The notes beneath the pieces were generated by a model. The model made no database searches, was not told the DNA's origin, and was given only the letters and a program-made list of their open reading frames with translations. Source: Campylobacterales bacterium (GTDB taxonomy: Bacteria > Campylobacterota > Campylobacteria > Campylobacterales > QNZT01). Taken from it: DNA of 64,000 nucleotides. The translations under genes were made by a program, and so were the position numbers. The number at the start of each line of letters is the position of its first letter. The stretch's first letter is position 1. The DNA lies in the NCBI GenBank assembly GCA_027023305.1, contig JALVVR010000041.1, positions 11,029 through 75,028 of the forward strand. Direction: 5' to 3'. Below, one piece after another: positions 1 through 64,000 of this stretch.

Positions 1-527
1 AAGTAGTCAACTATTTGAGATGGTTTTACACCAAACTTTTTAACACACTCTTCTTCGTTGACTTTTATCTTTTTCATAGGATCATAGATCAAAACTTTAT
101 CATCATCTATAAGTTGATATAAATCTTTATCACTTGAAACAACTTGGACTTTTATTCCCTTTTCTTTCGCATCTTGAGCTACAGTTGCGATAATATCATC
201 AGCTTCATATCCTCCTACTTCTATCGCCTTAAATCCCATCTTTTTTATCCACTCTATCGCGATTGGAAGTTGAGTTAGCAAGTCTTCAGGTGGAGAAGAT
301 CTATTTGCTTTATAGTTTGGGTCAAGCTCTTTTCTTTTTGTTTTCTCTTTAGAGTCTAGTGCAAAGAGTATATAATCTGTTCCGTGTTCTTTGTTGATTG
401 AAGCTATAAAGTTTATAAATCCAGTCAAAAGTCCTGTTGGAAATCCATCTTTACTTTTTAAGTAAGGCAGAGCATAATACTGCCTAAAAAAAAATCCAAA
501 TGTATCTATGATTGTTAATGTTTTCAA
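1..527 (-). CDS. polA: DNA polymerase I, N-terminal 5'-3' exonuclease domain (partial, runs off the window)
   Basis: Absent from the ORF track because it is edge-truncated. My translation from the TTG at 527 reads (M)KTLTIIDTFGFFFRQYYALPYLKSKDGFPTGLLTG ... NEEECVKKFGVKPSQIVDY. This is the typical PolA N-terminus of Campylobacterota. Its start forms a TTGA overlap with the stop of the upstream gene. Confidence 0.8.
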   Translation of the reverse strand, partial: MKTLTIIDTFGFFFRQYYALPYLKSKDGFPTGLLTGFINFIASINKEHGTDYILFALDSKEKTKRKELDPNYKANRSSPPEDLLTQLPIAIEWIKKMGFKAIEVGGYEADDIIATVAQDAKEKGIKVQVVSSDKDLYQLIDDDKVLIYDPMKKIKVNEEECVKKFGVKPSQIVDY

Positions 528-796
528 CTCTTTTTTTCCTTTTCAAACTCATCTATCTTATATCCACTACTATCACCAACAAGTAGAAGATACTCTTTAT
601 TTTTAAATGATATCAGTGTAATTTTATTTTTTGTATCTAGGGGTTTTTGGGTTATGATTTTTATATCATCACTCTTTTGTATATCACTAAAGTTTTTGCT
701 TAAAATATACTTTTTTATCCAAAGCAAAAAAGCAACTATTGCTCCAAGAGCTGCAAGCATCTTTAGATAAGCCAAAGAGTAATCTACCTCTACCAT
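524..796 (-). CDS. fliO: small single-TM protein, FliO-like flagellar export component
   Basis: 90 aa with one N-terminal TM helix (LAALGAIVAFLLWI). The C-terminal ITLISFKNKEYLLLVGDSSGYKI resembles the FliO core. It sits directly after fliN with a 7-nt overlap, the classical fliN-fliO order. Confidence 0.55.
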   Translation of the reverse strand: MVEVDYSLAYLKMLAALGAIVAFLLWIKKYILSKNFSDIQKSDDIKIITQKPLDTKNKITLISFKNKEYLLLVGDSSGYKIDEFEKEKKS

Positions 797-1092
797 AACT
801 CTTCTTTTTTGAAGTATTGGATAAGTGTATCTGAGTCTAGGATTTCATTTATCCTAACAGCTAGATTTTCTTCAAAAACTATAACTTCACCTTTTCCAAC
901 TATTTTTTTGTTTATATAAAGCTCTATACTCTCTCCAGCTGGTTTTTCTAGGTTTATGACTGAACCTTTTTTAAGTTTCATGAAGTCTTTTACGGTCATA
1001 GAGATAGAGCCAAGCTCACTTACAAGCTCAACTCCAATATCAGTTAGTTTTTCGTAGCTTATGGGGTTGTTTTTAATATCATCTTCATTCAT
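790..1092 (-). CDS. fliN: flagellar motor switch protein FliN (SpoA domain)
   Basis: LTDIGVELVSELGSISMTVKDFMKLKKGSVINLEKPAGESIELYINKKIVGKGEVIVFEENLAVRINEI is a typical FliN/SpoA domain. The ORF track starts at the GTG at 1107. The ATG at 1092 follows AGGAG by 7 nt, so I prefer 1092. Confidence 0.85.
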   Translation of the reverse strand: MNEDDIKNNPISYEKLTDIGVELVSELGSISMTVKDFMKLKKGSVINLEKPAGESIELYINKKIVGKGEVIVFEENLAVRINEILDSDTLIQYFKKEELW

Positions 1093-1140
1093 AGTAGAAC
1101 TCCTCACATATAAGAAGCTCTATTTTATCAAATATTTTAT

Positions 1141-1527
1141 TTACAATTGATTTGGAATTGGAGCATTTGATACTTTTTGTCCAAAATAAGATAGTATTCC
1201 ATTTGATAGATGAGAGATATTTGTATAGCCCATATTATTTAGTGCATACATAACTTGTCCTGTTCTGTTTCCTGTTCTACAATAAAGAACAACTCTTTTA
1301 TCCTTTAACTCTTCAAATTTTTCTACATGATTTCCTATAACTGAGGTTGGGATAAGAAAATCAGTTTCTACGATAGAGGAGTCGTTGTACTCATAAACTT
1401 CTCTTATATCCATCAAAACAAAGTCCACATCTCCACTCTTTCTAGCTTCAAGCAGAGTTTGTAAAACTTCAGATGATATCTCTTCATTTTCTAGCATAGC
1501 TTCTAACTCTTCTTTTGTATAAGTCAT
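1141..1527 (-). CDS. rhodanese-domain sulfurtransferase
   Basis: 128 aa. Active-site loop CRTGNRT in the context VVLYCRTGNRTGQV, typical of single-domain rhodaneses. Confidence 0.8.
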   Translation of the reverse strand: MTYTKEELEAMLENEEISSEVLQTLLEARKSGDVDFVLMDIREVYEYNDSSIVETDFLIPTSVIGNHVEKFEELKDKRVVLYCRTGNRTGQVMYALNNMGYTNISHLSNGILSYFGQKVSNAPIPNQL

Positions 1528-1563
1528 ACTTATATCTCCTATATTCTTTTACTAAAGATTATA

Positions 1564-2796
1564 TTATTTTTCAGTAAAAGCATGCTTAGAAACTTCGATA
1601 AATGGCTGAAGCAGGTACTCCATGATTGTTCTTTTTCCAGTTAGGATGTTGATATTTGCTATCATTCCAGGGACTATCAGTTTATCTGGTGCAAACTCAT
1701 AGTGGTCTGCTTTTACCCTTACAAGATAGTACATGGAGTTGTTTTTTTCGGTAAAACTATCCGGGCTTACTGAGATGACTTTTCCTTTTATCATGCCATA
1801 TTTTGAGTAGTTGTATGCTGTTATTGCTATAGATACAGGTTGATTTACCCATACTTTTGCTATATCTTTTGTCTTTATCTTTGCTTCTATGATAAGTGAG
1901 TCATCTATCGGAGTTATCTCAGCTAATCTATCACCAGCTTTTATGATACCACCCATCGTATGAAAGTAGAGTTTTTTTACTATACCATCAACAGGAGAGA
2001 CTACTACTTTTCTTTTTTCTCTATCCTCATCCGCTTCACTTTTTTGTTCTAACTTTTGGATTTTTAAGTTTACTTCGCTTAACTCTTTTAGCCATTTTGA
2101 CTTTGCTTCACTTTTACTTTTATATATATTTGTACTCGCTTCTACTATCTTTTGTTTTGTGATACCTATGGAAGATTTAAGCTCTGAAACTTGGGTAAAA
2201 AGATTTTGTTTTTTTGCTAGTTCGCTTAAGTATTGTTGTTTAGAAGCTGCTCCTTTTCTTCTAAGATTACTTATAATTCTTAGATTTTCCTCAGCTATTT
2301 TTAACTCTATTTTTAGATTGGCTAGTTTTTGCTCTGTTTTTCTTTTTTCTAGTCTTGCTTGAAATAGTTTATTTTCTAAAAGTGAGTTTTGTTCAAAGAA
2401 GTGTTTCATCTCATTGTTAAAGATATTTATCTCATCTAAAACTAACTTATGCTTTAAAATCTCTTTAGAAAAAACTAACTCTTTTTTAAATGCTAACTGT
2501 GCTTCAAGTCTTTGCTTAGTGATTTTAAAAGAGAACAAATCTATCTCTTTTACTTTCAAATCTGATTGTGAAAAGGCATTTTTTAGTCTATATATAGGTG
2601 TGCCTTTTTTTACTTTTTCTCCCTCTTTTACATATATCTTATCTATTATCCCACCTTCTAAATGTTGTATAATCTTTGTTTGAGATGAGGGGATAACTTT
2701 TCCACTTCCTCTAACTACTTCATCTATTTTTGCAAAATATGCCCAAGTTAAAAACAAAGTTACTATGAGCATGATAAGATAAACACTCTTTCTCAT
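1564..2796 (-). CDS. type I secretion periplasmic adaptor (HlyD family membrane fusion protein)
   Basis: 410 aa with an N-terminal TM, a long coiled-coil middle, and a barrel/lipoyl-like C-terminus ending GMIANINILTGKRTIMEYLLQPF, as in HlyD/LapC adaptors. Its start overlaps the stop of the ABC gene by 4 nt (ATGA). Confidence 0.9.
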   Translation of the reverse strand: MRKSVYLIMLIVTLFLTWAYFAKIDEVVRGSGKVIPSSQTKIIQHLEGGIIDKIYVKEGEKVKKGTPIYRLKNAFSQSDLKVKEIDLFSFKITKQRLEAQLAFKKELVFSKEILKHKLVLDEINIFNNEMKHFFEQNSLLENKLFQARLEKRKTEQKLANLKIELKIAEENLRIISNLRRKGAASKQQYLSELAKKQNLFTQVSELKSSIGITKQKIVEASTNIYKSKSEAKSKWLKELSEVNLKIQKLEQKSEADEDREKRKVVVSPVDGIVKKLYFHTMGGIIKAGDRLAEITPIDDSLIIEAKIKTKDIAKVWVNQPVSIAITAYNYSKYGMIKGKVISVSPDSFTEKNNSMYYLVRVKADHYEFAPDKLIVPGMIANINILTGKRTIMEYLLQPFIEVSKHAFTEK

Positions 2797-4934
2797 GACT
2801 CTCCTTTAGATAAAAGAAGTTTTAAAACATCCTCTTTTTTCCCATCTGCTACTACTCTTCCGTTATCAACTAAAATAACTCTATCTACAAGCTCAAGTGC
2901 TGCAAATCTATGACTTATTACTAAAAGTGTTTTATCTTTTAAGCTACTGTTTAGATGTGATACTAGCTTTCTTTCCAGCCCTATATCAAGTCCTGTTGTT
3001 GGTTCATCTAGTATAAGAATAGGAGCATCACTTAAAAGTGCTCTTGCTAATCCTACCAAATGCCTTTGTCCAACTGAGAGATTTTCTCCTCTCTCTCCAA
3101 CATCTAGTGAGTGAGAGTCTGAACTTTTTTTCACTAAATCTAAAAGCCCCGTTTGCTCTAAAAGTTTTGTCATCTCTTGTTTTGATATGGAATGAGAAAG
3201 CTCTAAGTTTTCTTTTAAAGAACCACTAAAAAGGTATGGTTCTTGTGGCATTAAAGAGATGTTATTTCTTAACTCTACTGGGTGAAGATGAGATATGTCT
3301 TGGTTATCAAGATATACTTGTCCCTCGCTTGGATGATAGATACCTGTTAAAAGTTTTTGGATAGTTGTTTTTCCAGCTCCTGTTTGTCCTATGATACCTA
3401 CTCTTTCACCTTCATTTATAGTAAAAGAGATATTGTTTATAGACTTTCCTTTTTTGTTTGGATAAGAAAAAGAGACATTTTCAAACTCTATCTTTCCTTT
3501 TGCTTTTCCTACTCCTACCTCTATATGTTTATCCTCTTCTGTTGGAAGATTCCAGTACTTACTTAGAGATTCAAGGGAGTCTTTTATCTGTCTATATTTT
3601 AAAATAGTGTTTGAAAACATCATCACTGGAACCATCGCTCGACCTGAAAGTATGGTTATAGCTATAAGCCCACCAACACTAAGTGTTCCATCATGAATAC
3701 AAAAAATACCTGCTATGATAGTTGACATTGAGATAGCTTGGATTAGGTTTTGAGATATAAAAGTACTAATTCCATTTAAAAAAGCCATGTCTTTTTGTAT
3801 ATCATGATAGTGCTTTAAAACTCTGTTCCATTTATGTAGCTTTTTTGGAAGAGCATTTGCCAACCTTATCGCTTCATCTCCTTGGATTTGCTCTACTAAG
3901 TAACCCTGTCTTGACTGAGTCTCTTCAAAACTTTTTTTGTGAAGTTTTGCAAGGGGATACTGCATAAGAAAGTTGAACAAAAGTGAAAAAGTAGCTCCAA
4001 CAGCTGGGATTATAGCCATAACAGGATTTATCATAAATATTACTGATACAGCCATAAAGAAAAACGGAACATCTAAGATCTGAGGAATTTTGTTTGCAAA
4101 AAAATCTTTTACACTTGATAGTTCTCGAAAGAGATTTACCTTTGTTCCTACCATATATCTATCATACTCTTTATGTACTGTTAGGATTTTTCTAAAAAGT
4201 TCACTCTCTAGTGAGTGAGAGATTTTGGTTGAGATTTTTTCCATCATGTTTACTCTTGCAGTTTTTAAAATAGTATCAAAAACTAAAACCATAATCATAC
4301 CAAAAGTAAGTACATATAGTGAATCAATCGCAAAGTTAGGGACTATTGAGTTATAAACTATCCTCGAATAAAGTGGAAAAGCAAGAGCAAAAAGGTTTAT
4401 AAAAACACTTATAAGTGCTACTTCGCTAAAGGCTTTCCACTCTTTAAAGACTATGTTATAAAACCAACTTTTGTCATTTTTATTTTTGCTTTTTAGTCTT
4501 TTATCTATCACTTTGTTTTTATCAAAGGTGATGATTTTATCAAATCTTTTCAGAGCTTTTAGTGATGCTTTTTGTTTTTTGTTATGGTAGCCATTTTGTA
4601 TCTCAAAAATATCACCATTTCTTGAAAAGATAACTATAGCTTTGTTGTTTGAATCCATTGCTATACAAGGAAAATGATGAAGAGATAACTCTTTAGCAGA
4701 TATATCATGAAGAGAAGTTTTTAAAGATAATCTTTTGCTTGTCTCTTTAATCTCTTCTACATCAAACTTATCAAGCCCTTTTAGAGAAAACTTTTCTAAA
4801 ACAGCTAGCTCTACTTTTCCATAAAAAAACTCTAAGACTACTTGAAAACTTTCCAAAAGTGGATTTGTTTTTAGTCTTTTTAAGGCATTTGGAGTTTTTT
4901 GTTGCTCTTTAGTTTTTGTCATGATGCTTATCAA
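2793..4934 (-). CDS. type I secretion ABC transporter, ATPase/permease with an N-terminal C39-like (inactive) domain
   Basis: 713 aa. Walker A GQTGAGKTT, signature LSVGQRH, Walker B ILILDEPT, and six predicted TM helices. The ~150-aa N-terminal domain aligns by eye to the C39 fold but lacks the catalytic Cys/His context. That is the HlyB-type CLD typical of RTX exporters. Confidence 0.9.
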   Translation of the reverse strand: MISIMTKTKEQQKTPNALKRLKTNPLLESFQVVLEFFYGKVELAVLEKFSLKGLDKFDVEEIKETSKRLSLKTSLHDISAKELSLHHFPCIAMDSNNKAIVIFSRNGDIFEIQNGYHNKKQKASLKALKRFDKIITFDKNKVIDKRLKSKNKNDKSWFYNIVFKEWKAFSEVALISVFINLFALAFPLYSRIVYNSIVPNFAIDSLYVLTFGMIMVLVFDTILKTARVNMMEKISTKISHSLESELFRKILTVHKEYDRYMVGTKVNLFRELSSVKDFFANKIPQILDVPFFFMAVSVIFMINPVMAIIPAVGATFSLLFNFLMQYPLAKLHKKSFEETQSRQGYLVEQIQGDEAIRLANALPKKLHKWNRVLKHYHDIQKDMAFLNGISTFISQNLIQAISMSTIIAGIFCIHDGTLSVGGLIAITILSGRAMVPVMMFSNTILKYRQIKDSLESLSKYWNLPTEEDKHIEVGVGKAKGKIEFENVSFSYPNKKGKSINNISFTINEGERVGIIGQTGAGKTTIQKLLTGIYHPSEGQVYLDNQDISHLHPVELRNNISLMPQEPYLFSGSLKENLELSHSISKQEMTKLLEQTGLLDLVKKSSDSHSLDVGERGENLSVGQRHLVGLARALLSDAPILILDEPTTGLDIGLERKLVSHLNSSLKDKTLLVISHRFAALELVDRVILVDNGRVVADGKKEDVLKLLLSKGES

Positions 4935-6627
4935 TCCTTACTTTATAATTAAAACTTAGTTTGTCTATAATAGAGTCAAAAACATTGTCCCATTTTTGAA
5001 AACTCTTTTGACGAAAGAGTTTCATGTTAGGGTATAGATAAGATAAACTATCTTTATATCTATATCTCCAATCTGGCATCTTTTGCAAAGGTACCCAAGT
5101 CTCTTTTCCTAAAGCTCCACTTAGATGAGCTACTGATGTATCACTACTGATAACTAAATCTAACTCATTTATCAAAGATGCAGTTTTTGAGAAGTCACTT
5201 AACTTAGAAGTCTTATCTATGACTTTATCTTCAAAACCAAGCTCTTTTATCTGTTTTGAGTCCTCTCCAACTTGTAGAGAATATAAAACAAACTTGTCAT
5301 TAAGTATTATCGGCTTAAAATAGTTTAAGTTAAATACTTTTCCATCATAACTTTCTCCAGTATTACTAGCACCCCAACAAATCCCTATATAAACTTTGTC
5401 TTTTTCTTTTTTTATCTTAAACTCTTCATCCTCTTTTGCAAAGAGATATGGCTTTGTTTTGTATGGTATATCTTCTAGGGTAGCTACTTCATATAGATAA
5501 GGCAGAGATAACATAGAGATTTGATAGTCAAACTCTGGGGTTTTCTCACTCTCTCTAGCATAAAAACTATCTACATTTTTTAGTGAGTTTTCAAAAAGAG
5601 TTTTTAACTCATCTCTGCATTGAAGTATTACTTGTGAGCCAAACCTATCCTTGAAGCTTTCTACAAATCTGGCAAACTGGATACTATCTCCAAAACCTTG
5701 CTCAACATGAATAAGAATTTTTTTATCCTTTAAATCCATCTCTTTTGTAACTTTAGGAGCAGAAAATATATCTTTATATCTAAGTATATGCCCTTTCATC
5801 TCATCTTTTTTAAATCTCCACTCATACTCTTTAAAGCCATTTTTAAAATCACTTATCATCAAATATGTAGTAGCCAAGTCAAAGTGAGCATTTACAAAGT
5901 TCGGATTGAGTTCTATCGCTTTTTTATAACTATCAATAGCATTTTTAAACTTTGCTAAGTGTTTTTGAGAGTTTGCTAAGTTTGCATGAGAGTTTGAGCC
6001 ATTAGGGTCTAGTTCTAACGATTTTTTGTGAAGTTTCTCTGCTTCTTTGTATCTGTAAAGGTTGTTATAGACATTTCCAAGATTTGTATATGCCCCTGCA
6101 GATTTTGGAGATTTTTTTATGGAGATTTTGTGATATTTTTCAGCTTTGTCATAATCTTTTAGTTTTGAATAACATGAGCCTATGTTTGAATTTATCTCAT
6201 GATAGTCTGGTTTTAGTTTTAAAACTTCTTTAAAAACCTCTATCGCCTCTTCATATCTTTTTAGTTTATAAAAGATTCCACCTAGATTGTTATAAGCACT
6301 CACATAGTTTTTATCTCTTTTTATGGTATCTTTATAGGCTAAGATAGCTTCATTTAGTCTTCCAATCCTCTCATAGGTTATACCTACATGATAAAAGATA
6401 GTTGCATTGGATCTATCTTGCTCAAAAGCTTTTTTATAGATGATAAAAGCATCTTTATATCTTTTTAGATTTCTTAGGGTATTTGCAAGAGCTAGTTTAT
6501 ACTCTAAGTTTTTATAGTTCAAAAAGAGATGAGAAAAGTATTTTATCGCCTTTTCATACTCTCTTTTGTTATAATAAAAAGCCCCTTTTTTAAAGAGTTC
6601 TTCTTCGATATTTACTACTTTTGACAA
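4909..6627 (-). CDS. TPR-repeat protein fused to a glycosyltransferase family 9 (heptosyltransferase)-like domain
   Basis: 572 aa. The N-terminal ~260 aa carry about 7 TPR units (AxxxY..A...P.. periodicity). The C-terminal half carries ILIHVEQGFGDSIQFARF ... VISSDTSVAHLSGALGKETWVPL ... DWRY, the GxGDxIQ / DT(S/G)xxHLA hallmarks of GT9-like enzymes. It has a TTG start preceded by GGAGGAG. Its 3' end overlaps the ABC gene by 26 nt. Confidence 0.7.
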   Translation of the reverse strand: MSKVVNIEEELFKKGAFYYNKREYEKAIKYFSHLFLNYKNLEYKLALANTLRNLKRYKDAFIIYKKAFEQDRSNATIFYHVGITYERIGRLNEAILAYKDTIKRDKNYVSAYNNLGGIFYKLKRYEEAIEVFKEVLKLKPDYHEINSNIGSCYSKLKDYDKAEKYHKISIKKSPKSAGAYTNLGNVYNNLYRYKEAEKLHKKSLELDPNGSNSHANLANSQKHLAKFKNAIDSYKKAIELNPNFVNAHFDLATTYLMISDFKNGFKEYEWRFKKDEMKGHILRYKDIFSAPKVTKEMDLKDKKILIHVEQGFGDSIQFARFVESFKDRFGSQVILQCRDELKTLFENSLKNVDSFYARESEKTPEFDYQISMLSLPYLYEVATLEDIPYKTKPYLFAKEDEEFKIKKEKDKVYIGICWGASNTGESYDGKVFNLNYFKPIILNDKFVLYSLQVGEDSKQIKELGFEDKVIDKTSKLSDFSKTASLINELDLVISSDTSVAHLSGALGKETWVPLQKMPDWRYRYKDSLSYLYPNMKLFRQKSFQKWDNVFDSIIDKLSFNYKVRIDKHHDKN

Positions 6628-6670
6628 AATCTCCTCCTAGAGTTTTTTGTAAAGGTAGCAAATATTGTTC

Positions 6671-9600
6671 CTATAATCCTGCTACATGAAGAGTTACATC
6701 TACATCATTTGTACTATCATGAAGTGTATAATCTCCATTTGTAATGGCTGTTGTACCGTTATCATCACCACCGTATTTTACATTGTTCTTATCAGTAAAC
6801 TCTAACTTACTAGCATCATCACTATCTAAGTTTATAGTTAAATCATTATTGCTATCAGTCAAATCATGAATCCACTCACCATCTATTGTGTACTCAGCTT
6901 TACTTCCTCCATTGCTTGTATCATCTCCTACATTTAGAGTTAAGTTTGTAAAATCTAAAGTTTCAATATTATTTAGATTTGAGTTAAATCCAAAAGCTGT
7001 ATCTGATGTTATATCTGTACCTGTATTTCCATTTATATTTACACTATCACTATCTGCTCCTCCATCAAGAGAGATATTTGCTAGATTACTAAAATCCACT
7101 ACAAATGTATCATTTCCTCCATCACCATTAACGACATCAGAACCAGTTCCAGCATCTAGTAAATCATCTCCTGCTCCTCCATAAAGCTTATCATCTCCTG
7201 CTCCTCCATAAAGCTTATCATCTCCTGCTCCTCCATAAAGCTTATCATTTGCATTGTCACCATAGATAGTATCTTTTCCTGCATATCCATAGATAGTGTC
7301 ATTATCTCCATCACCATGGATTTCATCATCTCCACCATCTCGTCCATAGATCTTATCATCTCCTGCATATCCTCGTACATAGTATAAATCATGTCCCATA
7401 GTGATAGTATCCCCAGTAGAGTCATTGCTTCCTTCATACTTTTCTATATCTCTAACATAATCAGTCGCAGTTCCACCAACCTTTATCTCTACATAGTCAC
7501 TATCACTCTTTTGGGTTTTATCCATATCTGTATATACAGTTTTGGTATGACTTTCATCACTAAAGTCAACCTCTACATAGCTATCATAGTAGTTGTTAGC
7601 TGTATCTATACCATCTCCTCCATCTACTATATCACTACCATACCACAACCCTATGTTATCATCACCAGAGCCTGCATTTATGATATTTGTTCCACCAGAT
7701 GCATACATAGTATCATTTCCACCACCAGATATGATGATGTTATCTTCTGAACCTAGGTAGATGTTACTTGCATCACTATTTGAGTCATCTCCATCATAAA
7801 AGTTTTCTACTCCATAGACACTATTTGCATCTCCAACTTTATGAGAGTGATAGGTGTCCACATTTACATCTGCACTACTTATATCCATCCAGTCACTTCC
7901 ATCTCCACCATATATACTATCATCTCCACCACTATATATGATGGTATCATCTCCACCTTGCATATAGACTACATCTGTTCCTGATAAACCTTTGTATGTA
8001 TCTGCATTATCAGTTGCATTTAAATGTTCAAACCCATCTATGGTTTCATTAGATGAATCAAAACCATCAAAAAGTATTTTATTGTTAGATAGGTCTACAT
8101 TTATACCACTTGATGCATTTTTAAAGTCTATTACATCCCAGTCACTTCCACCATGAAGTTCATCTTTTCCTGCATTTGCTACCAATGAGTCATTTCCATA
8201 TCCTAGATCAACATAGTCATCTCCACTTCCATCATCAACTATATCATTTCCACCTTCGGCATAAATGTGGTCATTTCCACTTCCACCTTTTACATTATCT
8301 TGTCCAGCTCCTGCATAAACTATATCATCTCCAGCTCCAGCTTCTATGATGTCATCTCCATCATTTGTTGAAATGTAGTTTATATCGCTATCTACTTTTA
8401 TAGTGTCATTATAATCTGAACCTCTTATAGACTCAAACCCTAAAATATAGTCTTTGTTACCATTTCCATCATCCTCTACCTCATAAAAATCTGCTGTTGT
8501 GCTAACACCTACATCTGTATAGTAGGTTTTTGATACTTTGGTTGCATTTGCAGTATCAAGTTTTAAACCGTGATCCATCCACCAGTAGTAGTCTAGGATG
8601 TCACTTCCACTACCACCATAGAGTATATCACTACCATCTCCACCATTTACTGAGTCATTTCCATCTCCTAAGTTTATAACATCATCTCCACCTTTTGCAT
8701 ACCATGTATCATTTCCACCATTTGCAACAACTGTATTGTTGTTATCATCTAGGTATCCCTCATTTTCATCATCATCATCTATGATATTTTCTACATTGTA
8801 GCTTTTGGTTTGTCCGATACTATGGTTATTTAACTTTATATCTCCATCACTTTTATTGGATATATCAGCCCAGTCGCTTCCACTTCCACCATCAACATAG
8901 TCAGTTCCATCACTCATGATAAAAAGGTCATCCCCACCATTTCCATAAAAGCTCTCATCACTGTCTGAACCTTTTATAGTGTCATTATGTGAGCTTCCAT
9001 AGATATCTTCGATATTTAAAACATCACTCATCTTTGATGTATCACTTTGTTTATCGATAGAAAGGTTGTTTGAAGTTAGAGATAGATCAATATAGCTATC
9101 TTTTGTAACTCTACTAAGATCTAAAAAGTCCTCATCATCTCCACCATTGTATACAGTTTTGTTATCTTTGTTATCACTTACAAAGAGTCTGTCACTTCCT
9201 GTATTTCCATACAGGGTATCACTATATCCATCCTCACTTGTGTTAGCTTCTGCACCACCATATAGGTAGTCATTTCCACCACCTCCATAGATGGTGTCTA
9301 CTCCTTTTCCACCATAGATAGTATCTCCTCCTGTCTCTCCATGAAGTTTATCATCTCCATCATCTCCATAGATAGTATCGCCTTTTAAACCACCATAAAT
9401 ATAGTCATCTCCACCATCTCCATAGATTGTATCTATACCATCTTTACCTAGGATTGAGTTTGAGAGAGAGTTTCCTGTGATGGTATCATTGTTATCAGTA
9501 GCCCAGATATGTTCAAATCCTTTTGCAGTTAAATCTGTATCATCAAAACCATTCTCTTTTATAAGATTGTTGTTTAACTCTACTACTATATTTTTACTTC

Positions 9601-12600
9601 CTGTATTAACATTTTTATAGCTTAGCCAGTCATTGTTTCCACTTCCTGCATCAAGATAATCTTTTCCATCACTACCAAAGATAGTATCATCTCCATCTCC
9701 TGAAAGGATAGTGTTTATAGAGCTATTTCCTGTTATGGTATCTTTAGCATTGCTTCCAACTATATCTTCTATCTCAACAAAAGTTGAGCTTCCAACTCCA
9801 CTTCCACTAGCAGTAGAGTCTCCACTGTCTTTCATGATAACCTCTACTCCAGCATCAGAAGATGTTAAAGATAATCCTGAAAAATCATAAGTATCCTCAT
9901 CACTTCCACCCTCTATTCTATCACTTCCATCACTAGCTAAAAATGTATCATTTCCACTATTTCCTTTTAGTGTATCTTTTATATCACTTGCCAAGTTACC
10001 TTTTATGACATCTATGTTTGATGAACCATTTACGATATTAAAGTCATAAACTTCAGAGCTGTTAGAGTTTCCATCTATGGTTAGGGTATTGGATGATAGG
10101 TCGATGATAGATTTGCTACCTATTCTGCTTAGGTCGATAGTATCTCCATCCTCTCTATCGCCGTTGCTACTTCCATCTCCACCATCATAAACATTTACTA
10201 CATCTCCATCATTTGCATATACAGTATCTATACCTGCTCCACCCCATAGAGTATCTTTTAGAGTATCTGATGATGAGTCATCACTTCTTTTTCCATAGAT
10301 AAAATCATTTCCATCTCCACCTTTTATAAAATCCTCTCCATCTCCACCATATAGGGTATCACTCCCCTCTTCTCCACTTATTAGATCATTTCCACTATCT
10401 CCATAGATTTTGTCATCTCCAAGACCTCCTCTAAGATCATCACTTCCTTCATTTCCGTGGATTAGGTCATTTCCATTTTCTCCAAAGATTGTATTTGCTG
10501 AGCTGTTTCCTGTTAGGGTATCATCATTTTTAGTTGCAACAAGGTTTTCAAAACCTTTTGCTACCTCATCAGTAGATCCAAATCCATCACTTACAATCTT
10601 CTCAGAAGATAGATCAACCACTATCTTATTGTCTCCAACATCTATATCTTTATAGCTTAGATAGTCATTGATTCCATCACCAGCATCAAAGTAATCACTT
10701 CCATCTCCACCAAAGATAGTATCATCTCCACTTCCACCAAGCAGAGTATCATCACCACCTTTACCATCTATAACATCAACTCCATCAAGACCACTTATAG
10801 AGTTGTTTTGAGAGTTACCTGTCAAACTATCATTTACTGTTGTTCCTATGATATGTTCAATCCCATCAAAGCTTATATTTCCTGCATCTCCACTAGCGGT
10901 ACCTGCACCCATATCAACGATAACTCCAGAGTTATCACTATCAGCATCACTAACTTCAGCAAATGTTAGTGTATCTCCCAAAGTACTATCTCCACCATGG
11001 ATAACATCTCCACCTATTGTAGCTTTGATAAGGTCATCTCCAGCTCCTCCAAAGATAGTATCTTGAGACTCACTACCTTTTATGGTATCATTTTCTTCTG
11101 TTGCTTTTATGACATTGAAGCCATCTATGGTGTTACTAAAGGTTGAGTTAGCATCATCATTTTTAACCTCAATCGCACTATTTTCACTCAAGTCTATATT
11201 CATATGATATGAACTATCCATCTGTGAAAAGTCGATAGTATCTCCACTATCTCCACCACCTTTTAGAGTATCAACTCCCAAGTGATCCAAGATAATATCA
11301 ACTCCAGCTCCACCATCAAGATAATCCTCTCCAGCACCACCACTTAAGTAGTCATTTCCAGCACCACCAAAGAAACTATCTTCATGAGATATGGTTGTAT
11401 CGGTTCCTTTATATCCTTTTAGAGTATCTGCTAAGTTTGTTCCTTTTACAACCTCTATGCCATTTAACTCATCAGCTTGAGTTGTTGTTGCTTCATATTT
11501 ACTCTCATTATTGTTCCACTCTACTGTTACTGCTGTTCCAGAATCCTTGTAAGATACTGTATCTTTTCCACTATCTCCACTAGCTTCTCCACCATAGACT
11601 GTGTTTTTACCATTGTCACTTAGGATAAATGTATCGTTACCATCTCCACCATATAGGTAGTCCTCATTTGTTCCTGAACTTATGATGTCATCCCCATCTC
11701 TACCATAGATGATGTTTTTACCAGCAGTACCTTTTACTATATCTACCCCATCAAAACCTTTATAGTTTTCGATAGATGTCATGGTGTCATGCTCTAAGTT
11801 TGAGTTATCAGCTTTTTTGATATATGTATCTCCATTTAGGTCTGCTTCTATATGATCGGCATCGCTATATGCACTATCTACATATCCATAATCAACACTA
11901 TCACTACCAGCTCCTCCATCTAAGATGTCATCTCCCTTTCCTCCAAAGAGAGTATCATCATCACTCTCTCCATAAAGGGTGTCTTTTCCATCATCTCCAA
12001 CTAAAACATCATTGTCTGCTCCACCTTTTAGGATATTGTCTTCACTATTACCTTTTATGTAGTCTTTTAAATCACTTCCTATTACATTTTCTATACCAAC
12101 TAAAGTATCATTTCCAGCTTGTGCATGAACTCTTTGAGAGCCTGAAACAGTCAAATCAACTTCAATTCCATCATAAGCATCACTTGAATCTTTATCTGCA
12201 CCACTTCCATCTGCATCTCTATCATCTTCACTATCAGCTACAAAATCTTTTATCTGTGAGTAGTCAACTGTATCATTTCCAACTCCTCCATCAAGATAGT
12301 CATCTCCAATTCCTGCTATGATAGTATCGTTATCCCCTTCACCATAAATCTTATCATTTCCATCTTGCTCTGTTATAGTATCATTCCCAGCTCCAGCTTT
12401 TATGGTGTTGTTTGCCTTATCTCCACTTGCTTGATCTCCACTGTCAGTTATGACATCTCCAGCTTTTCCACCTATGACATTTTCGATAGAGTCTAGGATG
12501 TCATTTCCTTGAGTTGAAGATGATGCAAACTTTCCTTGTAGATTTATAGTAACTGAGTCTGTTACACCTGCATATGATACCCAGTCTCCACCTTCGCCAC

Positions 12601-15600
12601 TACTATAAGTTTCACTTCCACCTTTTATCTTATCATCTCCAGCTCCACCACTTATAATGTCGTTTGCATCTCCACCATCTATGGTGTCATCTCCATCTCC
12701 ACCACTTATGGTATCCTCTCCAGCTTCTCCATAGATAGTGTCATTTCCAGCTCCACCAAGTAGGCTCTCTAGTGAGTCATTTGCTCCACCATAGATAAGG
12801 TCATCTCCTTTTTTTCCATCTATGCTGTCTACTCCATCCATACCTTTTAGAGTGTTTGAGCTTGCATTTCCTGTTATATTGTCATTTCCAGCAGTTGCTG
12901 TTACATTTTCTATATTTTTTATCTTATCATCATCCCCATTATGAAGATCTGCAGTTATAAATCCATCAGCATCTGGAGAGTCTCCTAAGTTTATGGTTAA
13001 GTAGTTAGAGCTATCAGTGATAGCACTATAATCAACTGTATCATTTCCATCTCCACCATCTATCTTATCTACTCCATCATCAGATGCACTAGCTTTTATA
13101 AGGTCCTCTCCATCTTGTCCATAGATAAGGTCAGCTCCACTTCCACCTGTTATCTCATCATCTCCAACACCAGCATAGATAGTATCTGCTCCACCTTTTG
13201 CATCTAACTTATCATCTCCAGCATATCCATAGAAGATATTTTTATCATCATTTCCTGTTATCTCATCACTTCCACCATCACTTCCTAAGATGTTGTTGAT
13301 ATATGAGATAGTATCAGCTTCATCATTTGCACCATTCCACTCATTTCCATCAGTATCATCAGCATCCACTTTTACAGTTGAAGTAGAAGTTGCTGTGTTT
13401 AGTGTTACTTGGATTTTGTTTTCACTTCTATAATCAGCATAATTGTTTGTATCAGTTCCACTACCACCGATAAGAGTATCAGCTCCTTTTAATCCTTCTA
13501 ATGTATCAATTCCTGCTCCACCTTCTAATATATTTGTAGTATCACTTCCGATTATAGTATCATCGCCACTACTTCCAAGAGCATTTTCTATATCTCTTAA
13601 CTCATCACTATCTCCAGCTACTACTGCACCACTACCATCAACAACTTTTCCCTCTTTGCTTTTTAGATTTATCACTGCATGATTTGCATTATTAGTTACA
13701 TAGCTATAAGATACTGTATCATTTAAACTATCATCAACACCATTTTCATCTCCACCAAAGATTTTATCAGCTCCTATACCACCACTTAGGGTATCATCTC
13801 CACTATCTCCGATGATAGTATCATTTCCATCTCCTCCATCTATACTGTCATCTCCACTATCTCCACTTAAAGTATCTACTCCATCTTCTCCATAAATAGT
13901 ATCTGCTTCATCTCCTCCATTTATGATATTTGTATCAATATTTCCTGTTAGGGTATCTTTAGCAGTTCCACCTATGATATTTTCTATATGTGTTATTGTA
14001 TCTTCATTATTTCCATCTATTTTTGCAGTTGCACTTGCATCAGCATTTGCTAAATCAAGTTCAACAGTTTTTGTTACAGCTGAGTAATCAACTGTATCAC
14101 TTCCACTTGTTCCATCAACTTCATTTCCACCATCTATAGTGTCAGTTCCATCACCCTCTTTAACTATAAAGGTATCATTTCCATAACCACCACTTAAAGT
14201 ATCATCTCCATCTCTTCCATCTATAGTATCATTTCCACCAGCTCCGTAGATAGAGTTAGCTCCACTACTTCCTTTTAAGATGTCATTTCCTATATTTGAT
14301 CCTATTATATTTTCTATATTTGTTAAGTGGTCATATCCATGATGAGTTGAAGCTGCATTATAATCTCCATTTCCATCTTGATCTGTAAGTCCACCATTTA
14401 AATCAACTTGAACATCAGTTAGAGAGCTTAAAAATGATGCAGTATCAACTCCATCTCCACCATCTATTTCATCATTTCCAGCTCCACCTTCAAGGATGTC
14501 ATTTCCACTTCCTCCATCAAGTGTATCTGCACCATCTCCACCTTTAATGTTGTCTTGACCACCTTCTCCATAGATAGTATCATCTCCAAATCCACCCTCT
14601 AGTATCTCTATATCATTTAAATCACTGTTATCGGTATTGTCTCCACCGTAGATGATATCTTTTCCTGTTCCACCAAAGATAGTATCACTTCCACCATCTC
14701 CTCTTAAGCTATCATCTCCTGCATCTCCAGCTAAGTAATCTTTTCCATCTCCTCCATATAGGGTGTCATTTCCCTCTCCTGCACTTATAGTATCATCTCC
14801 ACTATTTGCTTGGATAAAGTTTGAGGTAGCTGATCCTACTATACTATCATCACTTTGAGTTAGGATGAGGTTTTCTATGTTTTTAACTGAGTCAGTTTTG
14901 TTATCACTACTATCAGTAAAATCTCCATCACTATCATAGTCTAGTACCAAATCACTAGCAGTTCCACCCTTTAACTCTCCTCTTATACCACCTTTTGTGC
15001 TATTAGAAGAGTCTCCAAAAGAGCTATAATCGATAGTATCAACATCAGCTCCACCATCTATGTTGTCTGCTAAGTTATCTAAGTTTGATTTATCTTGTTT
15101 AAAAAGGTCTCCACCCTCATCTCCTTCAAGAGTATCACTTCCTTTTCCACCCTCTATGACATCAGCTCCTGCTCCACCTCTTAGGGTATTTGAGTCATCA
15201 CTTCCTTTTATCTCATCTGCATAATCACTTCCTATGATGTTTGATATACCATAGAGAGTATCTTTTTCATCACTGTCATCCCAACCATTGTTATCGTTAT
15301 CAACTATGACACTGTTTGGATCGTCTAATAGATCTACTTTGATTTTATTTTGACCTGTATATCCTGCAAAGTCTCCATCTCCAGCTTGACCAGTCTCTTT
15401 TGTTGCTATAAGAATATCATTTCCTAGTCCACCATAGAGTGTATCTTGACCTGCTCCACCCATGATAGTGTTTGCTATATCATTTCCTGTTAGCTTATCA
15501 TTTCCACTACCACCTAGGATATTTTCAACTCCACTTATAACATCTCCTTGTGCATCTCCTGCACTGTTAGTTCCTGTTTTTAAGTTTACTATAACTCCTG

Positions 15601-18600
15601 TGGTATCACTATCATAACTAACTAAGTCAACTCCAGCTCCACCAACTATCTTGTCAGCTCCGCTTCCTCCCTCTAGGGTGTCATCTCCGCTTCCTCCCTC
15701 TAGGGTGTCATCTCCAGCTTTTCCTTTTAGGGTATCTGCTTCATCTCCTCCAGCAAGGATATTTACTAAGCTATTTCCTGTGATAATATCTTTGTTGCTA
15801 GTTCCTGTGATATTTTCTATATCATATAGTTTGTCATCATAACTATTTGAACCATCTTTTATAGATGAGGTTGTAACTCCACTATTAGCTAACTCTACCT
15901 CTACATGACCTGAAGTTAAAAGATGATAATCAACCATATCACTACCACCATCTCCATAAAGAGTATCGGTAGTACTCTCTAAATCTTTTATCAAGAATGT
16001 ATCATCTCCCTCTGCACCCTTTAGAGTGTTTGATAAGCTATCTCCTGTGATAGTATCATTTAGGTTTGAGCCAACTACATTTTCTATATTTTTTAACTTA
16101 TCACTTCCTGTATCTGAACTACTTGCAGTTCCGTAATCATCATTATCTCTATCTTTTAAATCTACCACAACTTTTGATAGTGATGATGAGAAGTTAACCT
16201 CATCTATGTCATCTCCACCATCAAGGGTGTCATCTCCTCTATCAGCATATAGGGTATCACTTCCAGCATCTGCATAAAGCAAATCATCCCCATCATCCCC
16301 TTTTAAGCTATCATCTCCACTTCCACCGTGAAGTTCATCATTATCTGCTCCTCCATAGAGAGTATCATTATCATCTCCTCCATAGAGTTTATCATCATCA
16401 TTTCCACCCTTTAAGATGTCAACTCCACTCTCTCCATATATCTCATCTTTTCCACTAGCACCATCTAGGATGTCATTTCCAGCTCCACCTTTTAGGGTGT
16501 TGTTAGCTGTATCTCCTGTGATTGTGTCATCTCCACTTCCACCTATGACATTTTCTACATTTTTTACATCTCCACTATCACTGCCTGCTACTTTGATAGT
16601 TGCTGAGTTTACAGTGTTTAGTGTAAGCTCTACTTTATCGCTGTTTGTAGAACCATCAGCTTTTAGTGAAAAGTCTATCGTATCTACTCCAGCTTCTCCA
16701 TCAAAAAGATTGTTTTCTCCAGATGAGTAGTGGATAAGGTCAGATCCCTCTCCAGCTTTTATAGTGTTATCAACTCCATCAGTGGAGAAGAAAATATCAT
16801 CATGAGATGTTCCTATAACATTTTCGATAGATGAAAGGGTATCATTTACATGATTTCCATCTCCATTTATATTTTTCCCACTTCCTGATGATAGATTTAC
16901 TATCATAGCTTCATCTATATTTTCATAGCTTACTGTATCACTACCACTACCACTTCCATCTAAACTATCTCCATAGATATAGTTTGTCCCTGTTTTTGCC
17001 TCTATGGTATCATTTCCACCATTTCCAACAAGAGTATTGTTTGTAGAATCTTTTCCTATAATGGTATCTGTTTGATTAGAACCTGCGATTAGCTCTATAT
17101 TTCTTAAAGTATCAGTGTATGCTCCATAGGTAGCTGTCTCTTTTGTTAAGTCTATAACTATGTTGTTTTCACTATTTGCACTATAATCAGCCCAATCTTT
17201 ATCTCCATCTCCACCATCTAGGTAGTCATTTCCTCCTCTAGCAAATAGTCTGTCATCTCCACTTCCACCTTTTATCGTGTTATCGCTATCATCTCCTTTT
17301 ATGATGTCATTTCCTGCTGTTCCTACTACATTTTCTATATTTTTTAGTTTATCTGTTGTATTACTTCCATCGTTATCATGAACTGTTACATCTGCATATC
17401 CATCTGTTAAAGAGGTTAAATCTACACTTATAGAGTCATCTGCCTCTGTTAGCTTATCACTATAATCTATTGTATCACTTCCATCATTTCCATCAAACTT
17501 GTTGTTAGATGTAATATCTGTGTAAAACTTATCATCATGAGATGAACCTTTTACATTTTCGATATTTATTAAGGTATCATCTCCCTGTTCACTGTTTATA
17601 TGTTGAGAAGTGGTTCTTCCTAAATCAACTGTAACTGGTGCAGAAGATAGTGAATAATCAACGATATCCTCTCCATCTCCACCATCAAAGTAGTCATTTC
17701 CAGCTCCACCTTTGATGATGTCATCTCCACTTCCACCCTCTAAGTGGTCATTTCCTTCTGCTCCATCTAATATATCACTTCCAGCTCCACCTTTTAAAGT
17801 GTTGATAGCAGTATCTCCTACTATGTTATCATCTCCACTACCACCGATAAAGTTTTCTATGTTTACTATCTTATCATTGTCATATCCATTTATCACTACA
17901 TCTGTTTGAGCTGTTGTGTTTAGAGTTACATCTATATTTTTTGAGATAACTGAGTAGTTGATAGTATCATTTGTACCATCTTCTCCATCTACAAAGTCAA
18001 CTCCATCATTTGTATCAACTAAAGTATCACTGCTATCATCATATCCTCCCATGTAGAAGGTATCATTTCCAGCTCCACCTAGAAGAGAGTTGTTGTTTTC
18101 ATCTCCAAAAAGGGAGTCATCTCCACTTCCAGTTGTTAGGTTTTCTATATTTGTTATGGTATCTTCATCTCCACTTTTTATCGTTTGAGCTGAGCTTTTT
18201 CCGAGTTTTATAGTCAAATCATCACTATAATTTGAGTAATCAATAGTATCGCTTCCATCCTTTCCATCAAAGGAGTTTGCTATGTTACCTGTTGCTGTTT
18301 TAAAGTAGTCATCTCCACTACTTCCTATAAAGTTTTCGATACTGTTTATAGTGTCACTATCAGTTGAGTCTACAACTACTTTGCTGTTTGCTATATCTAC
18401 ACTTACTGAACCATTTGTAACATACTCATAACTTGATGTATCACTTCCAGCTCCACCTTGAAGATTATCATCACCACCATTTCCAACAAGTAGGTCATCT
18501 CCATCTCCAGCTTGGATGGTATTGTCTTTATTGTCAGCTTTTATTTGGTCTTTTCCACTACTTCCTATGACATTTTCTATATCTTTTATATAATCTTTTG

Positions 18601-21600
18601 GTTTAGATTCTCCACCTTTAGTTACACTAACCTCTGTATAGCCTTTACCATCAGTTTGACTTAAATCTAGTGATATAACATCATTGCTATCTGTCATATC
18701 ACTATAATCGATAGTATCTCCACCGCTTGACTCTTCTCCTTTTGCATCAATCTTGTTTGATTGTTCATGATTTGTTGTAAAGGTATCATTGTATGAAGAG
18801 CCTATCGCATTTTCGATAGATTTTAGAGTATCACTTCCTTGACCTCCACCAACATTTTGCTCTTCTTCAGTTCCTAAAGAGACTCTTATACCACTACTTG
18901 CATCACTATAATCAACAGTATCAGTTCCACTTCCACCATCTATTAGGTCGTTATTACTACCACCTTTTAGGATGTCATCTCCCTTTTGTCCATATAGTGA
19001 GTTGTTTCCTATACCACCATCTAGGAAATCATCTCCACCACCTCCATAGATAGTGTCATTTCCACTCTCTCCATAGATAGTGTCATTATTTGAAAGTGTT
19101 CCACTCTCATCTGTTAGCTTTTCATCTCCATAGATTCTATCATGATCACTTCCACCGTGGATTATATCTTCTCCATCTCCACCGATAAGAGTATCATTTC
19201 CAGCTTTTCCATCTATGTTATCATCTCCGCTGTTTCCATCTAGTATGTTTACATTGTCATCTCCAGCGATACTATCACTTACAGTTGAGCCTGTTATATT
19301 TTCAATATTTGAGACTGTATCATTTTGTAAGTCAGCAACTGTTACAGTAGCCTCTCCACTTCCATTTAGAGTAACGGTAATAGCCTTATCTATACCACTA
19401 TAATCAACTGTATCACTTCCTAAGTTTCCGTTGAAGTTGTTTGCTACTGATGTATTAGTTATAAATGTATCATCTCCATCTCCACCTATAGCTTTTTCTA
19501 TCGAAGTAAAGCTATCTCCTTCACTACTAGAGTTTTTTGAAAAGTCTACCTTTACACTACTGTTATAGTAGCTATAATCAACTGTATCCTCTCCACTACT
19601 TCCACCATCTATGGCTTTATTTCCACCATATATTTTGAAAATATCATCATTTTTTGTTCCAACTATCTTTTCTATTGAGCTAAAGGTATCACTATCGCTA
19701 CCATTTCCTATCTGTGCAGTAAGATTTTTAAAATCTGCTGTTAATATATCACTGTTTGTTACATAGTTATATACAAGTGTATCAGTACCATCTTTACCAT
19801 CAAAAGAGTTTGCATTTGCATCTCCTTTAAAAATATCATTACCATCACTTCCTAATATATTTTCTATTTTTAAAAGAGTATCTTCAGCTTCTTTTGAACC
19901 ATTTTTAAAAATATCTGATTTTTCATCAGTTAAATCTACATTTACATAATCTTTTGTTACATCATTAACATTTATTTTTTCATAACTAACAGTATCTCCC
20001 TTTCCACCATTTTGAGTTTCATTTGACTCATCTGCACCACCATCAAAAATATTGTTTTGATTTTCAGCTGATTTAAAAGTATCTGAGTAGCTACCACCTA
20101 TATATTTTTCTATAGATTCAAACTTATCACTATCTGCTCCTCCACCTACATTTTGATAATCAGTTTCTGCTGCATCTATTGATATACCTGCTGTAGAAGT
20201 TGAGAAATCTACAGTATCTACTCCATCTCCTCCTTTATAGAAATCATTTCCTGCTGTACTTATAAACTCATCATCTCCAGCTTGTCCATCTAGCATATTG
20301 TCTGCTTTATTTCCTTTTATATAGTCATTTCCAGCAGTTGCTACTACATTTTCAATATGTGAGATTGTATCTTCGTCACTACCATCTACTTTTATAGTTG
20401 AAGTATTATCATCATCTGCTAAAGTTATACTTATATTATGAGTGTTATCTAAATCACTATAATCAACTGTATCACTTCCATCTCCTCCATCAACTATATC
20501 ATTTCCATCTCCTATATGAGCGATAAAAATATCATCTCCTGCTTCACCATATAAGTTATCAGTTTCATTTTTACCATCTATAACATCTTTACCTGCTCCA
20601 CCTTTTATGGTATTTACAACATCACTTGCAGTAATAGTATCATCTCCAGCACTTCCGATAACATTTTCTACTCCACTTATGAAATCTTTATCATTTGTTT
20701 CTACAGCACTTCCATCATAGATAACTGCATTGTGTCCATCTATATTTGTTCCAGTTAAATCTACTACTGCCTTATAGCTTCCATCTGTTATATAATCATA
20801 ACTAATAGTATCTACACTTGTATCACTACCATCAGTAGATCCCCCATAAATAAGATCTTCTCCATCATTTCCTACCAAATAATCTTGTCCTTTATATCCA
20901 TAAAGAGTATCATTACTATTTGATCCTTTTAGAGTATCATCATATTTACTTCCTATGATTCCCTCTATATTTGAAAGTCTATCACTTGAACCATCTCCAT
21001 CATTATCTACTTGAAAACCATTTCCATCACTATCATTTAAATCGGCATTTATTTTGTTTGATGCTAAAGTATAGTTAGCTAAATCGCTTCCCTCTCCACC
21101 ATCAAGGGTATCACTACCTTTGTTTCCTATAAGTGTATCATCTCCTTTATCTCCATAAATAGTATCATCATCATCTCCACCATATAGTATATCAACTCCA
21201 TCATCTCCATGAATAGTATCTTTTCCAGCTTCTCCTTTTATGATATCATCTCCAGCATTTCCTGATAATTCATTTGCCCCAGAGTCTCCTGTTATATCAT
21301 CATTTACTGTACTACCTTTAATATTTTCTATATTTTTTATCACATCATTTTGGGAGTCTGCTACTGTAACTGTGGCATCATTTGATCCATCAAGAGTTAC
21401 AGTTATACTATTAGTTATATGAGAGTAATCTGCTGTATCTGTTCCTGTGTTTCCATCAAATCTGTTTTCAACACCTGTATCTGTTTTAAAAATATCATTT
21501 CCACTTCCACCTATTGCATTTTCTATATTTGCAAACTTATCACTTTCACTACTTGTATTTGTAGCAAAATTGACCTCCACTCCTGTAGTGTATTTACTAT

Positions 21601-24600
21601 AATCCACAGTATCACTTCCACTATGTCCATCTACATCTCTGTTTCCACCATACATTTTAAAAGTATCATCACTTTGACTTCCGATAACTTTTTCTATCGA
21701 TGTAAATGTATCATCATCACTATCTGATATCTTTGCATGAGAAGTTTCAAAGTCTACATCTAAAGAAGTTGTATAATCTTCATAACTTAGTGTATCTACT
21801 CCATCTTTTCCATCAAATGCATTTGCCCCAGAGTCTCCTTTGAATCTATCATCTCCTTTACTTCCATCTGTATTTTCTATGTTTGTTAGAGTATCTGTTG
21901 CTGTTTTTGTTCCATCAATATATATATCAGATTTATTATTTGCCAAATCCACTTCAACTCTATCTTGGGTTGTATCATCTACAGCTAAATTATCAAGATA
22001 GCTTACTGTATCTTGATTACCACCAGCTCCATCAAAGATATTATCTTGATCGTATGCTGATTTAAAAGTATCGTTATATCCACTTCCTTTGATTTTTTCT
22101 ATATCTATAAAAGTATCACTTCCTTGTCCACCACCTACTATCTGAGAACCTGTTTCTTGCATATCTATAGTTATTGGTCCAGTTGCATCTTTAAAATCAA
22201 CTGTATCTATATCACCACTATCATCTCCACTTCCATCATATATATCATTTCCTGCACTACTTATAAAAGTGTCACTACCTTTTTGACCATAAAGAGTATC
22301 ATTTCCTTCATCACCATTTAACTCGTCATCTCCATCATTACCATAAAGAGTATCATCTCCCTCTCCACCTTTTATGATATCTTTACCTGCTCCACCTTCA
22401 ATTTTATTTTTTTGATTATTTCCACTAAGATTATCATTATTAACTCCACCAATGATATTTTCTATATTTTTTAAACTATCTTCATCAGTATTATCTACTT
22501 TAACAGTAGAAACTCCATCATCATCTGCTAGATTAATCTCTACTTTTTTTGTAACGGCAGAATAATCAACACTATCTATACCACTTCCACCATCTATCAC
22601 ATCACGACCATCATTGTCATGAGCTATAAATGTATCATCTCCAGCTTCTCCTAAAAGATTATCAGAGCCTTCTTTACCATCAAGGATATCTTTCCCATTA
22701 CCAGCTTTGATATTGTTATTATCACTGCTACCTGTTAGAGTATCATCTCCAATACTTCCTATAATGTTTTCTATATCAAATAAAAAGTCTTTATCATTTG
22801 TAACATTATTACTTCCATCATAAACTACTGCATTGTGTCCTTCTATATTTGTTCCACTTAAATCTACAGCTACTTTGTATGATGAATCTGAAATATAATC
22901 ATATCTAACCTCATCAATATCACTATCGTTAGTCGTATCTCCATCATCTCCATAAAGATAATCTTCACCACCTTTTCCAACTAAAGTATCTTTACCTCCA
23001 TTACCATATAGAGTATCTGCTAAACTACCACCTTTTATAGTGTCATCATGAGATGAACCTAGTATTTTCTCTATATCTACTAACTTATCTTTTCCTCCAG
23101 CTCCATCAAAATCTACTTGATAATTATCATTGTTTTCATCAGTTAAGTCAACAACTATCCTATCATCTGCACTACTATAATCAGCTGTATCTTGTCCTTC
23201 TCCACCTCTTAACTCATCATTACCAGCTCCACCAAATAGATAATCATCACCTTTATATCCATCTAAAGTATTATCTTCAGCATCACCTTTAAGAGTATCA
23301 CTTACTGAAGAACCTATGATATTTTCAATATTTTTAACTGTATCATTTGCATAAGTATTTATCGTTACAGTTGCATCATTTGCACCATTTAGAGTTACAT
23401 CAATAGATTTTGAGATATGAGAGTAATCAACAGTATCATTATCACTTCCTCCATCATATACATCACTTCCATCATCACCATCTTCTATCTCTCCATCTGT
23501 ATCAAAGGCATCTCCATCACTATCTATACCAGCTATAAAAATATCATTTCCACTACCTCCACTAACAGTATCATCTCCTCTTTCTGCTATAATAGTATCA
23601 TTTCCAACATTGCCATCTATGCTGTTATTATCACTATCAGCAACTATTTTATCATCATGAGTACTTCCTTTGATATCTTCTATATTTTTTATCTTATCAT
23701 CAGCTTGTCCACCTATATATGCAGTTGAAAATCCTTCTGTATCTATGTTATTTAAATTTAACTCTACAAAATCTGTAGAACTTGAGAAGTTGATACTATC
23801 ATGGTCATCAATACTCTCTCCACCATCTATAATATCTATACCATCTCCACCATCTAAAATATCACTTCCAGCTCCACCCAAAAGTATATCTTCACCAGCT
23901 CCACCTTTTAAGATATCATCTCCAGCTCCAGCTTTTAAAGTATCACTATTTGCACCACCATCTAACTTGTCATCTCCATTACCTGTTTCTATATAATTTT
24001 TTAAGGTATCTCCCGTAATAGTATCATCTCCACTACCTGTTATAACATCTTCAATATTCTTAACTTTATCAGTTGTAATCCCATCTACTTTAACATCTTT
24101 TTGAGATGAGCCTTCTAGTGTTAGCTCTATCTTATTTGATAAAGAGCTATAATCAACTCTATCATGACTACCAGCTCCACCATCAACAATATCTCCATCT
24201 CCTTTAAGCATAATTGTGTCATTTCCACTACCGCCAAATATAGAATCTACTCCTGATTCACCATCTATGATATCATTTCCATCTTCTCCATAGATTGTAT
24301 CACTATCATCTCCACCAAAAATATTATCTACAGAGTTACCTCCATGTATCTTATCTTCTCCTTTAGCACCATATAAAGTATTTGTTCCATCTTGAGTTCC
24401 TGATAAATCTTGACTACCTCCATAGATATAATCATCTCCATCATTACCATCTATAATATTATCTCCCCCTAGACCTACTAATATATTTGAGCTATTATCC
24501 CCTTTTATAGTATCACTACCTTCATGTGTTCCTATGATATTTTCTATACCATAAAGTGTATCTGTAAAATCAGGATTTGAAAAGTCACTAGCTGAATTAT

Positions 24601-27600
24601 CTACTACTTTGGCTTGAACAGTTGAGTCTGAAAGATTTACATATAATTTTTTACTATTTGAAGCAGTACTTATACTACTATAATCAACTGTATCATTTCC
24701 ATAGTCACTTGTCTTAAGACCACCATAAATAATATCATCACCAGTAGAAGCATAAAATATATCATCTCCTAGATTTGAGCTATCTAGACTATCTCCACCC
24801 TCTAAAATATTATTTTTATTATCACCTTTGATAATATCATCTTTTTTACTTCCTACTATATTTTCAATATTTAATACTATATTACTCTCATCATTAGTAC
24901 CAAAGCCATTTACACCATCGGTATCAACTTTTATATTTTGAGATTGTAAGTTTGCATTGATTGCTTGAGTTCTTGAAGTAAAATCAATAGTGTCTATACC
25001 AGCACCACCATCAATAAAATCATCACCAACTCCACCTATAAGTTTATCATCTCCATCTTTTGCTATTAGAGTATTTGCACTATCATCTCCAATTATAGTA
25101 TCATCTTGAGATGATCCTATAATATTATTTATATCTTCAAGTGTATCAGTTTCACTAGTTCCTACTGCAACTTTATTAACACTTAAGTCTGCACTTATTG
25201 CTGTATCTCTATCATCATAAGCAGCTGTATCATTTGAGTTACTACTACCTTTTATAGTATCATCTCCACCTCTTCCATATAGTGTATCATCTCCTTTTAA
25301 ACCAGAGATAATATTTGCACTACTATCACCTTTTAAGGTATCATCATGATTACTACCTTCTAAGTTTTCAAAGTTTTTAAGAGTATCTTTACCATCTCCT
25401 ACTGTATCTTGCTGTGTTGATATAGATAGATCTACTTTTACACTACTAGACACATCCTTATATGAAACAGTATCATTTCCGTCATTCCCATCTAAAACAT
25501 TATCTTCTGAACTTCCCATAATAGTATCATCATGAGTAGAACCAAGTGCATTTTCTATTGATATTAGTTTATCATTTCCATCTGCTCCACTTGAAGTCTC
25601 ACCTCTTAAATCAACTGTTACACTATCAGTTGCATTTTCATAACTTGTAAAATCAACTCCACTTCCTCCATCTATATAATCACTTTCTAATCCACCAACA
25701 AGAGTATCATCTCCACTTCCACCTATAAGAGAATCTACTCCATCCTCTCCAAGAAGCTTATCATCTCCACTATTTCCTTCTATATAGTCTCTACCTGCTC
25801 CACCTTTTACCTCATCATTTCCACTTCCTGCTAAGATTGTATTTGCCCCATCATTTCCACTTAGGACATCACCATAATCAGAACCTACTAGATTTTCAAT
25901 AGATGAGATATAGTCATTTCCACTTCCACCTGTATTTTGGGTAGTAGCATCTTGGGATATATCTATAGTAATACCAGATGAGGCATCACTAAAATCAGCA
26001 GTATCTTCGCCATCTCCACCAAGTAGAGAGTCATCTCCTGCTCCACCTTTTAGAGTATCATTGTTCTTTCCACCCTCTAAGGTATCATTTCCATCTTTAC
26101 CCTCTAAAAAGTCATTTCCATCTAAACCTTGGATATAATTTGCTTCATTGTTTCCTATAGCTATATCATTACTATTTGTAGCTATTATATTTTCTATTTC
26201 ACTTAAAGTATCACTTCCCTCACCAGTTGCAGTTCCTTGGAAAAGATTTATATCCATTGCAGTATTTACATCACTATAATCAACGGTATCAACTCCATTT
26301 CCTCCACTTATATAGTCATTTCCTAAACCACCTTGTAAAATATCATCTCCAACACCAGCAAAGATTGAGTCATCACCTTTTCCACCATCTATTTTGTCTG
26401 CTCCAGCTCTTCCATAAAGTTTATTTGCTGAGTCATCTCCCTTTATAGAATCATCATGAGAGCTACCAACTATATTTTCTATATTTTGAAGTGCTGCAGT
26501 AAAAGAATCACTTCCTATTTTATAACTTCCAGTTTGATTTGATAAATCAACATTTATAATATCATCTGAAGAGCTAAAATCTACGGTGTCTTCTCCTTCT
26601 CCACCATCAAGAGTGTCATCTCCTCCTGTTGCTAAAAGAGTGTCATTTCCAAATCCACCATCTATGGTATCTGTACCTGCTCCTCCATCAAGAAGATCAT
26701 TTCCTTTCCAACCTTGGATTATATTTGTCTCACTATCTCCTGTGATAGTATCATCCCCGTTGTATCCTATAATATTTTCTATACCCTCAATTGTATCCTT
26801 AGTTCCAAAGCCATCTTTTATAGCTTTGTTTTGCGATAAATCTACTACTACTTTACCTGTTGCTCCTTCATAGTTTACTGTATCATTATCAGCTCCACCT
26901 CTTAGAGTATCATCTCCATATCTACCATAAAGAGTATCATTACCTGCACCACCATCCAAGATATTATCTGCATCATTTCCTTTTATCGTGTCATCATGAG
27001 AGCTTCCTAAAACATTTTCTACATTTATAAATGTATCCATACCTTCTGATTTTGTATCTTGTTTATCTGTGAGTGCTAAGTCAATTTCTGTATCTCCAGT
27101 AGCATTTGTATAATCAACTGTATCACTTCCTTCACCTCCATCAAGAGTATCATCTCCAAGTTTTCCCTCTAAGTAGTCATCTCCTTTTCCACCTTCTAAG
27201 ATGTTATCACCATCATCTCCTCTTAGAGTATCATAATACTTTGATCCTGCAACTCCTTCTATACTATCAAATGTATCACTTCCTTGTCCAGCTCCTATAT
27301 CAACTGAAGCATCTCCACTAAGCTCAACTGTTATAGCTGAATTTGCATTTGAATAATCAGCTATATCTAAACCATCTCCACCATGAAGGAAATCATCTCC
27401 TGCTCCTCCTTGAAGTCTGTCGTTTCCAACTCCTCCATAGAGTATATCTACTCCATCATCTCCTTTTAAAAAGTCTTTACCTACCTCTCCATACAGGGTA
27501 TCAATTCCAGCATTTCCACTGATAGTGTCATCTCCTTGACCTCCCCAGATAGTATTTGTAATATCACTACCTGTTAAGTTATCATTTTGATTTGAACCTT

Positions 27601-30600
27601 TTAAATTTTCAATATTTTCTAACTTATCACTACCATCTCCTGTTGCAACACCATCTTTTAAATTTGCTGTTATGATATTTTGTGATTTTGAAAAGTCAGC
27701 TGTATCTATACCAGCTCCTCCATCAAGATAGTCATCTCCACCATTTCCTACTAGTGTATCTGCACCATCATTTCCAAAAATAGAGTTATTGTTATCATCT
27801 CCTATCAAAGAGTCTGAAGTTGTACTTCCAGAGATATTTTCTATATTTACTAGAGTATCAGTTCCATCTCCTAAAGCTTGATTTTTAGATAAATCAACAT
27901 CTACTGAAGTGTTTAAGTTTGAGAAATCAACTGTATCTCTACCAACTCCACCATCAAGATAGTCATCTCCACTTCCTCCTCTTAGGCTATCATTTCCTAT
28001 ATCTCCATAAAGAGAATCGTCTCCACCATTTCCATATAGAATGTCATTTCCTTTGTTTCCAAAAAGCTTGTTTGAGTTTGCATCCCCACTTAGAGTGTCA
28101 TTTAAGTTTGAGCCTTTTAAGTTTTCTATATCTACTAATTTATCACTTCCTGCTCCTACTGTATGTTGATAGTCAGTTTTTGATAAATCAACTTCAACTC
28201 TTAATGATGCAGAACTATAATCAGCTGTATCTTCTCCTTCTCCACCATCTATAATATCATTTCCAAGTCCACCATCTAAGAGATCTTTTCCCTTATTACC
28301 AAGAAGAGTATCATCCCCATCAAGTCCTAAAAGATAATCATCTCCTAAATCTCCATCAAGTATATTTTTAGCACTATCTCCTGTTATGCTATCATTTGCT
28401 TGAGAACCTATTACATTTTCTATATTTTTTAGAGTATCACTTCCCTCTCCAGTTGCTATGCTATCTTTTAAATTTACCTCAACTGAGTTTGTAAGAGAGT
28501 GAAAGTTTACTGTATCATTTCCAAGTCCACCATCAAGATAATCATCTCCAGCTCCTCCACTTATAGTATCATCTCCATTTTGAGCTAAAATGGTATTGTT
28601 GCTATCATCTCCTATAAGAATATCGGATTCTTGAGAGCCTTTTATATTTTCTATATTTATGAGTGTATCACTTCCCTCTCCTGAAGCTACAGAGTTTTTT
28701 AAGTCAACAGTTACTCCATTTGTAGAATTTGAGTAATCAACCATATCACTGTTTAATCCACCATCTATGATATCATCTCCAGCTCCTCCACTTATAGTGT
28801 CATTTCCATCTTCACCTCTTAAAGTATCATTTCCATCTCTTCCTTCAAGATAATCATCTCCCTTTCCTGCAAAAAAAATATTATTGTTTTGGTCACCTTT
28901 TATTGTATCCTTTGTATCAGTAGCTATAATTTTTTCTACATTTGTTACAGTGTCACTTCCGTCTCCTAGGATTGAATGAGATTGAAGATCAGCCTCTATA
29001 CCTGTATCTAAATATGAATAATCAACAGTATCTATACCATCTCCACCATCTACGGAATCATTTCCACTGCCTGTTTTGAAGTAGTCATTTCCACTATTTC
29101 CTATAAGTGTGTTTGATATATCATTTCCTATCAAGGAGTCATCACTTGATGAACCTATCGCATTTTCGATATTTACAAGTTTATCTGTTCCCTCTCCTAA
29201 GGCTTTTCCACTTCCATCATTTGTATTTGGATCATCTAAGTAGAGAGTAACCCCACTATTTGACTGAGAGTAATCAGCAAAATCACTTCCAACACCACCA
29301 TTAAGAAGATCATCTCCTACTCCACCTCTTAGTGTATCACTTCCGACTCCTCCACGAATTGTATCATCGCCAGCATTTCCACTGATAGTATCATCTCCAT
29401 CTCTACCATCAAGGATATTTACTTTATCATCACCAACAATAATATCACTACTACTACTTCCTAATACATTTTCTATATTTTTAATTACATCATTTCCAAC
29501 TCCAGTTGAGCTTTGATTTAAAAGGTCTATATCTATGCTTGTTGTAGAGTTTACAAAATCTATAACATCTATGCCATCTCCACCATCAATGGTATCATCT
29601 CCATTTCCAGCAAAGATAGTATCATCTCCATTTTGAGCAGTTATAGTATCATTTCCTTCTAGTTCAGTTATAGTGTCATCTGTAGCTCCACCCACTATAG
29701 TAGAATCTCCATGAGATGATATTATGATATTTTCATTTGGTTCTCGTGAAAGTACAAAACCTAAATCTTCATCTCCATTATATTTATAATCATTTGCATC
29801 ATGAATATCTTTTACTTGAATACCAACTGTTTTAGAAGCTGTAAGCTCCTTAATATCAGGTTCATCAATTTTTTTTGGATTTTCAGGATCTTGAACAATA
29901 TTATCTCTGTTAAACTTTGAAGTTAATTCCATATCTATAGAAAAATCATCATGAACAGTTTTACCATTGTATTTTAAAACAACTTCTAATCCATTGTCAG
30001 TTACTTTAAATCCATTAACTGAGTTTTCTACATCTTCTTTATTTATAATCCAATCACTACCACTTTGAGTTCCATTTACTACTGAAAAACCATTTGGCAA
30101 ATCTTTTAAAACTATTTGTTCAACTGCAAAACCCTCTGGTTGAGTAGGATTTATAGATATAAGTTTAGATAAATAATCCCCTTCAAACCAATCAGGGTTA
30201 TCAGCTACAATTTTCATGTTATCATGAGAGCTAGAAAAATCAATAGTTTCTTTTTCCATTTGAGCTTCACCACTATCATCATGTCTTGCCCTTATGCTAC
30301 CTCCTCCTCCATCCACAACTGTTACACCACCTCTAGTAGAGATAGTTTTTTGAGTTTGAAAAAAGTCAACATCAAATTTTAAAAGAGCAGTTACATCAGA
30401 GACATTTACATTATCTTTTGTTTTTGAAGCACTACTATCTTCAAAAGAGGTATAATCAGTAGTAAAATCACTCTCTTGAACTCTAACTGGATCTACCTCT
30501 TCTTCAGCTTTTAAAAGTTTTACCTTAGGAGCATCATCAGTTTTATTAGATGTCATACCCTCCATGATATGTTCTTGTTGTTCTATAACTTTCTCTTTTG

Positions 30601-31036
30601 CAGAGAGTTCTGTATTTATTTTTTTAAATTGTTTCTCTTTTGTTTCAAGTTCTTTTTCTAAATTTTCAACTGAATCTTTAGTAGATACTGCTTGGTCAGT
30701 AGCAAGTGAATCTATCGGTGATTCTTTTACTTCATCGATTTGTGAAAGTATGGATGAGAGTTTAAGTACTTGTCCTGATGGAAGTACTATTTGGGGTGGA
30801 TTCTCTTCAAAAGCCATAACTCCCATAGAGACAAATATAAATTCACCACCATCAGGTAGTTTTACAACTATATCTCCTCCCACTACATTGAACTTAGCAT
30901 GAGATATATCTATATTAAAATGAACTTTATCACCAGGGCGAGTAAATACACTTATACTATCACCACTTTTGGGCTCATTTACAATATTTATATTTTTGTC
31001 TTCATAATTTATATATGGACTTTTGCTTACTGACAT
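6671..31036 (-). CDS. giant RTX-type calcium-binding repeat protein (8,121 aa), predicted T1SS substrate/adhesin
   Basis: One uninterrupted ORF. It has a ~433-aa unique N-terminus, then on the order of 80 modules of the form DYS..V.VDL...G.G.D.L.NIEN.IGS...D.I.G. Each module is followed by GGxGxDx[LIF]x nonapeptides. The C-terminus is an acidic non-repeat tail (...DVDVTLHVAGL). The gene is adjacent to ABC/MFP/TolC genes. Confidence 0.92.
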   Translation of the reverse strand: MSVSKSPYINYEDKNINIVNEPKSGDSISVFTRPGDKVHFNIDISHAKFNVVGGDIVVKLPDGGEFIFVSMGVMAFEENPPQIVLPSGQVLKLSSILSQIDEVKESPIDSLATDQAVSTKDSVENLEKELETKEKQFKKINTELSAKEKVIEQQEHIMEGMTSNKTDDAPKVKLLKAEEEVDPVRVQESDFTTDYTSFEDSSASKTKDNVNVSDVTALLKFDVDFFQTQKTISTRGGVTVVDGGGGSIRARHDDSGEAQMEKETIDFSSSHDNMKIVADNPDWFEGDYLSKLISINPTQPEGFAVEQIVLKDLPNGFSVVNGTQSGSDWIINKEDVENSVNGFKVTDNGLEVVLKYNGKTVHDDFSIDMELTSKFNRDNIVQDPENPKKIDEPDIKELTASKTVGIQVKDIHDANDYKYNGDEDLGFVLSREPNENIIISSHGDSTIVGGATDDTITELEGNDTITAQNGDDTIFAGNGDDTIDGGDGIDVIDFVNSTTSIDIDLLNQSSTGVGNDVIKNIENVLGSSSSDIIVGDDKVNILDGRDGDDTISGNAGDDTIRGGVGSDTLRGGVGDDLLNGGVGSDFADYSQSNSGVTLYLDDPNTNDGSGKALGEGTDKLVNIENAIGSSSDDSLIGNDISNTLIGNSGNDYFKTGSGNDSVDGGDGIDTVDYSYLDTGIEADLQSHSILGDGSDTVTNVEKIIATDTKDTIKGDQNNNIFFAGKGDDYLEGRDGNDTLRGEDGNDTISGGAGDDIIDGGLNSDMVDYSNSTNGVTVDLKNSVASGEGSDTLINIENIKGSQESDILIGDDSNNTILAQNGDDTISGGAGDDYLDGGLGNDTVNFHSLTNSVEVNLKDSIATGEGSDTLKNIENVIGSQANDSITGDSAKNILDGDLGDDYLLGLDGDDTLLGNKGKDLLDGGLGNDIIDGGEGEDTADYSSASLRVEVDLSKTDYQHTVGAGSDKLVDIENLKGSNLNDTLSGDANSNKLFGNKGNDILYGNGGDDSLYGDIGNDSLRGGSGDDYLDGGVGRDTVDFSNLNTSVDVDLSKNQALGDGTDTLVNIENISGSTTSDSLIGDDNNNSIFGNDGADTLVGNGGDDYLDGGAGIDTADFSKSQNIITANLKDGVATGDGSDKLENIENLKGSNQNDNLTGSDITNTIWGGQGDDTISGNAGIDTLYGEVGKDFLKGDDGVDILYGGVGNDRLQGGAGDDFLHGGDGLDIADYSNANSAITVELSGDASVDIGAGQGSDTFDSIEGVAGSKYYDTLRGDDGDNILEGGKGDDYLEGKLGDDTLDGGEGSDTVDYTNATGDTEIDLALTDKQDTKSEGMDTFINVENVLGSSHDDTIKGNDADNILDGGAGNDTLYGRYGDDTLRGGADNDTVNYEGATGKVVVDLSQNKAIKDGFGTKDTIEGIENIIGYNGDDTITGDSETNIIQGWKGNDLLDGGAGTDTIDGGFGNDTLLATGGDDTLDGGEGEDTVDFSSSDDIINVDLSNQTGSYKIGSDSFTAALQNIENIVGSSHDDSIKGDDSANKLYGRAGADKIDGGKGDDSIFAGVGDDILQGGLGNDYISGGNGVDTVDYSDVNTAMDINLFQGTATGEGSDTLSEIENIIATNSNDIAIGNNEANYIQGLDGNDFLEGKDGNDTLEGGKNNDTLKGGAGDDSLLGGDGEDTADFSDASSGITIDISQDATTQNTGGSGNDYISSIENLVGSDYGDVLSGNDGANTILAGSGNDEVKGGAGRDYIEGNSGDDKLLGEDGVDSLIGGSGDDTLVGGLESDYIDGGSGVDFTSYENATDSVTVDLRGETSSGADGNDKLISIENALGSTHDDTIMGSSEDNVLDGNDGNDTVSYKDVSSSVKVDLSISTQQDTVGDGKDTLKNFENLEGSNHDDTLKGDSSANIISGLKGDDTLYGRGGDDTIKGSSNSNDTAAYDDRDTAISADLSVNKVAVGTSETDTLEDINNIIGSSQDDTIIGDDSANTLIAKDGDDKLIGGVGDDFIDGGAGIDTIDFTSRTQAINANLQSQNIKVDTDGVNGFGTNDESNIVLNIENIVGSKKDDIIKGDNKNNILEGGDSLDSSNLGDDIFYASTGDDIIYGGLKTSDYGNDTVDYSSISTASNSKKLYVNLSDSTVQAKVVDNSASDFSNPDFTDTLYGIENIIGTHEGSDTIKGDNSSNILVGLGGDNIIDGNDGDDYIYGGSQDLSGTQDGTNTLYGAKGEDKIHGGNSVDNIFGGDDSDTIYGEDGNDIIDGESGVDSIFGGSGNDTIMLKGDGDIVDGGAGSHDRVDYSSLSNKIELTLEGSSQKDVKVDGITTDKVKNIEDVITGSGDDTITGDTLKNYIETGNGDDKLDGGANSDTLKAGAGDDILKGGAGEDILLGGAGSDILDGGDGIDIIDGGESIDDHDSINFSSSTDFVELNLNNIDTEGFSTAYIGGQADDKIKNIEDIKGSTHDDKIVADSDNNSIDGNVGNDTIIAERGDDTVSGGSGNDIFIAGIDSDGDAFDTDGEIEDGDDGSDVYDGGSDNDTVDYSHISKSIDVTLNGANDATVTINTYANDTVKNIENIIGSSVSDTLKGDAEDNTLDGYKGDDYLFGGAGNDELRGGEGQDTADYSSADDRIVVDLTDENNDNYQVDFDGAGGKDKLVDIEKILGSSHDDTIKGGSLADTLYGNGGKDTLVGKGGEDYLYGDDGDTTNDSDIDEVRYDYISDSSYKVAVDLSGTNIEGHNAVVYDGSNNVTNDKDFLFDIENIIGSIGDDTLTGSSDNNNIKAGNGKDILDGKEGSDNLLGEAGDDTFIAHDNDGRDVIDGGSGIDSVDYSAVTKKVEINLADDDGVSTVKVDNTDEDSLKNIENIIGGVNNDNLSGNNQKNKIEGGAGKDIIKGGEGDDTLYGNDGDDELNGDEGNDTLYGQKGSDTFISSAGNDIYDGSGDDSGDIDTVDFKDATGPITIDMQETGSQIVGGGQGSDTFIDIEKIKGSGYNDTFKSAYDQDNIFDGAGGNQDTVSYLDNLAVDDTTQDRVEVDLANNKSDIYIDGTKTATDTLTNIENTDGSKGDDRFKGDSGANAFDGKDGVDTLSYEDYTTSLDVDFETSHAKISDSDDDTFTSIEKVIGSQSDDTFKMYGGNRDVDGHSGSDTVDYSKYTTGVEVNFATNTSSESDKFANIENAIGGSGNDIFKTDTGVENRFDGNTGTDTADYSHITNSITVTLDGSNDATVTVADSQNDVIKNIENIKGSTVNDDITGDSGANELSGNAGDDIIKGEAGKDTIHGDDGVDILYGGDDDDTIYGDKGDDTLIGNKGSDTLDGGEGSDLANYTLASNKINADLNDSDGNGFQVDNDGDGSSDRLSNIEGIIGSKYDDTLKGSNSNDTLYGYKGQDYLVGNDGEDLIYGGSTDGSDTSVDTISYDYITDGSYKAVVDLTGTNIDGHNAVIYDGSAVETNDKDFISGVENVIGSAGDDTITASDVVNTIKGGAGKDVIDGKNETDNLYGEAGDDIFIAHIGDGNDIVDGGDGSDTVDYSDLDNTHNISITLADDDNTSTIKVDGSDEDTISHIENVVATAGNDYIKGNKADNMLDGQAGDDEFISTAGNDFYKGGDGVDTVDFSTSTAGISIDAAETDYQNVGGGADSDKFESIEKYIGGSYSDTFKSAENQNNIFDGGADESNETQNGGKGDTVSYEKINVNDVTKDYVNVDLTDEKSDIFKNGSKEAEDTLLKIENILGSDGNDIFKGDANANSFDGKDGTDTLVYNYVTNSDILTADFKNLTAQIGNGSDSDTFSSIEKIVGTKNDDIFKIYGGNKAIDGGSSGEDTVDYSYYNSSVKVDFSKNSSSEGDSFTSIEKAIGGDGDDTFITNTSVANNFNGNLGSDTVDYSGIDKAITVTLNGSGEATVTVADLQNDTVSNIENITGSTVSDSIAGDDNVNILDGNSGDDNIDGKAGNDTLIGGDGEDIIHGGSDHDRIYGDEKLTDESGTLSNNDTIYGESGNDTIYGGGGDDFLDGGIGNNSLYGQKGDDILKGGSNNDLIDGGSGTDTVDYSDASSGIRVSLGTEEEQNVGGGQGSDTLKSIENAIGSSYNDTFTTNHEQSNKIDAKGEESSGGDTIDYSDMTDSNDVISLDLSQTDGKGYTEVSVTKGGESKPKDYIKDIENVIGSSGKDQIKADNKDNTIQAGDGDDLLVGNGGDDNLQGGAGSDTSSYEYVTNGSVSVDIANSKVVVDSTDSDTINSIENFIGSSGDDYFKTATGNIANSFDGKDGSDTIDYSNYSDDLTIKLGKSSAQTIKSGDEDTITNIENLTTGSGDDSLFGDENNNSLLGGAGNDTFYMGGYDDSSDTLVDTNDGVDFVDGEDGTNDTINYSVISKNIDVTLNTTAQTDVVINGYDNDKIVNIENFIGGSGDDNIVGDTAINTLKGGAGSDILDGAEGNDHLEGGSGDDIIKGGAGNDYFDGGDGEDIVDYSLSSAPVTVDLGRTTSQHINSEQGDDTLINIENVKGSSHDDKFYTDITSNNKFDGNDGSDTIDYSDKLTEADDSISVDLTSLTDGYADVTVHDNDGSNTTDKLKNIENVVGTAGNDIIKGDDSDNTIKGGSGDDRLFARGGNDYLDGGDGDKDWADYSANSENNIVIDLTKETATYGAYTDTLRNIELIAGSNQTDTIIGKDSTNNTLVGNGGNDTIEAKTGTNYIYGDSLDGSGSGSDTVSYENIDEAMIVNLSSGSGKNINGDGNHVNDTLSSIENVIGTSHDDIFFSTDGVDNTIKAGEGSDLIHYSSGENNLFDGEAGVDTIDFSLKADGSTNSDKVELTLNTVNSATIKVAGSDSGDVKNVENVIGGSGDDTITGDTANNTLKGGAGNDILDGASGKDEIYGESGVDILKGGNDDDKLYGGDDNDTLYGGADNDELHGGSGDDSLKGDDGDDLLYADAGSDTLYADRGDDTLDGGDDIDEVNFSSSLSKVVVDLKDRDNDDYGTASSSDTGSDKLKNIENVVGSNLNDTITGDSLSNTLKGAEGDDTFLIKDLESTTDTLYGDGGSDMVDYHLLTSGHVEVELANSGVTTSSIKDGSNSYDDKLYDIENITGTSNKDIITGNSLVNILAGGDEADTLKGKAGDDTLEGGSGDDTLEGGSGADKIVGGAGVDLVSYDSDTTGVIVNLKTGTNSAGDAQGDVISGVENILGGSGNDKLTGNDIANTIMGGAGQDTLYGGLGNDILIATKETGQAGDGDFAGYTGQNKIKVDLLDDPNSVIVDNDNNGWDDSDEKDTLYGISNIIGSDYADEIKGSDDSNTLRGGAGADVIEGGKGSDTLEGDEGGDLFKQDKSNLDNLADNIDGGADVDTIDYSSFGDSSNSTKGGIRGELKGGTASDLVLDYDSDGDFTDSSDNKTDSVKNIENLILTQSDDSIVGSATSNFIQANSGDDTISAGEGNDTLYGGDGKDYLAGDAGDDSLRGDGGSDTIFGGTGKDIIYGGDNTDNSDLNDIEILEGGFGDDTIYGEGGQDNIKGGDGADTLDGGSGNDILEGGAGNDEIDGGDGVDTASFLSSLTDVQVDLNGGLTDQDGNGDYNAASTHHGYDHLTNIENIIGSNIGNDILKGSSGANSIYGAGGNDTIDGRDGDDTLSGGYGNDTFIVKEGDGTDTIDGGNEVDGTSGSDTVDYSAVTKTVELDLANADASATAKIDGNNEDTITHIENIIGGTAKDTLTGNIDTNIINGGDEADTIYGEDGVDTLSGDSGDDSIDGGDGNDTIIGDSGDDTLSGGIGADKIFGGDENGVDDSLNDTVSYSYVTNNANHAVINLKSKEGKVVDGSGAVVAGDSDELRDIENALGSSGDDTIIGSDTTNILEGGAGIDTLEGLKGADTLIGGSGTDTNNYADYRSENKIQVTLNTATSTSTVKVDADDTDGNEWNGANDEADTISYINNILGSDGGSDEITGNDDKNIFYGYAGDDKLDAKGGADTIYAGVGDDEITGGSGADLIYGQDGEDLIKASASDDGVDKIDGGDGNDTVDYSAITDSSNYLTINLGDSPDADGFITADLHNGDDDKIKNIENVTATAGNDNITGNASSNTLKGMDGVDSIDGKKGDDLIYGGANDSLESLLGGAGNDTIYGEAGEDTISGGDGDDTIDGGDANDIISGGAGDDKIKGGSETYSSGEGGDWVSYAGVTDSVTINLQGKFASSSTQGNDILDSIENVIGGKAGDVITDSGDQASGDKANNTIKAGAGNDTITEQDGNDKIYGEGDNDTIIAGIGDDYLDGGVGNDTVDYSQIKDFVADSEDDRDADGSGADKDSSDAYDGIEVDLTVSGSQRVHAQAGNDTLVGIENVIGSDLKDYIKGNSEDNILKGGADNDVLVGDDGKDTLYGESDDDTLFGGKGDDILDGGAGSDSVDYGYVDSAYSDADHIEADLNGDTYIKKADNSNLEHDTMTSIENYKGFDGVDIVKGTAGKNIIYGRDGDDIISSGTNEDYLYGGDGNDTFILSDNGKNTVYGGEASGDSGKDTVSYKDSGTAVTVEWNNNESKYEATTTQADELNGIEVVKGTNLADTLKGYKGTDTTISHEDSFFGGAGNDYLSGGAGEDYLDGGAGVDIILDHLGVDTLKGGGDSGDTIDFSQMDSSYHMNIDLSENSAIEVKNDDANSTFSNTIDGFNVIKATEENDTIKGSESQDTIFGGAGDDLIKATIGGDVIHGGDSTLGDTLTFAEVSDADSDNSGVIVDMGAGTASGDAGNISFDGIEHIIGTTVNDSLTGNSQNNSISGLDGVDVIDGKGGDDTLLGGSGDDTIFGGDGSDYFDAGDGINDYLSYKDIDVGDNKIVVDLSSEKIVSDGFGSTDEVAKGFENLVATKNDDTLTGNSSANTIFGENGNDLIHGNEGSDDLRGGLGDDKIYGDSGNDLISGEEGSDTLYGGDGEDFIKGGDGNDFIYGKRSDDSSSDTLKDTLWGGAGIDTVYANDGDVVNVYDGGDGSSNGDREDGDTIDLSRIGSKSIIDLSSNTLTIDGNSNSSEVYDFNIVNGSSNIDVIKGNLASDIKDTLKGNSGNDTFLASDGSDRIEGGSDEDTYDFSGLSLTSSDAGVEVIMKDSGDSTASGSGVGSSTFVEIEDIVGSNAKDTITGNSSINTILSGDGDDTIFGSDGKDYLDAGSGNNDWLSYKNVNTGSKNIVVELNNNLIKENGFDDTDLTAKGFEHIWATDNNDTITGNSLSNSILGKDGIDTIYGDGGDDYIYGGLKGDTIYGDDGDDKLHGETGGDTIYGGKGVDTIYGGGGNDYLYGGAEANTSEDGYSDTLYGNTGSDRLFVSDNKDNKTVYNGGDDEDFLDLSRVTKDSYIDLSLTSNNLSIDKQSDTSKMSDVLNIEDIYGSSHNDTIKGSDSDESFYGNGGDDLFIMSDGTDYVDGGSGSDWADISNKSDGDIKLNNHSIGQTKSYNVENIIDDDDENEGYLDDNNNTVVANGGNDTWYAKGGDDVINLGDGNDSVNGGDGSDILYGGSGSDILDYYWWMDHGLKLDTANATKVSKTYYTDVGVSTTADFYEVEDDGNGNKDYILGFESIRGSDYNDTIKVDSDINYISTNDGDDIIEAGAGDDIVYAGAGQDNVKGGSGNDHIYAEGGNDIVDDGSGDDYVDLGYGNDSLVANAGKDELHGGSDWDVIDFKNASSGINVDLSNNKILFDGFDSSNETIDGFEHLNATDNADTYKGLSGTDVVYMQGGDDTIIYSGGDDSIYGGDGSDWMDISSADVNVDTYHSHKVGDANSVYGVENFYDGDDSNSDASNIYLGSEDNIIISGGGNDTMYASGGTNIINAGSGDDNIGLWYGSDIVDGGDGIDTANNYYDSYVEVDFSDESHTKTVYTDMDKTQKSDSDYVEIKVGGTATDYVRDIEKYEGSNDSTGDTITMGHDLYYVRGYAGDDKIYGRDGGDDEIHGDGDNDTIYGYAGKDTIYGDNANDKLYGGAGDDKLYGGAGDDKLYGGAGDDLLDAGTGSDVVNGDGGNDTFVVDFSNLANISLDGGADSDSVNINGNTGTDITSDTAFGFNSNLNNIETLDFTNLTLNVGDDTSNGGSKAEYTIDGEWIHDLTDSNNDLTINLDSDDASKLEFTDKNNVKYGGDDNGTTAITNGDYTLHDSTNDVDVTLHVAGL
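7164..7244 (-). repeat. perfect 27-bp tandem repeat x3 (encodes GGAGDDKLY x3)
   Basis: tcatctcctgctcctccataaagctta occurs three times back to back (7164-7190, 7191-7217, 7218-7244). The unit is in frame (27 = 9 codons). Confidence 0.95.
7420..10670 (-). repeat. C-terminal mosaic of two distinct repeated module types (order X-X-Y-X-Y)
   Basis: Type X (D[YW]LSYK...NIVV[DE]L...GF[DG]..D....GFE[NH]L/I.AT[KD]N[DN]DT) occurs at about 10.6 and 9.6 kb. A shorter, more divergent copy (DVIDFKNASSGINVDL...GFEHLNATDNADT) lies at about 8.1 kb. Type Y (GSDW.DIS...VEN....DD...) occurs at about 8.88 and 7.90 kb. Confidence 0.7.
15662..15715 (-). repeat. perfect 27-bp tandem repeat x2 (encodes GDDTLEGGS x2)
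   Basis: gcttcctccctctagggtgtcatctcc occurs at 15662-15688 and again at 15689-15715. Confidence 0.95.
19368..23435 (-). repeat. higher-order super-repeat: two colinear ~2.0-kb (~670 aa) units inside the giant gene
   Basis: The marker module DYS(H/G)I..(I/A)(D/T)VTL(N/D)G...ATVT recurs at about 23.41, 21.42 and 19.39 kb. The about 7 modules between markers are colinear between the two units, for example YDYI(S/T)D(S/G)SYK(V/A)(A/V)VDL(S/T)GTNI(E/D)GHNAV and GGG(Q/A)(G/D)SD(T/K)F..IEK. The antisense shadow ORFs 19215..19403 and 21240..21422 are also homologous to each other. Confidence 0.8.
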
Positions 31037-31067
31037 TAGTATCCTTTGAAACTTTTCTCTATGCTCA

Positions 31068-31093
31068 ATATCGGCAATTTTTTAAATACTTTA
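31068..31093 (-). promoter_or_regulatory. sigma28 (FliA)-type promoter in front of the giant RTX gene
   Basis: The minus strand reads TAAAGTAT-N10-GCCGATAT, against the enteric consensus TAAAGTTT-N11-GCCGATAA. The -10 element ends 31 nt upstream of the ATG at 31036. AAGGA serves as the RBS. Confidence 0.55.
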
Positions 31094-31162
31094 ATTAAAT
31101 ACTATAAAAAATTTGAATTATTTTCTTTTTGCATAAAAATTACTAAATTTAGATAATTTAAT

Positions 31163-31189
31163 TAAAAAATTATTTGAATTTGTCGATAT
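31163..31189 (+). promoter_or_regulatory. sigma28-type promoter in front of the tolC-like gene
   Basis: TAAA-N15-GTCGATAT. The -10 element ends 32 nt upstream of the ATG at 31222. RBS is AAGGAA. Confidence 0.4.
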
Positions 31190-31221
31190 AAATAGATAAT
31201 AGATTAAAGTCAAGGAATTTT

Positions 31222-32847
31222 ATGGATAAATTTTTATATTCAGCAGTTGCACTCAGTGCTATATTTGCTATATCTTTACATGCTAGTAATAGTATAAGCT
31301 TAGGAGAGTTTAAAAGTTATAGTATCGCAAAAAAAATAGTAAAAAAATATCCCAATAGCCAAATTATCATGATTGAAAATAGCCATGGAGTACCTATTTA
31401 TAAAGTTTTAATAAATCCTGAGAATAAAACAATAAAAAAACAAAAAAATATAGTTTCAAAAAAAAGAATTTTTAAGATAAAAGAAACTCCAAAAGAAGAA
31501 GTTATAGATATAAATAAAAAGATAAAGCCTATTGTAAAAAAGGTTGTAAAAGATAAAAAAGTAAATATTCATGATAGTCATAGTGGCATAACTTTACATG
31601 AAGCTATACTTATAGCTTTAAAAAAATCAAATAAAATAATGGCAGCAAGAGAAAAAGTAGTACAAGCAAAAAGAGTTTTAGATGAAAAATATGGTGCTTT
31701 TAAGCCGAAAGTTGACTTTATGGCAAATAGCAATAGAATAAGAGTTAAACCAAAAGATGAAGAAAGAACTGTATATAGTAAAAATGATTATACTCTATCA
31801 CTTAAACAAAATATTTATGCTGGTGGGAAAAATATAGGTGAGTTAAAAAGAGAAAAAGCTAACCTTAAAGTTGCTGAGTCAAAGTTTAAACAAAAAGTAG
31901 AAGAGGAAACAACAAAGATTATAGATGCATACTATGCACTTATATACCAAACTAAAAGTATAAATATTACTAAAAAGAATATGAAGCTTTTAGAAAAAAT
32001 ACTAAATATAGTAAAAATCAAAGAGCAAAATGGTGCAGCTACAAAGGGTGATTTAAACTATATAAAATCCCAAATTGAAAATGCCTCAAGTGAACTTATA
32101 AAACAAAAATCTCTGTATCAAAATTCACTTTCAATGTATGAGTATTTTGTAGGCAAAGATAGTTCTTTACTACCTATTGAGGAGAAAATAGAGTATAAGA
32201 AATTTGATAAAAAAAATCTTTTAAATATCTTAAATAATAACAACTCTAAAATAGAAGTAGCTAAAGCAAAAATTGAAACTGAAAAATATAATTTATCTTC
32301 ATTAAAGTCAAAATTTAAACCTACAGTTGACTTTACTATCAGAGATAGAGGAAAGTTTACAAACTCTGATGTAGAACCATCTGAAAAAAGGACAACTGGG
32401 ATTTTAACACTAAATTATAATATATATAATGGTGATAAAGACAAATCTAAAATACTTGGTTCAAAAAGTAAAATCTTAGAGTTAAAATACAAGCTTGTTG
32501 ATTTGGAAGATAGCATGAAGTTTAACTTAAAACAAATATATGAAACTACAATATCTAGTCAAGATAGTATGCTTCATACAAAAAAAGAGGTTGATGCAAA
32601 CAAAAAAGTGATAGATTCTTACTGGAATGCTTTTAAGTATGGTTCTCAAGATATACAAGCTCTAATGCTTGCACAAAGAGCATTAAATCGTTCGGAATTA
32701 GACTTAATAAAAGAGAAACAAAAATATACTTCTAACTACTTCAATCTTTTAAAAGTTAGTGGGATATTACTTGATGAATTACATATCAATGACTTCATAG
32801 ACTCATCAAAGATGACTCAAGATGAGTCTATAAACTATTTATATTAG
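31222..32847 (+). CDS. TolC-family outer membrane factor with a ~110-aa N-terminal extension
   Basis: 541 aa. Signal peptide MDKFLYSAVALSAIFAISLHA. From about residue 120 the sequence is TolC-like: ITLHEAILIALKKSNKIMAAREKV...YGAFKPKVDF, a second repeat at KFKPTVDF, and coiled-coil heptads. The gene is divergent from the T1SS substrate gene. Confidence 0.85.
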   Translation: MDKFLYSAVALSAIFAISLHASNSISLGEFKSYSIAKKIVKKYPNSQIIMIENSHGVPIYKVLINPENKTIKKQKNIVSKKRIFKIKETPKEEVIDINKKIKPIVKKVVKDKKVNIHDSHSGITLHEAILIALKKSNKIMAAREKVVQAKRVLDEKYGAFKPKVDFMANSNRIRVKPKDEERTVYSKNDYTLSLKQNIYAGGKNIGELKREKANLKVAESKFKQKVEEETTKIIDAYYALIYQTKSINITKKNMKLLEKILNIVKIKEQNGAATKGDLNYIKSQIENASSELIKQKSLYQNSLSMYEYFVGKDSSLLPIEEKIEYKKFDKKNLLNILNNNNSKIEVAKAKIETEKYNLSSLKSKFKPTVDFTIRDRGKFTNSDVEPSEKRTTGILTLNYNIYNGDKDKSKILGSKSKILELKYKLVDLEDSMKFNLKQIYETTISSQDSMLHTKKEVDANKKVIDSYWNAFKYGSQDIQALMLAQRALNRSELDLIKEKQKYTSNYFNLLKVSGILLDELHINDFIDSSKMTQDESINYLY

Positions 32848-32855
32848 AGATAAAT

Positions 32856-33500
32856 CTACTTTATAATCGTAATCTTTACAAATCCATTTGGGTATTTTTT
32901 ATCCATATTTTTAGAGATTTTCATGACAACATTTGAAGAGTATTTTGAAACAGTATTTCTAACAGAGATTGCACGAGAGAGTGCTATCTGTTTAGCATAG
33001 GTTTTGGAAGCCATATTTGTAGCTAATCCTAAAGTAATCAAAACTTTTTTATCTTTATATTTTTTTACAAAAGATTTTAGTTTTGATTTTATACTTGATT
33101 TTAGAAAAAGCTCTTTTGTATCATAAGATATGATAAATACTCCACCTTTTATAAAAGTTTCTTGATTTATTTTTTTGGATTTATCAGATGTAACAGTTAT
33201 TGCATTTCCATCACTTTTTCCACCTTCAAACAGTGAGTCTCGTCCTGCTGTTGCCATTTTTGGCTTTTTGATTTTTGGTAAAGAAATCATGTTAGTTGAA
33301 TCAACTCCTGCTTGAAGAGAGGCAGTTGTTGATTTTACTGTTGCCTGAGAGTTACTTTTTGAGTTAAACTGCATATAATATGCAACATTTACAATCATAA
33401 CCATAACAAAAAGCAAAAGTACCAAAATCACTGATGAGAAAACATCAACAAATGGTGGCCATGGATTAAACTCTTCTTCGCATTGTTTTGCTCTAGCCAT
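32856..33500 (-). CDS. MotB/ExbD/TolR-family membrane protein with a degenerate OmpA-like C-terminal domain
   Basis: 214 aa. PWPPFVDVFSSVILVLLLFVMV has the conserved Asp at the start of a single TM helix, the plug/ion-binding Asp of ExbD/TolR/MotB. The C-terminus ...ITLGLATNMASKTYAKQIALSRAISVRNTV... echoes the OmpA_C motif N..LS..RA..V. An 8-nt overlap links it to the upstream gene. Confidence 0.65.
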   Translation of the reverse strand: MARAKQCEEEFNPWPPFVDVFSSVILVLLLFVMVMIVNVAYYMQFNSKSNSQATVKSTTASLQAGVDSTNMISLPKIKKPKMATAGRDSLFEGGKSDGNAITVTSDKSKKINQETFIKGGVFIISYDTKELFLKSSIKSKLKSFVKKYKDKKVLITLGLATNMASKTYAKQIALSRAISVRNTVSKYSSNVVMKISKNMDKKYPNGFVKITIIK

Positions 33501-34764
33501 AATACTCTTCTTCTTTTAGTGAATTTTCAAAATGATTTTGCATAAAGTCAATTTTTTGCTTACTGTCATGATAGACTTTATTTTCACTATTGATTAAATC
33601 TTTTAACTTATTATATTCACTCTTTTGCCCTGCTACTACTTCTACAAGTTGATATATATCGAGTGAGTTTTGTTCTTGTTTTTTAAGAAAAGATTTTTGA
33701 GTTTGCTTAATCTCTTCATAAGAATTTTTAAAATTTTTAAGCTCAGCTAATGAATCTTTTTGCAAAATAACACTAGCTTTCGCATACTTGTTGTTTTTAT
33801 CTATATATGAATTTATATCATTGCTTTGTTTTAAAAGAGTATTTAAGCTATGAGTTAACTCTTTACTAATCTTTTTATCCTCTTGCATCTGTGCTATCAT
33901 GACTTCAACAACTGATGAAATTTTTTGTTCTACTTTTTTATTTGAATATGAAACTTGATTTATCTCTTTTGTTAAATGAGAAATCTTATCTAAAAATATA
34001 TCCACAAAACTTTGTTGATGAGCTTCTAAGGAGTTAGCAGGAGTTAAGGCTACTGCTCCACTTTCATCAGGAGAGGTTTCTAAAGTTATTTTATTTAACC
34101 AGTTTTCAACTCCTTCACTTAGATTTGCTTGAGCTTTGTTTAAAAGATACCCCTTTATACTCATCAAAATAGCAGATATTACCCCAAACAGTGATGAACC
34201 AAAACCAACAGCCATACTTCCAAGAGGTCCAGCAAATCCTGCCATAATTTTACCTATGTCAACATTACTTCCTGCAAGAGATTTTACAATCCCACCCATA
34301 CTTCCGATAGCTCCCAAAAGTCCAGCAAATGTTCCTAGTAGTCCTATCATCAAAACTGTACCTATAAAAAAGTTATTATATTTGTTTTGATTAGCAAATG
34401 TATCACTCATCCAAGCTAAAAGGTCTTCTTTTTCTTGTTGAGTAAACATTAAATTTCCGCCTTCCACTCTTTTTAAAATCTTATCTGCAAAATTTGTAGG
34501 AAGTACTTTTTCTATACCTTTTAGATAAAAAGAGATGTTATTTTTTTTATACATCAAAACACCAAAAGTTCCAGCCATCATGACAATCTCTTTTGCAGCT
34601 CTTAAAAGCATAAAAGTTCCTATCGCTAAAAGAGAAACTATAGCTATGTTAAATGTAAGTGTAGAGGTAAAGTATATTACAAATGTATCCCAATTTGCAA
34701 CAGCTATAAAATAAACAAAAAGCCATAAAATAAAATAAGCTTTAAAAATTTTTATTCTTTTCAT
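33493..34764 (-). CDS. MotA/ExbB/TolQ-family ion-channel protein with a ~200-aa C-terminal coiled-coil tail
   Basis: 423 aa. The GTVLMIGLLGTFAGLLGAIGSM ... GPLGSMAVGFGSSLFGVISAILMSIKGYL pair of TM helices matches the MotA_ExbB signature (GLLGT.xG). Residues from about 225 to the end are K/E/Q-rich with heptad character. Confidence 0.65.
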   Translation of the reverse strand: MKRIKIFKAYFILWLFVYFIAVANWDTFVIYFTSTLTFNIAIVSLLAIGTFMLLRAAKEIVMMAGTFGVLMYKKNNISFYLKGIEKVLPTNFADKILKRVEGGNLMFTQQEKEDLLAWMSDTFANQNKYNNFFIGTVLMIGLLGTFAGLLGAIGSMGGIVKSLAGSNVDIGKIMAGFAGPLGSMAVGFGSSLFGVISAILMSIKGYLLNKAQANLSEGVENWLNKITLETSPDESGAVALTPANSLEAHQQSFVDIFLDKISHLTKEINQVSYSNKKVEQKISSVVEVMIAQMQEDKKISKELTHSLNTLLKQSNDINSYIDKNNKYAKASVILQKDSLAELKNFKNSYEEIKQTQKSFLKKQEQNSLDIYQLVEVVAGQKSEYNKLKDLINSENKVYHDSKQKIDFMQNHFENSLKEEEYYG

Positions 34765-34773
34765 TTTTTACCT

Positions 34774-35694
34774 TTAAAACAGAAACAAAATCATAGAGAC
34801 TATAAGTCCAAGAGCTACCAAAGTAACACTATTAACTAAGTTTTTTATCAGGTTTACAAAGCTGTTTTTTTCACTTGTATGCTCACCTATGACAACTATA
34901 CCTATATCATTTCCTTCATAGTCATATATAGGTTTAGTTACAAAAAAGAAATCACTATCTTTGGCATATCCATTTTTTAAAAAATCTTTCATGTTAAGTG
35001 CTTTTATATGTGCTATAAAAGAGTTATCAAAAGCAGAGTTATTGATATAAAATTTTTCATAGAACTTGGAAAAGTGTTTCTTTTTGTTTATCAAAGATAT
35101 TTTATTTATACTTGCATCATTTAAAAAGTAAGCCCACTCTAGATTTTCTTTATTGTAAAGAGTAATCATACTTTTTGCATCTTTTTTAAGTTCTACTATC
35201 ATTCTTGAAGTATTTGTCTCAGCTAGTGGCATAAGTGAAGTAAAGTACAATCCATCTTCATAGACATTAAGTCCACTTTTTGCTTTGAAGTTTGAAAGTT
35301 TATCTTGAATAATAAAGTCAACTTTATAATCATTTGTTGCAGTGGAAGAGTTTATCTTTGTAGTTATGGCATTTGATAATTGTTTTAATTTTTGAGTTTT
35401 ATTTTCATCATTACTTTTAAAAAGATCTATTGCTAAACCATTTGTAGTAATAGTTGAAGTAGTTGCTAAAACTAACTCTTTTTGTATAGAGATTTGGTTT
35501 TTGATATGTAAAAGATAGTGAATTTTTTGATTTTCATAAGTTTTTTTAGCAACATCACCCACCAAAAAGTTTACAAAATAAAGTGATGCAAATATACCCA
35601 TCAGTGAAATTACTGTCAAAGTAGTAAACCATAACCCTTTATTTTTCTTAAATTTTTCAAATAGTGAAGCTATCCACTTTATAAAACTAAACAT
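34774..35694 (-). CDS. two-TM membrane protein with a periplasmic Cache-like domain and no cytoplasmic output domain
   Basis: 306 aa. TM helices at about residues 22-45 and 285-306. The intervening ~240 aa end in FFFVTKPIYDYEGNDIGIVVIG, typical of Cache/PDC sensor folds. It is the first gene of the operon. RBS is AGAGG. Confidence 0.5.
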   Translation of the reverse strand: MFSFIKWIASLFEKFKKNKGLWFTTLTVISLMGIFASLYFVNFLVGDVAKKTYENQKIHYLLHIKNQISIQKELVLATTSTITTNGLAIDLFKSNDENKTQKLKQLSNAITTKINSSTATNDYKVDFIIQDKLSNFKAKSGLNVYEDGLYFTSLMPLAETNTSRMIVELKKDAKSMITLYNKENLEWAYFLNDASINKISLINKKKHFSKFYEKFYINNSAFDNSFIAHIKALNMKDFLKNGYAKDSDFFFVTKPIYDYEGNDIGIVVIGEHTSEKNSFVNLIKNLVNSVTLVALGLIVSMILFLF

Positions 35695-35725
35695 ATTAAA
35701 CTACCTCTTTTACTTTCTAGGGGTA

Positions 35726-35752
35726 ATATCGGCAATATAATTAAAAGTTTTA
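35726..35752 (-). promoter_or_regulatory. sigma28-type promoter in front of the Cache-like/MotA-like/MotB-like operon
   Basis: The minus strand reads TAAA-N15-GCCGATAT. The -10 element ends 31 nt upstream of the ATG at 35694. The extended -10 region (TTGCCGATATT) is identical to the one at the giant gene promoter. Confidence 0.55.
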
Positions 35753-35770
35753 TATTTTTTTTGAAAAAAA

Positions 35771-36232
35771 TTAAAATTTAACTTTAGATTGTCTTATGGC
35801 ATCATATAAAACTATACCTACACTTATAGCTAAGTTTAAACTTCTTCCTTTTTCTCCCATAGGGATAGTTATCATGTTGTTTTCATTTTTTTGCATAAAT
35901 TCTTGTGGCATTCCACTTGTTTCACTTCCAAAGATTAGAAAATCACCATCTTCAAACTTAGCATCATGATAGAGTTTTTTAGCTTTTGTGGTGGAAAAGA
36001 AAAATCTTTGCAGACTACTTTTATGAGTTTGCAAAAACTCATCTAAACTTTCATAAACTCTTAAATCTAAATCTTTCCAGTAATCAAGCCCTGCTCGTCT
36101 AACTGCTTTCTCACTCAAATCAAATCCTATGGGTTTTATGATATGAAGTGTAGAGTTTGTATTTACACAAAGTCTGCCTATTGTTCCAGTATTTTGGGGG
36201 ATTTGTGGGTTTACTAAGACTATATTAAACAT
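35771..36232 (-). CDS. trmL: tRNA (cytidine/uridine-2'-O-)-methyltransferase TrmL (SpoU/TrmH family)
   Basis: 153 aa. The N-terminus IVLVNPQIPQNTGTIGRLC and the motif LIFGSETSG.P are typical of TrmL. Confidence 0.85.
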   Translation of the reverse strand: MFNIVLVNPQIPQNTGTIGRLCVNTNSTLHIIKPIGFDLSEKAVRRAGLDYWKDLDLRVYESLDEFLQTHKSSLQRFFFSTTKAKKLYHDAKFEDGDFLIFGSETSGMPQEFMQKNENNMITIPMGEKGRSLNLAISVGIVLYDAIRQSKVKF

Positions 36233-36642
36233 TATTTCTCTTTTGTTATTTCATTTTTTATGATTTTTTTACTTTTTAGTTTTTCAACTAATTTTTCTAA
36301 ATCTATTTGATTTACTATTTGCATATCATCTATATATATATTTGAAACATTTATATTATGCTTTTTTAAAAGATAGTTTTTTAAAAGTTTTTTAAAATTC
36401 TCTTTTGTTTGTGAAGTAAAAAGACTCTCTATATAAAAACTACTTATCACAATATTTAATCCATCTTTTAGCTTATACTCTGGAGTTGGAAGGGTTGAGT
36501 TTATGTCAAATACTAAATCTAACTTTATCTTTTTAAGATTTTGTGAGTTTTTGGAAAAGATATCTGTTTGAAAGTTATCTATTTTTACAGTTTGTGCCAA
36601 AAGTGGCACAACTGTAAGAAGAGTAAAAGTCAATCTTTTCAT
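36232..36642 (-). CDS. small secreted protein, FliL-like
   Basis: 136 aa with a signal peptide. Pattern [12 protein letters not shown]...[34 protein letters not shown]...[12 protein letters not shown] resembles the FliL family. The gene overlaps htpG (4 nt) and trmL (1 nt). Confidence 0.35.
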
Positions 36643-38474
36643 AGTGAAGATGCAAGTAGAGAGCTGACTTTTTGAGTAAAATCACTTAAATCTTTTAACT
36701 TCATGCCCTCATTTAGTTTAGCTATATCTAAAAGCAGTGTTGAAACCTCTTTTATCTTTGCTAAATCATCACTATCTTTAAGTTTTTTAAATATCTCATG
36801 AGAAGGATTTATCTCTAAGATTGGTTTAACTTCAGGTAAATCTGTTTGTCCCATCTGTTTTAGCATTTGTTGCATACTGAAATCTGGGTCATTTTTATCA
36901 TATACTAAACAAGCTGGAGATTTTTTAAGTCTATTTGTAACTTTTACATCTTTTACTTCATCTTTAAGCTCTTCTTTTATTTTCACTGTTACAGATGTAA
37001 ACTCTTTAGCTATCTCTTCTATATCCTTATCATCACTCTCAACTTCTGTTACTGATTTTAAAGATTTTTCTTTGAAGGTATGGATTTGAGGTATGATAAT
37101 ACTATCTACTTCATCATCCATCAAAAGGACTTCTATGCCTTTTTCGTTAAACTCTTCAAGATGAGGAGAGTTTTTGAGTGTTGAGTAATCCTCTCCCACT
37201 AAGTAATATATCTCTTTTTGATCTTCACTCATATTTTTCACATAAGTTTCTAAGTCAACTAACTCTTCAGATTTGTTTGTTTTGAAAAGTAGAAGTTCAA
37301 GAAGTGTATCACGGTTATCAAACTCACTCATGATACCCTCTTTTAGTACCTTTCCAAACTCAGCATAAAACTCTTTATACTTATCAAAATCTTTATTTTT
37401 CAGCTTTTTAAGCTCGCTTAAAATCTTTTTAACAGAGGCTTTTTTAACTTTAGTTAAGATGATATTTTCTTGTAAAATCTCACGACTTACATTTAGTGGT
37501 AAATCTTCTATATCAAATATACCTCTAACAAATCTTAGATATGTAGGCAACAACTCTTTATCGTCATCACTGATAAATACCCTTTTAACATATAGTTTAA
37601 CTCCACTTTGATAATCAACTCTATATAGGTCAAATGGTGCTTTTTTGGGTATATAAAACAAAGTTGTGTATTCTAAAGTACCCTCTGCTCTTGTATGGAT
37701 ATGTAAAAGTGAATCATCTGAGTCATGAAAAGTTTGTTTATAAAAGTTGTTATAATCATCATCTTTTAGTTCACTTTTACTAACTCTCCAAAGAGCTGAA
37801 GCTTTGTTTATCTGCTCCTCTTTTATCTCTTTTTTACCATCTTTTTCTTCCTCTTTTTCTATGAAAATAGGAAATGGGATATGATTTGAATATTTTGATA
37901 TGATAGATTCTAATCTATAATCTTGCAAATACTCATCTGCATCATCTCTTAAGTGTAGGATTATCTCTGTACCAACACTCTCTTTTTCTATCTGGCTTAT
38001 CTCATAGCTACTTCCAGCTTCACTTTCCCACTTGTATGCTTTATTACTTCCAGCTTTTTTTGTTAGTACCGTTATCTTATCAGCAACCATAAAAGCTGAG
38101 TAAAAACCAACTCCAAACTGTCCGATAAGATCACTTTGTTTCTCTTTATCCTCTTTTATGGACTCTATAAAGCTTTTTGTACCACTTTTAGCGATAGTTC
38201 CTAAAGAGTTTTTCAAATCCTCTTCATCCATACCTATACCGTTGTCTATGATTGTAAGAGTTTTTTCATCTTTGTTTGCTTTTATCAAAATCTTTGGATT
38301 ATAATCATAATCTTTAAACTTTTCATCTGTTAAAGTTAAGTACTTTAGCTTATCAAGTGCATCAGATGAGTTTGAGATAAGCTCTCTTAAAAAAATCTCT
38401 TTATTTGAGTAGAGTGAGTGAATCATGAGATTTAAAAGTTCACTAACCTCTGTTTGATATTCATATTTGCTCAT
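36639..38474 (-). CDS. htpG: molecular chaperone HtpG (Hsp90)
   Basis: 611 aa. [37 protein letters not shown] and [16 protein letters not shown] are Hsp90 signatures. Confidence 0.95.
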
Positions 38475-38502
38475 AATATTTCCTCCATATTGTTTTTTGG
38501 AG

Positions 38503-38511
38503 ATTTTAGCA
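38503..38511 (-). promoter_or_regulatory. extended -10 promoter element TGCTAAAAT (htpG)
   Basis: The minus strand reads TTTGCTAAAAT. The start-codon-proximal end of the element (38503) lies 29 nt from the ATG at 38474. The same 9-mer at the same spacing occurs upstream of glyS. Confidence 0.45.
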
Positions 38512-38527
38512 AATTAAAGTTAAAAAG

Positions 38528-39208
38528 TCAAGTAAGTTGAGTGTGTTTTGCTAAAGTTTCTTTCATATCTTCTTGAACTTTATTGTACCAATCTTTATTT
38601 TCATTTGGATTAATAGGATCTAAATATATCACTTTTATCTCTCCACTTTGGCTAGTAAGATTTTGAGAATCAAAAACCTTTCTACTTCCTACTATAACAA
38701 CTGGTTGAACTTTTAGTTTTAGTTTTTCAGCCAAAACTCTAGTTCCATCTTTAAACTTTAAAATCTTATCTCCTCTTCCTCTTGTTCCTTCTGGAAAGAT
38801 AGCTATCACTCTATTATGAGCTAACCTATCCTTTACATCTTTAAAAAGCTTTATAAGTGAACTTTTACTCTCCCTATCTATTGTAATCATTTTTGGGATT
38901 GAGAGGATATTCCCCCATATTGGAATCTGGGCAATCTCTTTTTTAGCGACCCATGCTAGATTTGCTGGATGAAGTTCTTCTAAAACTACTATATCTAAGA
39001 TACTTTGATGATTTATAAGAAGCATTTTTACTTCACTATCTGGTGAGCCTTCAGTTTTTATACTATATCCTATTAAGTGTTTTTGCATCTTTGCCCAAGC
39101 TCTTCTTATAGCTCTGTTTTGCTTATTAAAAAGCTTCATAAGCACTATAATAACTAAAACTGTCAAGGCAAATTCAACAACGATATATAAAGCTTTTAAT
39201 CTCTTCAC
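38528..39208 (-). CDS. plsC: 1-acyl-sn-glycerol-3-phosphate acyltransferase
   Basis: 226 aa. Contains the HX4D motif NHQSILD and the FPEGTR motif. Confidence 0.85.
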   Translation of the reverse strand: MKRLKALYIVVEFALTVLVIIVLMKLFNKQNRAIRRAWAKMQKHLIGYSIKTEGSPDSEVKMLLINHQSILDIVVLEELHPANLAWVAKKEIAQIPIWGNILSIPKMITIDRESKSSLIKLFKDVKDRLAHNRVIAIFPEGTRGRGDKILKFKDGTRVLAEKLKLKVQPVVIVGSRKVFDSQNLTSQSGEIKVIYLDPINPNENKDWYNKVQEDMKETLAKHTQLT

Positions 39209-40419
39209 TACTTTTTAACCCATCCTATCTTTTGATTTTCTAAGATAACTTTATAGTAACCTTCCCTCTCATAAGCAACATTTGCTTTTGTATCTTTTGG
39301 TACTATATAAAAGATTGTAGAGTTAAATGTAGGTAGTATTTTTAAGCCTGTACCTTTTTTCAGTAAAACAGTTTTCATAGGGATATTTAAGTAAGCTGTG
39401 TAGCCTAGTAAAAGTATCGCAAAAAATAGACTTAGTAAACTTTTTGATTTTAAAAATAGAAGTAAAAACAAAACTCCAAGCCCAAGTAACACCATACTTT
39501 TATAAAATGCAAACTTGTTTTTAGTAGGATTCAGATCTGTTTGAGTACTTACTGATTGATCTTTTAGATTTATGTTAAAAGATTTTAACTCATATCTGTT
39601 TGATTTTGGATTAAAATAGTTAAACTTAAAAGTCTCTAAACTATTTGGTATAAGTGCAAATCCAAATATTTTTTGACTCTCACCACTATCTTTAAACTCA
39701 TCTATACCACTCTTTTTAGCATAAGGGATTTTGAAATCATCTAAGTTAGAGTTAGTTGCATTTAACTCTAGTAAAACTATGTTTGACTTATCATCATAAA
39801 CCTTTTCGGAGTGGTTTATAATCTCTAAATTGTCTGCTATAACACCACTAAAAAGTTCCTTTGAAGCTAGTTTTACTATTTTTATAGGTGGTAAAGTTAT
39901 ACTTGCTTTATTTTTAAATCCTTTTTCAAATTCAACAACTACATTTATTTTTGGAGTTGCAGAAATAAGACTTAAATATTTTATATATATTGACTTTATA
40001 TATCTGTTTTCATCTACTTTTTGCCACTCTTTATTTGGATTAAAGATTTTGTAATCTTTGCTATCTTTAAAACTTAGTTTTATACTTTTAACATCATCTC
40101 TAGCGATTGTTGCTTTTATCGTTATCTTTACTCTCTGGTTTTGTATAGCTGATGAAGGAGGATTTTGTAGATTTAAAAAGACATTATTGTTTGAATATAT
40201 CTTTTTGGGTTCTTCTTTTTTTTCTAAAGTATCCACATCTTTTAGCAGTTCTTGGGAGTTTTTTTGTAACTCTTCAGGACTAACAACTTCTCCATCATCA
40301 CTAGGAGTAGAGTCATAATCCATCAAAACTTCTTGTGATGGAGATAAGTTTGCATCCATTATTATCTCTGCTTGTAAAGATGTCCATACAAAAAACAGAG
40401 ATAATAAAATAATTTTCAT
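39208..40419 (-). CDS. membrane protein with a BatD-like periplasmic region, two TM helices and a C-terminal SH3b-like domain
   Basis: 403 aa with a signal peptide. TM pair at about residues 305-345. The C-terminus VAYEREGYYKVILENQKIGWVKK is SH3b-like. Function unknown. Confidence 0.4.
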   Translation of the reverse strand: MKIILLSLFFVWTSLQAEIIMDANLSPSQEVLMDYDSTPSDDGEVVSPEELQKNSQELLKDVDTLEKKEEPKKIYSNNNVFLNLQNPPSSAIQNQRVKITIKATIARDDVKSIKLSFKDSKDYKIFNPNKEWQKVDENRYIKSIYIKYLSLISATPKINVVVEFEKGFKNKASITLPPIKIVKLASKELFSGVIADNLEIINHSEKVYDDKSNIVLLELNATNSNLDDFKIPYAKKSGIDEFKDSGESQKIFGFALIPNSLETFKFNYFNPKSNRYELKSFNINLKDQSVSTQTDLNPTKNKFAFYKSMVLLGLGVLFLLLFLKSKSLLSLFFAILLLGYTAYLNIPMKTVLLKKGTGLKILPTFNSTIFYIVPKDTKANVAYEREGYYKVILENQKIGWVKK

Positions 40420-41091
40420 TTAACTAATAAGCCCTTCAAGCATTTTAACACCATCTTTACTCTTTAGTAGCTCTTTCATAGCCCTTTCTGGATGAGGCAT
40501 AAGTCCAAAGACATTTTTATTTTCATTACAGATACCTGCTATTGAGTCAACTGAGCCATTTGGATTTTTTATCTCTCCCTCTTCATCAGTGTATTTTAAA
40601 AGAACTTGTCCATTTTTATACATCATTTCTATCTCATCAGGAGTATTATAATAATTCCCCTCAGCATGAGCGATAGGGATATTTACTACTTCATCAACTT
40701 CTAGTTTTGATAAAAATTTATTTTCTTTATCAACTACTTTCAAGTGGTGATGTTTAGAGATAAAGTGTAAGTTTTCATTTCTTCTCATAGCACCTGGAAG
40801 TAAACCTGATTCTACTAAGATTTGAAATCCATTACAAATTCCAAGAGTTAAACCACCCTCATCTGCTCTTTTTTTAACAGCTTTCATGATAGGAGAAAAC
40901 TTAGCGATAGCCCCACTTCTTAGATAATCCCCATAGCTAAAACCACCAGGAAGTACTACTAAGTCAGCTTCTGGCAACTCTTCTTCTTTATGCCAAACAG
41001 TGCTTACTTCACATCCAAGCTCTTCAAATGCCCACTTTGTGTCAAAATCACAATTTGTTCCAGCAAATGTTACAACACAGACTTTTTTCAT
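40420..41091 (-). CDS. purQ: phosphoribosylformylglycinamidine synthase subunit PurQ (glutaminase)
   Basis: 223 aa. Motifs FAGTNCD, LPGGFSYGDYLR, GICNGFQIL and MPHPER. Confidence 0.95.
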   Translation of the reverse strand: MKKVCVVTFAGTNCDFDTKWAFEELGCEVSTVWHKEEELPEADLVVLPGGFSYGDYLRSGAIAKFSPIMKAVKKRADEGGLTLGICNGFQILVESGLLPGAMRRNENLHFISKHHHLKVVDKENKFLSKLEVDEVVNIPIAHAEGNYYNTPDEIEMMYKNGQVLLKYTDEEGEIKNPNGSVDSIAGICNENKNVFGLMPHPERAMKELLKSKDGVKMLEGLIS

Positions 41092-41324
41092 ATCACTATC
41101 TCATAATCTTCTATAACAGTATTTGCTAAAAGCTCCTCTGCCATCTTTGAAGCTTGTTCTTTTGCTTTCTTCTCATCACTTTCATCTAACTCTAAAACGA
41201 TTTGTTTTCCTATCCTAACACCTTCTATGTTTGAAAATCCCAAAGAACTTAAGGCATGAGATACTGCTTTTCCTTGAGGATCTAGTACACCCTCTTTTAG
41301 TTTGATATTTACAACTACTTTCAC
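41088..41324 (-). CDS. purS: phosphoribosylformylglycinamidine synthase subunit PurS
   Basis: 78 aa. KEGVLDPQGKAVSHALSSLGF is typical of PurS. It lies between purC and purQ. Confidence 0.9.
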   Translation of the reverse strand: MKVVVNIKLKEGVLDPQGKAVSHALSSLGFSNIEGVRIGKQIVLELDESDEKKAKEQASKMAEELLANTVIEDYEIVI

Positions 41325-42040
41325 TACTTCTCCTCTAAAATTCTGTTTAATACTTCTTCATAAGCTACTTTTACACTACCAAGACCTTGTCTAAATCTAT
41401 CTTTATCCATCTTCTCATTTGTGTCCATATCCCAAAATCTACAACTATCTGGACTTATTTCATCACTAAGGATTATCTCTCCATCTCTGTCTATACCAAA
41501 CTCTACTTTGAAATCCACAAGGTTTAGTCTTCTTTTAACAAAAAACTCTTTTAAAACTTCGTTTATCTTTTTACCTTTCTCTACCAACTCTTCAAGTTGC
41601 TCTCTTTTTTCAACAAGTCCCATAAGTAGTGCATGTTGACTACAAATTATAGGGTCATTTAAGTCATCCTCTTTATAGTAAAACTCTACTAAAGTAAAAG
41701 GTAAAACTTTTCCATCTTCGATACCTAATCTTTTGCTTAAACTTCCAGTTGCAGTATTTCTAACAACTACTTCGATAGGTATTATATCAACTTTTTTTAC
41801 TAATTGATTGTTTTTATCAAGTGTTTCTACTAGATGAGTTTTTATTCCATTTTCTTCTAACAGTTTGAAAAGGTTAGCACTTATTTGACAGTTAATAGCA
41901 CCTTTTCCATCTTCGCTACCTTTTTTTTGGGCATTAAAAGCTGTAAGATCATCTTTAAACTCAGCTATCAAAAGATTTTTATCGTCAGTCTTATAAAGCT
42001 TTTTTGCTTTTCCCTCGTATAGTAACTCTCTTTTTTCCAC
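41324..42040 (-). CDS. purC: phosphoribosylaminoimidazole-succinocarboxamide (SAICAR) synthase
   Basis: 238 aa. Motifs [19 protein letters not shown] and DSCRFWD. Confidence 0.95.
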
Positions 42041-42053
42041 TCTTTCTCCTAAT

Positions 42054-43358
42054 CTATTTTTTTATTATTTGCTGTATTTTTATAGCATCTATTGCACATT
42101 TTAGCTGAGCATCTTTTTTGATATCTTCTTTTTTGATGATTTTTTTATCATCTTTATCTTTTTTAACTTTAGTTGCTTTAGTAGTATTTTTGTCTTCAGT
42201 TTTAGCAAGTTCAACAGTTAAATGCTTTTTAAGCTCTGCCTCTTTTAAAGTAAATTCATCATCTTTTGAAGTTTTTATCTCTCCAGGAAGTACTTCTATA
42301 TCTGGTGTAACACCTTTTGCTTGGATAGTTCTACCACTTGGAAGATAGTATCTTGCAACTGTAAGTCTTAATCCCTCTCCATTCCCCATAGGAAGGATAA
42401 CTTGAACACTACCTTTTCCAAAAGTTTTTTCACCAACTATAATAGCTCTTTTATCATCTTGCAAAGCCCCACTTGTAATCTCACTCGCACTTGCACTTCC
42501 ACCATTTACAATAACTGCCATAGGAATGTTTTTATATGTACCCTCTTTAGTAGCTTTATATGCTGTATCTTCGCTTTTTATTCTACCTTTTTGGGAAACT
42601 ATCACTCCACTATCAACAAAAGTATCAACAAGTCCTACTGCCTGGTCAAGTAATCCTCCTGGATTGTTTCTTAAATCTAAGATTATCCCTTTTATATTTT
42701 TATTCTCTTTTAAAGCTTTATGAACACCTTTGACAACTTTTTTATCAAAGCTAGTAACTCTTAGGTAAAGGATGTTTGTTCCCTCTATCTTTTTAGTATA
42801 TACTGATTGGATTTTTATAATATCTCTTATGATAGTGAATTTTAAAGGTTTACTCTCACCTTTTCTGACGATAGTAAGGTTTATCTTTGTTTTAACTTTT
42901 CCTCTCATGATTTTTACAGCTTCATCTATAGTCATGTTTAGAGTTGATTTGTTGTTTATCTTCAAGATTATATCACCAGCTTTTAACCCTGCTTTATCAG
43001 CTGGAGTTCCCTCTAATGGTGCGATAACAGTTAAAGCACCATCTCTCATACCAACTGTAATTCCCAGTCCTCCAAACTCTCCGTTTGTTTGAGTCTTCAT
43101 ATCATCAAAATCTTTTTTAAGCATATATGAAGAGTGTGCATCAAGGTTTGACATCAACCCCTGCAAAGACTTGTTTATAATATCAGTTATATTTTCATCG
43201 TCAACATAGTATTTTTCAACTGTTTGGATGACTTTTGTGTATTTTGCTAAAGCTTCTAATCTATCTTGAGACATGTTTACCATGTTAGATTTTGCTAAAA
43301 GTGTTGAAGAAGCGATAACACTTCCTATCATAAGACCTAAAATTTTTTTGTTAATCAT
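42054..43358 (-). CDS. ctpA: carboxy-terminal processing protease (S41 family, PDZ domain)
   Basis: 434 aa. Contains GGLGITV...[21 protein letters not shown] (PDZ domain), [10 protein letters not shown], and the GSASASEI catalytic Ser context. Confidence 0.9.
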
Positions 43359-43377
43359 AACAACTCCATTTAAATTT

Positions 43378-45390
43378 TTATATTGAAATCTCTTTTATAT
43401 CGGCTATAGCTTTAAAAGATTTATAAATATTTGCTATCAAAGCTTTTCTATTTTGTTTTATAGCCTCATTTTTATCATTTACCATAACTTTATCAAAAAA
43501 GTTATCAATTTGAGGTTTTAAGCCAAAAAGAGCTTCCAATTTTTCTTCAAAGCTATAATACTCTTTTTCGTTAACTAATTTATAATAAGAGTTTAACTGC
43601 TCTTCAGATTCTTCACTAAACAGCTTTTCATCTACTTTTAATTCATCATCTAAGTTTATATCTTTTACTATATTTGCAACTCTTTTAAAAGTAGAGTTTA
43701 TCTCTTTAAAGTTATCTTTTTTTGTCATGACAAGAAGTGCTTTTATCTTTTTATCTATGTTTAAAAAGTTTTTCTCATTTGTATGCAATACAGCCCATAC
43801 GATGGATGGATTTATATCATAAAAACCAACTATTCTCTCACAAATAAAATCTTCTAATCTTTTAAAATCAAACTCTTTATAGTTTTTACTTAGTTTTTTT
43901 AAATCATCAAAGCCAAAGTCAAACCCTCTATCTAAAATGATTTTATAAACCCCAATGACTGCTCGTCTCAGAGCAAATGGGTCTTTAGTTCCAGTTGGGA
44001 TTTTCCCTATACTAAACATAGCTAAAAGTGAATCTAGCTTATAAGAGAGTGCAACAAGAGCTGAAAAGTCAGAGCTTGGAAGAAGACTATCCTCTCCATC
44101 TGGAAGATACTGCTCTTTCAACCCAAAAGCTATTTTCTCATCAAGTCCTTGTTTTTTAGCATAGTAGTAACCCATAAGTCCTTGAAGTTCTGTAAATTCA
44201 TAAACCATATCAGTTACAAGGTCAGCTTTTGAGAGCATAACAGCTTCTTCTACTTTTTGACTATCATCAGTTTTGTATTTATCATTTAGGTATAAAGCTA
44301 TATCCTTTTCTCTAAGCTCTTTATCATACATACTTCCAAGCTCATTCATGAACACTATAGATTTTAATGGTTCAGGGTTTAGAGGGTTTTTCAAGTCATT
44401 TTCCCAAAAGAACATACCATCACTCAGTCTTGCACGAAGGACTTTTTCATTTCCAGCAATAATCAGACTTAAATCATCACTTATCGAGTTTGTAACTACT
44501 ATAAAGTTGTTTGAAAGTTTGTTATCTTTAAAAGTTGGAAAATATCTTTGATGCTCTTTCATGCTAGTTATGATAACTTCTGGTGGAAGAGCTAAAAACT
44601 CTTTGTCAAACTCGCCAAAAGCTGAGTTTGGATACTCAGTGATAGCTACAACTTCTGCTAAAAGTTCTTCATCTATTTCAATAGTGCAAGAGTGTTTTTC
44701 TTCTATCTTTTTAAACTGCGAAAGGATTATCTCCTCTCTTTGGGCAGGGTTATATATAATATTTCCTTCGCTTAAAAGTTTAAAAAACTCTTCAAAAGAG
44801 CTATAATTTTTAGGCTCGTAAGAGGTCGTTCTATGAAGATATGTAAAATCTCCACTTTTTACACCAAATCTCTCAAACTCTAAAAACTCACTTCCTAAAA
44901 GAGCACCAAGCCATCTAATAGGTCTTATAAAACTCTCTTTATTGTCTCCCCATCTCATAGATTTTCCAAACTCTAGTGAGTTTAAAAACTCTTCTATGAT
45001 AGTTGGTAGTAACTCTTTTGAGTCTTTTCCTTTTATGTTTTTTTCATAACACAAAACCTCTTTATCACCTTTTTGGCACTTTGAAATTTCACTGATATCA
45101 ACTCCACACTTTTTAGCAAACCCTATCGCAGCTGGAGTTGGTTTATCATCTTTGAAAGCTATTGCTGTTGGTGCACCACAAAGAGTTTGTTTAACATCAT
45201 CTTGTTTTAGTTTAAAACTTTTGTGTAAAAAAATCAATCGCCTAGGAGTATAAAAAAATTCAAAACTACTATCAAGGTTGTAATTTTTTAAGATTTTGCT
45301 CCATTTGTCTTTTATGTTTGGTAATTCTTTCAAAAATGGTATAGCTGGAAGTTCCTCTACACCTATCTCAACTAAAAGAGAATCTGTCAT
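43378..45390 (-). CDS. glyS: glycine--tRNA ligase beta subunit
   Basis: 670 aa. The N-terminus LLVEIGVEELPA and the motifs TPRRL and GTKDPFALRRA are GlyS hallmarks. Confidence 0.95.
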   Translation of the reverse strand: MTDSLLVEIGVEELPAIPFLKELPNIKDKWSKILKNYNLDSSFEFFYTPRRLIFLHKSFKLKQDDVKQTLCGAPTAIAFKDDKPTPAAIGFAKKCGVDISEISKCQKGDKEVLCYEKNIKGKDSKELLPTIIEEFLNSLEFGKSMRWGDNKESFIRPIRWLGALLGSEFLEFERFGVKSGDFTYLHRTTSYEPKNYSSFEEFFKLLSEGNIIYNPAQREEIILSQFKKIEEKHSCTIEIDEELLAEVVAITEYPNSAFGEFDKEFLALPPEVIITSMKEHQRYFPTFKDNKLSNNFIVVTNSISDDLSLIIAGNEKVLRARLSDGMFFWENDLKNPLNPEPLKSIVFMNELGSMYDKELREKDIALYLNDKYKTDDSQKVEEAVMLSKADLVTDMVYEFTELQGLMGYYYAKKQGLDEKIAFGLKEQYLPDGEDSLLPSSDFSALVALSYKLDSLLAMFSIGKIPTGTKDPFALRRAVIGVYKIILDRGFDFGFDDLKKLSKNYKEFDFKRLEDFICERIVGFYDINPSIVWAVLHTNEKNFLNIDKKIKALLVMTKKDNFKEINSTFKRVANIVKDINLDDELKVDEKLFSEESEEQLNSYYKLVNEKEYYSFEEKLEALFGLKPQIDNFFDKVMVNDKNEAIKQNRKALIANIYKSFKAIADIKEISI

Positions 45391-45418
45391 GATTTGCCTT
45401 TTGATATAAAATGTCGCG

Positions 45419-45427
45419 ATTTTAGCA
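45419..45427 (-). promoter_or_regulatory. extended -10 promoter element TGCTAAAAT (glyS)
   Basis: The minus strand reads TTTGCTAAAAT. The start-codon-proximal end of the element (45419) lies 29 nt from the ATG at 45390. Confidence 0.45.
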
Positions 45428-45519
45428 AATTTGGGGTTAAAAAAAGATTTTTAAAAACTTTTGATTAATTTAATATTTTTTTAAGCAAAGCAAAGATATA
45501 ATCACATCTCAAATTCAGA

Positions 45520-45596
45520 GGGTCTATAGCTCAGTTGGTTAGAGCACTCGGCTCATAACCGAGTGGTCCCAGGTTCGAATCCTGGTGGACCCACCA
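45520..45596 (+). tRNA. tRNA with anticodon CAT (elongator Met, or Ile2 if lysidinylated)
   Basis: I folded the 77-nt cloverleaf by hand. Acceptor stem GGGTCTA/TGGACCC, D arm GCTC/GAGC, anticodon stem CTCGG/CCGAG with loop CTCATAA (CAT at 45554-45556), T arm CCAGG-TTCGAAT-CCTGG, and an encoded CCA. The G1-C72 pair rules out an initiator tRNA. Confidence 0.93.
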
Positions 45597-45811
45597 ACTT
45601 CAAGTCAAAACACTATCTTTTTACTGGTTTTAATCTAAGTCTTAATCTGTTACCTTTTAACAGATAAATTGTCGTTATTAGTATTTGTATCATTTGATTT
45701 TCCTTTATTAGTTTTGTGTATGCAAAGTACTCAGCAAAAGGTGTACCAATTTTTACTTTATAGTGAGTTATTATATTATATTTGACTTTTAAATAATTTT
45801 ATACTTTTATC

Positions 45812-46495
45812 TTATTTTAAAGTAAATTCTATATGTTTAAATTTCATGATGTCTTTATTGTATTTCAAAAAATATTTTGCTGATTTATCTAAATCTATTT
45901 TGTTTGAGCTTATGAAGTGAAAAATCACATTATTATTCAACATATTTCTTCTTTTCATATAGATATAACAATTGCCAATAAATTCTTTTAATAAAGAATG
46001 ATTTAGTTTATACTCACTCGCAGTACTCCAGTTTTTACACTGTATAAGGTAGGTTTTACTGTTTTTATATGCTACTAAGTCAACTCCATTATCTTTTGTT
46101 CCATATTTTGTTCCATATTTTAGTCCATTATAAGATATTTTAAACCCATTATTTATGTAAAGTTGCGCTATAAACTTTTCATACTCATCACCTTTCTTCC
46201 TCAAATTTTTATTATAATCTATATCCCAAGAAAATCCATTTAAACTTATACTATATTCAATTCCTGTTCTTATATATTCATGTTTATTAGTTCTTAATCT
46301 TGTTATATTTTTTAGATTTTTTTCATCTGAGTAATACACCTTTATATTTGCAGTGCCTTTATAATAAACTGTAAATTTTATCACTGCATTATGAATACTA
46401 TTATTTCTAAAAAAATATCTTTCTAAATCTAGTTTTTTGTTTCTATCATAATCAGTTAAATCTTCTCTTTTATTATCTTCATAGTATTTAAACAC
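45812..46495 (-). CDS. restriction endonuclease-like (Mrr_cat/NERD-type) protein, 3' part of an interrupted gene
   Basis: 227 aa. GDEYEKFIAQLYINNGFKISYNG...DNGVDLVAYKNSKTYLIQCKNW matches the Mrr-type catalytic core (E..., D.G(I/V)D, (E/Q)xK). The frame stays open upstream of the GTG start but has no ATG there. Confidence 0.6.
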   Translation of the reverse strand: MFKYYEDNKREDLTDYDRNKKLDLERYFFRNNSIHNAVIKFTVYYKGTANIKVYYSDEKNLKNITRLRTNKHEYIRTGIEYSISLNGFSWDIDYNKNLRKKGDEYEKFIAQLYINNGFKISYNGLKYGTKYGTKDNGVDLVAYKNSKTYLIQCKNWSTASEYKLNHSLLKEFIGNCYIYMKRRNMLNNNVIFHFISSNKIDLDKSAKYFLKYNKDIMKFKHIEFTLK

Positions 46496-46506
46496 ATATA
46501 ACTCTC

Positions 46507-46600
46507 CCTCAACACTATCTTTAATAACTTTTAAGTACAGGCAATCAATAGGACAATCTCATACCAAAGGCCTCAACACTATCTTTAATAACTTTTAAGT
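46507..46600. repeat. perfect 30-bp direct repeat (46507-46536 and 46571-46600) flanking 34 bp of unrelated sequence
   Basis: cctcaacactatctttaataacttttaagt is identical base for base at both positions, with an offset of 64 bp. Confidence 0.95.
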
Positions 46601-46688
46601 CTTCTTGATTTATATCTTCATTAATTACACTTTTTAACTCTTTTTTATATGGAAACTTATTGATAATTACTGTTTTATTTGCTTTCAT
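46545..46688 (-). pseudogene. 47-codon 5' fragment of the Mrr-like gene, displaced by a 64-bp insertion/duplication
   Basis: My translation is MKANKTVIINKFPYKKELKSVINEDINQEDLKVIKDSVEAFGMRLSY*. The LKVIKDSVE segment is encoded by the second copy of a 30-bp direct repeat. The first copy encodes the same peptide in the frame of 45812..46495. Confidence 0.55.
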
Positions 46689-46864
46689 AATTTTACCTTT
46701 TAGATACAACAAAGTTTTATTATCTACATATCAATGAAGATTCGTAGGTATGGTGATAACTTCTATAGTACTTTATCATGATTTTATTTTAATATTTTAC
46801 ATTTACACTTCTTTTGCTATCATAATCAAAAGGAAATTTCACGAACAAAGAACAAAAAATAGCT

Positions 46865-47275
46865 GTGCTTATAGATGCTGAAAATGCAAGTATGAAGTCT
46901 CTTAACTCTATACTCATAGAACTAAGTAAATATGGTCATATTATCGTTAAAAGAGCTTATGGTGATTGGAGTAGTAATTACTTGAAGAACTGGTCAAAGA
47001 CTATGAATGAATTGGTTATACAACCTATCCAGCAGTTTAGTTATACTCAGGGGAAAAACTCTTCTGATGCTGTGCTTATTATAGATGCTATGGATCTTTT
47101 GTACTCTGAGAAATTTGATGCTTTTGCTATCATCTCAAGTGATAGTGACTTTACAAAACTAGCCTCTCGTCTTAAAGAATCTCAGATTATAGAGGATACT
47201 AAAAAGTTTGATATGCTAAGAAAAAGTGTAGAAAACTCTGATAAAAAAGTAGTTTGGCTTAGAGATATAAGCTAA
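46865..47275 (+). CDS. NYN (LabA-like) domain protein, probably truncated or decaying
   Basis: LIDAENAS...VKRAYGDWS...GKNSSDAVLIIDAMDLLY...FAIISSDSDFTKLASRLKE is the NYN/LabA core. The protein is short (136 aa), and the position where a start codon is expected after the RBS holds ACG (46841). Confidence 0.6.
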   Translation: MLIDAENASMKSLNSILIELSKYGHIIVKRAYGDWSSNYLKNWSKTMNELVIQPIQQFSYTQGKNSSDAVLIIDAMDLLYSEKFDAFAIISSDSDFTKLASRLKESQIIEDTKKFDMLRKSVENSDKKVVWLRDIS

Positions 47276-47357
47276 TATGGGAAGAGATGAAATAGTATAT
47301 TTAACCCAACATTAACTATAAAAAACTAAACTATAAAAAACTATTTTAGGACTTTTC

Positions 47358-49034
47358 ATGAAACATTTACTTTTTTTAACACTGTTTTTAACTTCTCTTT
47401 TCTCTTTTGGAGGGAAATTTTTACCAGCTGATAAAGCTTTTGGGATTGATTCTAAAGTTGTTGGAAGTGATGTGGTTGTTGATATTAAGTTAGCAAAAGA
47501 TATTCATGTGTATGAAAAAGAGTTTAAGTTTTTAGTTACTAAGCCTAAAAAAGATGATATAAGTGGATTTGCTATCAAACCAAAGGCTCATAAAGATAGC
47601 ATGGGAATGATGGTTTATAACAAGAGTTTGAGTATAAAAATCCCACTTGAAAAGATAAATCAAAAAAACTTTACCCTAAAAGTTGAGCTTATGGGTTGTA
47701 GTGATAAAGGACTTTGTTATCCACCCTACTCTAAGAGTTTTGATTTAGAAGCTAGTGGTGTTAAAAGTCAAGATACAAAAAAAGACATAAGTGAAGAGGG
47801 AAAGATAGTAGATACCCTAAAAAATGGCTCTCTTTTTAGCATAGTGGCTATGTTTTTTGGATTTGGACTTCTTTTGGCTTTGACTCCTTGTATCTTTCCT
47901 ATGATACCTATACTCTCTTCTATCATCGTATCTTCATCTAAAGACAAAGAGATGACATCTTTAAAAGGAGTTGGTTTATCTTTAGTTTATATACTTTCTA
48001 TGAGTATAGCTTATACGATAGCTGGTGTTTTGGCAGGGCTTTTTGGCTCGCAGTTTAATATACAAGCTATGATGCAAAATCCTTATGTGATAGTAGCTTT
48101 TGCTCTTATATTTGTAGCTTTGGCATTTTCTATGTTTGGTTACTATGCAATAGAGCTTCCACAATCTCTACAAAACAAACTAAATGCAAAGTCAAATAAA
48201 GCAGGAGATAGAGGAGGACTTATAGGTGTTGCTATCATGGGGTTTTTATCTGCTTTGATAGTTGGTCCTTGTGTTGCCCCTGCTTTAGCTGGAGCTTTGG
48301 TTTACATAGGTCAAACGGGGGATGCTTTTATAGGTGGGTTAGCTCTTTTTGTTATGAGTCTTGGTATGGGAGTGCCACTTTTGTTTGTAGGAGCTGGAGC
48401 TGGTAAGTTTATGCCAAAACCTGGAGGATGGATGAGCAAAGTTTCTCAAATCTTTGGAGTGATAATGCTTCTTATATCTCTTTGGATGATAGATAGGATA
48501 GTAGAACCTCATATCATGATGTATGTATGGGCTGGATTTTTTGCTTTAATGGGCTTGATAGGATTGTTTAAAAAAGTGTTTGTTATACCATCAGTTATCT
48601 TTGTCATGATAGGTGGAGTTTTATTTTATGGAGGAGTTAAAGGAGCTACAAATCCTCTAAAACCTTTTGAAGTAAGTAAGAGTAGTTTAAACTTTGAGTA
48701 TGTAGATGAAAAAAAGCTTGACCAAATAGTAAAAAACTCAAAAGAACCAGTGCTAGTTGACTTTACTGCTAAGTGGTGTGTTTCATGTAAAGAGCTTGAA
48801 GAGATAACTTTTAGAGATGAAAAAGTAGTGGCTCTTATGAAAAGATTTAAACTTTTAAGAGTTGATATAACAAAGAACACTAGTGAAGATAAAAAACTAC
48901 TAGATAGATTTTCTATAGTCGGACCACCTGCTATTTTGTTTTTCAAAGATGGAAAAGAGCTTAAAAGTAAAAAGATTATAGGATATAAAGAGCCTAGAGA
49001 GTTTGAAGAAAAGTTAAGAGAGGTTTTAAAATAA
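47358..49034 (+). CDS. dsbD: thiol:disulfide interchange protein DsbD
   Basis: 558 aa. It has an N-terminal periplasmic domain and a central multi-TM region with Cys motifs (TPCIFPMIP, VGPCVAP). The C-terminal thioredoxin domain carries WCVSCK. Confidence 0.9.
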   Translation: MKHLLFLTLFLTSLFSFGGKFLPADKAFGIDSKVVGSDVVVDIKLAKDIHVYEKEFKFLVTKPKKDDISGFAIKPKAHKDSMGMMVYNKSLSIKIPLEKINQKNFTLKVELMGCSDKGLCYPPYSKSFDLEASGVKSQDTKKDISEEGKIVDTLKNGSLFSIVAMFFGFGLLLALTPCIFPMIPILSSIIVSSSKDKEMTSLKGVGLSLVYILSMSIAYTIAGVLAGLFGSQFNIQAMMQNPYVIVAFALIFVALAFSMFGYYAIELPQSLQNKLNAKSNKAGDRGGLIGVAIMGFLSALIVGPCVAPALAGALVYIGQTGDAFIGGLALFVMSLGMGVPLLFVGAGAGKFMPKPGGWMSKVSQIFGVIMLLISLWMIDRIVEPHIMMYVWAGFFALMGLIGLFKKVFVIPSVIFVMIGGVLFYGGVKGATNPLKPFEVSKSSLNFEYVDEKKLDQIVKNSKEPVLVDFTAKWCVSCKELEEITFRDEKVVALMKRFKLLRVDITKNTSEDKKLLDRFSIVGPPAILFFKDGKELKSKKIIGYKEPREFEEKLREVLK

Positions 49035-49037
49035 AAT

Positions 49038-49046
49038 TGCTAAAAT
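49038..49046 (+). promoter_or_regulatory. extended -10 promoter element TGCTAAAAT (antitoxin/toxin pair)
   Basis: ATTGCTAAAAT. The 3' end of the element (49046) lies 31 nt from the GTG at 49077. RBS is AAGGAAA. Confidence 0.4.
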
Positions 49047-49076
49047 ACTATCAAAAGTAAGTATAAAGGAAATAGT

Positions 49077-49400
49077 GTGCAAAGTGTTGGTATAAAAGAT
49101 TTACAGATAAATCCAGCTATTTTAACTAAGTCTTTAGAAAATAATGAATTATCTTTGATAACTAAAAGAAGCAAACCAATCGGTCTTGCTATATCATTTG
49201 ATGAAGATATAGTTACAAATGGTTTGAAAAACACTCTTATGATAAATAGTTTTAAAAATGGAGATTTAAGTCTTGGACAGTTAAGTAAGGCTTTAGGGAA
49301 AAACAAACTAGAAAGTATGAAACTTTTGTCTATGATGGGAGTTGATGTAATTGATTATGATTTAGATGAGGATTTAGAAAATATCAAAGAGTTTTTATGA
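49077..49400 (+). CDS. type II antitoxin, Phd/YefM-like N-terminus fused to a UPF0175 domain
   Basis: 107 aa. GIKDLQINPAILTKSLENNELSLITKRSKPIGLAIS is Phd/YefM-like. GDLSLGQLSKALGKNKLESMKLLSMMGVDVIDYDLDE is UPF0175-like. The gene overlaps the downstream toxin gene by 4 nt. Confidence 0.6.
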   Translation: MQSVGIKDLQINPAILTKSLENNELSLITKRSKPIGLAISFDEDIVTNGLKNTLMINSFKNGDLSLGQLSKALGKNKLESMKLLSMMGVDVIDYDLDEDLENIKEFL

Positions 49401-49861
49401 TAGTTAGTGATAGCTCTACTCTTATCATACTTTTTGATTTAGGAAAAATTGATTATCTATCAAATATCTTTAAAAAAGTATATATCCTTCAAAAGGTTTT
49501 CAAAGAAATATCTCATAAAAAAAAGATAGATTTGCCTTCTTTTATAGAAGTTGTTACGATACAGGATATAGAAGAATTAGAGATTATAAAAATGCTCTTA
49601 GATGATGGAGAGAGTGAAGCTATACTCTTAGCAAATGAGTTAAATAAACCTCTTTTGATAGATGAAAAGAAGGGAAGAAAAATAGCTAAAAATAGAGGTA
49701 TAAAAATAATAGGACTTTTAGGAGTACTTTTGCTAAACTATAAAAAAGATTATCTAAAAAAAGATGAAATACTACTTTTTTTAAAAGATGCTCTAAGTCA
49801 TGGATATAGAATATCCGAAAAATTACTTAATAAATTTACAAAGGAATTAGAATGCTACTAA
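49397..49861 (+). CDS. PIN-like toxin (DUF3368 family)
   Basis: 154 aa. MIVSDSSTLI... and GESEAILLANELN..LLIDEKKGRKIAKNRGIKIIGLLGVL are characteristic of DUF3368 PIN-like nucleases, which pair with UPF0175 antitoxins. Confidence 0.6.
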   Translation: MIVSDSSTLIILFDLGKIDYLSNIFKKVYILQKVFKEISHKKKIDLPSFIEVVTIQDIEELEIIKMLLDDGESEAILLANELNKPLLIDEKKGRKIAKNRGIKIIGLLGVLLLNYKKDYLKKDEILLFLKDALSHGYRISEKLLNKFTKELECY

Positions 49862-51051
49862 CAACAGGAATAATATACTTTTTATATATCCTACTAAAGA
49901 TATATATCTCAGTGATGGAGATAGGATATGTTTCAAGAGAGAAAGGTGAAACCCCTGTGATACTTTTACCGTCAAACTATGTAAAAGCTGCTCGGTACAA
50001 GATTGCTAGTGAGAGGATGAGTATCTTGAGTGATTTTGTGGATTATGGGATGTTTTTGTTTTGGATTGGATTTGGACTTAGGTGGCTTGATAGTGTTGTC
50101 ATGATAGATGATGTTTTGCTTAAAAGTGTGGTTTATCTACTTAGTTTTTTGGGGATAAACTATCTTGTTTCCCTTCCATTTGAGATATATAAAAGTTTTT
50201 TCTTGGATAAAAAATTTGGTTTTTCAAACATAAGTCCCAAGCTTTTTATCACTGATCAAATGAAATCTATACTCTTGACTTCCATATTTGGTGGTGGTGT
50301 TATATATGTGATAGCTATGATTATCCAAAAGTTTGAGAGTTGGTGGCTTTATGGATTTGGAGTTGTTTTTTTGTTGATACTTTTTATCAACATGATTTAC
50401 CCTACCCTTATCGCTCCTATCTTTAATAAGTTTGAGATTTTAAAAGATGAGGATTTGAAAAGTTCTATCGAAAATCTTTTGCAAAAATCAGGACTTAAAG
50501 CAAGTGGAGTTTTTACCATAGATGCGAGTAAAAGGGATAATCGACTAAATGCTTATTTTGGAGGGCTTGGAAAATCAAAAAGAGTTGTATTGTACGACAC
50601 ACTTATAAAAAAGCTTAGTAAAAATGAACTCTTAGCAGTTTTAGGGCATGAGTTAGGGCATTTTAAACATAGGGATATATTTAAAAACATTTTCATGATG
50701 GGAGGGCTGATGTTTTTGATGTTTTATATCTTTGGAAACTTGCCAGTTGAACTTTTTAATGCAGTAGGAGTTGTGAAAACTCCTTATGCTGTATTGGCTA
50801 TGTTTTTGCTTTTTTCTCCTATTTTATCATTTTTGTTTATGCCTATATTTGGATTAGTAAGTCGTGCAAATGAGTATGCAGCTGATGAGTATGGTGCAGA
50901 GTGTGAAGATGAAGTATCTTTGGCAAATGCACTAGAGAAACTAGCAAATGAAAACAAATCATTTCCGAAATCTCATCCTGTTTATATATTTTTCTATTTC
51001 ACTCATCCACCACTTGTTGAGAGACTTAAAAGACTTGGCAAAAAAATATAG
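49852..51051 (+). CDS. M48 family zinc metalloprotease (Ste24/HtpX-like)
   Basis: 399 aa, multi-TM, with the HELGHFKHRD zinc motif (HExxH) and a downstream EYAADEYG. Confidence 0.85.
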   Translation: MLLTTGIIYFLYILLKIYISVMEIGYVSREKGETPVILLPSNYVKAARYKIASERMSILSDFVDYGMFLFWIGFGLRWLDSVVMIDDVLLKSVVYLLSFLGINYLVSLPFEIYKSFFLDKKFGFSNISPKLFITDQMKSILLTSIFGGGVIYVIAMIIQKFESWWLYGFGVVFLLILFINMIYPTLIAPIFNKFEILKDEDLKSSIENLLQKSGLKASGVFTIDASKRDNRLNAYFGGLGKSKRVVLYDTLIKKLSKNELLAVLGHELGHFKHRDIFKNIFMMGGLMFLMFYIFGNLPVELFNAVGVVKTPYAVLAMFLLFSPILSFLFMPIFGLVSRANEYAADEYGAECEDEVSLANALEKLANENKSFPKSHPVYIFFYFTHPPLVERLKRLGKKI

Positions 51052-51847
51052 TATAAAGGAGGCAATAAAAGAAGCCTCCCAAACTCTCTCTCATATAGAA
51101 AACCCTCAAAAAGAGGCTAGACTACTTCTTTGTCACTTTTTGCAAAAAGATAACACATATTTAATACTTCATGAAAATGACTTAGTAGATGAAAAGTATT
51201 TTGAGTTAGTAAAGCAAAGAGCTAAAGATATTCCACTTGAATATATAACTAAAGAGGTTAGCTTTTATGGAGAAAAGTTTTTTATAGACTTTGAGTGCCT
51301 TATCCCTCGTCCTGAAACTGAGATACTTATAGATGAGATTTTAAAACTAGATTTACCAAAAAATCCAAAAGTAGCAGAGATAGGAGTTGGTAGTGGGATA
51401 ATATCTATCATGATAAACAAACTTTTAGGAGCTTCGTTAATAGCTTCAGATATAAATCCTAAAGCAATAGAGATTGCTAAAAAGAACATAGAACTTTTTA
51501 ATGCTAAAGATATAAAAATAGTTCAAACATCCTATCTTAACGGGATAGATGAAGAATTTGACTTAATAGTTTCAAATCCTCCATATATAAAAAACGATTT
51601 TAAAATAGATAAAAATCTAACCTATGAACCACGATCTGCTTTGTTTGGTGGAGAGGTGGGAGATGAGATTTTAAAAAATATAGTTGATTTGGCTATAATT
51701 AAAAAACCAAAATACTTAGCTTGTGAAATGGGATATGACCAGAGAGTTCCTTTAAGTGAGTATTTTTTAAAAAATGGCTTGGAGAAGTTTTATTTTTATA
51801 AAGACTTAGCTGGGTTTGATAGAGGATTTATCGTTGAGTTTGATTGA
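51035..51847 (+). CDS. prmC: peptide chain release factor N5-glutamine methyltransferase
   Basis: Contains the SAM motif EIGVGSGII and the catalytic NPPY. The ORF track begins at 50948, inside the M48 gene. The first plausible in-frame start near the M48 stop is the TTG at 51035 (LAKKYSIKEA...). Confidence 0.8.
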   Translation: MAKKYSIKEAIKEASQTLSHIENPQKEARLLLCHFLQKDNTYLILHENDLVDEKYFELVKQRAKDIPLEYITKEVSFYGEKFFIDFECLIPRPETEILIDEILKLDLPKNPKVAEIGVGSGIISIMINKLLGASLIASDINPKAIEIAKKNIELFNAKDIKIVQTSYLNGIDEEFDLIVSNPPYIKNDFKIDKNLTYEPRSALFGGEVGDEILKNIVDLAIIKKPKYLACEMGYDQRVPLSEYFLKNGLEKFYFYKDLAGFDRGFIVEFD

Positions 51848-52577
51848 GTTTAAACATGTATATAAAAGCTTTGGCAAAAAAGAGGTTTTAAAAGATATAA
51901 GTTTCAGTGTTAAAAAAAATGACATTGCAGTTGTCATGGGACCCTCTGGAACTGGAAAATCTACTGTTATTAAACATATAGTTGGTTTACTAAAACCAAC
52001 TAGTGGAGATATTATAGTAGATGGAGTAAGTGTTCCAAAGTGTAATGAAAGTGAATTGTTACAGCTTAGAAAAGAGGTGGGATTTGCCTTTCAATTTGGT
52101 GCTTTGTTTGATAGTATGAATATCTATGAAAATGTCTCTTTCCCACTAGTTGAACACACAAAACTATCACAAAATGAGATAAAGAAAAAAGTAAATGAAA
52201 GCTTAGAACTTGTTGGACTAAAACCTGATGAAGTTTTGCACCTCTATCCTCACGAATTAAGTGGTGGTATGCAAAAAAGAGCAGCAATTGCAAGAACTAC
52301 TATCATGCATCCAAAAATCATACTTTATGATGAACCAACAAGTGGACTAGACCCAATAGCAAGTGACCTTATAAGCAGACTAATAGTAAAACTAAGAGAT
52401 GAGCTCGGCATCACCTCAGTTGTAATCTCTCATGACATAAAAGAGAGTTTCAAGATAGCAGACCAAATGATAATGCTCCACAGTCGCGGTGTAAAAGCAG
52501 ATGCTAAACCTGAGTTTTTCAAAACAACTAATGACCCTATCATCAGACAGTTTATCGATGGGATAAGTGAGCTTTAG
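51816..52577 (+). CDS. mlaF: ABC transporter ATP-binding protein, MlaF-like
   Basis: Walker A GPSGTGKST, signature LSGGMQKR, Walker B ILYDEPTSGLD. The C-terminal NDPIIRQFIDG is typical of MlaF/Ttg2A. The exact start is uncertain, with in-frame TTG candidates at 51816, 51834 and 51840. Confidence 0.7.
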   Translation: MIEDLSLSLIEFKHVYKSFGKKEVLKDISFSVKKNDIAVVMGPSGTGKSTVIKHIVGLLKPTSGDIIVDGVSVPKCNESELLQLRKEVGFAFQFGALFDSMNIYENVSFPLVEHTKLSQNEIKKKVNESLELVGLKPDEVLHLYPHELSGGMQKRAAIARTTIMHPKIILYDEPTSGLDPIASDLISRLIVKLRDELGITSVVISHDIKESFKIADQMIMLHSRGVKADAKPEFFKTTNDPIIRQFIDGISEL

Positions 52578-52649
52578 GTTTGAAACATTAACACTTTATA
52601 AACTCTTTTTTGCTAATCTTCGCAAAGTTTTTATACTAAAAGGTAATAT

Positions 52650-55600
52650 ATGAAAAAACTGTATAACTATATGACTTCTATTTGGCTTATGCTTATTTTG
52701 ACTGCTATTTTTGGTATTTCTTGTGCTGAGGCTACTTTTATAGAGAATGATTATGGAACTAGTACAGCTTGGGCTATGGTTTATGGTACAAGATGGTTTG
52801 AGATCTTACAACTACTTTTAGCTGTAAATCTACTTGGAAATATTTTTAAGTTTAAAATGTATAAAAGAGATAAACTTCCTCTTTTGATTTTTCATGCTGG
52901 TTTTTTAGTTATTTTACTTGGAGCTGGGATAACTAGGTATTTTAGTTATGAAGGACTTTTGCATATAAGAGAGGGTCAAAGTAAAGATAGTATGACATCT
53001 CTAAAGTCTTTTATACAAGTGGAGGCTTTAAAAAACAAAAAATATTACTACAATGATAAGCAAACATATATATCAAAAGTTTCAAAAAACTACTTTAAAG
53101 TCAATCTAAATGTTGATGGAAAGGTGGCTACTTTAGAGTATCTCAACTTTATACCAAATGCAAAAAAAGAGTTAAGTAAAGATAAAAGTAGTGGTGCTAA
53201 AGTAAAAATGATGGTTGTTAGTGCTAACTCTACACCAAATATGATAGTTTTAAGTAAAAAACAACCACTCAGCCTGGGAGATTATCAAATCTCACTAAAC
53301 TCTAAAAATATCGCAAAAAATAAAATAGAAATATATACAAAAGATGATAAATTTTATATAAAAAGTAGTATTCCTTTTACTAGGACTTTTATGACTACTG
53401 GAAAAACTGAGAATAAAGGAAAAGATAAAGTTTATGAGTTTAAGACAAAGGCTATGTATGACTTTGGATTTTTAAAACTAACTCCTGTAAAAACACTACT
53501 TCATGCAAAAGAAAAATTAGTTTCTCAAAAGATAAAAGGTGGGAAAAATATGCAAAGCCAAATCCCATCAGCAATAGTGGCAAAACTTTTATACAATGGT
53601 AAGAGTAAAAATGTAACCCTTTTTGGATTTGGAGGAAGTCAAGCTGGAACTCCTACAACAACTATCATAGACGATACAAAGTTTGTATTAACTTGGGGTT
53701 CAAAACTTTTAAAAATTCCATTTACTGTGAAACTTGACAAGTTTGAGCTTAAAAGATACCCTGGAAGTATGTCTCCTGCTAGTTATGCTAGTTATGTAAC
53801 AGTGAAAGATAGTAATAAAAGCTTTAAGTATAAGATTTTCATGAATCATGTACTAGACTATAAAGGATATAGATTGTTTCAAAGCTCTTATGATACAGAT
53901 GAAAAAGGAACTGTTCTCTCTGTAAATAGAGATTTAGGAATGATACCTACTTATATAGGATACTTGATGTTAGCTATTGGATTTATACTAAACTTTTTTA
54001 ACCCAAAAAGCAGGTTTAGAAAACTTATCAGACTTGTTCAAAAAGACACTATTTTAAACTCTTTTATTTTACTATCTTTACTTTTGGGACTTAGCCAAAA
54101 CTTAAAAGCCGACCCACTTGATGAAGCAAGACTTTACAACAAATCTCATGCTGAACTTTTCGGAGATATTTTAGTTCAAAAGCATGACGGTAGGATTGTT
54201 ACCATGGATACTTTTTCAAAAGAATTGCTTTTGAAAATAAGTAAAAAAACTTCTCTTTATAATCTTAGTTCTAACCAAATCATACTTGGAATGATAACAG
54301 CTCCAAAACTTTGGCAAAGTATCCCTATGATAAGAGTAAGTCATACAAAAATAAAAAAAATCTTAGGTCTTCCAAAGGATAAAAAGTATGCAACATACAA
54401 TGACTTTTTTGATTTTTCAAACAAAAATGCAAAATCACCATATAAGCTTTTTAACTATATAACAACTGCAAGCCAAAAAAGACCAATTAAAAGAAATCAA
54501 TTTGATAGAGATATCATAAAAGTAGATGAGAGGGTAAATATCTCTTATATGATTTACACTGGAGATATACTAAAAATTATACCAAAAATAGGAGATTCAA
54601 ACCAAAAGTGGTACTGTGTAAAAGATGCTATACAAAAATTTCCACAAGAAGAATCAAATAGAGTTAGAACTCTGTTTTTGTACTACTTTTCTCAGATAGA
54701 CTCATCTAAAAAAAGTGGGAAATGGGAAAATGCAAATAAAGCTGTAAAAATAATAAGAAGTTATCAAAACAAAATAGGAGCTGCTGTTATTCCTAGTAAA
54801 AACAAGCTAAAACTTGAAAAGTTTTTTAACAAGATAAAACTATTTGATAGATTGGCATTGGTTTACTTTTTAGGTGGTATGATACTTTTAATAGCAATTT
54901 TTACAAAACTTTTAAAACCGACTGCAAACACAAAACCAGCTTTTATAATAGGTCAAGTAGTGATAATCTTAGCCTTTTTAGCTCAAACTACTGGACTTGG
55001 TATAAGATGGTATATAGGTGGTCATGCTCCTTGGAGTAATGCTTATGAAGCTATGGTTTATATAGCTTGGTCTATGGGTCTTGCTGGAGTTGTATTTGCG
55101 AGATACTCTATTTTAGCCCCTGCTCTAACCTCTTTGATAGCAAGTGCGACTTTGTTTACAACATTTTTAGCTGAAATGGATCCTCAGATTACAAATCTAG
55201 TGCCAGTTCTTAGTTCTTACTGGTTAAACATACATGTATCAGTTTTGACTGCTAGTTATGGTTTTTTAGGACTTTCCATGATACTTGGATTTTTTACTTT
55301 GATACTTTTTGTGTTTAAGGACAAAAATGAACAAATCCAAAAAAGTATAGTAGAAGCATCACGGATAAATGAGATGACTGCAATCCTTGGACTTGTACTT
55401 TTAACTATCGGAAACTTTTTAGGTGGAGTATGGGCAAATGAAAGTTGGGGAAGATACTGGGGATGGGACCCTAAAGAGACTTGGGCATGGATAAGCATAC
55501 TTGTATATGTAATCCTTACTCATATAAGACTTGTTCCTTGGTTTAACAAAAACTACCATTATAAGTTTGCAGCACTCTCTTTGGTTAGTTTTGCTTCTAT

Positions 55601-55757
55601 CGTCATGACATTTGTTGGAGTTAATTACTACCTATCTGGTATGCACTCTTATGCAGCTGGTGATCCTATGCCAATCCCTAAGTATCTATACTTAATAGTT
55701 GCAATAGTCATAGCTACTATTGCGATAGCTTATCCAAAAAGAGAACTTAAAAAATAG
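52650..55757 (+). CDS. ccsBA: fused cytochrome c biogenesis protein CcsBA (System II: ResB/CcsB + CcsA)
   Basis: 1,035 aa. The N-terminal part is ResB-like with a large periplasmic domain. The C-terminal part is CcsA-like with the WWD motif WGRYWGWDPKETWA and flanking His residues. Confidence 0.9.
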   Translation: MKKLYNYMTSIWLMLILTAIFGISCAEATFIENDYGTSTAWAMVYGTRWFEILQLLLAVNLLGNIFKFKMYKRDKLPLLIFHAGFLVILLGAGITRYFSYEGLLHIREGQSKDSMTSLKSFIQVEALKNKKYYYNDKQTYISKVSKNYFKVNLNVDGKVATLEYLNFIPNAKKELSKDKSSGAKVKMMVVSANSTPNMIVLSKKQPLSLGDYQISLNSKNIAKNKIEIYTKDDKFYIKSSIPFTRTFMTTGKTENKGKDKVYEFKTKAMYDFGFLKLTPVKTLLHAKEKLVSQKIKGGKNMQSQIPSAIVAKLLYNGKSKNVTLFGFGGSQAGTPTTTIIDDTKFVLTWGSKLLKIPFTVKLDKFELKRYPGSMSPASYASYVTVKDSNKSFKYKIFMNHVLDYKGYRLFQSSYDTDEKGTVLSVNRDLGMIPTYIGYLMLAIGFILNFFNPKSRFRKLIRLVQKDTILNSFILLSLLLGLSQNLKADPLDEARLYNKSHAELFGDILVQKHDGRIVTMDTFSKELLLKISKKTSLYNLSSNQIILGMITAPKLWQSIPMIRVSHTKIKKILGLPKDKKYATYNDFFDFSNKNAKSPYKLFNYITTASQKRPIKRNQFDRDIIKVDERVNISYMIYTGDILKIIPKIGDSNQKWYCVKDAIQKFPQEESNRVRTLFLYYFSQIDSSKKSGKWENANKAVKIIRSYQNKIGAAVIPSKNKLKLEKFFNKIKLFDRLALVYFLGGMILLIAIFTKLLKPTANTKPAFIIGQVVIILAFLAQTTGLGIRWYIGGHAPWSNAYEAMVYIAWSMGLAGVVFARYSILAPALTSLIASATLFTTFLAEMDPQITNLVPVLSSYWLNIHVSVLTASYGFLGLSMILGFFTLILFVFKDKNEQIQKSIVEASRINEMTAILGLVLLTIGNFLGGVWANESWGRYWGWDPKETWAWISILVYVILTHIRLVPWFNKNYHYKFAALSLVSFASIVMTFVGVNYYLSGMHSYAAGDPMPIPKYLYLIVAIVIATIAIAYPKRELKK

Positions 55758-56630
55758 TTGAAAAATCTATCTAACGGTATTTTTTATATGCTAGCCTCCT
55801 CTTTTTTGGGGGCTTTTAATGGCTCTATCGCAAAAATCTTATCCTCATCCATCCCAGCACTAGAGATAGTATTTTTTAGAAATGCTTTAGGAGTTATCAT
55901 AATCCTTGCAATGCTAAAACATACTCCCACAAACATAGATATGAAAAATCTTCCACTTTTGATTTTAAGAGGAGTTTTTGGATTTATCGCTATGTTTTTG
56001 TTTTTTTATACTATCACAACTATCCCTCTAAGTGATGCCATAACTCTAAACAAAACTTCTCCTATATTTGTAGCTCTTTTAGCTTTTATAGTTTTAAAAG
56101 AGAGCTTAAATATTTACAAAATCACTGCCCTACTCTTAGGGTTCTTAGGAGTTGTTTTTATCACAAACCCAAGTGGAGTTAATTTTGATTACTCCTATGT
56201 CTTAGGTGTGATAGGTGGTTTTTTCGCAGCTGCTGCTTATACAACTATCGGAAAAATCAAGCATATATTTGATTCAAGAGTAATAGTTTTATCATTTATG
56301 GGAATGGGGACTTTGTTTCCTCTGGTTATGTTTTTACTAGCTCCATATCTACCCACTAATCCTCTTATAAAAGAGTTTATACTTCCAACTCAACTGATAG
56401 ATATTTTACTCATAGCTTTCATGGCGATAACAGCAACTCTTTCGCAATGGTTTTTAACAAAAGCTTACTCATCACCAAATATCTCTTTGGTAGCAACTAT
56501 CAGTTACTCTATCATACCTTTTTCAGTTGTGTTTGGATTTTTCTTAGGAGATGGGCTACCCACTCTCCTAAAAATTATAGGGATATTTTTTATAGTTATA
56601 GCTGGTATTTTAGCGAAAAAAAATAGTTAG
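55758..56630 (+). CDS. EamA/DMT-family transporter
   Basis: 290 aa with about 10 TM helices in two EamA-like halves. It has a TTG start directly after the ccsBA stop. Confidence 0.75.
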   Translation: MKNLSNGIFYMLASSFLGAFNGSIAKILSSSIPALEIVFFRNALGVIIILAMLKHTPTNIDMKNLPLLILRGVFGFIAMFLFFYTITTIPLSDAITLNKTSPIFVALLAFIVLKESLNIYKITALLLGFLGVVFITNPSGVNFDYSYVLGVIGGFFAAAAYTTIGKIKHIFDSRVIVLSFMGMGTLFPLVMFLLAPYLPTNPLIKEFILPTQLIDILLIAFMAITATLSQWFLTKAYSSPNISLVATISYSIIPFSVVFGFFLGDGLPTLLKIIGIFFIVIAGILAKKNS

Positions 56631-57886
56631 GCTTTCTGTCTCATGATAGAAAATGAAGGCAACTCACAAGGAAGTTTTAAAGGTACTAAATACCCACTAT
56701 GAACACTTGAAAGCTCTTTTCCCTCTATGGTTTCCAACTTCTTAAACTCTATAAACCAATTATTTTCCTCTTGAAAAACTCTTCCTATCTCATTTTCGCA
56801 ACTCTTTGGTGTAGTATCATGAGGAAATATGAGTTCTACTTTTTGATAAGGCAGGGTTTTATACTTACACATCCAACTATTTCCATCTTCGCTTACAAGT
56901 CCACTAACTTCATAAGTTCCCTCACTTAGAGCTGTAAAGTGGTTTTGTGTATCATGTTTTTCATAAGGTTTTGAGAACAAGTAGTTTTCACTAAATCCTC
57001 TATGTTTTGTAGTCAAAAGTTCATCTTCATATTTTTTAGCATCAAACTTTTTATCATAAAAGTCATCTATTGCCATTCGATAACTTCTAGCACTAACTGC
57101 TGCATAGTATGGACTTTTTGTTCTTCCCTCTATCTTTAAGCTATCAACTACTCCACTTTCTAGTATCTGGTCAACATGATTTATAAGGTTTAAATCTTTG
57201 GCATTCATGACATGAGTTCCATACTCATCTTCTTCTAGTTTAAACAAAGTTCCATCATCAGGGTTTTTTGCATACATTTCATAATCAAATCTACAATCAT
57301 TTGCACAACTTCCACGATTTGGCACTCTTCCACTTTGCATTGAGCTTATAAGACATCTTCCACTATATGCGAAACACATACTTCCGTGAACAAATATCTC
57401 TATCTCTAAATCAGGGATTTTCTCTTTTATGATTTTTACATCTGCTAAACTAACTTCTCTTGCTGTGATAATCCTCTCTACTCCCATGTCATGATAAACT
57501 TTTGCATCAAGATAGTTTAGTACATTTGCTTGGGTTGAGAGATGAAGTGGTATATGGGGAGCTATATCTTTTGCTAGACTTATAACTCCTGGAGTTGATA
57601 CTATCAAAGCATCAGGTTTCATATCAGATATAGTTTTTAAGTGCTTTTTTAAAGCTTCTATTTGGTTGTTAAAAGGAAAACCATTTACTGTTACATATAT
57701 TTTTTTGTTTTTGTTGTGAGTGTAGTTGATAGCCTCTTTAAAAGAGTCATAATCAAACTCTTTTCCACTTCTTATACGAAGAGAGAAGTGACTAACTCCT
57801 CCATAAACTGCATCTGCACCATATGCCAGGGCTATCTTTAGTTTTTCAAAGTTTCCTGCTGGAGATAAAAGTTCTGCTTTTTTCAA
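56627..57886 (-). CDS. U32-family peptidase-like protein (YegQ/TrhP/RlhA group)
   Basis: 419 aa. KAELLSPAGNFEKLKIALAYGADAVYGG and E.FVHGSMCFAYSGRCLIS are U32 family signatures. Confidence 0.85.
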   Translation of the reverse strand: MKKAELLSPAGNFEKLKIALAYGADAVYGGVSHFSLRIRSGKEFDYDSFKEAINYTHNKNKKIYVTVNGFPFNNQIEALKKHLKTISDMKPDALIVSTPGVISLAKDIAPHIPLHLSTQANVLNYLDAKVYHDMGVERIITAREVSLADVKIIKEKIPDLEIEIFVHGSMCFAYSGRCLISSMQSGRVPNRGSCANDCRFDYEMYAKNPDDGTLFKLEEDEYGTHVMNAKDLNLINHVDQILESGVVDSLKIEGRTKSPYYAAVSARSYRMAIDDFYDKKFDAKKYEDELLTTKHRGFSENYLFSKPYEKHDTQNHFTALSEGTYEVSGLVSEDGNSWMCKYKTLPYQKVELIFPHDTTPKSCENEIGRVFQEENNWFIEFKKLETIEGKELSSVHSGYLVPLKLPCELPSFSIMRQKA

Positions 57887-57916
57887 GATATAATTCCTTC
57901 TATGTATAATAGTGCG

Positions 57917-57925
57917 ATTATATCA
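57917..57925 (-). promoter_or_regulatory. extended -10 element TGATATAAT (U32 gene)
   Basis: The minus strand reads TTGATATAAT. The start-codon-proximal end of the element (57917) lies 31 nt from the ATG at 57886. Confidence 0.35.
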
Positions 57926-57932
57926 ACAAAAT

Positions 57933-58613
57933 CTATTTTTTTCCAAAACTTTCTAAAAGAGCTTCTATCTCTTCAGCACTTACAACTTCACCACTATCTT
58001 GATCACCTATGATATGTTGAGCTGAACTCACTCTTTCTTCATCTTTTATATCTGAGCCAAAAAGTGTATTCATATATTTTAAAAGACTTCTCATGACATT
58101 TACAACTCTTTCTATTTTTTGACGATGTATATCTTGATACTGCATTGTATCCATAATCATCATGATTTCATCACTACTAAGTCTAGATTTTTCAACTACA
58201 TCTTCAATCGTAGTTATGGCTTCTTTATTTTTGTAGTGAAAAGTTTTAAAAGTTTCTACTTCTTCAAAATTAAATGAAAGTTTTTCAAAAAGAGCAGAGT
58301 TTTCTTCTAAAAGAGAGATTACTGAACTAGATTCTTCTTCAACTGTTGCTATATATTCACTTATACCATCTAATCTATCAAAGATTTCAGTAGCTTTTTT
58401 TTCACTATCTTGAGTTACATGATCTAATTGATTCACTATTTTATTATCTTCAGTAGCTTTAGGTGGTAGGGAATCTTCTAAACATTCATCTATATCTACA
58501 ACTTCTTCTTCAATATTTTTTTTAACTATTTCAACTTCCTCTTCATCAACAGTTGCTAACTCTTCATCTTCAAATCCACCATCCATCAGGGCATCTAACT
58601 CTTCTTGTGTCAT
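57933..58613 (-). CDS. cheZ: CheZ-like CheY-P phosphatase paralog 2, with an acidic N-terminal extension
   Basis: 226 aa. MQYQDIHRQKIERV carries the D-x3-Q catalytic spacing of CheZ (QDLTGQ in E. coli). The C-terminal SAEEIEALLESFG resembles the CheZ CheY-binding peptide. The N-terminal TQEELDALM resembles the FliM/FliY CheY-binding motif. Confidence 0.6.
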   Translation of the reverse strand: MTQEELDALMDGGFEDEELATVDEEEVEIVKKNIEEEVVDIDECLEDSLPPKATEDNKIVNQLDHVTQDSEKKATEIFDRLDGISEYIATVEEESSSVISLLEENSALFEKLSFNFEEVETFKTFHYKNKEAITTIEDVVEKSRLSSDEIMMIMDTMQYQDIHRQKIERVVNVMRSLLKYMNTLFGSDIKDEERVSSAQHIIGDQDSGEVVSAEEIEALLESFGKK

Positions 58614-58622
58614 CTTCTCTCC

Positions 58623-59132
58623 TTAGTTTGCAAATTGTTTTAACATCTCTTCTATATCTTCATCACTTAAAATATCATCTTTACTATCACCTGCTATATA
58701 TTGGGCTGAACTTACCCTCTCTTCATCATTTATATTTGAACTAAAAAGTTCATTCATGTAGTTGTTTAATGCTCTAACTATGTTTATAACTCTTTCTATC
58801 TTTTGACGATGTATATCTTGGTATTGCATTATGTCCATGATATTCATAATCTCATCTTGAGAATTTTCACAATTTAGTTTTAACTCTTTTGTTAGTTTGA
58901 TATATGGCTCTTTATCTTTTAAATGACTCTTTTTTACTAAATCTTCCAACTGGGAGGCAATGTTTAAGACATTTGTAGAATGATTGTTAATAAGTTCTAA
59001 CTTATCAAATATCTCTCCAGCTTTTAACTCTGAATCCTTAGTTACTTCATCTAGTTGATCTATAACTTTATCATCTTTTCCAATTTTTTTTAATTCCATA
59101 GTAAAATTCCCCATAAATTTTGTTATAATCAT
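58623..59132 (-). CDS. cheZ: CheZ-like CheY-P phosphatase paralog 1
   Basis: 169 aa in the ORF track. It has the same MQYQDIHRQKIERV core and a C-terminal SDEDIEEMLKQF. A sigma28-type -10 element abuts the ATG at 59132, so the true start is probably the ATG at 59099 (MELKKIG...), which GGGGAA precedes by 7 nt. Confidence 0.6.
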   Translation of the reverse strand: MIITKFMGNFTMELKKIGKDDKVIDQLDEVTKDSELKAGEIFDKLELINNHSTNVLNIASQLEDLVKKSHLKDKEPYIKLTKELKLNCENSQDEIMNIMDIMQYQDIHRQKIERVINIVRALNNYMNELFSSNINDEERVSSAQYIAGDSKDDILSDEDIEEMLKQFAN

Positions 59133-59159
59133 ATATCGGTATCTAAGAAAAAAACTTTA
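59133..59159 (-). promoter_or_regulatory. sigma28-type promoter in front of the CheZ-like gene pair
   Basis: The minus strand reads TAAAGTTT-N11-ACCGATAT. That matches the enteric FliA consensus TAAAGTTT-N11-GCCGATAA at 14 of 16 positions with exact spacing. Confidence 0.6.
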
Positions 59160-59169
59160 AGGAAATATA

Positions 59170-59949
59170 GTGATAGTTGACTTGCATAATCATACAAAAC
59201 TTTGTAACCATGCTAGTGGAGAGATGGAGGGGTATATACAAAGTGCCATAGATAAAGGAGTAAAGTACTTTGGGTTTAGTGATCATGCTCCTATGGATTT
59301 TGATAAAAAGTATCGCATGAGTTTTAGTGATATGAACTTTTATGAAAACAAAGTAAAAGAATTAAAAGAAAAATATAAAAACGATATAGAGATAGTGTTA
59401 GGATATGAGGTTGATTATCTACCAAACTATATGGATGATAGAGTTTTAAATGCAAAAGTAGATTACTTGATAGGTTCAGTACACTTTATAAATGGTTGGG
59501 GTTTTGATAACCCTGAGTTTATCGGAGAGTATAAAAACAGAGATATAGATAAGATTTGGAAAGAGTATTTTGAAGCTATAACAAACATGGTAAAGAGTGG
59601 TAAGTTTGATATAGTTGGACATATTGATTTGATAAAAGTTTTTAACTATCTACCCAACAAAGAGATAAAAGTGATAGCAAAAGAGAGTATAAAAGAGATA
59701 AAAAAAGCTGATATGACAGTTGAACTTAATATGTCAGGATATAAAAAACCTATAAATGAGCTATATCCATCCCTTGATATACTTGAACTTTTAAGTGAGT
59801 ATGATATATCTATCACTTTTGGTAGTGATGCTCATAATCCTAGTGAAATATGTAAGTACGAAGATAGATTGAAAGAGGTTTTAAAAGAATTTAATTTTAC
59901 AAAATGTGCAGTTTTTCATAATAGAGATAAAAAACTGATTAATTTTTAA
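59170..59949 (+). CDS. histidinol-phosphatase, HisJ family (PHP domain)
   Basis: 259 aa. (M)IVDLHNHTKLCNHA, GFSDH, and ...GHIDL...GSDAH are the PHP metal-ligand motifs. It has a GTG start after AAGGAAA. Confidence 0.75.
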   Translation: MIVDLHNHTKLCNHASGEMEGYIQSAIDKGVKYFGFSDHAPMDFDKKYRMSFSDMNFYENKVKELKEKYKNDIEIVLGYEVDYLPNYMDDRVLNAKVDYLIGSVHFINGWGFDNPEFIGEYKNRDIDKIWKEYFEAITNMVKSGKFDIVGHIDLIKVFNYLPNKEIKVIAKESIKEIKKADMTVELNMSGYKKPINELYPSLDILELLSEYDISITFGSDAHNPSEICKYEDRLKEVLKEFNFTKCAVFHNRDKKLINF

Positions 59950-59984
59950 ACAGTTGACTAATCATATTTTTTATATAAATTAGA

Positions 59985-59990
59985 TATAAT
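59985..59990 (+). promoter_or_regulatory. -10 hexamer TATAAT upstream of glnA
   Basis: GATATAAT lies 29 nt upstream of the ATG at 60019, and RBS AGGAG lies at 60009-60013. The TTGACT at 59954-59959 is too far away (25 nt) to be its -35. Confidence 0.3.
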
Positions 59991-60018
59991 TGCCTGACAA
60001 AAATTTTTAGGAGTTACC

Positions 60019-61449
60019 ATGGGTAAATTTGTAAATAGTGTAGATGAGTTTTTTAAATATTGTGAAGAAAATGAAGTTGAATTTATTGACTTTAGATTTA
60101 CAGATATAAAAGGTGCATGGCATCATATAAGTTATAGAGCAAGTGCAGTAGAAGCTAGTATGCTTGAAAATGGTGTTCCATTTGATGGAAGTAGTATCGA
60201 TGCATGGCAACCGATAAATAAATCAGATATGCTTTTAAAACCTGAAGTGGATACAGCATTTTTAGATCCATTTACAGCTGATCCAACTATCATAGTTTTT
60301 TGTGATGTATATGATATATATAAAGATGACTTATATGAAAAATGTCCAAGAAGTATAGCTAAAAAAGCACTTGCACATTTGAGTGAAAGTGGTATAGGTG
60401 ATGAGGCTTATTTTGGACCTGAAAATGAATTTTTTATATTTGATGATGTACAAATCTGGTCTGGTGTAAATCAAGCTGGATATAGAGTTGACTCTGAAGA
60501 GGGTGAATGGAACATGAGTACTAGTTATGATGACTATGCAAATATAGGTCATAGACCAGGAACTAAAGGTGGTTACTTCCCAGTTATGCCTACTGATACT
60601 ATGGTTGATCTTAGAGCTGAGATGATGCAAGTTTTAGAGCAAGTTGGACTTGAAGTGATACTTGGTCATCATGAAGTTGCACAAGCACAGGGTGAGATAG
60701 GTATCAAGTATGGTGATTTGATAGAAGCTGCTGATAATGTACAAAAATACAAATATGTAGTAAAAATGGTAGCACACTTAAATGGAAAAACTGCAACTTT
60801 CATGCCAAAACCTCTATATGGAGACAATGGTAATGGTATGCATGTTCACCAATCAATCTGGAAAGATGGAAAAAATGTTTTCTATAAAGAAGGAGAGTAT
60901 GCAAACCTAAGTGAAACTGCTCTGCATTATCTAGGTGGTGTATTTGCTCATGCAAATGCTGTTGCTGCATTTACAAATCCTAGTACAAACTCTTATAAAA
61001 GACTTATACCAGGATTTGAAGCTCCAAGTATTTTAACTTATTCTAGCCAAAATAGATCTGCTGCTTGTAGGATTCCTTATGGTGCTGGTGAGGGTGCAAC
61101 TAGAGTTGAGACTAGATTCCCTGATTCTACTGCTTGTCCTTACTTAGCATTTACTGCTCTACTACTAGCAGGACTAGATGGTATAAAAAACAAACTAGTT
61201 CCAGTAGGACCAATGGATGAAGATTTGTTTGAGTTAAGTCTTGATGAAATTAGAGAGAAAAAAATCCCTCAAATGCCTCATACTTTAAGAGAAGCACTAG
61301 AAGGACTTATAAGTGATAATGAGTGGGCAAAAGCTGTTATGAGTGAAGACTTTATAGATACTTATCAACACTATCAGTTTGAAAGACAAGTTTGGCCAGA
61401 TGAGGCTAGACCAACAGCATTTGAGTTTTCATCAACTTATTCTTGCTAA
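60019..61449 (+). CDS. glnA: glutamine synthetase type I
   Basis: 476 aa. Motifs FDGSSI, [10 protein letters not shown], [16 protein letters not shown] and [13 protein letters not shown]. Confidence 0.95.
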
Positions 61450-61453
61450 CAAA

Positions 61454-61487
61454 ATAGAAGAGATTTTTCTCTTCTATTGACTTTTTA
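61454..61487 (+). terminator. rho-independent terminator after glnA
   Basis: Perfect 10-bp stem ATAGAAGAGA/TCTCTTCTAT with a TTTT loop (61454-61477), followed by TGAC and a T5 run (61482-61486). Confidence 0.7.
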
Positions 61488-61505
61488 TAAAACTTATACT
61501 AAAAT
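61477..61505 (+). promoter_or_regulatory. sigma70-type promoter for rho
   Basis: TTGACT-N17-TAAAAT, giving a leader of about 55 nt before the ATG at 61567. Confidence 0.45.
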
Positions 61506-61566
61506 CGATTCACAACTTAATAAAAATTTAATTTTTCAGATTAAATAATATCTCCAAGAAGGCAAA

Positions 61567-62913
61567 ATGGCAAAAGAAGAACAACCCCAAAAACAAAATG
61601 GTAATGCAAAAAACCATCAAAAAAAGCAACACAGTAGAACTCATGTACCTGTAAAAGGTCATAAGATAGAAGAACTTAGAGGCAAAAGTTTAGATGAACT
61701 TTTGAGCATAGCAGATGAGTTAAAAGTAGAAAATCCTCACCAATTAAAAAGACAAGACCTTATCTTTGAAATACTAAAGTCTCAAGTTAGTCAAGGTGGA
61801 TTTATACTTTTTACAGGTATTTTAGAAATCGCTCATGATGGATATGGATTTTTAAGAAGTACTGATGTTAACTTTTCAAACTCATCAAGTGATGCTTATG
61901 TAAGTGCTACACAGATAAGAAAGTTTGCTCTAAGAAATGGTGATATAGTAACTGGACAAGTTAGACAGCCAAAAGATCAAGAAAGATACTATGCACTTCT
62001 AAAGATAGAAGCAGTTAACTATATGCCTTTAAGAGATATAAAAAACAGACCTCTTTTTGATAACTTAACTCCACTTTATCCAACTGAACAACTAAAACTA
62101 GAGTATGATGAAAACAGATTAACTGGTAGAGTTATGGATCTTTTTACTCCTATGGGTAAAGGTCAAAGGGGACTTATAGTTGCACCTCCAAGAACTGGTA
62201 AAACTGAACTTTTAAAAGAGTTAGCTCATGGTGTTAGTAAAAATCACCCTGAAGTTAGTTTGATGGTTTTACTTGTTGATGAGAGACCTGAAGAGGTTAC
62301 TGATATGCAAAGAAGTGTAAATGGAGAAGTTTTTAGCTCAACTTTTGATCTTCCTGCAAACAATCATGTTAGAGTTGCTGAACTTGTAATAGAGAGAGCA
62401 AAAAGATTAGTTGAGATGGGAAAAGATGTAGTTATACTTCTTGATTCTATAACTAGACTAGCACGAGCTTATAACACAGTTACACCTTCAAGTGGAAAAG
62501 TACTAAGTGGTGGTGTTGATGCAAATGCTCTTCATAAACCAAAAAGATTTTTTGGAGCAGCGAGAAATATCGAATTTGGTGGAAGTTTAACTATCATATC
62601 AACAGCACTTATAGAGACTGGTAGTAAGATGGATGAAGTTATTTTTGAAGAGTTTAAAGGTACTGGAAACAGTGAGTGTATCTTAGATAGAAATATAAGT
62701 GATAAGAGAATTTACCCAGCTATAAACATAACTAGAAGTGGTACTAGAAAAGAAGAACTCCTACTAGGAAATGACAAACTACAAAAAGTTTGGGCTCTTA
62801 GAGGTGCTATGAGTCAAATGGAAGATATAGAAGCTCTAAAATTTTTATACTCAAAAATGAAAAAAACCAAAAACAATGATGAGTTTTTATCTATCATGAA
62901 TGAAGGAGCTTAA
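61567..62913 (+). CDS. rho: transcription termination factor Rho
   Basis: 448 aa. It has an N-terminal K/Q-rich insert, an RNA-binding domain (GFGFLR-type: DGYGFLRS), Walker A PPRTGKT and [11 protein letters not shown]. Confidence 0.95.
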
Positions 62914-62919
62914 AAGAGC

Positions 62920-63672
62920 ATGAAGGCTGGGGTTTATGACAGTGGAGTCGGTGGACTTAGTGTTGTAAAATCCCTTTTATCAAGTGGTCTTTTTAGTGAA
63001 ATTATTTATTATGGAGATACAGCTCGTGTTCCTTATGGTGTAAAAGATAAAAATACTATCATAAGATACTCTCTTGAAGCCTTAGAATTTTTTAAAAACT
63101 TTGATATAGATATCATGATTGCTGCATGTAACTCTGTTAGTGCTTATGCCATAGATGAACTTCAAAAAAACTCAAATTTTCCAGTAACTGGAGTTATCAA
63201 TCCAGGTGTATTAGCCGTTAAAAATGGATTAAAAGATAAAAACTCTAAAATCCTGATACTAGGGACAAAAGCTACTATCAAAAGCAAAAAGTATGAAAAT
63301 CTTTTAAAAGAGAGTGGCTTTACAAATACATTTTCGATAGCTCCATCACTCTTTGTGCCAATTGTTGAAGAGGGACTTTTCAGTGGTCAAGTATTGCAGA
63401 GTGTATTAGATCACTACTTTAAAGATATAAAATCAAATCCAGATGCTATCATACTTGGATGTACTCACTTTCCTTTGATAAGTGATGCTATTGGGGAATA
63501 TTTTCCAACTTCCACACTTATACACTCAGGAGATGCTGTAGTTGAATATCTTCAAAATAAATATAACTTAGATAAAAAGTTTGATGAAACTAAGATGAAG
63601 TTTTTTGCTTCTGAAAATCCTGATGGATTAAAGAAAGTAGCTTATGAGTGGTTAAACTTAGAAAAGATATAA
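62920..63672 (+). CDS. murI: glutamate racemase
   Basis: 250 aa. GVYDSGVGGLSV, ACNSVS and GCTHFPL contain the two catalytic Cys motifs. Confidence 0.9.
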   Translation: MKAGVYDSGVGGLSVVKSLLSSGLFSEIIYYGDTARVPYGVKDKNTIIRYSLEALEFFKNFDIDIMIAACNSVSAYAIDELQKNSNFPVTGVINPGVLAVKNGLKDKNSKILILGTKATIKSKKYENLLKESGFTNTFSIAPSLFVPIVEEGLFSGQVLQSVLDHYFKDIKSNPDAIILGCTHFPLISDAIGEYFPTSTLIHSGDAVVEYLQNKYNLDKKFDETKMKFFASENPDGLKKVAYEWLNLEKI

Positions 63673-63701
63673 TGTTTCATACTAAAGAAAAAAGGTAAGC
63701 C

Positions 63702-64000
63702 GTGTCAGAAGTTTTAGCATTAAAGTATCGCCCAAAATCGTTTGATAAACTTATCGGTCAGGAGAGTGTTCGAGTAACCTTGTCTCAGGCTCTTGATTCG
63801 CATAGGCTTTCTCATGCTTATCTTTTTTCAGGGCTTAGAGGTAGTGGTAAAACTTCTACTGCTCGAATATTTGCTAAAGCTCTTCTTTGTGATGAAGGTC
63901 CTACATCAACTCCTTGTGAAAAATGTCCAAACTGTGTAGATGCAAATGAGGGACGACACATAGACATCATAGAGATGGATGGAGCTAGTAGTAGAAAAAT
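63702..64000 (+). CDS. dnaX: DNA polymerase III subunit gamma/tau (partial, runs off the window)
   Basis: My translation from the GTG at 63702 reads VSEVLALKYRPKSFDKLIGQESV...HAYLFSGLRGSGKTSTARIFAKALLC...CEKCPNC. It contains the clamp-loader Walker A and a Zn module. Confidence 0.85.
   Translation, partial: MSEVLALKYRPKSFDKLIGQESVRVTLSQALDSHRLSHAYLFSGLRGSGKTSTARIFAKALLCDEGPTSTPCEKCPNCVDANEGRHIDIIEMDGASSRK

Follow-up and report, generated by a model that had tools for sequence, protein, structure and literature searches.

FlmG uses CMP-activated pseudaminic or legionaminic acid (CMP-Pse/Leg) as donor. In the cytoplasm, HMW1C modifies a secreted adhesin that is exported by two-partner secretion. 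TibC forms an iron-containing dodecamer. Among these enzymes, FlmG of Caulobacter crescentus and Brevundimonas is an experimentally established, cytoplasmic flagellin O-glycosyltransferase; acceptor binding is the task of its TPR domain, and the donor is determined by its GT-B domain (PMC7591256; bioRxiv 10.1101/2022.03.25.485807). Glycosylated RTX proteins, SwmA and oscillin, have been reported in cyanobacteria (PMC3034196).

We analysed a 64,000 nucleotide stretch of DNA from a Campylobacterales bacterium (hereafter, the window). A first-pass annotation had proposed that a TPR-glycosyltransferase, encoded in a type I secretion system (T1SS) operon, modifies a giant RTX protein. Overall, this interpretation is supported, and the tests of fold and genomic context were both favourable. 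Judged from genomics, the giant protein is probably glycosylated in the cytoplasm before export. Our best reading, with a probability of about 0.6, is that a FlmG-like protein O-glycosyltransferase has switched from flagellin to a T1SS substrate. Its TPR domain would keep hold of the RTX protein in the unfolded state, while its GT-B domain would add sugar prior to export. The annotation called this unusual for RTX proteins. That is true of a dedicated, operon-encoded enzyme, but RTX glycosylation as such was already on record. In the literature, we found no paper describing a TPR–GT-B/RTX/T1SS cassette. If our reading is correct, a giant substrate is sugar-coated in the cytoplasm before export, which is undescribed for the type I secretion pathway.

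A TPR-glycosyltransferase gene in a type I secretion operon

The window contains a complete set of type I secretion (RTX) operon genes: an ABC exporter, a HlyD-family membrane-fusion protein (MFP), a TolC-like outer-membrane factor and an RTX-repeat substrate. The relevant features are as follows.

1564..2796, minus strand: T1SS membrane-fusion protein, HlyD family (TIGR01843)
2793..4934, minus strand: T1SS ABC exporter, LssB/HlyB type, with a weak C39-like N-terminal domain (TIGR03375, ABC_membrane, ABC_tran)
4909..6627, minus strand: FlmG-like TPR and GT-B (GT9-like) putative protein O-glycosyltransferase, 572 aa (ORF and translation)
6625..6638, minus strand: ribosome binding site AGGAGG (6638-6633), 5-nt spacer and TTG start codon (6627-6625), read from the sequence
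6671..31036, minus strand: giant RTX protein, 8121 aa, presumed T1SS substrate and presumed acceptor (ORF, motifs, Pfam)
31222..32847, plus strand: TolC-like outer-membrane factor (PF02321 OEP, E 1.9e-41)
32856..35694, minus strand: three accessory genes encoding 306, 423 and 214 aa (BLASTP, weak Pfam matches)

The 572-aa ORF was correctly placed between the substrate gene and the ABC exporter; its strand, previously unstated, is minus. The giant gene ends 43 nt upstream. At the other end, the described overlap with the exporter gene exists, but its length of 26 nt applies only to the listed TTG start of the ABC gene. From an in-frame ATG at 4922, the more plausible start, the overlap is 14 nt. 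Because a strong Shine-Dalgarno sequence precedes the TTG start, and because the gene overlaps that of the exporter, the two are expected to be co-expressed. The HlyD-family gene in turn overlaps the ABC gene by 4 nt. Matches to curated models were 654.8 bits for the exporter, just below the TIGR03375 cut-off of 693, and 352.9 bits for the HlyD-family protein, above the TIGR01843 cut-off of 208.65.

The TolC-like gene is divergent from the giant RTX gene. Related T1SS loci carry a homologue of it, the OEP(+SPOR) gene. The three accessory genes match three genes located after HlyD in L003, L004, L005 and L080 (BLASTP E 1e-16 to 1e-78) and, by this similarity, accompany this T1SS in related genomes. 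Weak Pfam matches link the 423-aa product to MotA/ExbB and the 214-aa product to OmpA. Genes fliN and fliO are found 1.5-2 kb downstream of the operon.

We found no HlyC-type acyltransferase among the window ORFs scanned, as the first-pass annotation had noted. Its description of the glycosyltransferase gene as occupying the equivalent position was loose, since classical hlyC sits upstream of hlyA.

The giant protein has more than 130 GGxGxD motifs. Its Pfam content is HemolysinCabind only, in 98 stretches, with no other family. It had been described as extremely Ser/Thr/Asp rich. The Asp part holds (D 16.8%, G 15.3%), whereas the Ser/Thr part was overstated (S+T 17.2%). An NCBIfam scan of the N-terminal 450 aa gave no match, so no retention module was detected.

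The C-terminal domain has a GT9-like GT-B fold

The C-terminal half of the 572-aa protein contains three features of note.

4912..5844, minus strand: GT-B domain, GT9-like, aa 262-572 (AF2 C-domain model, Foldseek, hhalign against FlmG)
5686..5703, minus strand: EQGFGD motif, aa 309-314, at the position of the GT9 N-terminal 'GD' loop (conservation, TIGR04414 alignment)
5122..5145, minus strand: SDTSVAHL motif, aa 495-502, GT9-type donor-sugar/nucleotide loop (PF01075 alignment, conservation)

The C-domain-only AF2 model (pLDDT 89, pTM 0.90) has two Rossmann-like halves (strands 303-371 and 412-539) and a C-terminal crossing helix (547-561). Foldseek classified this model as a GT-B fold of GT9-like type. 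The best match was 3tov (E 7.6e-9, TMq 0.56); TibC (4rap; E 2.9e-7, TMq 0.57), WaaF (1psw) and WaaC were also recovered. GT9 chains filled the first six rows, and 24 of the best 25, with E-values from 7.6e-9 to 3.6e-5. These were 3tov, 1psw, 4rap/4rb4, 6dfe, 2h1f and 2gt1. The exception, in row 7, was 9grx_1, an NDH-PSI-LHCI chain.

A search with the whole protein gave a different order. Consistent with their common TPR and GT-B layout, SPY and OGT came first. This could point to an OGT-like enzyme with a regulatory role, controlling secretion through modification of several cytoplasmic proteins or of the T1SS machinery itself. We consider such a role extremely unlikely. The SPY and OGT matches have a TM of about 0.3 and stem from the TPR region, no GT41/OGT chain occurs among the best 50 Foldseek matches of the C-domain model, and there is no Pfam GT41 match. 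On these grounds, membership of GT41 (OGT/SPY/HMW1C) was rejected.

The GT9/heptosyltransferase assignment of the first-pass annotation was borne out by motifs and fold, but HMM scores fell below curated thresholds. PF01075 scored 18.3 bits with the full protein and 19.8 bits with the C-domain, missing the gathering cut-off of 22. The same family was weak in all 19 relatives scanned (best E 5.5e-8). A profile search of PDB sequences found no GT9 chain. TIGR04414 (Aah/TibC) gave 23.7-24.9 bits, well below its cut-off of 200. Together with the lack of an adjacent autotransporter, this led us to reject membership of the BAHT family.

Other weak HMM matches were to LPS heptosyltransferases I, II and III. 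Along with WaaC and WaaF among the nearest folds, they would fit an acceptor other than protein, for instance LPS core, a lipid, or a glycan on the surface by which the RTX protein is anchored or received. However, the protein heptosyltransferase TibC matches equally well, and the operon is without LPS or polysaccharide genes. Fusion to a TPR domain and homology to a protein O-glycosyltransferase also argue for a protein acceptor. Hence, an acceptor of this kind is very unlikely.

Both motifs quoted in the annotation are present: EQGFGDSIQFARF at aa 309-321 and DTSVAHLSGALGKETWVPL at aa 496-514. Positions 74-145 of TIGR04414 align to aa 293-363, which spans EQGFGD, and positions 173-203 of PF01075 align to aa 478-508, which spans SDTSVAHL. 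The GT9-type 'GD' loop and D-T/S-x-x-x-H donor loop are both invariant, or nearly so, across 41 relatives; EQGFGD, as well as D496, T497 and H501 of SDTSVAHL, does not vary in the alignment. Within the clade described below, EQGFGD, the GAS..K region and the LDLVISSDTSVAHLAGA motif are 90-100% conserved. Such near-invariance of GT9-type catalytic and donor motifs indicates selection for catalysis. By analogy, the EQGFGD Asp may be the catalytic base. This function of the 'GD' loop Asp, and the role of the donor loop, we take to carry over from published WaaC/TibC work.

The N-terminal domain is a TPR superhelix

5845..6609, minus strand: TPR domain, aa ~7-261 (Pfam, AF2 helix pattern, invariant alignment columns, profile match)

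The full-length AF2 model had a pLDDT of 93.9 and a pTM of 0.88. About seven TPR units had been proposed, and 7-8 were found. Pfam TPR matches cover aa ~10-260 (TPR_1 E 2.8e-40) and AF2 predicts 16 helices, equivalent to 8 hairpins. Seven of these are full repeats and the eighth runs into a conserved YEWRF linker. An Asn recurs at the 'NLG' position of successive repeats (N113, N148, N182 and N216). The TPR profile matches the TPR region of OGT/SPY (E 1e-71). Since the translation shows neither a signal peptide nor a hydrophobic N-terminus, the protein is probably cytoplasmic.

The TPR region also scored 80 bits against models of T3SS class II chaperones (SycD/LcrH), short of the 104.8 cut-off. 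The protein could therefore be mainly a chaperone or secretion adaptor that prevents folding of the 8121-aa substrate and brings it to the ABC transporter, with the GT-like domain a non-catalytic binding or sugar-sensing module. This explanation agrees with where the gene lies and with its translational coupling to the exporter, and very long unfolded substrates plausibly require a holder. We regard it as unlikely because the GT9-type motifs are so well conserved, the TPR matches are generic (the best are consensus TPR proteins) and its homologue FlmG is an active enzyme (PMC7591256). A TPR-GT-B protein could also combine catalysis with a role as chaperone.

Homology to FlmG and a clade linked to type I secretion

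FlmG of C. vibrioides (596 aa) was taken as reference from its flagellin locus, L088. Here, the TPR gene is beside an acetyltransferase, FlbT, FlaF and three flagellins. The window protein and FlmG are collinear over both domains (BLASTP E 2e-30, 22% identity over 552 aa). A profile of the C-domain also matched FlmG aa 280-596 (hhalign Prob 99.5, E 5e-23). FlmG, cited by the first-pass annotation as a precedent only, is thus a true, distant homologue. At the level of sequence similarity, this raises the putative protein-modifying activity from analogy to homology.

We defined close relatives as those with at least 42% C-domain identity, which gave 19 distinct loci. The question raised earlier, of co-occurrence with T1SS/RTX loci, is answered favourably: in 17 of the 19 the gene is directly upstream of ABC and MFP genes. 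These begin within 200 nt downstream and often overlap. A giant D/G-rich RTX gene is directly upstream in about 14 loci, though L002 has no RTX gene at this position. Two exceptions to the ABC linkage are L006, with the giant gene and SapC and no ABC gene, and L086/87, where the clade member stands alone. In a neighbour-joining tree of 173 domains, computed without support values, the close relatives form one clade. All named members are Campylobacterota. Across 81 loci scanned, RTX-bearing ORFs adjoin family members only within this T1SS-linked clade. Distant paralogues (39% identity or less) are found in flagellin or other loci.

The target could still be flagellin, or another non-RTX protein, as for FlmG, with the T1SS operon position incidental. 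In addition to FlmG homology, at least 10 loci have a distant family member next to flagellin, FlaF and FlbT. Furthermore, the operon is followed by fliN and fliO both in the window and in L081, and one clade member stands alone. Against this stands the tight ABC and MFP linkage in 17 of 19 loci, with flagellar genes absent from most (L080, L082-L084, L089-L092). The T1SS-linked proteins also group in a clade of their own, to which a TGESYxGKVF loop is specific. Flagellins of Campylobacterota are glycosylated by Maf-type enzymes, which further counts against this role. Taken together, we judge it quite unlikely.

Proposed mechanism

We favour glycosylation of the RTX protein by a FlmG-type soluble cytoplasmic enzyme, which would have been co-opted into the type I secretion operon of the T1SS-linked clade. 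Briefly, the giant protein would remain unfolded in the low-calcium cytoplasm. The N-terminal TPR superhelix may bind extended RTX stretches, as the FlmG TPR domain does with flagellin. The C-terminal domain would then move a monosaccharide from a nucleotide sugar onto Ser/Thr side chains. Finally, the modified chain would pass to the ABC/MFP/TolC channel, leaving sugars on a cell-surface or secreted RTX protein. Gene neighbourhood is what points to the adjacent RTX protein as acceptor. We infer that the modification precedes export and is O-linked.

The donor loops of the two enzymes differ: FSNATINL in FlmG and SDTSVAHL here. FlmG is without the DTxxxH and PDWRW motifs, which the window protein has kept. 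Hence, the donor of the window protein probably differs from CMP-Pse/Leg. Retention of the GT9-type DTxxxH loop, lost in FlmG, is a weak argument that the donor is an NDP-sugar of heptose or hexose type and not CMP-pseudaminic acid. The sugar need not be heptose. No sugar-nucleotide biosynthesis genes, including pse/leg and heptose pathway genes, were found in the 64-kb window.

Comparison with known systems

Aah and TibC share the GT9-like GT-B fold. In the cytoplasm, before secretion, they O-glycosylate Ser residues of a repetitive surface protein encoded next door, a presumed parallel with the window. They differ in having no TPR domain, and the window protein misses the equivalog level of TIGR04414. 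They also act on T5SS autotransporters, whereas the neighbour in the window is a T1SS RTX protein. Our analysis of the window protein gave no pointers to a TibC-type dodecamer or to ADP-heptose use. WaaC and WaaF (CAZy GT9, PF01075) are the best structural matches and have the 'GD' and D-T/S-x-x-x-H loops in common with the window protein. They have an LPS acceptor and no TPR domain, and the window protein is below the PF01075 gathering score.

HMW1C/NGT and OGT/SPY (GT41) likewise combine a helical repeat domain with a GT-B catalytic domain that acts on proteins; the TPR region of the window protein resembles that of OGT. With HlyC the likeness is one of function: its gene is part of the operon, and the enzyme modifies an RTX protein post-translationally in the cytoplasm prior to T1SS export, as presumed here. 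Fold and chemistry are unrelated, HlyC being an acyl-ACP-dependent Lys acyltransferase.

FlmG is a single soluble protein of similar length (572 vs 596 aa), with an N-terminal TPR domain, a C-terminal GT-B domain and the EQG(F/L)GD motif (EQGLGD in FlmG, EQGFGD here). It works in the cytoplasm on a secretion substrate that is still unfolded and awaits export, a role presumed for the window protein too. The two are 22% identical and fall in separate clades. FlmG is encoded in a flagellin/FlaF/FlbT locus, in contrast to the T1SS/RTX operon of the window, where no flagellin is adjacent. Whilst FlmG modifies flagellin, exported by the flagellar T3SS, the acceptor of the window protein is presumably the giant RTX protein, exported by the T1SS.

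A putative TPR-glycosyltransferase gene in a type I secretion operon

The first-pass annotation placed a 572-aa open reading frame at 4909..6627. The frame is real, with the correction that it is encoded by the minus strand. It opens with TTG, and an AGGAGG sequence is present 5 nt upstream of this start codon. The genes of the secretion locus are as follows.

Genes of the type I secretion (T1SS) locus in the window
1564..2796, minus strand: HlyD-family adaptor (passed TIGR01843 at 352.9 bits)
2793..4934, minus strand: ABC exporter of the LssB/HlyB type I secretion families (TIGR03375, 654.8 bits) with a weak C39-like N-terminus
4909..6627, minus strand: TPR-glycosyltransferase gene, 572 aa, second in the operon (ORF and translation)
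6671..31036, minus strand: giant ORF, 8121 aa, first in the operon, 43-nt gap to the glycosyltransferase gene
31222..32847, plus strand: TolC-like gene, divergent from the giant gene
32856..35694, minus strand: three accessory genes of the same locus (306, 423 and 214 aa), no solid Pfam match

A 26-nt overlap between the glycosyltransferase and exporter genes had been described. This holds for the mechanically listed TTG start of the exporter gene; the more plausible ATG at 4922 gives 14 nt. The absence of an HlyC acyltransferase had also been claimed and, indeed, none of this type was seen among the scanned window ORFs. Genes for donor pathways (heptose, Pse/Leg or other NDP-sugars) were not found across the window ORFs.

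Homologues of the three accessory genes come after the HlyD gene in four T1SS loci of relatives (L003, L004, L005 and L080). A further locus, L091, has similarly sized genes. Among the window products, that of 423 aa weakly resembles MotA/ExbB (E 0.008) and that of 214 aa weakly resembles OmpA (E 0.018). These two may work for the T1SS as a proton-channel pair, resembling SiiAB from Salmonella SPI-4. The window TolC-like protein has 541 aa, an N-terminal extension of ~120 aa and no SPOR match. In relatives, the TolC-like factor (L005 17221-19905; L080 17965-20652) is ~895 aa long with a SPOR peptidoglycan-binding domain, and a GGDEF-EAL gene follows.

Directly downstream of the operon, on the same strand, are a rhodanese-domain gene, fliN and fliO (524-1527). 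This order recurs in an 85%-identical relative (L081) and not in more distant relatives. Elsewhere in the window, two adjoining minus-strand genes (57933-59132; 226 and 169 aa) have weak CheZ-like matches. A 227-aa gene (45812-46495, minus strand) encodes an Mrr_cat restriction-endonuclease domain.

The presumed substrate consists of RTX repeats

The giant protein is rich in Asp (16.8%) and Gly (15.3%); Ser plus Thr make up 17.2%. More than 130 GGxGxD motifs are spread over its full length. HemolysinCabind, found in 98 stretches, is the sole Pfam family, and no non-RTX domain was detected. A search of the N-terminus showed neither a LapA-type retention module nor any other named domain. The protein may thus be an adhesin, a toxin or S-layer-like. 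As a candidate acceptor site we considered D[YF][ST], which occurs 50 times compared with 13±3.6 in shuffled sequences. However, a longer module, GGxGxDT[VIA]D[YF]S, recurs among the RTX repeats and D[YF][ST] is merely part of it. Hence, the enrichment is uninformative on glycosylation and the candidate was rejected.

The C-terminal domain has a GT9-like GT-B fold

Matches to TPR models were very strong at residues ~10-260. For the C-terminal 310 residues, matches to GT9 models were sub-threshold: PF01075 scored 18-20 bits over the DTSVAHL region (cut-off 22) and TIGR04414, the Aah/TibC model, scored 24 bits over the EQGFGD region (cut-off 200). The LPS heptosyltransferase I model also matched weakly. 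NCBIfam has no model for the C-domain or for FlmG, the Caulobacter flagellin O-glycosyltransferase, and heptosyltransferase matches there were sub-threshold. No relative of the C-domain was found among PDB chain sequences, using either the single sequence or a 19-sequence profile. A full-length profile search was swamped by TPR proteins.

We modelled the protein with AlphaFold2 using a 41-sequence alignment (pLDDT 93.9, pTM 0.88). Eight helical hairpins lead into a pair of Rossmann-like halves, with a crossing helix at the C-terminus. Searching for similar folds with the whole model gave results dominated by the TPR part, with SPY and OGT first (TM ~0.3). This search was set aside for classification. 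Hence, the C-domain was predicted and searched alone (pLDDT 89, pTM 0.90). Its best PDB fold matches were almost all GT9 GT-B enzymes: Veillonella 3tov (E 7.6e-9), WaaF 1psw and WaaC. Also among the best was TibC, a protein heptosyltransferase (4rap/4rb4; E 2.9e-7, TMq 0.57). GT41 membership was rejected, with no GT41 chain in the top 50. Hence, the fold first proposed from the sequence, GT9-like GT-B and not GT41, is correct. OGT-like regulation would fit the leading matches of the whole model. Those matches reflect the TPR part, and with GT41 absent from the top 50 of the C-domain search we regard such a role as highly improbable.

Linkage to type I secretion is confined to one clade

Loci of relatives (L-numbered) were fetched from species-representative genomes (79 loci), with 11 further places obtained by exact look-up. 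In a neighbour-joining tree of 173 C-domains, drawn without support values, the window protein grouped in one clade, here called the T1SS clade, with every relative whose C-domain identity was 42% or higher. ABC and HlyD-type adaptor genes are directly downstream in 17 of its 19 distinct loci, at a distance of up to 200 nt and in many cases with overlap. Directly upstream, ~14 loci have a giant Asp/Gly-rich RTX gene, encoding 3,500-8,600 aa where the length is known. The exceptions are L006, which has the giant gene and SapC upstream and no exporter, and L086/87, which is stand-alone. All eight members from named genomes belong to the Campylobacterota (Arcobacteraceae, Aliarcobacter, Helicobacter sp. 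and Campylobacterales; MAGs included). The assemblies of three T1SS-linked loci have a GC content of 38-46%.

Outside the clade (≤39% identity, many phyla), adjacent T1SS genes were absent from the fetched loci. Recurrent neighbours were instead flagellin (10 loci), FlaF (6) and FlbT (6), plus tandem paralogues. Across 81 loci scanned, RTX-bearing ORFs adjoin family members solely in the T1SS clade. An oscillin/SwmA-type link was tested near cyanobacterial and other paralogues; no RTX proteins were found within 10 kb. The flagellin neighbours of distant relatives would suit an enzyme acting on flagellin or another non-RTX target, in which case the T1SS linkage would be incidental. The recurrence of exporter and giant RTX genes within the clade argues for an RTX target, and we judge the incidental reading quite unlikely.

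In several relatives, a SapC-family gene (PF07277, E 8.9e-40) lies between the giant RTX and glycosyltransferase genes.

SapC-family genes (PF07277) in loci of relatives
L001: 7497-8174
L005: 8529-9215
L006: 8414-9106
L080: 9304-9987

The window has no SapC gene in the corresponding 43-nt gap. In C. fetus, SapC is the fourth gene, still unexplained, of the S-layer T1SS operon. Separately, toxin-antitoxin genes (HicA/HicB; YafQ/HigB-like) are inserted between the giant RTX and glycosyltransferase genes in L083 (6514-7956) and L092 (5495-6014), and L083 also has an inserted gene for an FkbM-family methyltransferase.

The wider family is very large and has hardly been studied. An indexed protein search gave more than 5,000 C-domain relatives, nearly all of them TPR fusions of 440-570 aa. 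Exhaustive profile searching gave 42,247 clusters at 50% identity, 20,739 of them at E ≤ 1e-30. Many fusions hold 3-6 copies of the GT domain in one polypeptide of up to 3,140 aa (protein entries P0121-P0270). Tandem arrays of 5-6 paralogues are frequent in cyanobacteria, which have no flagella (L014, L018, L029, L036, L042, L053, L060, L071, L075 and L077). Arrays also occur in the Geobacter group (L009, L027, L067 and L068).

The protein is a distant homologue of FlmG

We considered FlmG because family members occur in a flagellin, FlaF and FlbT context. FlmG (596 aa, TPR plus GT-B) is required and sufficient for cytoplasmic pseudaminic-acid O-glycosylation of flagellins; flagellin binding resides in the TPR domain and donor choice in the GT-B domain (PMC7591256; bioRxiv 10.1101/2022.03.25.485807). 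The C. vibrioides flagellin locus (L088) was located by searching with a Caulobacter FljK sequence. Here, a 596-aa TPR gene (5922-7712) adjoins genes for an acetyltransferase, FlbT, FlaF and three flagellins. Length and gene context identify it as FlmG. BLASTP aligned the window protein with FlmG collinearly over 552 residues (E 2e-30, 22% identical), and hhalign matched the C-domain profile to FlmG residues 280-596 (probability 99.5%, E 5e-23). Hence, the window protein is a distant, genuine homologue of a proven cytoplasmic protein O-glycosyltransferase. Judged from sequence, it is grouped by descent with FlmG in the GT9-like family. It is not an FlmG orthologue, a curated GT9 member or a GT41 enzyme. 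A non-protein acceptor such as LPS would fit the match to the LPS heptosyltransferase I model. Homology to FlmG and the fold match to TibC point to protein, and we think a non-protein acceptor very unlikely.

The EQGFGD loop is common to the T1SS clade, the wider family and FlmG. Both the GT9-type donor loop, LDLVISSDTSVAHLAGA, and the PDWRW motif show 90-100% conservation, in the T1SS clade as well as in the wider family. FlmG instead has VDLVIGFSNATINLAGA at the donor loop and SSWT at PDWRW; in the alignment of window residues 495-522, SDTSVAHL becomes FSNATINL. Since both elements are replaced, the divergent loop of FlmG may be related to its use of a CMP-nonulosonate donor, CMP-pseudaminic acid. 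The T1SS clade more likely uses a nucleotide sugar other than that of FlmG. Peculiar to the T1SS clade is a TGESYxGKVF loop; it follows the first strand in the second Rossmann half. The TPR region would also suit a mainly non-catalytic chaperone or adaptor. The conserved donor loop favours catalysis, and a mainly non-catalytic role is unlikely, although such a role could exist alongside catalysis.

Family members adjoin flagellin, FlaF and FlbT genes in L009, L015, L022, L024, L027, L030, L032, L056, L067 and L068. Hosts include Geobacter, Scalindua, Pirellulales, Verrucomicrobiota, Poribacteria and Xanthobacteraceae. The Viollier group stated that FlmG is limited to Caulobacterales (bioRxiv 10.1101/2023.12.03.569772). 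Contrary to this narrow distribution, our data suggest that FlmG-like flagellin glycosylation occurs well beyond Caulobacterales.

A model for glycosylation before export

RTX proteins are unfolded at cytoplasmic calcium levels. In our model, the TPR superhelix would grip the unfolded giant RTX chain in the cytoplasm. The alignment places Asn at the NLG position of successive TPR repeats (N113, N148, N182 and N216); OGT holds extended peptides by a similar Asn arrangement. The GT-B domain would then transfer sugar onto Ser/Thr of the chain. This modification would occur just before, or along with, hand-over to the ABC exporter; such timing agrees with the close coupling of the glycosyltransferase and ABC genes. 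Flagellin passes through the narrow channel of the flagellum in glycosylated form, and HlyA through the T1SS in acylated form. Hence, chains bearing monosaccharides should also traverse the T1SS.

From this genomic evidence we infer, with a probability of roughly 60%, that a FlmG-type glycosyltransferase has been retargeted to type I secretion, sugar-coating the RTX protein before export. We give even odds to the wider proposal that the T1SS has its own operon-encoded glycosylation step and, by extension, that the GT9-like family is a broad class of protein glycosyltransferases acting in the cytoplasm, with TPR modules retargeted to various secreted substrates.

Comparison with known systems

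Type I secretion classically exports RTX proteins. To our knowledge, HlyC-type acylation is their only well-understood modification before export. We found no report of a TPR-glycosyltransferase inside a T1SS/RTX operon in the open-access literature searched. If our model is true, a second kind of cytoplasmic RTX maturation step would stand beside acylation, and the T1SS channel would be shown to accept glycosylated chains. It would also provide a genetic handle on solubility, protease resistance or antigenic variability of giant surface proteins. The RTX proteins SwmA and oscillin appear glycosylated, and an RTX review names no enzyme (PMC3034196). The family described here would be a candidate for this long-reported, unexplained modification.

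The FlmG principle, whereby the TPR chooses the acceptor and the GT-B domain the sugar, would thus reach beyond flagellin. Cytoplasmic O-glycosyltransferases are coupled to two other secretion routes, the flagellar T3SS (FlmG/Maf) and the T5SS (TibC/Aah, HMW1C); the T1SS would be the third. With FlmG, TibC/Aah and HMW1C, the window protein would share one working logic, in which a secretion substrate encoded close by is glycosylated in the cytoplasm.

What the first reader, a model, noticed from the sequence alone, without database searches (positions are those of the whole stretch)
31037..31221. Back-to-back sigma28 (FliA)-type promoters drive the giant RTX gene and its tolC
The 185-bp divergent intergenic region contains two matches to the sigma28 consensus. 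On the minus strand, TAAAGTAT-N10-GCCGATAT lies with its -10 element ending 31 nt from the giant gene ATG. On the plus strand, TAAA-N15-GTCGATAT lies with its -10 element ending 32 nt from the tolC ATG.

The extended -10 region TTGCCGATATT is identical to the one in front of the MotA/MotB-like operon (35726-35733). An almost perfect TAAAGTTT-N11-ACCGATAT sits in front of the CheZ-like genes (59133-59159).

By my rough base-composition estimate, GCCGATAT should occur about once by chance on both strands of 64 kb. Two of its three occurrences sit at promoter distance in the small intergenic fraction of the window. fliN and fliO lie just downstream of the T1SS genes.

This suggests the 8,121-aa protein and its secretion channel are late flagellar-regulon genes. 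The flagellum-regulated RTX hemagglutinin FrhA of Vibrio cholerae is a precedent.
Basis: partly seen in the sequence, partly recalled or inferred. Interest (0 to 1): 0.72.

Follow-up and report, generated by a model that had tools for sequence, protein, structure and literature searches.

The report
Flagellar-type promoters on giant adhesin genes
Two back-to-back promoters of the kind read by the flagellar sigma factor sit in front of a giant calcium-binding adhesin gene and its outer-membrane channel gene, so this uncultured Campylobacterales bacterium probably makes its adhesin when it finishes building its flagellum; this type of control is known, here it is a well-conserved new example.

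Summary

They are more than chance:
- GCCGATAT occurs 3 times against 0.19 expected.
- A matrix built only from nine experimentally defined C. jejuni FliA promoters ranks the giant-gene element third in the window, above every simulated window.
- The tolC element is borderline on score alone. It is kept in all eight orthologous loci I could recover.
- The same element precedes the giant gene, tolC and a three-gene accessory operon in three different gene orders.
- It is absent from the distant homologous cluster of Malaciobacter, a lineage that has lost FliA.

Two corrections:
- The "MotA/MotB-like operon" is not a flagellar stator. It encodes a dCache sensor, a TolQ/ExbB-like channel and a MotB-like anchor, always next to the adhesin secretion genes, which recalls Salmonella SiiAB.
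- The third GCCGATAT also lies at promoter distance, before an S41 peptidase gene.

Independent flagellar evidence is therefore thin: a conserved promoter before cheZ. No fliA gene could be checked. Its presence is inferred from gene-order markers.

Verdict: supported in silico, a new member of a known kind, moderate interest.

The parts
31068..31093 (-). Sigma28-type promoter of the giant RTX gene: -35 TAAAGTAT (31086-31093), -10 GCCGATAT (31068-31075). Predicted transcription start about 31059-31062.
   Evidence: Sequence. It scores 19.6 bits on a matrix built from C. jejuni FliA promoters, rank 3 of the window and above the maximum of 100 simulated windows, 18.1. It is kept before the giant-gene orthologue in L001, L007, L011, L019, L021 and L023.
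31163..31189 (+). Sigma28-type promoter of tolC: -35 TAAA (31163-31166), -10 GTCGATAT (31182-31189). Predicted transcription start about 31195-31198.
   Evidence: Sequence. A 33-nt block is almost identical in L001, while the rest of the spacer diverges. The element is present before tolC in all 8 loci. The matrix score is 12.4 bits, borderline alone. The -10 region resembles C. jejuni flaG, AAATTTGTCGATATAAG.
31042..31046 (-). AAGGA ribosome-binding site of the giant gene, 5 nt before the ATG.
   Evidence: Sequence. AAGGA is the C. jejuni ribosome-binding consensus (PMC3656092).
31212..31216 (+). AAGGA ribosome-binding site of tolC.
   Evidence: Sequence.
6671..31036 (-). Giant RTX protein gene, 8121 aa.
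   Evidence: ORF. HemolysinCabind repeats score E 5e-75 and 2.5e-68 in the first and last 1200 aa. The N-terminal 110 aa are conserved in L001 and L007.
31222..32847 (+). TolC-family outer-membrane channel gene, 541 aa.
   Evidence: Pfam OEP E 1.9e-41. TIGR01844 type_I_sec_TolC E 5.6e-40, below its curated cut-off.
1564..6627 (-). TPR protein (4909-6627), T1SS ABC permease/ATPase (2793-4934) and HlyD-type adaptor (1564-2796), directly downstream of the giant gene.
   Evidence: TIGR03375 LssB-type E 1.5e-196, just below its cut-off; TIGR01843 type_I_hlyD E 2.5e-105, above its cut-off. No terminator-like site on the minus strand between the giant-gene stop and these genes.
35726..35752 (-). Sigma28-type promoter of the three-gene accessory operon (TAAA-N15-GCCGATAT).
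   Evidence: Matrix score 21.8 bits, rank 2. An element is kept before the orthologous gene in 8 other loci.
32856..35694 (-). Accessory operon: 306-aa two-TM dCache-like sensor (34774-35694), 423-aa TolQ/ExbB-like channel subunit with a coiled-coil tail (33493-34764), and 214-aa MotB/TolR-like protein with an invariant Asp19 (32856-33500).
   Evidence: Of 36 family members, 33 match PF01618. Foldseek top hits are TolQ/ExbB. The dCache fold is supported. The operon is always next to tolC and a giant RTX gene.
59133..59159 (-). Sigma28-type promoter before the tandem cheZ-like genes (TAAAGTTT-N11-ACCGATAT).
   Evidence: It is conserved in L015 and L016. The matrix score is only 8.4 bits.
57933..59099 (-). 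Two tandem CheZ-like genes. The corrected start of the first is 59099.
43397..43423 (-). Sigma28-type element 38 nt before the S41 C-terminal processing peptidase gene (42054-43358).
   Evidence: It has the top matrix score in the window, 22.7 bits. It lies in glyS coding sequence, so its conservation in L008 is uninformative.

Best explanation
The 185-bp spacer holds two divergent, functional promoters of the sigma28 (FliA/SigD) class. One reads leftward into the giant RTX adhesin gene, and probably on into the TPR, ABC and HlyD genes. The other reads rightward into tolC. A third promoter of the same class drives the neighbouring accessory operon (dCache sensor, TolQ/ExbB-like channel, MotB-like anchor). 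So every transcription unit of this type I secretion system shares one sigma-factor input.

In Campylobacterota with the ancestral flagellar programme, FliA is held inactive by FlgM until the hook-basal body is finished. The adhesin and its export machine would therefore be made together with flagellin and cheZ, in cells that have just become motile.

Shown here: the sequence elements, their geometry, their enrichment, their match to proven C. jejuni FliA promoters, and their conservation.

Inferred: that FliA exists in this genome, that it reads these sites, and the timing that follows from that.
For: 1. Elements and geometry. The -10 ends 31, 32, 31, 38 and 33 nt before five start codons. 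This gives 5' leaders of about 23-27 nt with AAGGA ribosome-binding sites, as in C. jejuni, where the start site lies 6-9 nt after CGATNN.
2. Enrichment.
3. A non-circular test. A matrix built from nine published FliA-dependent C. jejuni promoters (PMC3656092 Table S6) puts the S41, accessory-operon and giant-gene sites at ranks 1-3, with 22.7, 21.8 and 19.6 bits. The best of 100 simulated windows was 18.1. The giant-gene extended -10, TTGCCGATATTGA, equals that of Cj0977.
4. Footprinting. In L001 (TolC 61% identical) both elements stand out in a diverged spacer. In L006, L007, L011, L019, L021 and L023 the gene order differs, but tolC, the accessory operon and the giant gene each keep their own element. 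Of 20 unit starts in 130 kb, 17 match the pattern against 0.08 expected. These are orthologues, so this is not a true probability.
5. A sigma-70 consensus scan finds no better alternative in the spacer: 1 weak hit against 3.6 in shuffles.
6. Lineage. Rho is closest to Sulfurospirillum, Sulfurospirillaceae and Hydrogenimonas MAGs, not Arcobacter. The window carries cheZ-trhP and fliNO, gene orders that mark F3-class Campylobacterota; all of those keep FliA and FlgM (PMC9321776).
7. Negative control. The homologous cluster in Malaciobacter marinus (Arcobacteraceae, which lost FliA) has no CGAT element within 100 nt upstream of its accessory operon.
8. A chemotaxis gene (cheZ) carries a conserved element of the same class.
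Against: - No fliA or flgM gene, flagellin promoter, transcription start site or expression datum from this organism could be examined.
- The tolC element alone is not above noise on the C. jejuni matrix, and the cheZ element scores only 8.4 bits.
- The orthologous loci are related, so repeated presence partly reflects shared descent.
- The negative control is a single spacer from a 27%-identical homologue. A second distant cluster of unknown taxon (L027) also lacks the element, although a GTCGATAT sits before a neighbouring gene there. The link may therefore be confined to one clade.
- Two giant-gene orthologues (L019, L021) have a weak -35, CAAA or ACAA.
- The AT-rich spacer may hold additional sigma-70 extended -10 promoters that the simple scan cannot see.
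Confidence: 0.7

Rival explanations
1. The sites are true sigma28-class promoters but are read by a FliA-like paralogue or another alternative sigma factor dedicated to the adhesin system. They would then not be gated by the FlgM/hook-basal-body checkpoint, and the genes would not be 'late flagellar' genes.
For: All three strongest sites serve the adhesin system or a peptidase, not a flagellar structural gene. The only motility-related site, cheZ, scores low at 8.4 bits. The genome could not be searched for sigma factors.
Against: F3-class Campylobacterota are reported to keep a single FliA/FlgM pair (PMC9321776). The cheZ element is conserved in three genomes with a canonical TAAAGTTT -35. 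The -10 regions are near-identical to those of C. jejuni FliA targets flaG, Cj0977 and Cj0391c.
Confidence: 0.12
2. The matches are chance products of AT-rich intergenic DNA. Transcription starts at ordinary sigma-70 extended -10 promoters elsewhere in the spacer.
For: The spacer is very AT-rich, so TAAA is trivial to find. The tolC site alone is at noise level on the matrix. In C. jejuni many FliA-like motifs occur at internal or antisense start sites.
Against: GCCGATAT occurs 3 times against 0.19 expected. The giant-gene site scores above all simulations. The elements are the conserved islands in diverged spacers, and they follow each gene through rearrangements. The sigma-70 scan gives fewer hits than shuffles.
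Confidence: 0.05
3. The conserved TTG(C/T)CGATAT blocks are operators for a DNA-binding regulator of the adhesin cluster, not sigma-factor recognition elements.
For: The two -10 blocks in the spacer are inverted copies of each other. Conservation alone does not distinguish an operator from a promoter.
Against: Each site is single and always oriented towards the gene. It sits at a fixed 29-49 nt from the start codon, with TAAA 14-16 nt upstream. That is promoter geometry rather than a dyad operator. The same element precedes unrelated genes (cheZ, the S41 peptidase).
Confidence: 0.05

Closest known systems
FliA (sigma28)-dependent class III promoters of Campylobacter jejuni, including those of non-flagellar 'flagellar co-expressed determinants' (Feds), Cj0977 and flaG
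   Same: Same element: TTT-N10-12-CGAT[AT/TT/TA], often TAAA-N15-(G/T)CCGATAT. Near-identical extended -10 sequences, similar short leaders and AAGGA ribosome-binding sites. The same phylum, and the same logic of putting non-flagellar surface or colonisation factors under FliA.
   Different: The target here is a complete type I secretion system with an 8121-aa RTX protein, which C. jejuni lacks. Dependence on FliA is predicted, not measured. The organism is an uncultured Campylobacterales near the Sulfurospirillaceae.
FrhA, the flagellum-regulated RTX hemagglutinin of Vibrio cholerae
   Same: A large RTX adhesin whose expression falls in flrA, flrBC and fliA mutants, placing it as a class 4 flagellar gene (Syed et al. 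2009, as summarised in PMC6890996).
   Different: For FrhA the link runs at least partly through the diguanylate cyclase CdgD and c-di-GMP, and it differs between strains. Here canonical sigma28 elements sit directly on the adhesin gene, on tolC and on the accessory operon. The phylum is different, and no LapD/LapG genes are in the window.
Salmonella SPI-4 SiiABCDEF: giant adhesin SiiE, its T1SS, and the SiiAB proton channel
   Same: A giant adhesin T1SS locus that also encodes a MotA/ExbB/TolQ-like membrane protein and a roughly 210-aa MotB-like protein with one TM helix, a critical Asp and a peptidoglycan-binding-type domain (10.1101/641415). [quoted passage not shown] Here a dCache sensor is encoded in the same operon.
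   Different: A profile search of PDB sequences found no SiiA hit. The sensor is a stand-alone two-TM protein, not a chemoreceptor. In my recollection, not checked here, SPI-4 is controlled through HilA and SprB rather than by a sigma28 promoter. The function of the module here is untested.
LapA / LapBCE / LapDG adhesin system of Pseudomonas
   Same: A giant repetitive RTX adhesin exported by an LssB-type ABC transporter, an adaptor and a TolC-like channel. A conserved N-terminal domain could act as a retention plug.
   Different: No LapG protease or LapD receptor is among the window's ORFs. An ExbB/MotB-like module takes the accessory position. In my recollection, not checked here, Lap regulation runs through c-di-GMP and FleQ rather than sigma28.

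Membership tests
Sigma28 (FliA/SigD)-class promoter | -10 element CGAT followed by AT, TT or TA, usually (G/T)CCGATAT | tested here: met
   GCCGATAT at 31068-31075 (-) and GTCGATAT at 31182-31189 (+). The definition is from PMC3656092 Table S6.
Sigma28 (FliA/SigD)-class promoter | -35 element TAAA(GTTT), 14-16 nt upstream of the extended -10 | tested here: met
   TAAAGTAT-N10 and TAAA-N15. This feature carries little information in DNA that is 70% A+T.
Sigma28 (FliA/SigD)-class promoter | Scores above chance with a matrix built from experimentally proven FliA promoters of a related organism | tested here: inconclusive
   The giant-gene site scores 19.6 bits, above the maximum of 100 simulations (18.1): met. 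The tolC site scores 12.4 bits, about the mean simulated maximum (12.6): not significant alone.
Sigma28 (FliA/SigD)-class promoter | Element conserved at orthologous genes while flanking spacer DNA diverges | tested here: met
   7 of 7 giant-gene, 8 of 8 tolC and 9 of 9 accessory-operon starts carry a CGAT-type -10. Two giant-gene elements have a weak -35.
Sigma28 (FliA/SigD)-class promoter | A FliA-family sigma factor and FlgM are encoded in the genome | not testable with these tools
Presence is inferred from the cheZ-trhP and fliNO markers of F3-class Campylobacterota, all of which keep FliA and FlgM (PMC9321776).
Sigma28 (FliA/SigD)-class promoter | Transcription starts 6-9 nt after the hexamer and is lost in a fliA mutant | not testable with these tools
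   This needs dRNA-seq or 5'-RACE and genetics.
RTX adhesin with dedicated T1SS | RTX nonapeptide repeats, plus an adjacent ABC transporter, membrane-fusion protein and TolC-like channel | tested here: met
LapA-type (LapD/LapG-controlled) adhesin | LapG periplasmic protease and LapD c-di-GMP receptor encoded with the system | tested here: not met
   None of the 35 ORFs of at least 100 aa that I scanned matched such families. They could lie outside the window.
SiiAB-type T1SS accessory proton channel | MotA/ExbB/TolQ-like inner-membrane subunit encoded in a giant-adhesin T1SS locus | tested here: met
   PF01618 matches 33 of 36 family members. Foldseek top hits are TolQ and ExbB, TM-score 0.5-0.66 on the target. 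Linkage to tolC and the giant gene is seen in 8 loci, including Malaciobacter.
SiiAB-type T1SS accessory proton channel | MotB-like partner of about 210 aa: one TM helix with a conserved Asp, a linker, and an OmpA-like peptidoglycan-binding domain | tested here: inconclusive
   The 214-aa protein has an invariant Asp19 at the start of its TM helix. The OmpA match is only E 0.018.
SiiAB-type T1SS accessory proton channel | Detectable sequence homology to SiiA or SiiB | tested here: not met
   A profile of the 214-aa family against PDB sequences gave no SiiA hit. The SiiA periplasmic-domain crystal structure is reported in 10.1101/641415, but I did not confirm that it is in this PDB copy. SiiB could not be compared.
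Flagellar stator MotAB | Four-TM MotA with a FliG-contacting cytoplasmic domain, linked to flagellar genes | tested here: not met
   The best structural matches are three-TM TolQ/ExbB. MotA appears only at ranks 43 and 48 with a lower TM-score. The operon is always next to T1SS genes, not flagellar genes.

The most novel reading that the evidence does not exclude
The sigma28 elements mark a previously undescribed, widely conserved Campylobacterota adhesion machine. It would combine a giant RTX adhesin T1SS with a built-in module of a ligand sensor (stand-alone dCache protein), a proton-driven 5:2 motor (TolQ/ExbB-like with a long coiled-coil tail) and a peptidoglycan anchor. All parts would be switched on by the flagellar checkpoint. 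A newly motile cell would then carry an adhesin whose release or retention is decided by a periplasmic signal and powered by the proton-motive force. This would be a hard-wired version of what Salmonella achieves with CheM and SiiAB.
Probability: 0.2. Interest if true: 0.75.

Novelty: new member of a known kind. Interest (0 to 1): 0.45.

Why it matters
If confirmed, this would be a direct, promoter-level link between completion of the flagellum and production of a giant adhesin, its outer-membrane channel and its accessory motor. In Vibrio cholerae FrhA the corresponding link is known only genetically and is partly indirect.

It gives a simple, testable rule for when free-living and vent-associated Campylobacterales switch from swimming to sticking.

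It also flags a conserved sensor plus ExbB/MotB-like module as part of type I secretion outside Salmonella. That may help explain what SiiAB-type channels do.

On present evidence it remains a prediction, and the regulatory principle itself is already established.

Tried and rejected
- Scans of genome contigs and metagenome contigs with TolC gave only 4 and 2 loci, several without the upstream region.
- The exact look-up of the window's own 423-aa protein found nothing on record. Cluster look-ups gave no names or accessions.
- Single-sequence and profile searches of the 423-aa and 214-aa proteins against PDB sequences returned only coiled-coil noise and no MotA, ExbB, MotB or SiiA. Fold comparison was needed instead.
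I repeated it with database homologues.
- Rfam and tRNA scans show nothing in the spacer.
- The sigma-70 consensus scan offers no convincing alternative promoter. That tool does not model the Campylobacter-type extended -10, so it is weak evidence.
- I considered treating conservation of the S41 element in L008 as support and rejected it. The glyS 3' end is about 95% identical throughout.
- I considered L027 as a second FliA-less control and rejected it. Its taxon is unknown and it carries a GTCGATAT before another gene.

Full report
**Observation**

The spacer 31037-31221 separates the ATG of an 8121-aa ORF (6671-31036, minus strand) from the ATG of a TolC-family gene (31222-32847, plus strand).

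On the minus strand it reads TAAAGTAT-N10-GCCGATAT, with the -10 at 31068-31075, 31 nt from the ATG. On the plus strand it reads TAAA-N15-GTCGATAT, with the -10 at 31182-31189, 32 nt from the ATG. Both genes have an AAGGA ribosome-binding site 5 nt before the start codon.

The giant protein carries RTX nonapeptide repeats at both ends. It is followed on the same strand by a TPR protein, an LssB-type T1SS ABC transporter, a HlyD-type adaptor, a rhodanese, fliN and a FliO-like ORF. No terminator-like site lies between the giant gene and the transporter genes.

**Is it more than chance?**

GCCGATAT occurs three times against 0.19 expected. TAAA-N14-16-NCGATAW occurs twelve times against 0.63 expected.

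Of 18 CGATAT hexamers, four lie in the 4.8% of the window that is intergenic, and all four face a start codon. A fifth (43397) lies 38 nt before the ATG of an S41 peptidase gene, inside the end of glyS. So all three GCCGATAT copies, not two, are at promoter distance.

The cheZ element abuts an ATG that is not conserved in relatives. The true start is 33 nt downstream. The five -10-to-ATG distances are 31, 32, 31, 38 and 33 nt.

Table S6 of Dugar et al. 2013 (PMC3656092) lists nine C. jejuni promoters with previously described FliA dependence; for seven of them a transcription start site was detected in that study, 6-9 nt after the CGATNN hexamer.

I built a matrix from those nine sequences only and scanned both strands of the window. 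Results:

| Site | Score (bits) | Rank |
|---|---|---|
| S41 peptidase | 22.7 | 1 |
| Accessory operon | 21.8 | 2 |
| Giant gene | 19.6 | 3 |
| tolC | 12.4 | 5 |
| cheZ | 8.4 | 12 |

The best score in 100 Markov-simulated windows was 18.1, and the mean best score was 12.6. The top three sites are therefore significant. The tolC and cheZ sites are not significant on score alone.

The giant-gene extended -10, TTGCCGATATTGA, is identical to that of Cj0977. The tolC one, AATTTGTCGATATAAA, nearly matches flaG.

A sigma-70 consensus scan of the spacer finds one weak hit against 3.6 in shuffles.

**Conservation**

TolC-based and homologue-based searches recovered orthologous loci from uncultured Campylobacterales.

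- In L001 (TolC 61% identical, same gene order) the two elements are the conserved islands of a diverged spacer.
- In L007, L011, L019, L021 and L023 the order is tolC, then divergently the accessory operon, then the giant gene.
- In L006 tolC and the accessory operon are co-directional.
- In all of them each unit keeps its own TAAA-N14-16-(G/T/A)CGAT(A/T)(T/G) element, 29-49 nt before its start.

Seventeen of 20 unit starts in 130 kb match the strict pattern, against 0.08 expected. These loci share ancestry, so the figure measures conservation, not independent events.

The cheZ element is kept in L015 and L016.

**What the 'MotA/MotB-like operon' is**

- The 423-aa protein belongs to a family in which 33 of 36 members match PF01618, MotA/TolQ/ExbB. 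Its AlphaFold model (pLDDT 73) finds TolQ and ExbB first, then PomA, ZorA and MotA. It adds a coiled-coil tail of about 170 aa.
- The 214-aa protein has an invariant Asp19 at the start of a single TM helix and a weak OmpA-like C-terminus.
- The 306-aa protein (pLDDT 86) is a two-TM protein with a periplasmic dCache-like domain and no cytoplasmic output.
- This trio sits next to tolC and a 4,400-8,900-aa giant ORF (several run off the locus end) in every locus with enough flank, including Malaciobacter marinus.

It is therefore an accessory module of the adhesin secretion system. It is analogous to Salmonella SiiAB (10.1101/641415) and to the CheM-SiiAB link (10.1101/2021.05.14.443827). It is not a flagellar stator, so it does not count as independent flagellar evidence. 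Sequence homology to SiiA was not detected.

**Does the organism have FliA?**

This could not be tested directly.

Rho is closest (79-84% identity) to proteins labelled Sulfurospirillum, Sulfurospirillaceae, Hydrogenimonas and 'Epsilonproteobacteria bacterium'.

The window carries cheZ-cheZ-trhP (a U32 peptidase) and fliN-fliO. Mo et al. 2022 (PMC9321776) report cheZ-trhP and cheX-fliNO as marker gene orders of F3-class Campylobacterota; no cheX was found next to fliN here. They report that FliA, FlgM, RpoN and FlgRS are conserved in all such species and lost in all Arcobacter (see also PMC2147049).

In line with this, the distant homologous cluster of Malaciobacter marinus (Arcobacteraceae) has no CGAT element in the 100 nt before its accessory operon.

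A second distant cluster of unknown taxon also lacks the element.

**Mechanism**

The best reading is that FliA-RNA polymerase starts transcription at about 31059-31062 (minus strand) and 31195-31198 (plus strand). The adhesin, its channel, the accessory motor and cheZ would then be expressed once FlgM has been exported through a finished hook-basal body. This is the same checkpoint that controls flaA and the Fed proteins in C. jejuni (PMC11187230).

The elements, their geometry and their conservation are shown. The sigma factor, the start sites and the timing are inferred.

Rival readings are a dedicated FliA-like paralogue (0.12), chance matches with sigma-70 promoters elsewhere (0.05), and a regulator operator (0.05).

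**Comparison and novelty**

Sigma28 control of non-flagellar surface factors is established in C. jejuni. Flagellar control of a giant RTX adhesin is established genetically for V. cholerae FrhA (PMC6890996).

A literature search found no report of sigma28 promoters on an RTX adhesin T1SS in Campylobacterota.

This is a new member of a known kind. The accessory sensor-motor module is the more unusual by-product.

Noticed in passing
window 43397-43423 (-), gene 42054-43358: The best sigma28-type score in the whole window (22.7 bits) lies 38 nt before an S41 (Ctp/Prc-type) C-terminal processing peptidase gene, inside the last codons of glyS. A peptidase co-regulated with the adhesin system would be worth testing. 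Conservation in L008 is uninformative, because the glyS 3' end is about 95% identical there.
   Followed up: partly
window 32856-35694 (-): A three-gene operon encodes a stand-alone dCache-like two-TM sensor, a TolQ/ExbB-like subunit with a coiled-coil tail of about 170 aa, and a MotB/TolR-like protein with an invariant Asp19. It is linked to tolC and a giant RTX gene in every locus with enough flank, including Malaciobacter marinus. It resembles Salmonella SiiAB plus a sensor.
   Followed up: yes
window 4909-6627 (-): A TPR protein lies between the giant gene and the ABC transporter. Residues 293-363 give a weak match to TibC/Aah-type heptosyltransferases. The counterpart in Malaciobacter is a TPR plus Methyltransf_21 protein. 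It may be an adhesin-modifying enzyme.
   Followed up: no
window 57933-59132 (-): There are two tandem CheZ-like genes upstream of trhP (U32). The mechanically listed start of the first (59132) is wrong. The conserved start is 59099.
   Followed up: yes
window 45520-49861: tRNA-Met (45520-45596) is followed by an Mrr-like endonuclease gene, a NYN-domain gene and, further on, a UPF0175/PIN toxin-antitoxin pair. This may be a small islet of mobile or defence genes.
   Followed up: no
L008 9071-11912 (GCA_054006155.1): A close relative (accessory proteins 83-87% identical) keeps the accessory operon and its TAAA-N15-GCCGATGT element, but has no tolC or giant gene beside it. The position of the 26-kb adhesin block varies between close genomes.
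   Followed up: partly
L008 18263-18289 (+); L017 14453-14479 (-) and 20590-20616 (-): Further sigma28-type elements at promoter distance occur in relatives, before a SPOR/outer-membrane beta-barrel gene, an unknown 212-aa gene and a TPR gene. The predicted regulon may therefore include several envelope proteins.
   Followed up: no
L011 8889-8925, L019 8897-8933, L021, L023 (tolC leaders): The first 16 nt after the tolC -10 (AAAAATGAAAGAATTT) are identical in four loci. In L021 the gene caller took that ATG as the start. This could be a conserved leader element or a tiny upstream ORF.
   Followed up: no
L024 15626-17821 (Malaciobacter marinus): In the Arcobacteraceae version of the cluster all genes are co-directional, and a GGDEF/EAL protein follows a 920-aa TolC with a SPOR domain. 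This hints at c-di-GMP control there in place of sigma28.
   Followed up: no

Follow-up and report, generated by a model that had tools for sequence, protein, structure and literature searches.

A SiiAB-type gene unit probably serves as an accessory of giant-adhesin type I secretion in Campylobacterales

What is the role of a MotA/ExbB- and MotB-type gene pair that is preceded by a gene for a Cache-like protein and ends next to the TolC gene of a type I secretion system (T1SS)? This question is raised by three minus-strand ORFs, arranged in the order X-A-B, at positions 32856-35752 of a 64,000-nucleotide stretch of Campylobacterales bacterium DNA (GCA_027023305.1 JALVVR010000041.1:11029-75028), referred to here as the window. 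The initial annotation considered them an orphan motor module with possible outputs in motility, surface sensing, or the neighboring secretion system. The genes relevant to this question are as follows.

1564-2796, minus strand: HlyD-family type I secretion periplasmic adaptor (MFP; TIGR01843, E=2.5e-105)
2793-4934, minus strand: type I secretion ABC permease/ATPase of the LssB type (TIGR03375, E=1.5e-196)
4909-6627, minus strand: TPR protein, conserved in the secretion cluster
6671-31036, minus strand: giant RTX-repeat protein of 8121 aa, presumed type I secretion substrate and adhesin
31222-32847, plus strand: TolC-family outer-membrane channel of the T1SS (PF02321, E=1.9e-41; TIGR01844, E=5.6e-40)
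32856-33500, minus strand: B, MotB/SiiA-like subunit of 214 aa
33493-34764, minus strand: A, SiiB-like channel subunit of 423 aa
34774-35694, minus strand: X, inner-membrane protein of 306 aa

The ORF coordinates bear out the three genes and the protein sizes initially proposed. Between X and A lie 9 nt, the reading frames of A and B share 8 nt, and, as had been noted, a gap of 8 nt separates the end of B from the convergent TolC-like gene. The neighbors of X-A-B in the window are secretion and housekeeping genes. The giant protein contains 116 GGxGxD motifs and has a conserved module at its N-terminus, after which comes a coiled coil; neither TAAG nor AAG was found in its first 400 aa. None of the window ORFs scanned with Pfam corresponded to TonB, TolA, TolB, Pal, a canonical MotAB, or a TonB-dependent receptor. 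The same window holds fliN, fliO-like, and CheZ-like genes.

Hydropathy analysis of X identified two transmembrane (TM) segments, at about residues 20-49 and 282-306, so that a short conserved N-terminal helix and TM1 are followed by a periplasmic domain and by TM2 at the very end of the chain. All 34 aligned homologues stop at the last residue of TM2, and none continues into a cytoplasmic transmitter such as a kinase, MCP, or GGDEF domain. The AlphaFold model of X (pLDDT 85.9) matched 3lie/3lid in the PDB with a Foldseek probability of 1.0 and a TM-score of about 0.45, and further matches included DctB, PctA, Tlp3, KinD, and LuxQ. At the sequence level the similarity is faint: Pfam dCache_3 was matched with E=0.026 over 27 residues only, and PF14827 is found in a few homologues. 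According to these models, X is predicted to have a tandem-PDC, dCache-like extracytoplasmic sensor fold, with stacked PDC modules on a long helical stalk between two TM helices, and no cytoplasmic output, in agreement with the Cache-like protein described initially. Conservation is highest in the N-terminus with TM1 and in TM2, and the periplasmic domain has few invariant residues, for which reason it may have a structural role instead of a function in ligand sensing.

Protein A had been proposed to be a MotA/ExbB/TolQ-type channel protein. Its own match to Pfam MotA_ExbB is below threshold (E=0.008), but 18 of 21 family members match this profile, with a best E of 5e-6. Four TM segments are predicted, and residues 1-225 form an ExbB/TolQ-like fold, for which Foldseek returned ExbB, TolQ, PomA, and ZorA, all at probability 1.0. 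The TM-scores with ExbB and TolQ were 0.5-0.59, whereas MotA of C. jejuni (6ykm) ranked 48 with a TM-score of 0.28. A disordered linker (residues 230-253) leads into a tail that is modeled as a single helix of 160 residues (253-412), and a conserved C-terminal motif has the sequence DF[ML]KKHF. The hydrophobic periodicity of 3.5 residues in this tail has a power of 2.85, as compared to 0.23+-0.23 for shuffled sequences, and was reached by 0 of 2000 shuffles, which corroborates the heptad-like coiled coil noticed initially. The proposal that this tail reads out the motor is weakened by the length of A across the family, which ranges from 275 to 782 aa and includes tail-less 275-aa forms in two loci.

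Protein B has one TM segment (about residues 13-46), then a linker of low complexity and, at the C-terminus, a small domain. The TM segment bears Asp19 within the sequence FNPWPPFVD, and this aspartate is invariant in 29 of 29 homologues. Arg176 in the C-terminal domain, part of an S-x-x-R-A-x-x-[IV] motif, is also invariant. Of the earlier description as a MotB/ExbD-type protein with a degenerate OmpA-like C-terminus, the MotB-like character with its TM aspartate holds, the OmpA similarity is weak (E=0.018 for this protein; profile matched by 6 of 29 family members, at best with E=2.5e-4), and the ExbD part is not supported, since B has no Pfam match to ExbD/TolR. Pfam MotB_plug was not matched either.

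The surroundings of these genes were surveyed in 98 loci that carry an A-family gene. B follows A in 87 of 87 loci, X precedes A in 76 of 78, and a TolC-like gene adjoins X-A-B in 62 of the 70 loci that extend over enough DNA. The two loci that do not form part of the 76 are believed to be L132 and L166, where an X-like ORF (E=1e-14) is in place. Sulfurimonas-type loci have the order ABC-MFP-X-A-B-TolC on a single strand, beside giant RTX genes. On the Arcobacter plasmid CP146529.1, the giant gene, TPR, ABC, MFP, X, A, B, and TolC all lie on one strand; NCBI annotates X, A, and B of this plasmid as 'hypothetical protein'. In X-A-B-TolC loci, the B and TolC genes often overlap, and the TolC gene is the tightest genetic link of the A-B unit. 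In loci L001, L006, L007, L012, L015, L017, and L020, a giant ORF comes directly after B; the short spacer between the two genes holds the sequence [GT][TC]CGATATT, as read by eye and without statistics. The term orphan hence does not apply to this motor, which is bound to T1SS genes and, as detailed below, has characterized homologues.

These homologues are SiiA and SiiB, a characterized T1SS accessory pair that the initial annotation did not name. A reference set of SiiA-like sequences was anchored on locus L097, which has the gene order siiA-siiB-siiC-siiD-giant and whose SiiA-like protein matches the periplasmic domain of SiiA (PDB 6qvp_A) with E=1e-39. In hhalign comparisons, the B family aligned with the SiiA-like set (97.8%, E=9.6e-13) and the N-terminal domain of A with the SiiB-like set (97.2%, E=4.3e-11). 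HMM scores to SiiA and SiiB were 44.6 bits for B and 43.2 bits for A, corresponding to E values of about 1e-6 at a database size of 1.8e9. This similarity is distant and concentrated in the TM regions; the periplasmic domain of B alone gave a weak hhalign result (15.6%) and can barely be aligned with that of SiiA. A and B are probably the Campylobacterales counterpart of Salmonella SiiB and SiiA.

In Salmonella, SiiAB conducts protons through Asp13 and binds peptidoglycan through Arg162. Secretion of SiiE is independent of SiiAB, which instead controls SiiE retention. SiiB binds SiiF, and the chemoreceptor CheM binds both SiiA and SiiB, shifting SiiE towards retention (10.1101/641415, PMC12607715, PMC6272769, 10.1101/2021.05.14.443827). 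Proton conduction by an A-B complex, together with control over adhesin retention, is established for SiiAB of Salmonella alone (10.1101/641415, PMC6272769). In the literature searched, SiiAB is treated solely as a feature of Salmonella.

The two systems have several features in common. Each combines a MotB-like subunit of about 210 aa with a MotA/ExbB-like subunit of 420-460 aa, and A shares with SiiB a long cytoplasmic helical C-terminal part. The signature around the TM aspartate is nearly the same, namely, NPWPSFVD (Asp13) in the SiiA-like protein of L097 and NPWPPFVD (Asp19) in B, and, as in SiiA, a low-complexity linker in B leads to a small periplasmic domain, whose key arginine is putative in the case of B. 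Similarly to siiAB, the A and B genes adjoin TolC, MFP, and ABC genes and a giant adhesin without a LapG-type site. A periplasmic sensor with two TM helices is present in both cases, CheM in Salmonella and X here. However, Salmonella SiiAB borrows a chemoreceptor, whereas X is a dedicated dCache-like third subunit encoded in the operon. The gene order is X-A-B as opposed to siiA-siiB in SPI-4; A differs from SiiB by an additional TM segment at its N-terminus and, as its tail, a pure heptad helix that varies strongly in length; the substrate contains RTX repeats instead of the BIg repeats of SiiE; and the expression signals are of the sigma28 or sigma54 type, whereas the Salmonella system depends on HilA/SirA.

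Relatives of A also occur in other metagenomic lineages, some as two-part A-B-TolC units. Three of the five distant relatives examined (L047, L169, and L171) have the arrangement A-B-OEP beside giant or RTX proteins. Other A-like lineages score 71-80 bits with A, compared to 43 bits for SiiB, and two of them, L046 and L170, are not linked to type I secretion. Given these closer lineages, the modules of Campylobacterales and Salmonella may each have been recruited independently from a single broad clade.

The promoter regions add information on expression. The following motifs were identified.

35727-35752, minus strand: sigma28 (FliA)-type promoter motif TAAAACTTTTAATTATATTGCCGATA, a perfect match to TAAA-N15-GCCGATA
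31163-31188, plus strand: sigma28-like motif with 1 mismatch, about 34 nt upstream of tolC
31069-31094, minus strand: sigma28-like motif with 1 mismatch, about 33 nt upstream of the giant adhesin gene

The perfect motif, which agrees with the sigma28-type promoter initially proposed, lies upstream of X, at about 33 nt from its start codon. Allowing at most 1 mismatch, the window contains 7 sigma28-type sites as compared to 0.55 expected. Of 16 related loci of the lineage, 14 have an equivalent motif ahead of X (0.15 expected), and 9 of 13 Sulfurimonas-type loci have one of the sigma54 type. X-A-B, tolC, and the adhesin gene are each preceded by a sigma28-type motif, which suggests their co-expression with late flagellar genes, by which motile cells would be pre-armed for attachment.

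The gene anatomy, the family homology to MotA_ExbB and to SiiA/SiiB, the fixed T1SS synteny, and the flagellar-type promoter motifs are the observations on which an interpretation can be built. It is probable that X-A-B is a SiiAB-type inner-membrane accessory unit of the adjacent T1SS, which would be driven by the proton motive force and govern retention or release of the 8121-aa adhesin. The ABC (2793-4934), MFP (1564-2796), and TolC (31222-32847) proteins would export the RTX adhesin. A, the predicted ExbB/TolQ-fold channel subunit, and B, the MotB/SiiA-type subunit with the putative ion-binding Asp19, may form an A5B2-type assembly by analogy with SiiAB and other pentamer:dimer motors. Ion flow through Asp19 would cause a conformational or rotary action of A/B that does not drive export itself but determines whether the N-terminus of the adhesin is held in the TolC/MFP conduit, resulting in surface display, or released. 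The small periplasmic domain of B may anchor the unit to peptidoglycan through Arg176, and A may contact the ABC transporter through its coiled-coil tail and conserved C-terminal motif, as SiiB does with SiiF. As a putative ligand-sensing tandem-PDC protein, X would have its two conserved TM helices as sole possible output and would probably gate the A/B unit within the membrane, as the dedicated equivalent of the CheM-SiiAB interaction. Among the outputs initially considered, the evidence singles out control of secretion over motility and surface sensing.

Synteny with the T1SS would also fit a unit that energizes export directly, with the proton motive force harnessed by A/B helping ABC/MFP/TolC to thread or pull the substrate, or opening or assembling TolC, and with no control over retention. 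A substrate of such extreme length is compatible with this idea, as is the fact that A-B-TolC is the tightest gene unit. However, type I systems for giant RTX adhesins mostly work without an X-A-B-like unit, and direct energizing of export is considered unlikely. In the only studied relative, SiiE is still secreted normally when siiA or siiB is deleted, and the effect is limited to retention and adhesion (PMC12607715, PMC6272769). There is a far smaller probability that X-A-B is a flagellum-associated, sigma28-driven stator-like or surface-sensing unit that acts on motility, with the T1SS next to it by coincidence. The sigma28- and sigma54-type motifs and the flagellar genes in the window would be in line with this, but the tolC and adhesin genes bear the same sigma28-like motif, and X-A-B is embedded between MFP and TolC genes where these lie on a single strand and is present on a plasmid as part of the complete secretion cassette. 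As compared to the flagellar stators MotAB/PomAB, B matches no MotB_plug and has a sub-threshold OmpA match, and the fold of A is nearer to ExbB/TolQ than to C. jejuni MotA.

ExbB and TolQ, the top structural matches to A, which like A have a short cytoplasmic domain between TM helices, would also be in line with a Ton/Tol-like envelope energizer that is unrelated to the adhesin and in which X, a bitopic-like periplasmic partner encoded by the first gene of the operon, replaces TonB or TolA and transmits force to the outer membrane. This is similarly improbable: the two TM helices and compact tandem-PDC domain of X are unlike a periplasm-spanning TonB/TolA-type rod or C-terminal domain, and B is MotB/SiiA-like with an OmpA-like domain and not ExbD/TolR-like. 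In contrast to ExbB and TolQ, A bears a further TM segment at the N-terminus as well as the coiled-coil tail, and the window ORFs scanned include no TonB-dependent receptor, TolB, or Pal gene. Only the fold of A recalls the Ton (ExbBD-TonB) and Tol (TolQRA-Pal) systems. The earlier conclusion that the cluster is neither a flagellar stator nor of the Ton/Tol type is upheld. The least probable reading is a Zorya-like anti-phage module, that is, a ZorAB-type long-tailed motor with effectors missing or encoded elsewhere. The likeness to ZorA/ZorB noted initially stands as regards the broad clade of pentamer:dimer-type subunits with a long cytoplasmic coiled-coil tail, to which A belongs and which includes the ZorA structures among the fold matches of A, and as regards the TM region of B, where residues 4-60 weakly match a PADLOC ZorB profile (E=0.0022); it does not go further. 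With ZorA profiles, more remote relatives of A give matches at 1e-8 to 1e-17, but A itself matches no PADLOC ZorA model, its tail is shorter than that of ZorA and dispensable in some lineages, the related loci examined lack adjacent genes of the ZorC, ZorD, or ZorE type, and the linkage to type I secretion is fixed. Moreover, three of the five ZorA-profile-matching relatives whose contexts were read adjoin TolC and RTX genes, which suggests that the PADLOC ZorA profiles also pick up non-defense relatives.

The proposed SiiAB-type control of retention versus release of a giant adhesin held in TolC resembles that exerted by LapD/LapG on LapA-type RTX adhesins, and like LapD, X is an inner-membrane protein with a periplasmic PAS/Cache-like domain. 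This likeness is a functional analogy only, since no protease, c-di-GMP-binding domain, or TAAG or AAG in the adhesin N-terminus is present here and control would be exerted by an ion-driven motor.

How SiiAB uses the proton motive force to control a T1SS adhesin is acknowledged to be an open question (PMC12607715). A more ambitious view would regard X-A-B as the first ligand-gated pentamer:dimer-type motor that is run by a stand-alone Cache sensor via membrane contacts alone, hard-wired to the giant-adhesin TolC across Campylobacterales and co-expressed with flagella as a swim-then-stick switch that sets retention or release by proton motive force and environmental ligand; this is put forward tentatively and is rather doubtful in its entirety. 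The sigma28- and sigma54-type signals suggest a coupling of motility and attachment. SiiAB-type units are probably a recurrent, so far unannotated part of giant-adhesin secretion loci, not only in Campylobacterales but, as related forms, also in further metagenomic lineages. In this context, the operon-encoded Cache partner X may provide a natural experimental handle on the gating of adhesin-display motors, and the variable tail of A and the invariant Asp and Arg of B offer targets for mutation.

Clear links emerge between the three-gene module X-A-B and the machinery for type I secretion of a giant adhesin. The ORFs for X (Cache-like), A (MotA/ExbB-type) and B (MotB-type) and the 8 nt that separate the end of B from a convergent TolC-family gene were confirmed as initially annotated. 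X and A are separated by 9 nt, and the genes for A and B share 8 nt. In the window, the gene for the giant RTX-repeat protein is surrounded by a complete type I secretion system.

X-A-B module and secretion genes in the window
34774-35694, minus strand: X, 306 aa, ORF
33493-34764, minus strand: A, 423 aa, ORF
32856-33500, minus strand: B, 214 aa, ORF
31222-32847, plus strand: TolC-family gene, 541 aa (PF02321, E=1.9e-41; TIGR01844, E=5.6e-40)
6671-31036, minus strand: giant RTX-repeat protein, 8121 aa, 116 GGxGxD motifs
4909-6627, minus strand: TPR protein gene, adjoining the ABC gene
2793-4934, minus strand: LssB-type ABC permease/ATPase (E=1.5e-196)
1564-2796, minus strand: HlyD-family adaptor (E=2.5e-105)

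The TolC-like protein carries a lysine-rich N-terminal extension of about 120 residues (31222-31590, plus strand), its OEP repeats starting at residue 125. The C-terminal part of the TPR protein has a faint likeness to autotransporter heptosyltransferases (TIGR04414, E=2.1e-5), and a TPR protein beside the ABC gene is also kept in the secretion clusters of the related loci L022, L026, L027, L033 and L048. A 136-aa protein encoded between htpG and a SpoU methylase gene (36232-36642, minus strand) matches FliL weakly (E=0.013), and the order htpG, FliL-like, SpoU, X is conserved in L004.

Loci with an A-family gene (n=98) were collected from species-representative genomes, a metagenome motif scan and contig look-ups; the species-representative set comprises 42 loci, all from Campylobacterales metagenome-assembled or single-cell genomes. 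B directly follows A at 87 of 87 loci, X is found ahead of A at 76 of 78 (E<=1e-15), and a TolC-like gene is adjacent to the module at 62 of 70, so that its initial description as an orphan was wrong. The two loci outside the X count are believed to be L132 and L166, where an X-like ORF is in place with E=1e-14. Three layouts recur. TolC is divergent from X-A-B and the giant gene comes right after B (L001, L006, L007, L012, L015, L017, L020); or X-A-B-TolC, in which B and TolC commonly overlap, is accompanied by convergent MFP-ABC-TPR; or ABC-MFP-X-A-B-TolC lie on one strand (L034, L037-L042, L044). The plasmid CP146529.1 of Arcobacter sp. AZ-2023 encodes on one strand the giant gene, TPR, ABC, MFP, X, A, B and TolC, with X, A and B annotated as "hypothetical protein". 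Its TPR gene has SapC-family and FkbM methyltransferase genes as neighbours. Downstream of the TolC gene, past a small ORF, there is a gene for an EAL-domain protein (L048, 17040-18467), which hints at a c-di-GMP input to the secretion cassette of this strain. The TolC-like genes after B are often unusually long in metagenome loci (760-1552 aa vs 541 aa in the window), for example at L075 914-3931, L093 1964-6622, L126 9916-13179 and L143 3644-6835, among others, and thus contain large extra regions.

The motor architecture proposed for A in the initial annotation proved right. Window A matches the MotA_ExbB profile weakly (E=0.008), and 18 of 21 A homologues match it, with a best E of 5e-6. 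Conservation is very strong across residues 1-225, which include four hydrophobic segments (~4-30, 27-58, 131-160 and 181-204). In an AlphaFold model (pLDDT 70.7), the membrane domain is helical, residues 230-253 form a disordered linker and residues 253-412 a single helix. Foldseek matched the membrane domain to ExbB (5sv0) and TolQ (9ddm, 9kq0, 8odt) with probability 1.0 and TM-scores of 0.5-0.59; PomA and ZorA follow, and C. jejuni MotA is at rank 48. The hydrophobic periodicity of the tail is sharp at 3.5 residues (power 2.85 vs 0.23+-0.23 in shuffles, with 0/2000 shuffles as high), which identifies it as a true heptad coiled coil, as had been claimed. Across the family, A proteins are 275 to 782 aa long, and the sole kept tail element is a short C-terminal motif, DF[ML]KKHF or GF[FIL]SK[LI]F. 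Two loci of very low GC (0.24-0.26) encode a tail-less A of 275 aa (L132 4846-5673; L166 191-1018), and the coiled-coil tail is therefore not essential to the module; both also have a shorter X (275 aa) and an adjoining giant gene. PDB searches with A, as a single sequence and as a profile HMM, returned nothing relevant, the coiled-coil tail drawing syntaxins and tropomyosins. An exact-sequence look-up with window A matched no recorded contig.

Window B gave weak profile matches to OmpA (E=0.018), PADLOC ZorB (E=0.0022) and the NCBIfam PRK09039 N-terminus (E=2.5e-5), and 6 of 29 B homologues matched OmpA (best E=2.5e-4). The FNPWPPFVD signature, Asp19 included, and several residues directly past the TM helix do not vary. 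After a variable linker of low complexity comes a C-terminal domain of ~100 residues that contains the invariant Arg176 within an S-x-x-R-A-x-x-[IV] motif, which we take to be where OmpA-like domains have their peptidoglycan-binding arginine. PDB searches with B (single sequence and profile HMM) returned noise only, and a text search of the literature for its N-terminal motif found none.

In X, the N-terminal helix and TM1 are conserved, ~230 periplasmic residues come next, and TM2 forms the protein end. Conservation is highest in the TM helices, TM2 being very conserved, and invariant residues are few in the periplasmic domain. A homologue of X (P0357) is encoded by the cultivable Malaciobacter marinus; Arcobacter sp. 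AZ-2023, with plasmid p121, is likewise cultivable. The match of window X to dCache_3 is weak (E=0.026 over 27 residues). Its AlphaFold model (pLDDT 85.9) matches tandem-PDC/dCache sensor domains (3lie/3lid, probability 1.0, TM-score ~0.45), with further structural matches to DctB, PctA, Tlp3, KinD and LuxQ, bearing out its designation as Cache-like.

The closest known parallel is the Salmonella SPI-4 pair SiiA and SiiB. SiiA (210 aa) is MotB-like and has Asp13 and a disordered linker as well as an OmpA-like periplasmic domain containing Arg162, SiiB (462 aa) is MotA-like, and their neighbours are SiiC (TolC), SiiD (MFP), SiiE (giant adhesin) and SiiF (ABC) (10.1101/641415, PMC12607715, PMC6272769, 10.1101/2021.05.14.443827). 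SiiAB is proton-conducting and SiiB binds SiiF; SiiE is secreted without need of SiiAB, which controls its retention and release, and CheM, a chemoreceptor that binds both SiiA and SiiB, shifts SiiE towards retention (10.1101/641415, PMC12607715, PMC6272769, 10.1101/2021.05.14.443827). Sii-like sequences were obtained by a metagenome contig scan for back-translated NPWPxFVD, which mostly picked up X-A-B-TolC modules of the Campylobacterota type. At L097 the genes run B-like (215 aa), A-like (463 aa), TolC, MFP and giant protein, the last with BIg-type repeats by reading of its sequence alone, and its B-like protein matches the SiiA periplasmic domain (PDB 6qvp_A) with E=1e-39. With L097, L096 and L052 as the Sii-like reference set, hhalign aligned B with SiiA-like proteins at a probability of 97.8% (E=9.6e-13, 165 columns) and A with SiiB-like proteins at one of 97.2% (E=4.3e-11, 68 columns, 41% identity). 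The family HMMs scored SiiA-like proteins at 44.6 bits and SiiB-like proteins at 43.2 bits (E ~1e-6 even for a database of 1.8 billion). Taken alone, the periplasmic domains of B and the SiiA-like proteins aligned weakly (15.6%), and the best 120 matches of a B-family profile search were all close relatives, SiiA not being among the matches listed. X-A-B differs from SiiAB in gene order, in having an RTX protein as substrate and flagellar-type promoter motifs, and in a Cache-like third subunit dedicated to it. X-A-B is, as judged from sequence comparison, a variant form of a SiiAB-type accessory motor, with a predicted function.

When 1.84 billion representatives were searched with a membrane-domain profile of A, 40 own-family clusters (E<=1e-30) were separated by a gap from the next matches, which start at ~1e-17, and 1275 proteins in all reached E<=1e-3. 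PADLOC ZorA profiles match the nearest proteins outside the family, yet the gene contexts of these proteins vary. L047 encodes A, two B paralogues, an OEP and a giant RTX protein; L169 A, B, an OEP, a 303-aa protein and a giant protein; and L171 A, B and an OEP, divergent from an RTX protein, ABC and MFP. WPGFVD occurs in the B-like proteins of L169 and L171, and SLARALNVRN of the L171 protein stands at the position of VARMLNTRN in L169. These contexts and motifs indicate that A-B-TolC units lie by giant RTX proteins in several lineages. L046 and L170 pair A with a PRK09039-type coiled-coil OmpA protein, without secretion genes. SiiAB, ZorAB, the PRK09039-type pairs and the X-A-B family fall within a single broad clade of motors with tails; the Campylobacterales and Salmonella modules may descend from a shared ancestor already linked to secretion, or may be separate recruitments. 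Readings of X-A-B as Zorya, as a flagellar stator or as Ton/Tol were considered and rejected.

At L047, an unrelated locus from another lineage, a single A-like gene is followed by the tandem B-like paralogues (9422-11057; 260 and 283 aa), both of which have the TM motif W-P-x-x-V-D, and a gene for an S41 peptidase (6651-7979) lies directly upstream of the A-like gene in this A-B-B'-OEP-RTX cluster. The window also encodes an S41 (Ctp-type, PDZ) periplasmic peptidase, behind a perfect sigma28-like motif. The peptidase may be an adhesin-processing protease, or its occurrence a coincidence.

The giant proteins begin with a conserved module of ~115 residues followed by a coiled coil (the first ~170 codons of the window gene). 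This module, with the pattern ISVFARPGDK...FVSM...AFEENPP...LPSGQVL...QVDEVKES, is common to the window protein and those of L001, L004, L006, L007, L012, L015, L017 and L020. The layout is that of the retention-controlling SiiE N-terminus (PMC6272769). Alignments of the adhesin N-termini with SiiE-like N-termini by hhalign gave 10-64%. A TAAG/AAG LapG-type site is absent from the adhesin N-terminus, and an NCBIfam scan of it revealed no retention-module family.

Both sigma28 and sigma54 direct flagellar genes in Campylobacter and Helicobacter. The sigma28-type motif TAAA-N15-GCCGATA occurs seven times in the window with at most one mismatch (0.55 expected), and the copy upstream of X, noted for the operon in the initial annotation, is a perfect match.

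Sigma28-type motifs in the window
35727-35752, minus strand: upstream of X, perfect match
31069-31094, minus strand: upstream of the giant gene
31163-31188, plus strand: upstream of tolC
59134-59159, minus strand: upstream of a CheZ-like gene
43398-43423, minus strand: upstream of an S41 peptidase gene (42054-43358, minus strand), perfect match
222-247 and 5308-5333, minus strand: two further motifs, <=1 mismatch

Two adjoining genes (57933-58613 and 58623-59132, both minus strand) match CheZ weakly (E=1.6e-4 and 5.9e-4). An equivalent motif lies <=150 nt upstream of X at 14 of 16 loci of the window lineage (0.15 expected). At Sulfurimonas-type loci where X heads the operon, it is replaced by a sigma54-type TGG-N9-TGCT, found at 9 of 13 (0.07 expected) and located ~50-85 nt upstream of X (L021-L028, L030, L036). 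A scan of the region for sigma70 promoters and terminators remained at chance level. Both motif types are probably functional in the host organisms. The motifs before X-A-B, the adhesin gene, tolC, the S41 gene and the CheZ-like gene suggest a FliA regulon that takes in the whole adhesin secretion system, and the Sulfurimonas-type module appears to be tied to another flagellar-type sigma factor.

Alongside the observed anatomy, homology, synteny and promoter motifs of X-A-B, a mechanism can be proposed. Of the outputs initially offered (motility control, surface sensing or control of the neighbouring secretion system), the evidence favours the last, and the initial interpretation was overall partly supported. 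An A5B2-type unit would harness ion flow via Asp19, with B anchored to the cell wall via Arg176 and the tail of A contacting the ABC transporter. This unit would decide between keeping the adhesin N-terminus in the TolC conduit and letting it go. X, which has no cytoplasmic domain, would pass a periplasmic signal via its TM helices to A/B, and would be an operon-encoded version of the link between CheM and SiiAB.
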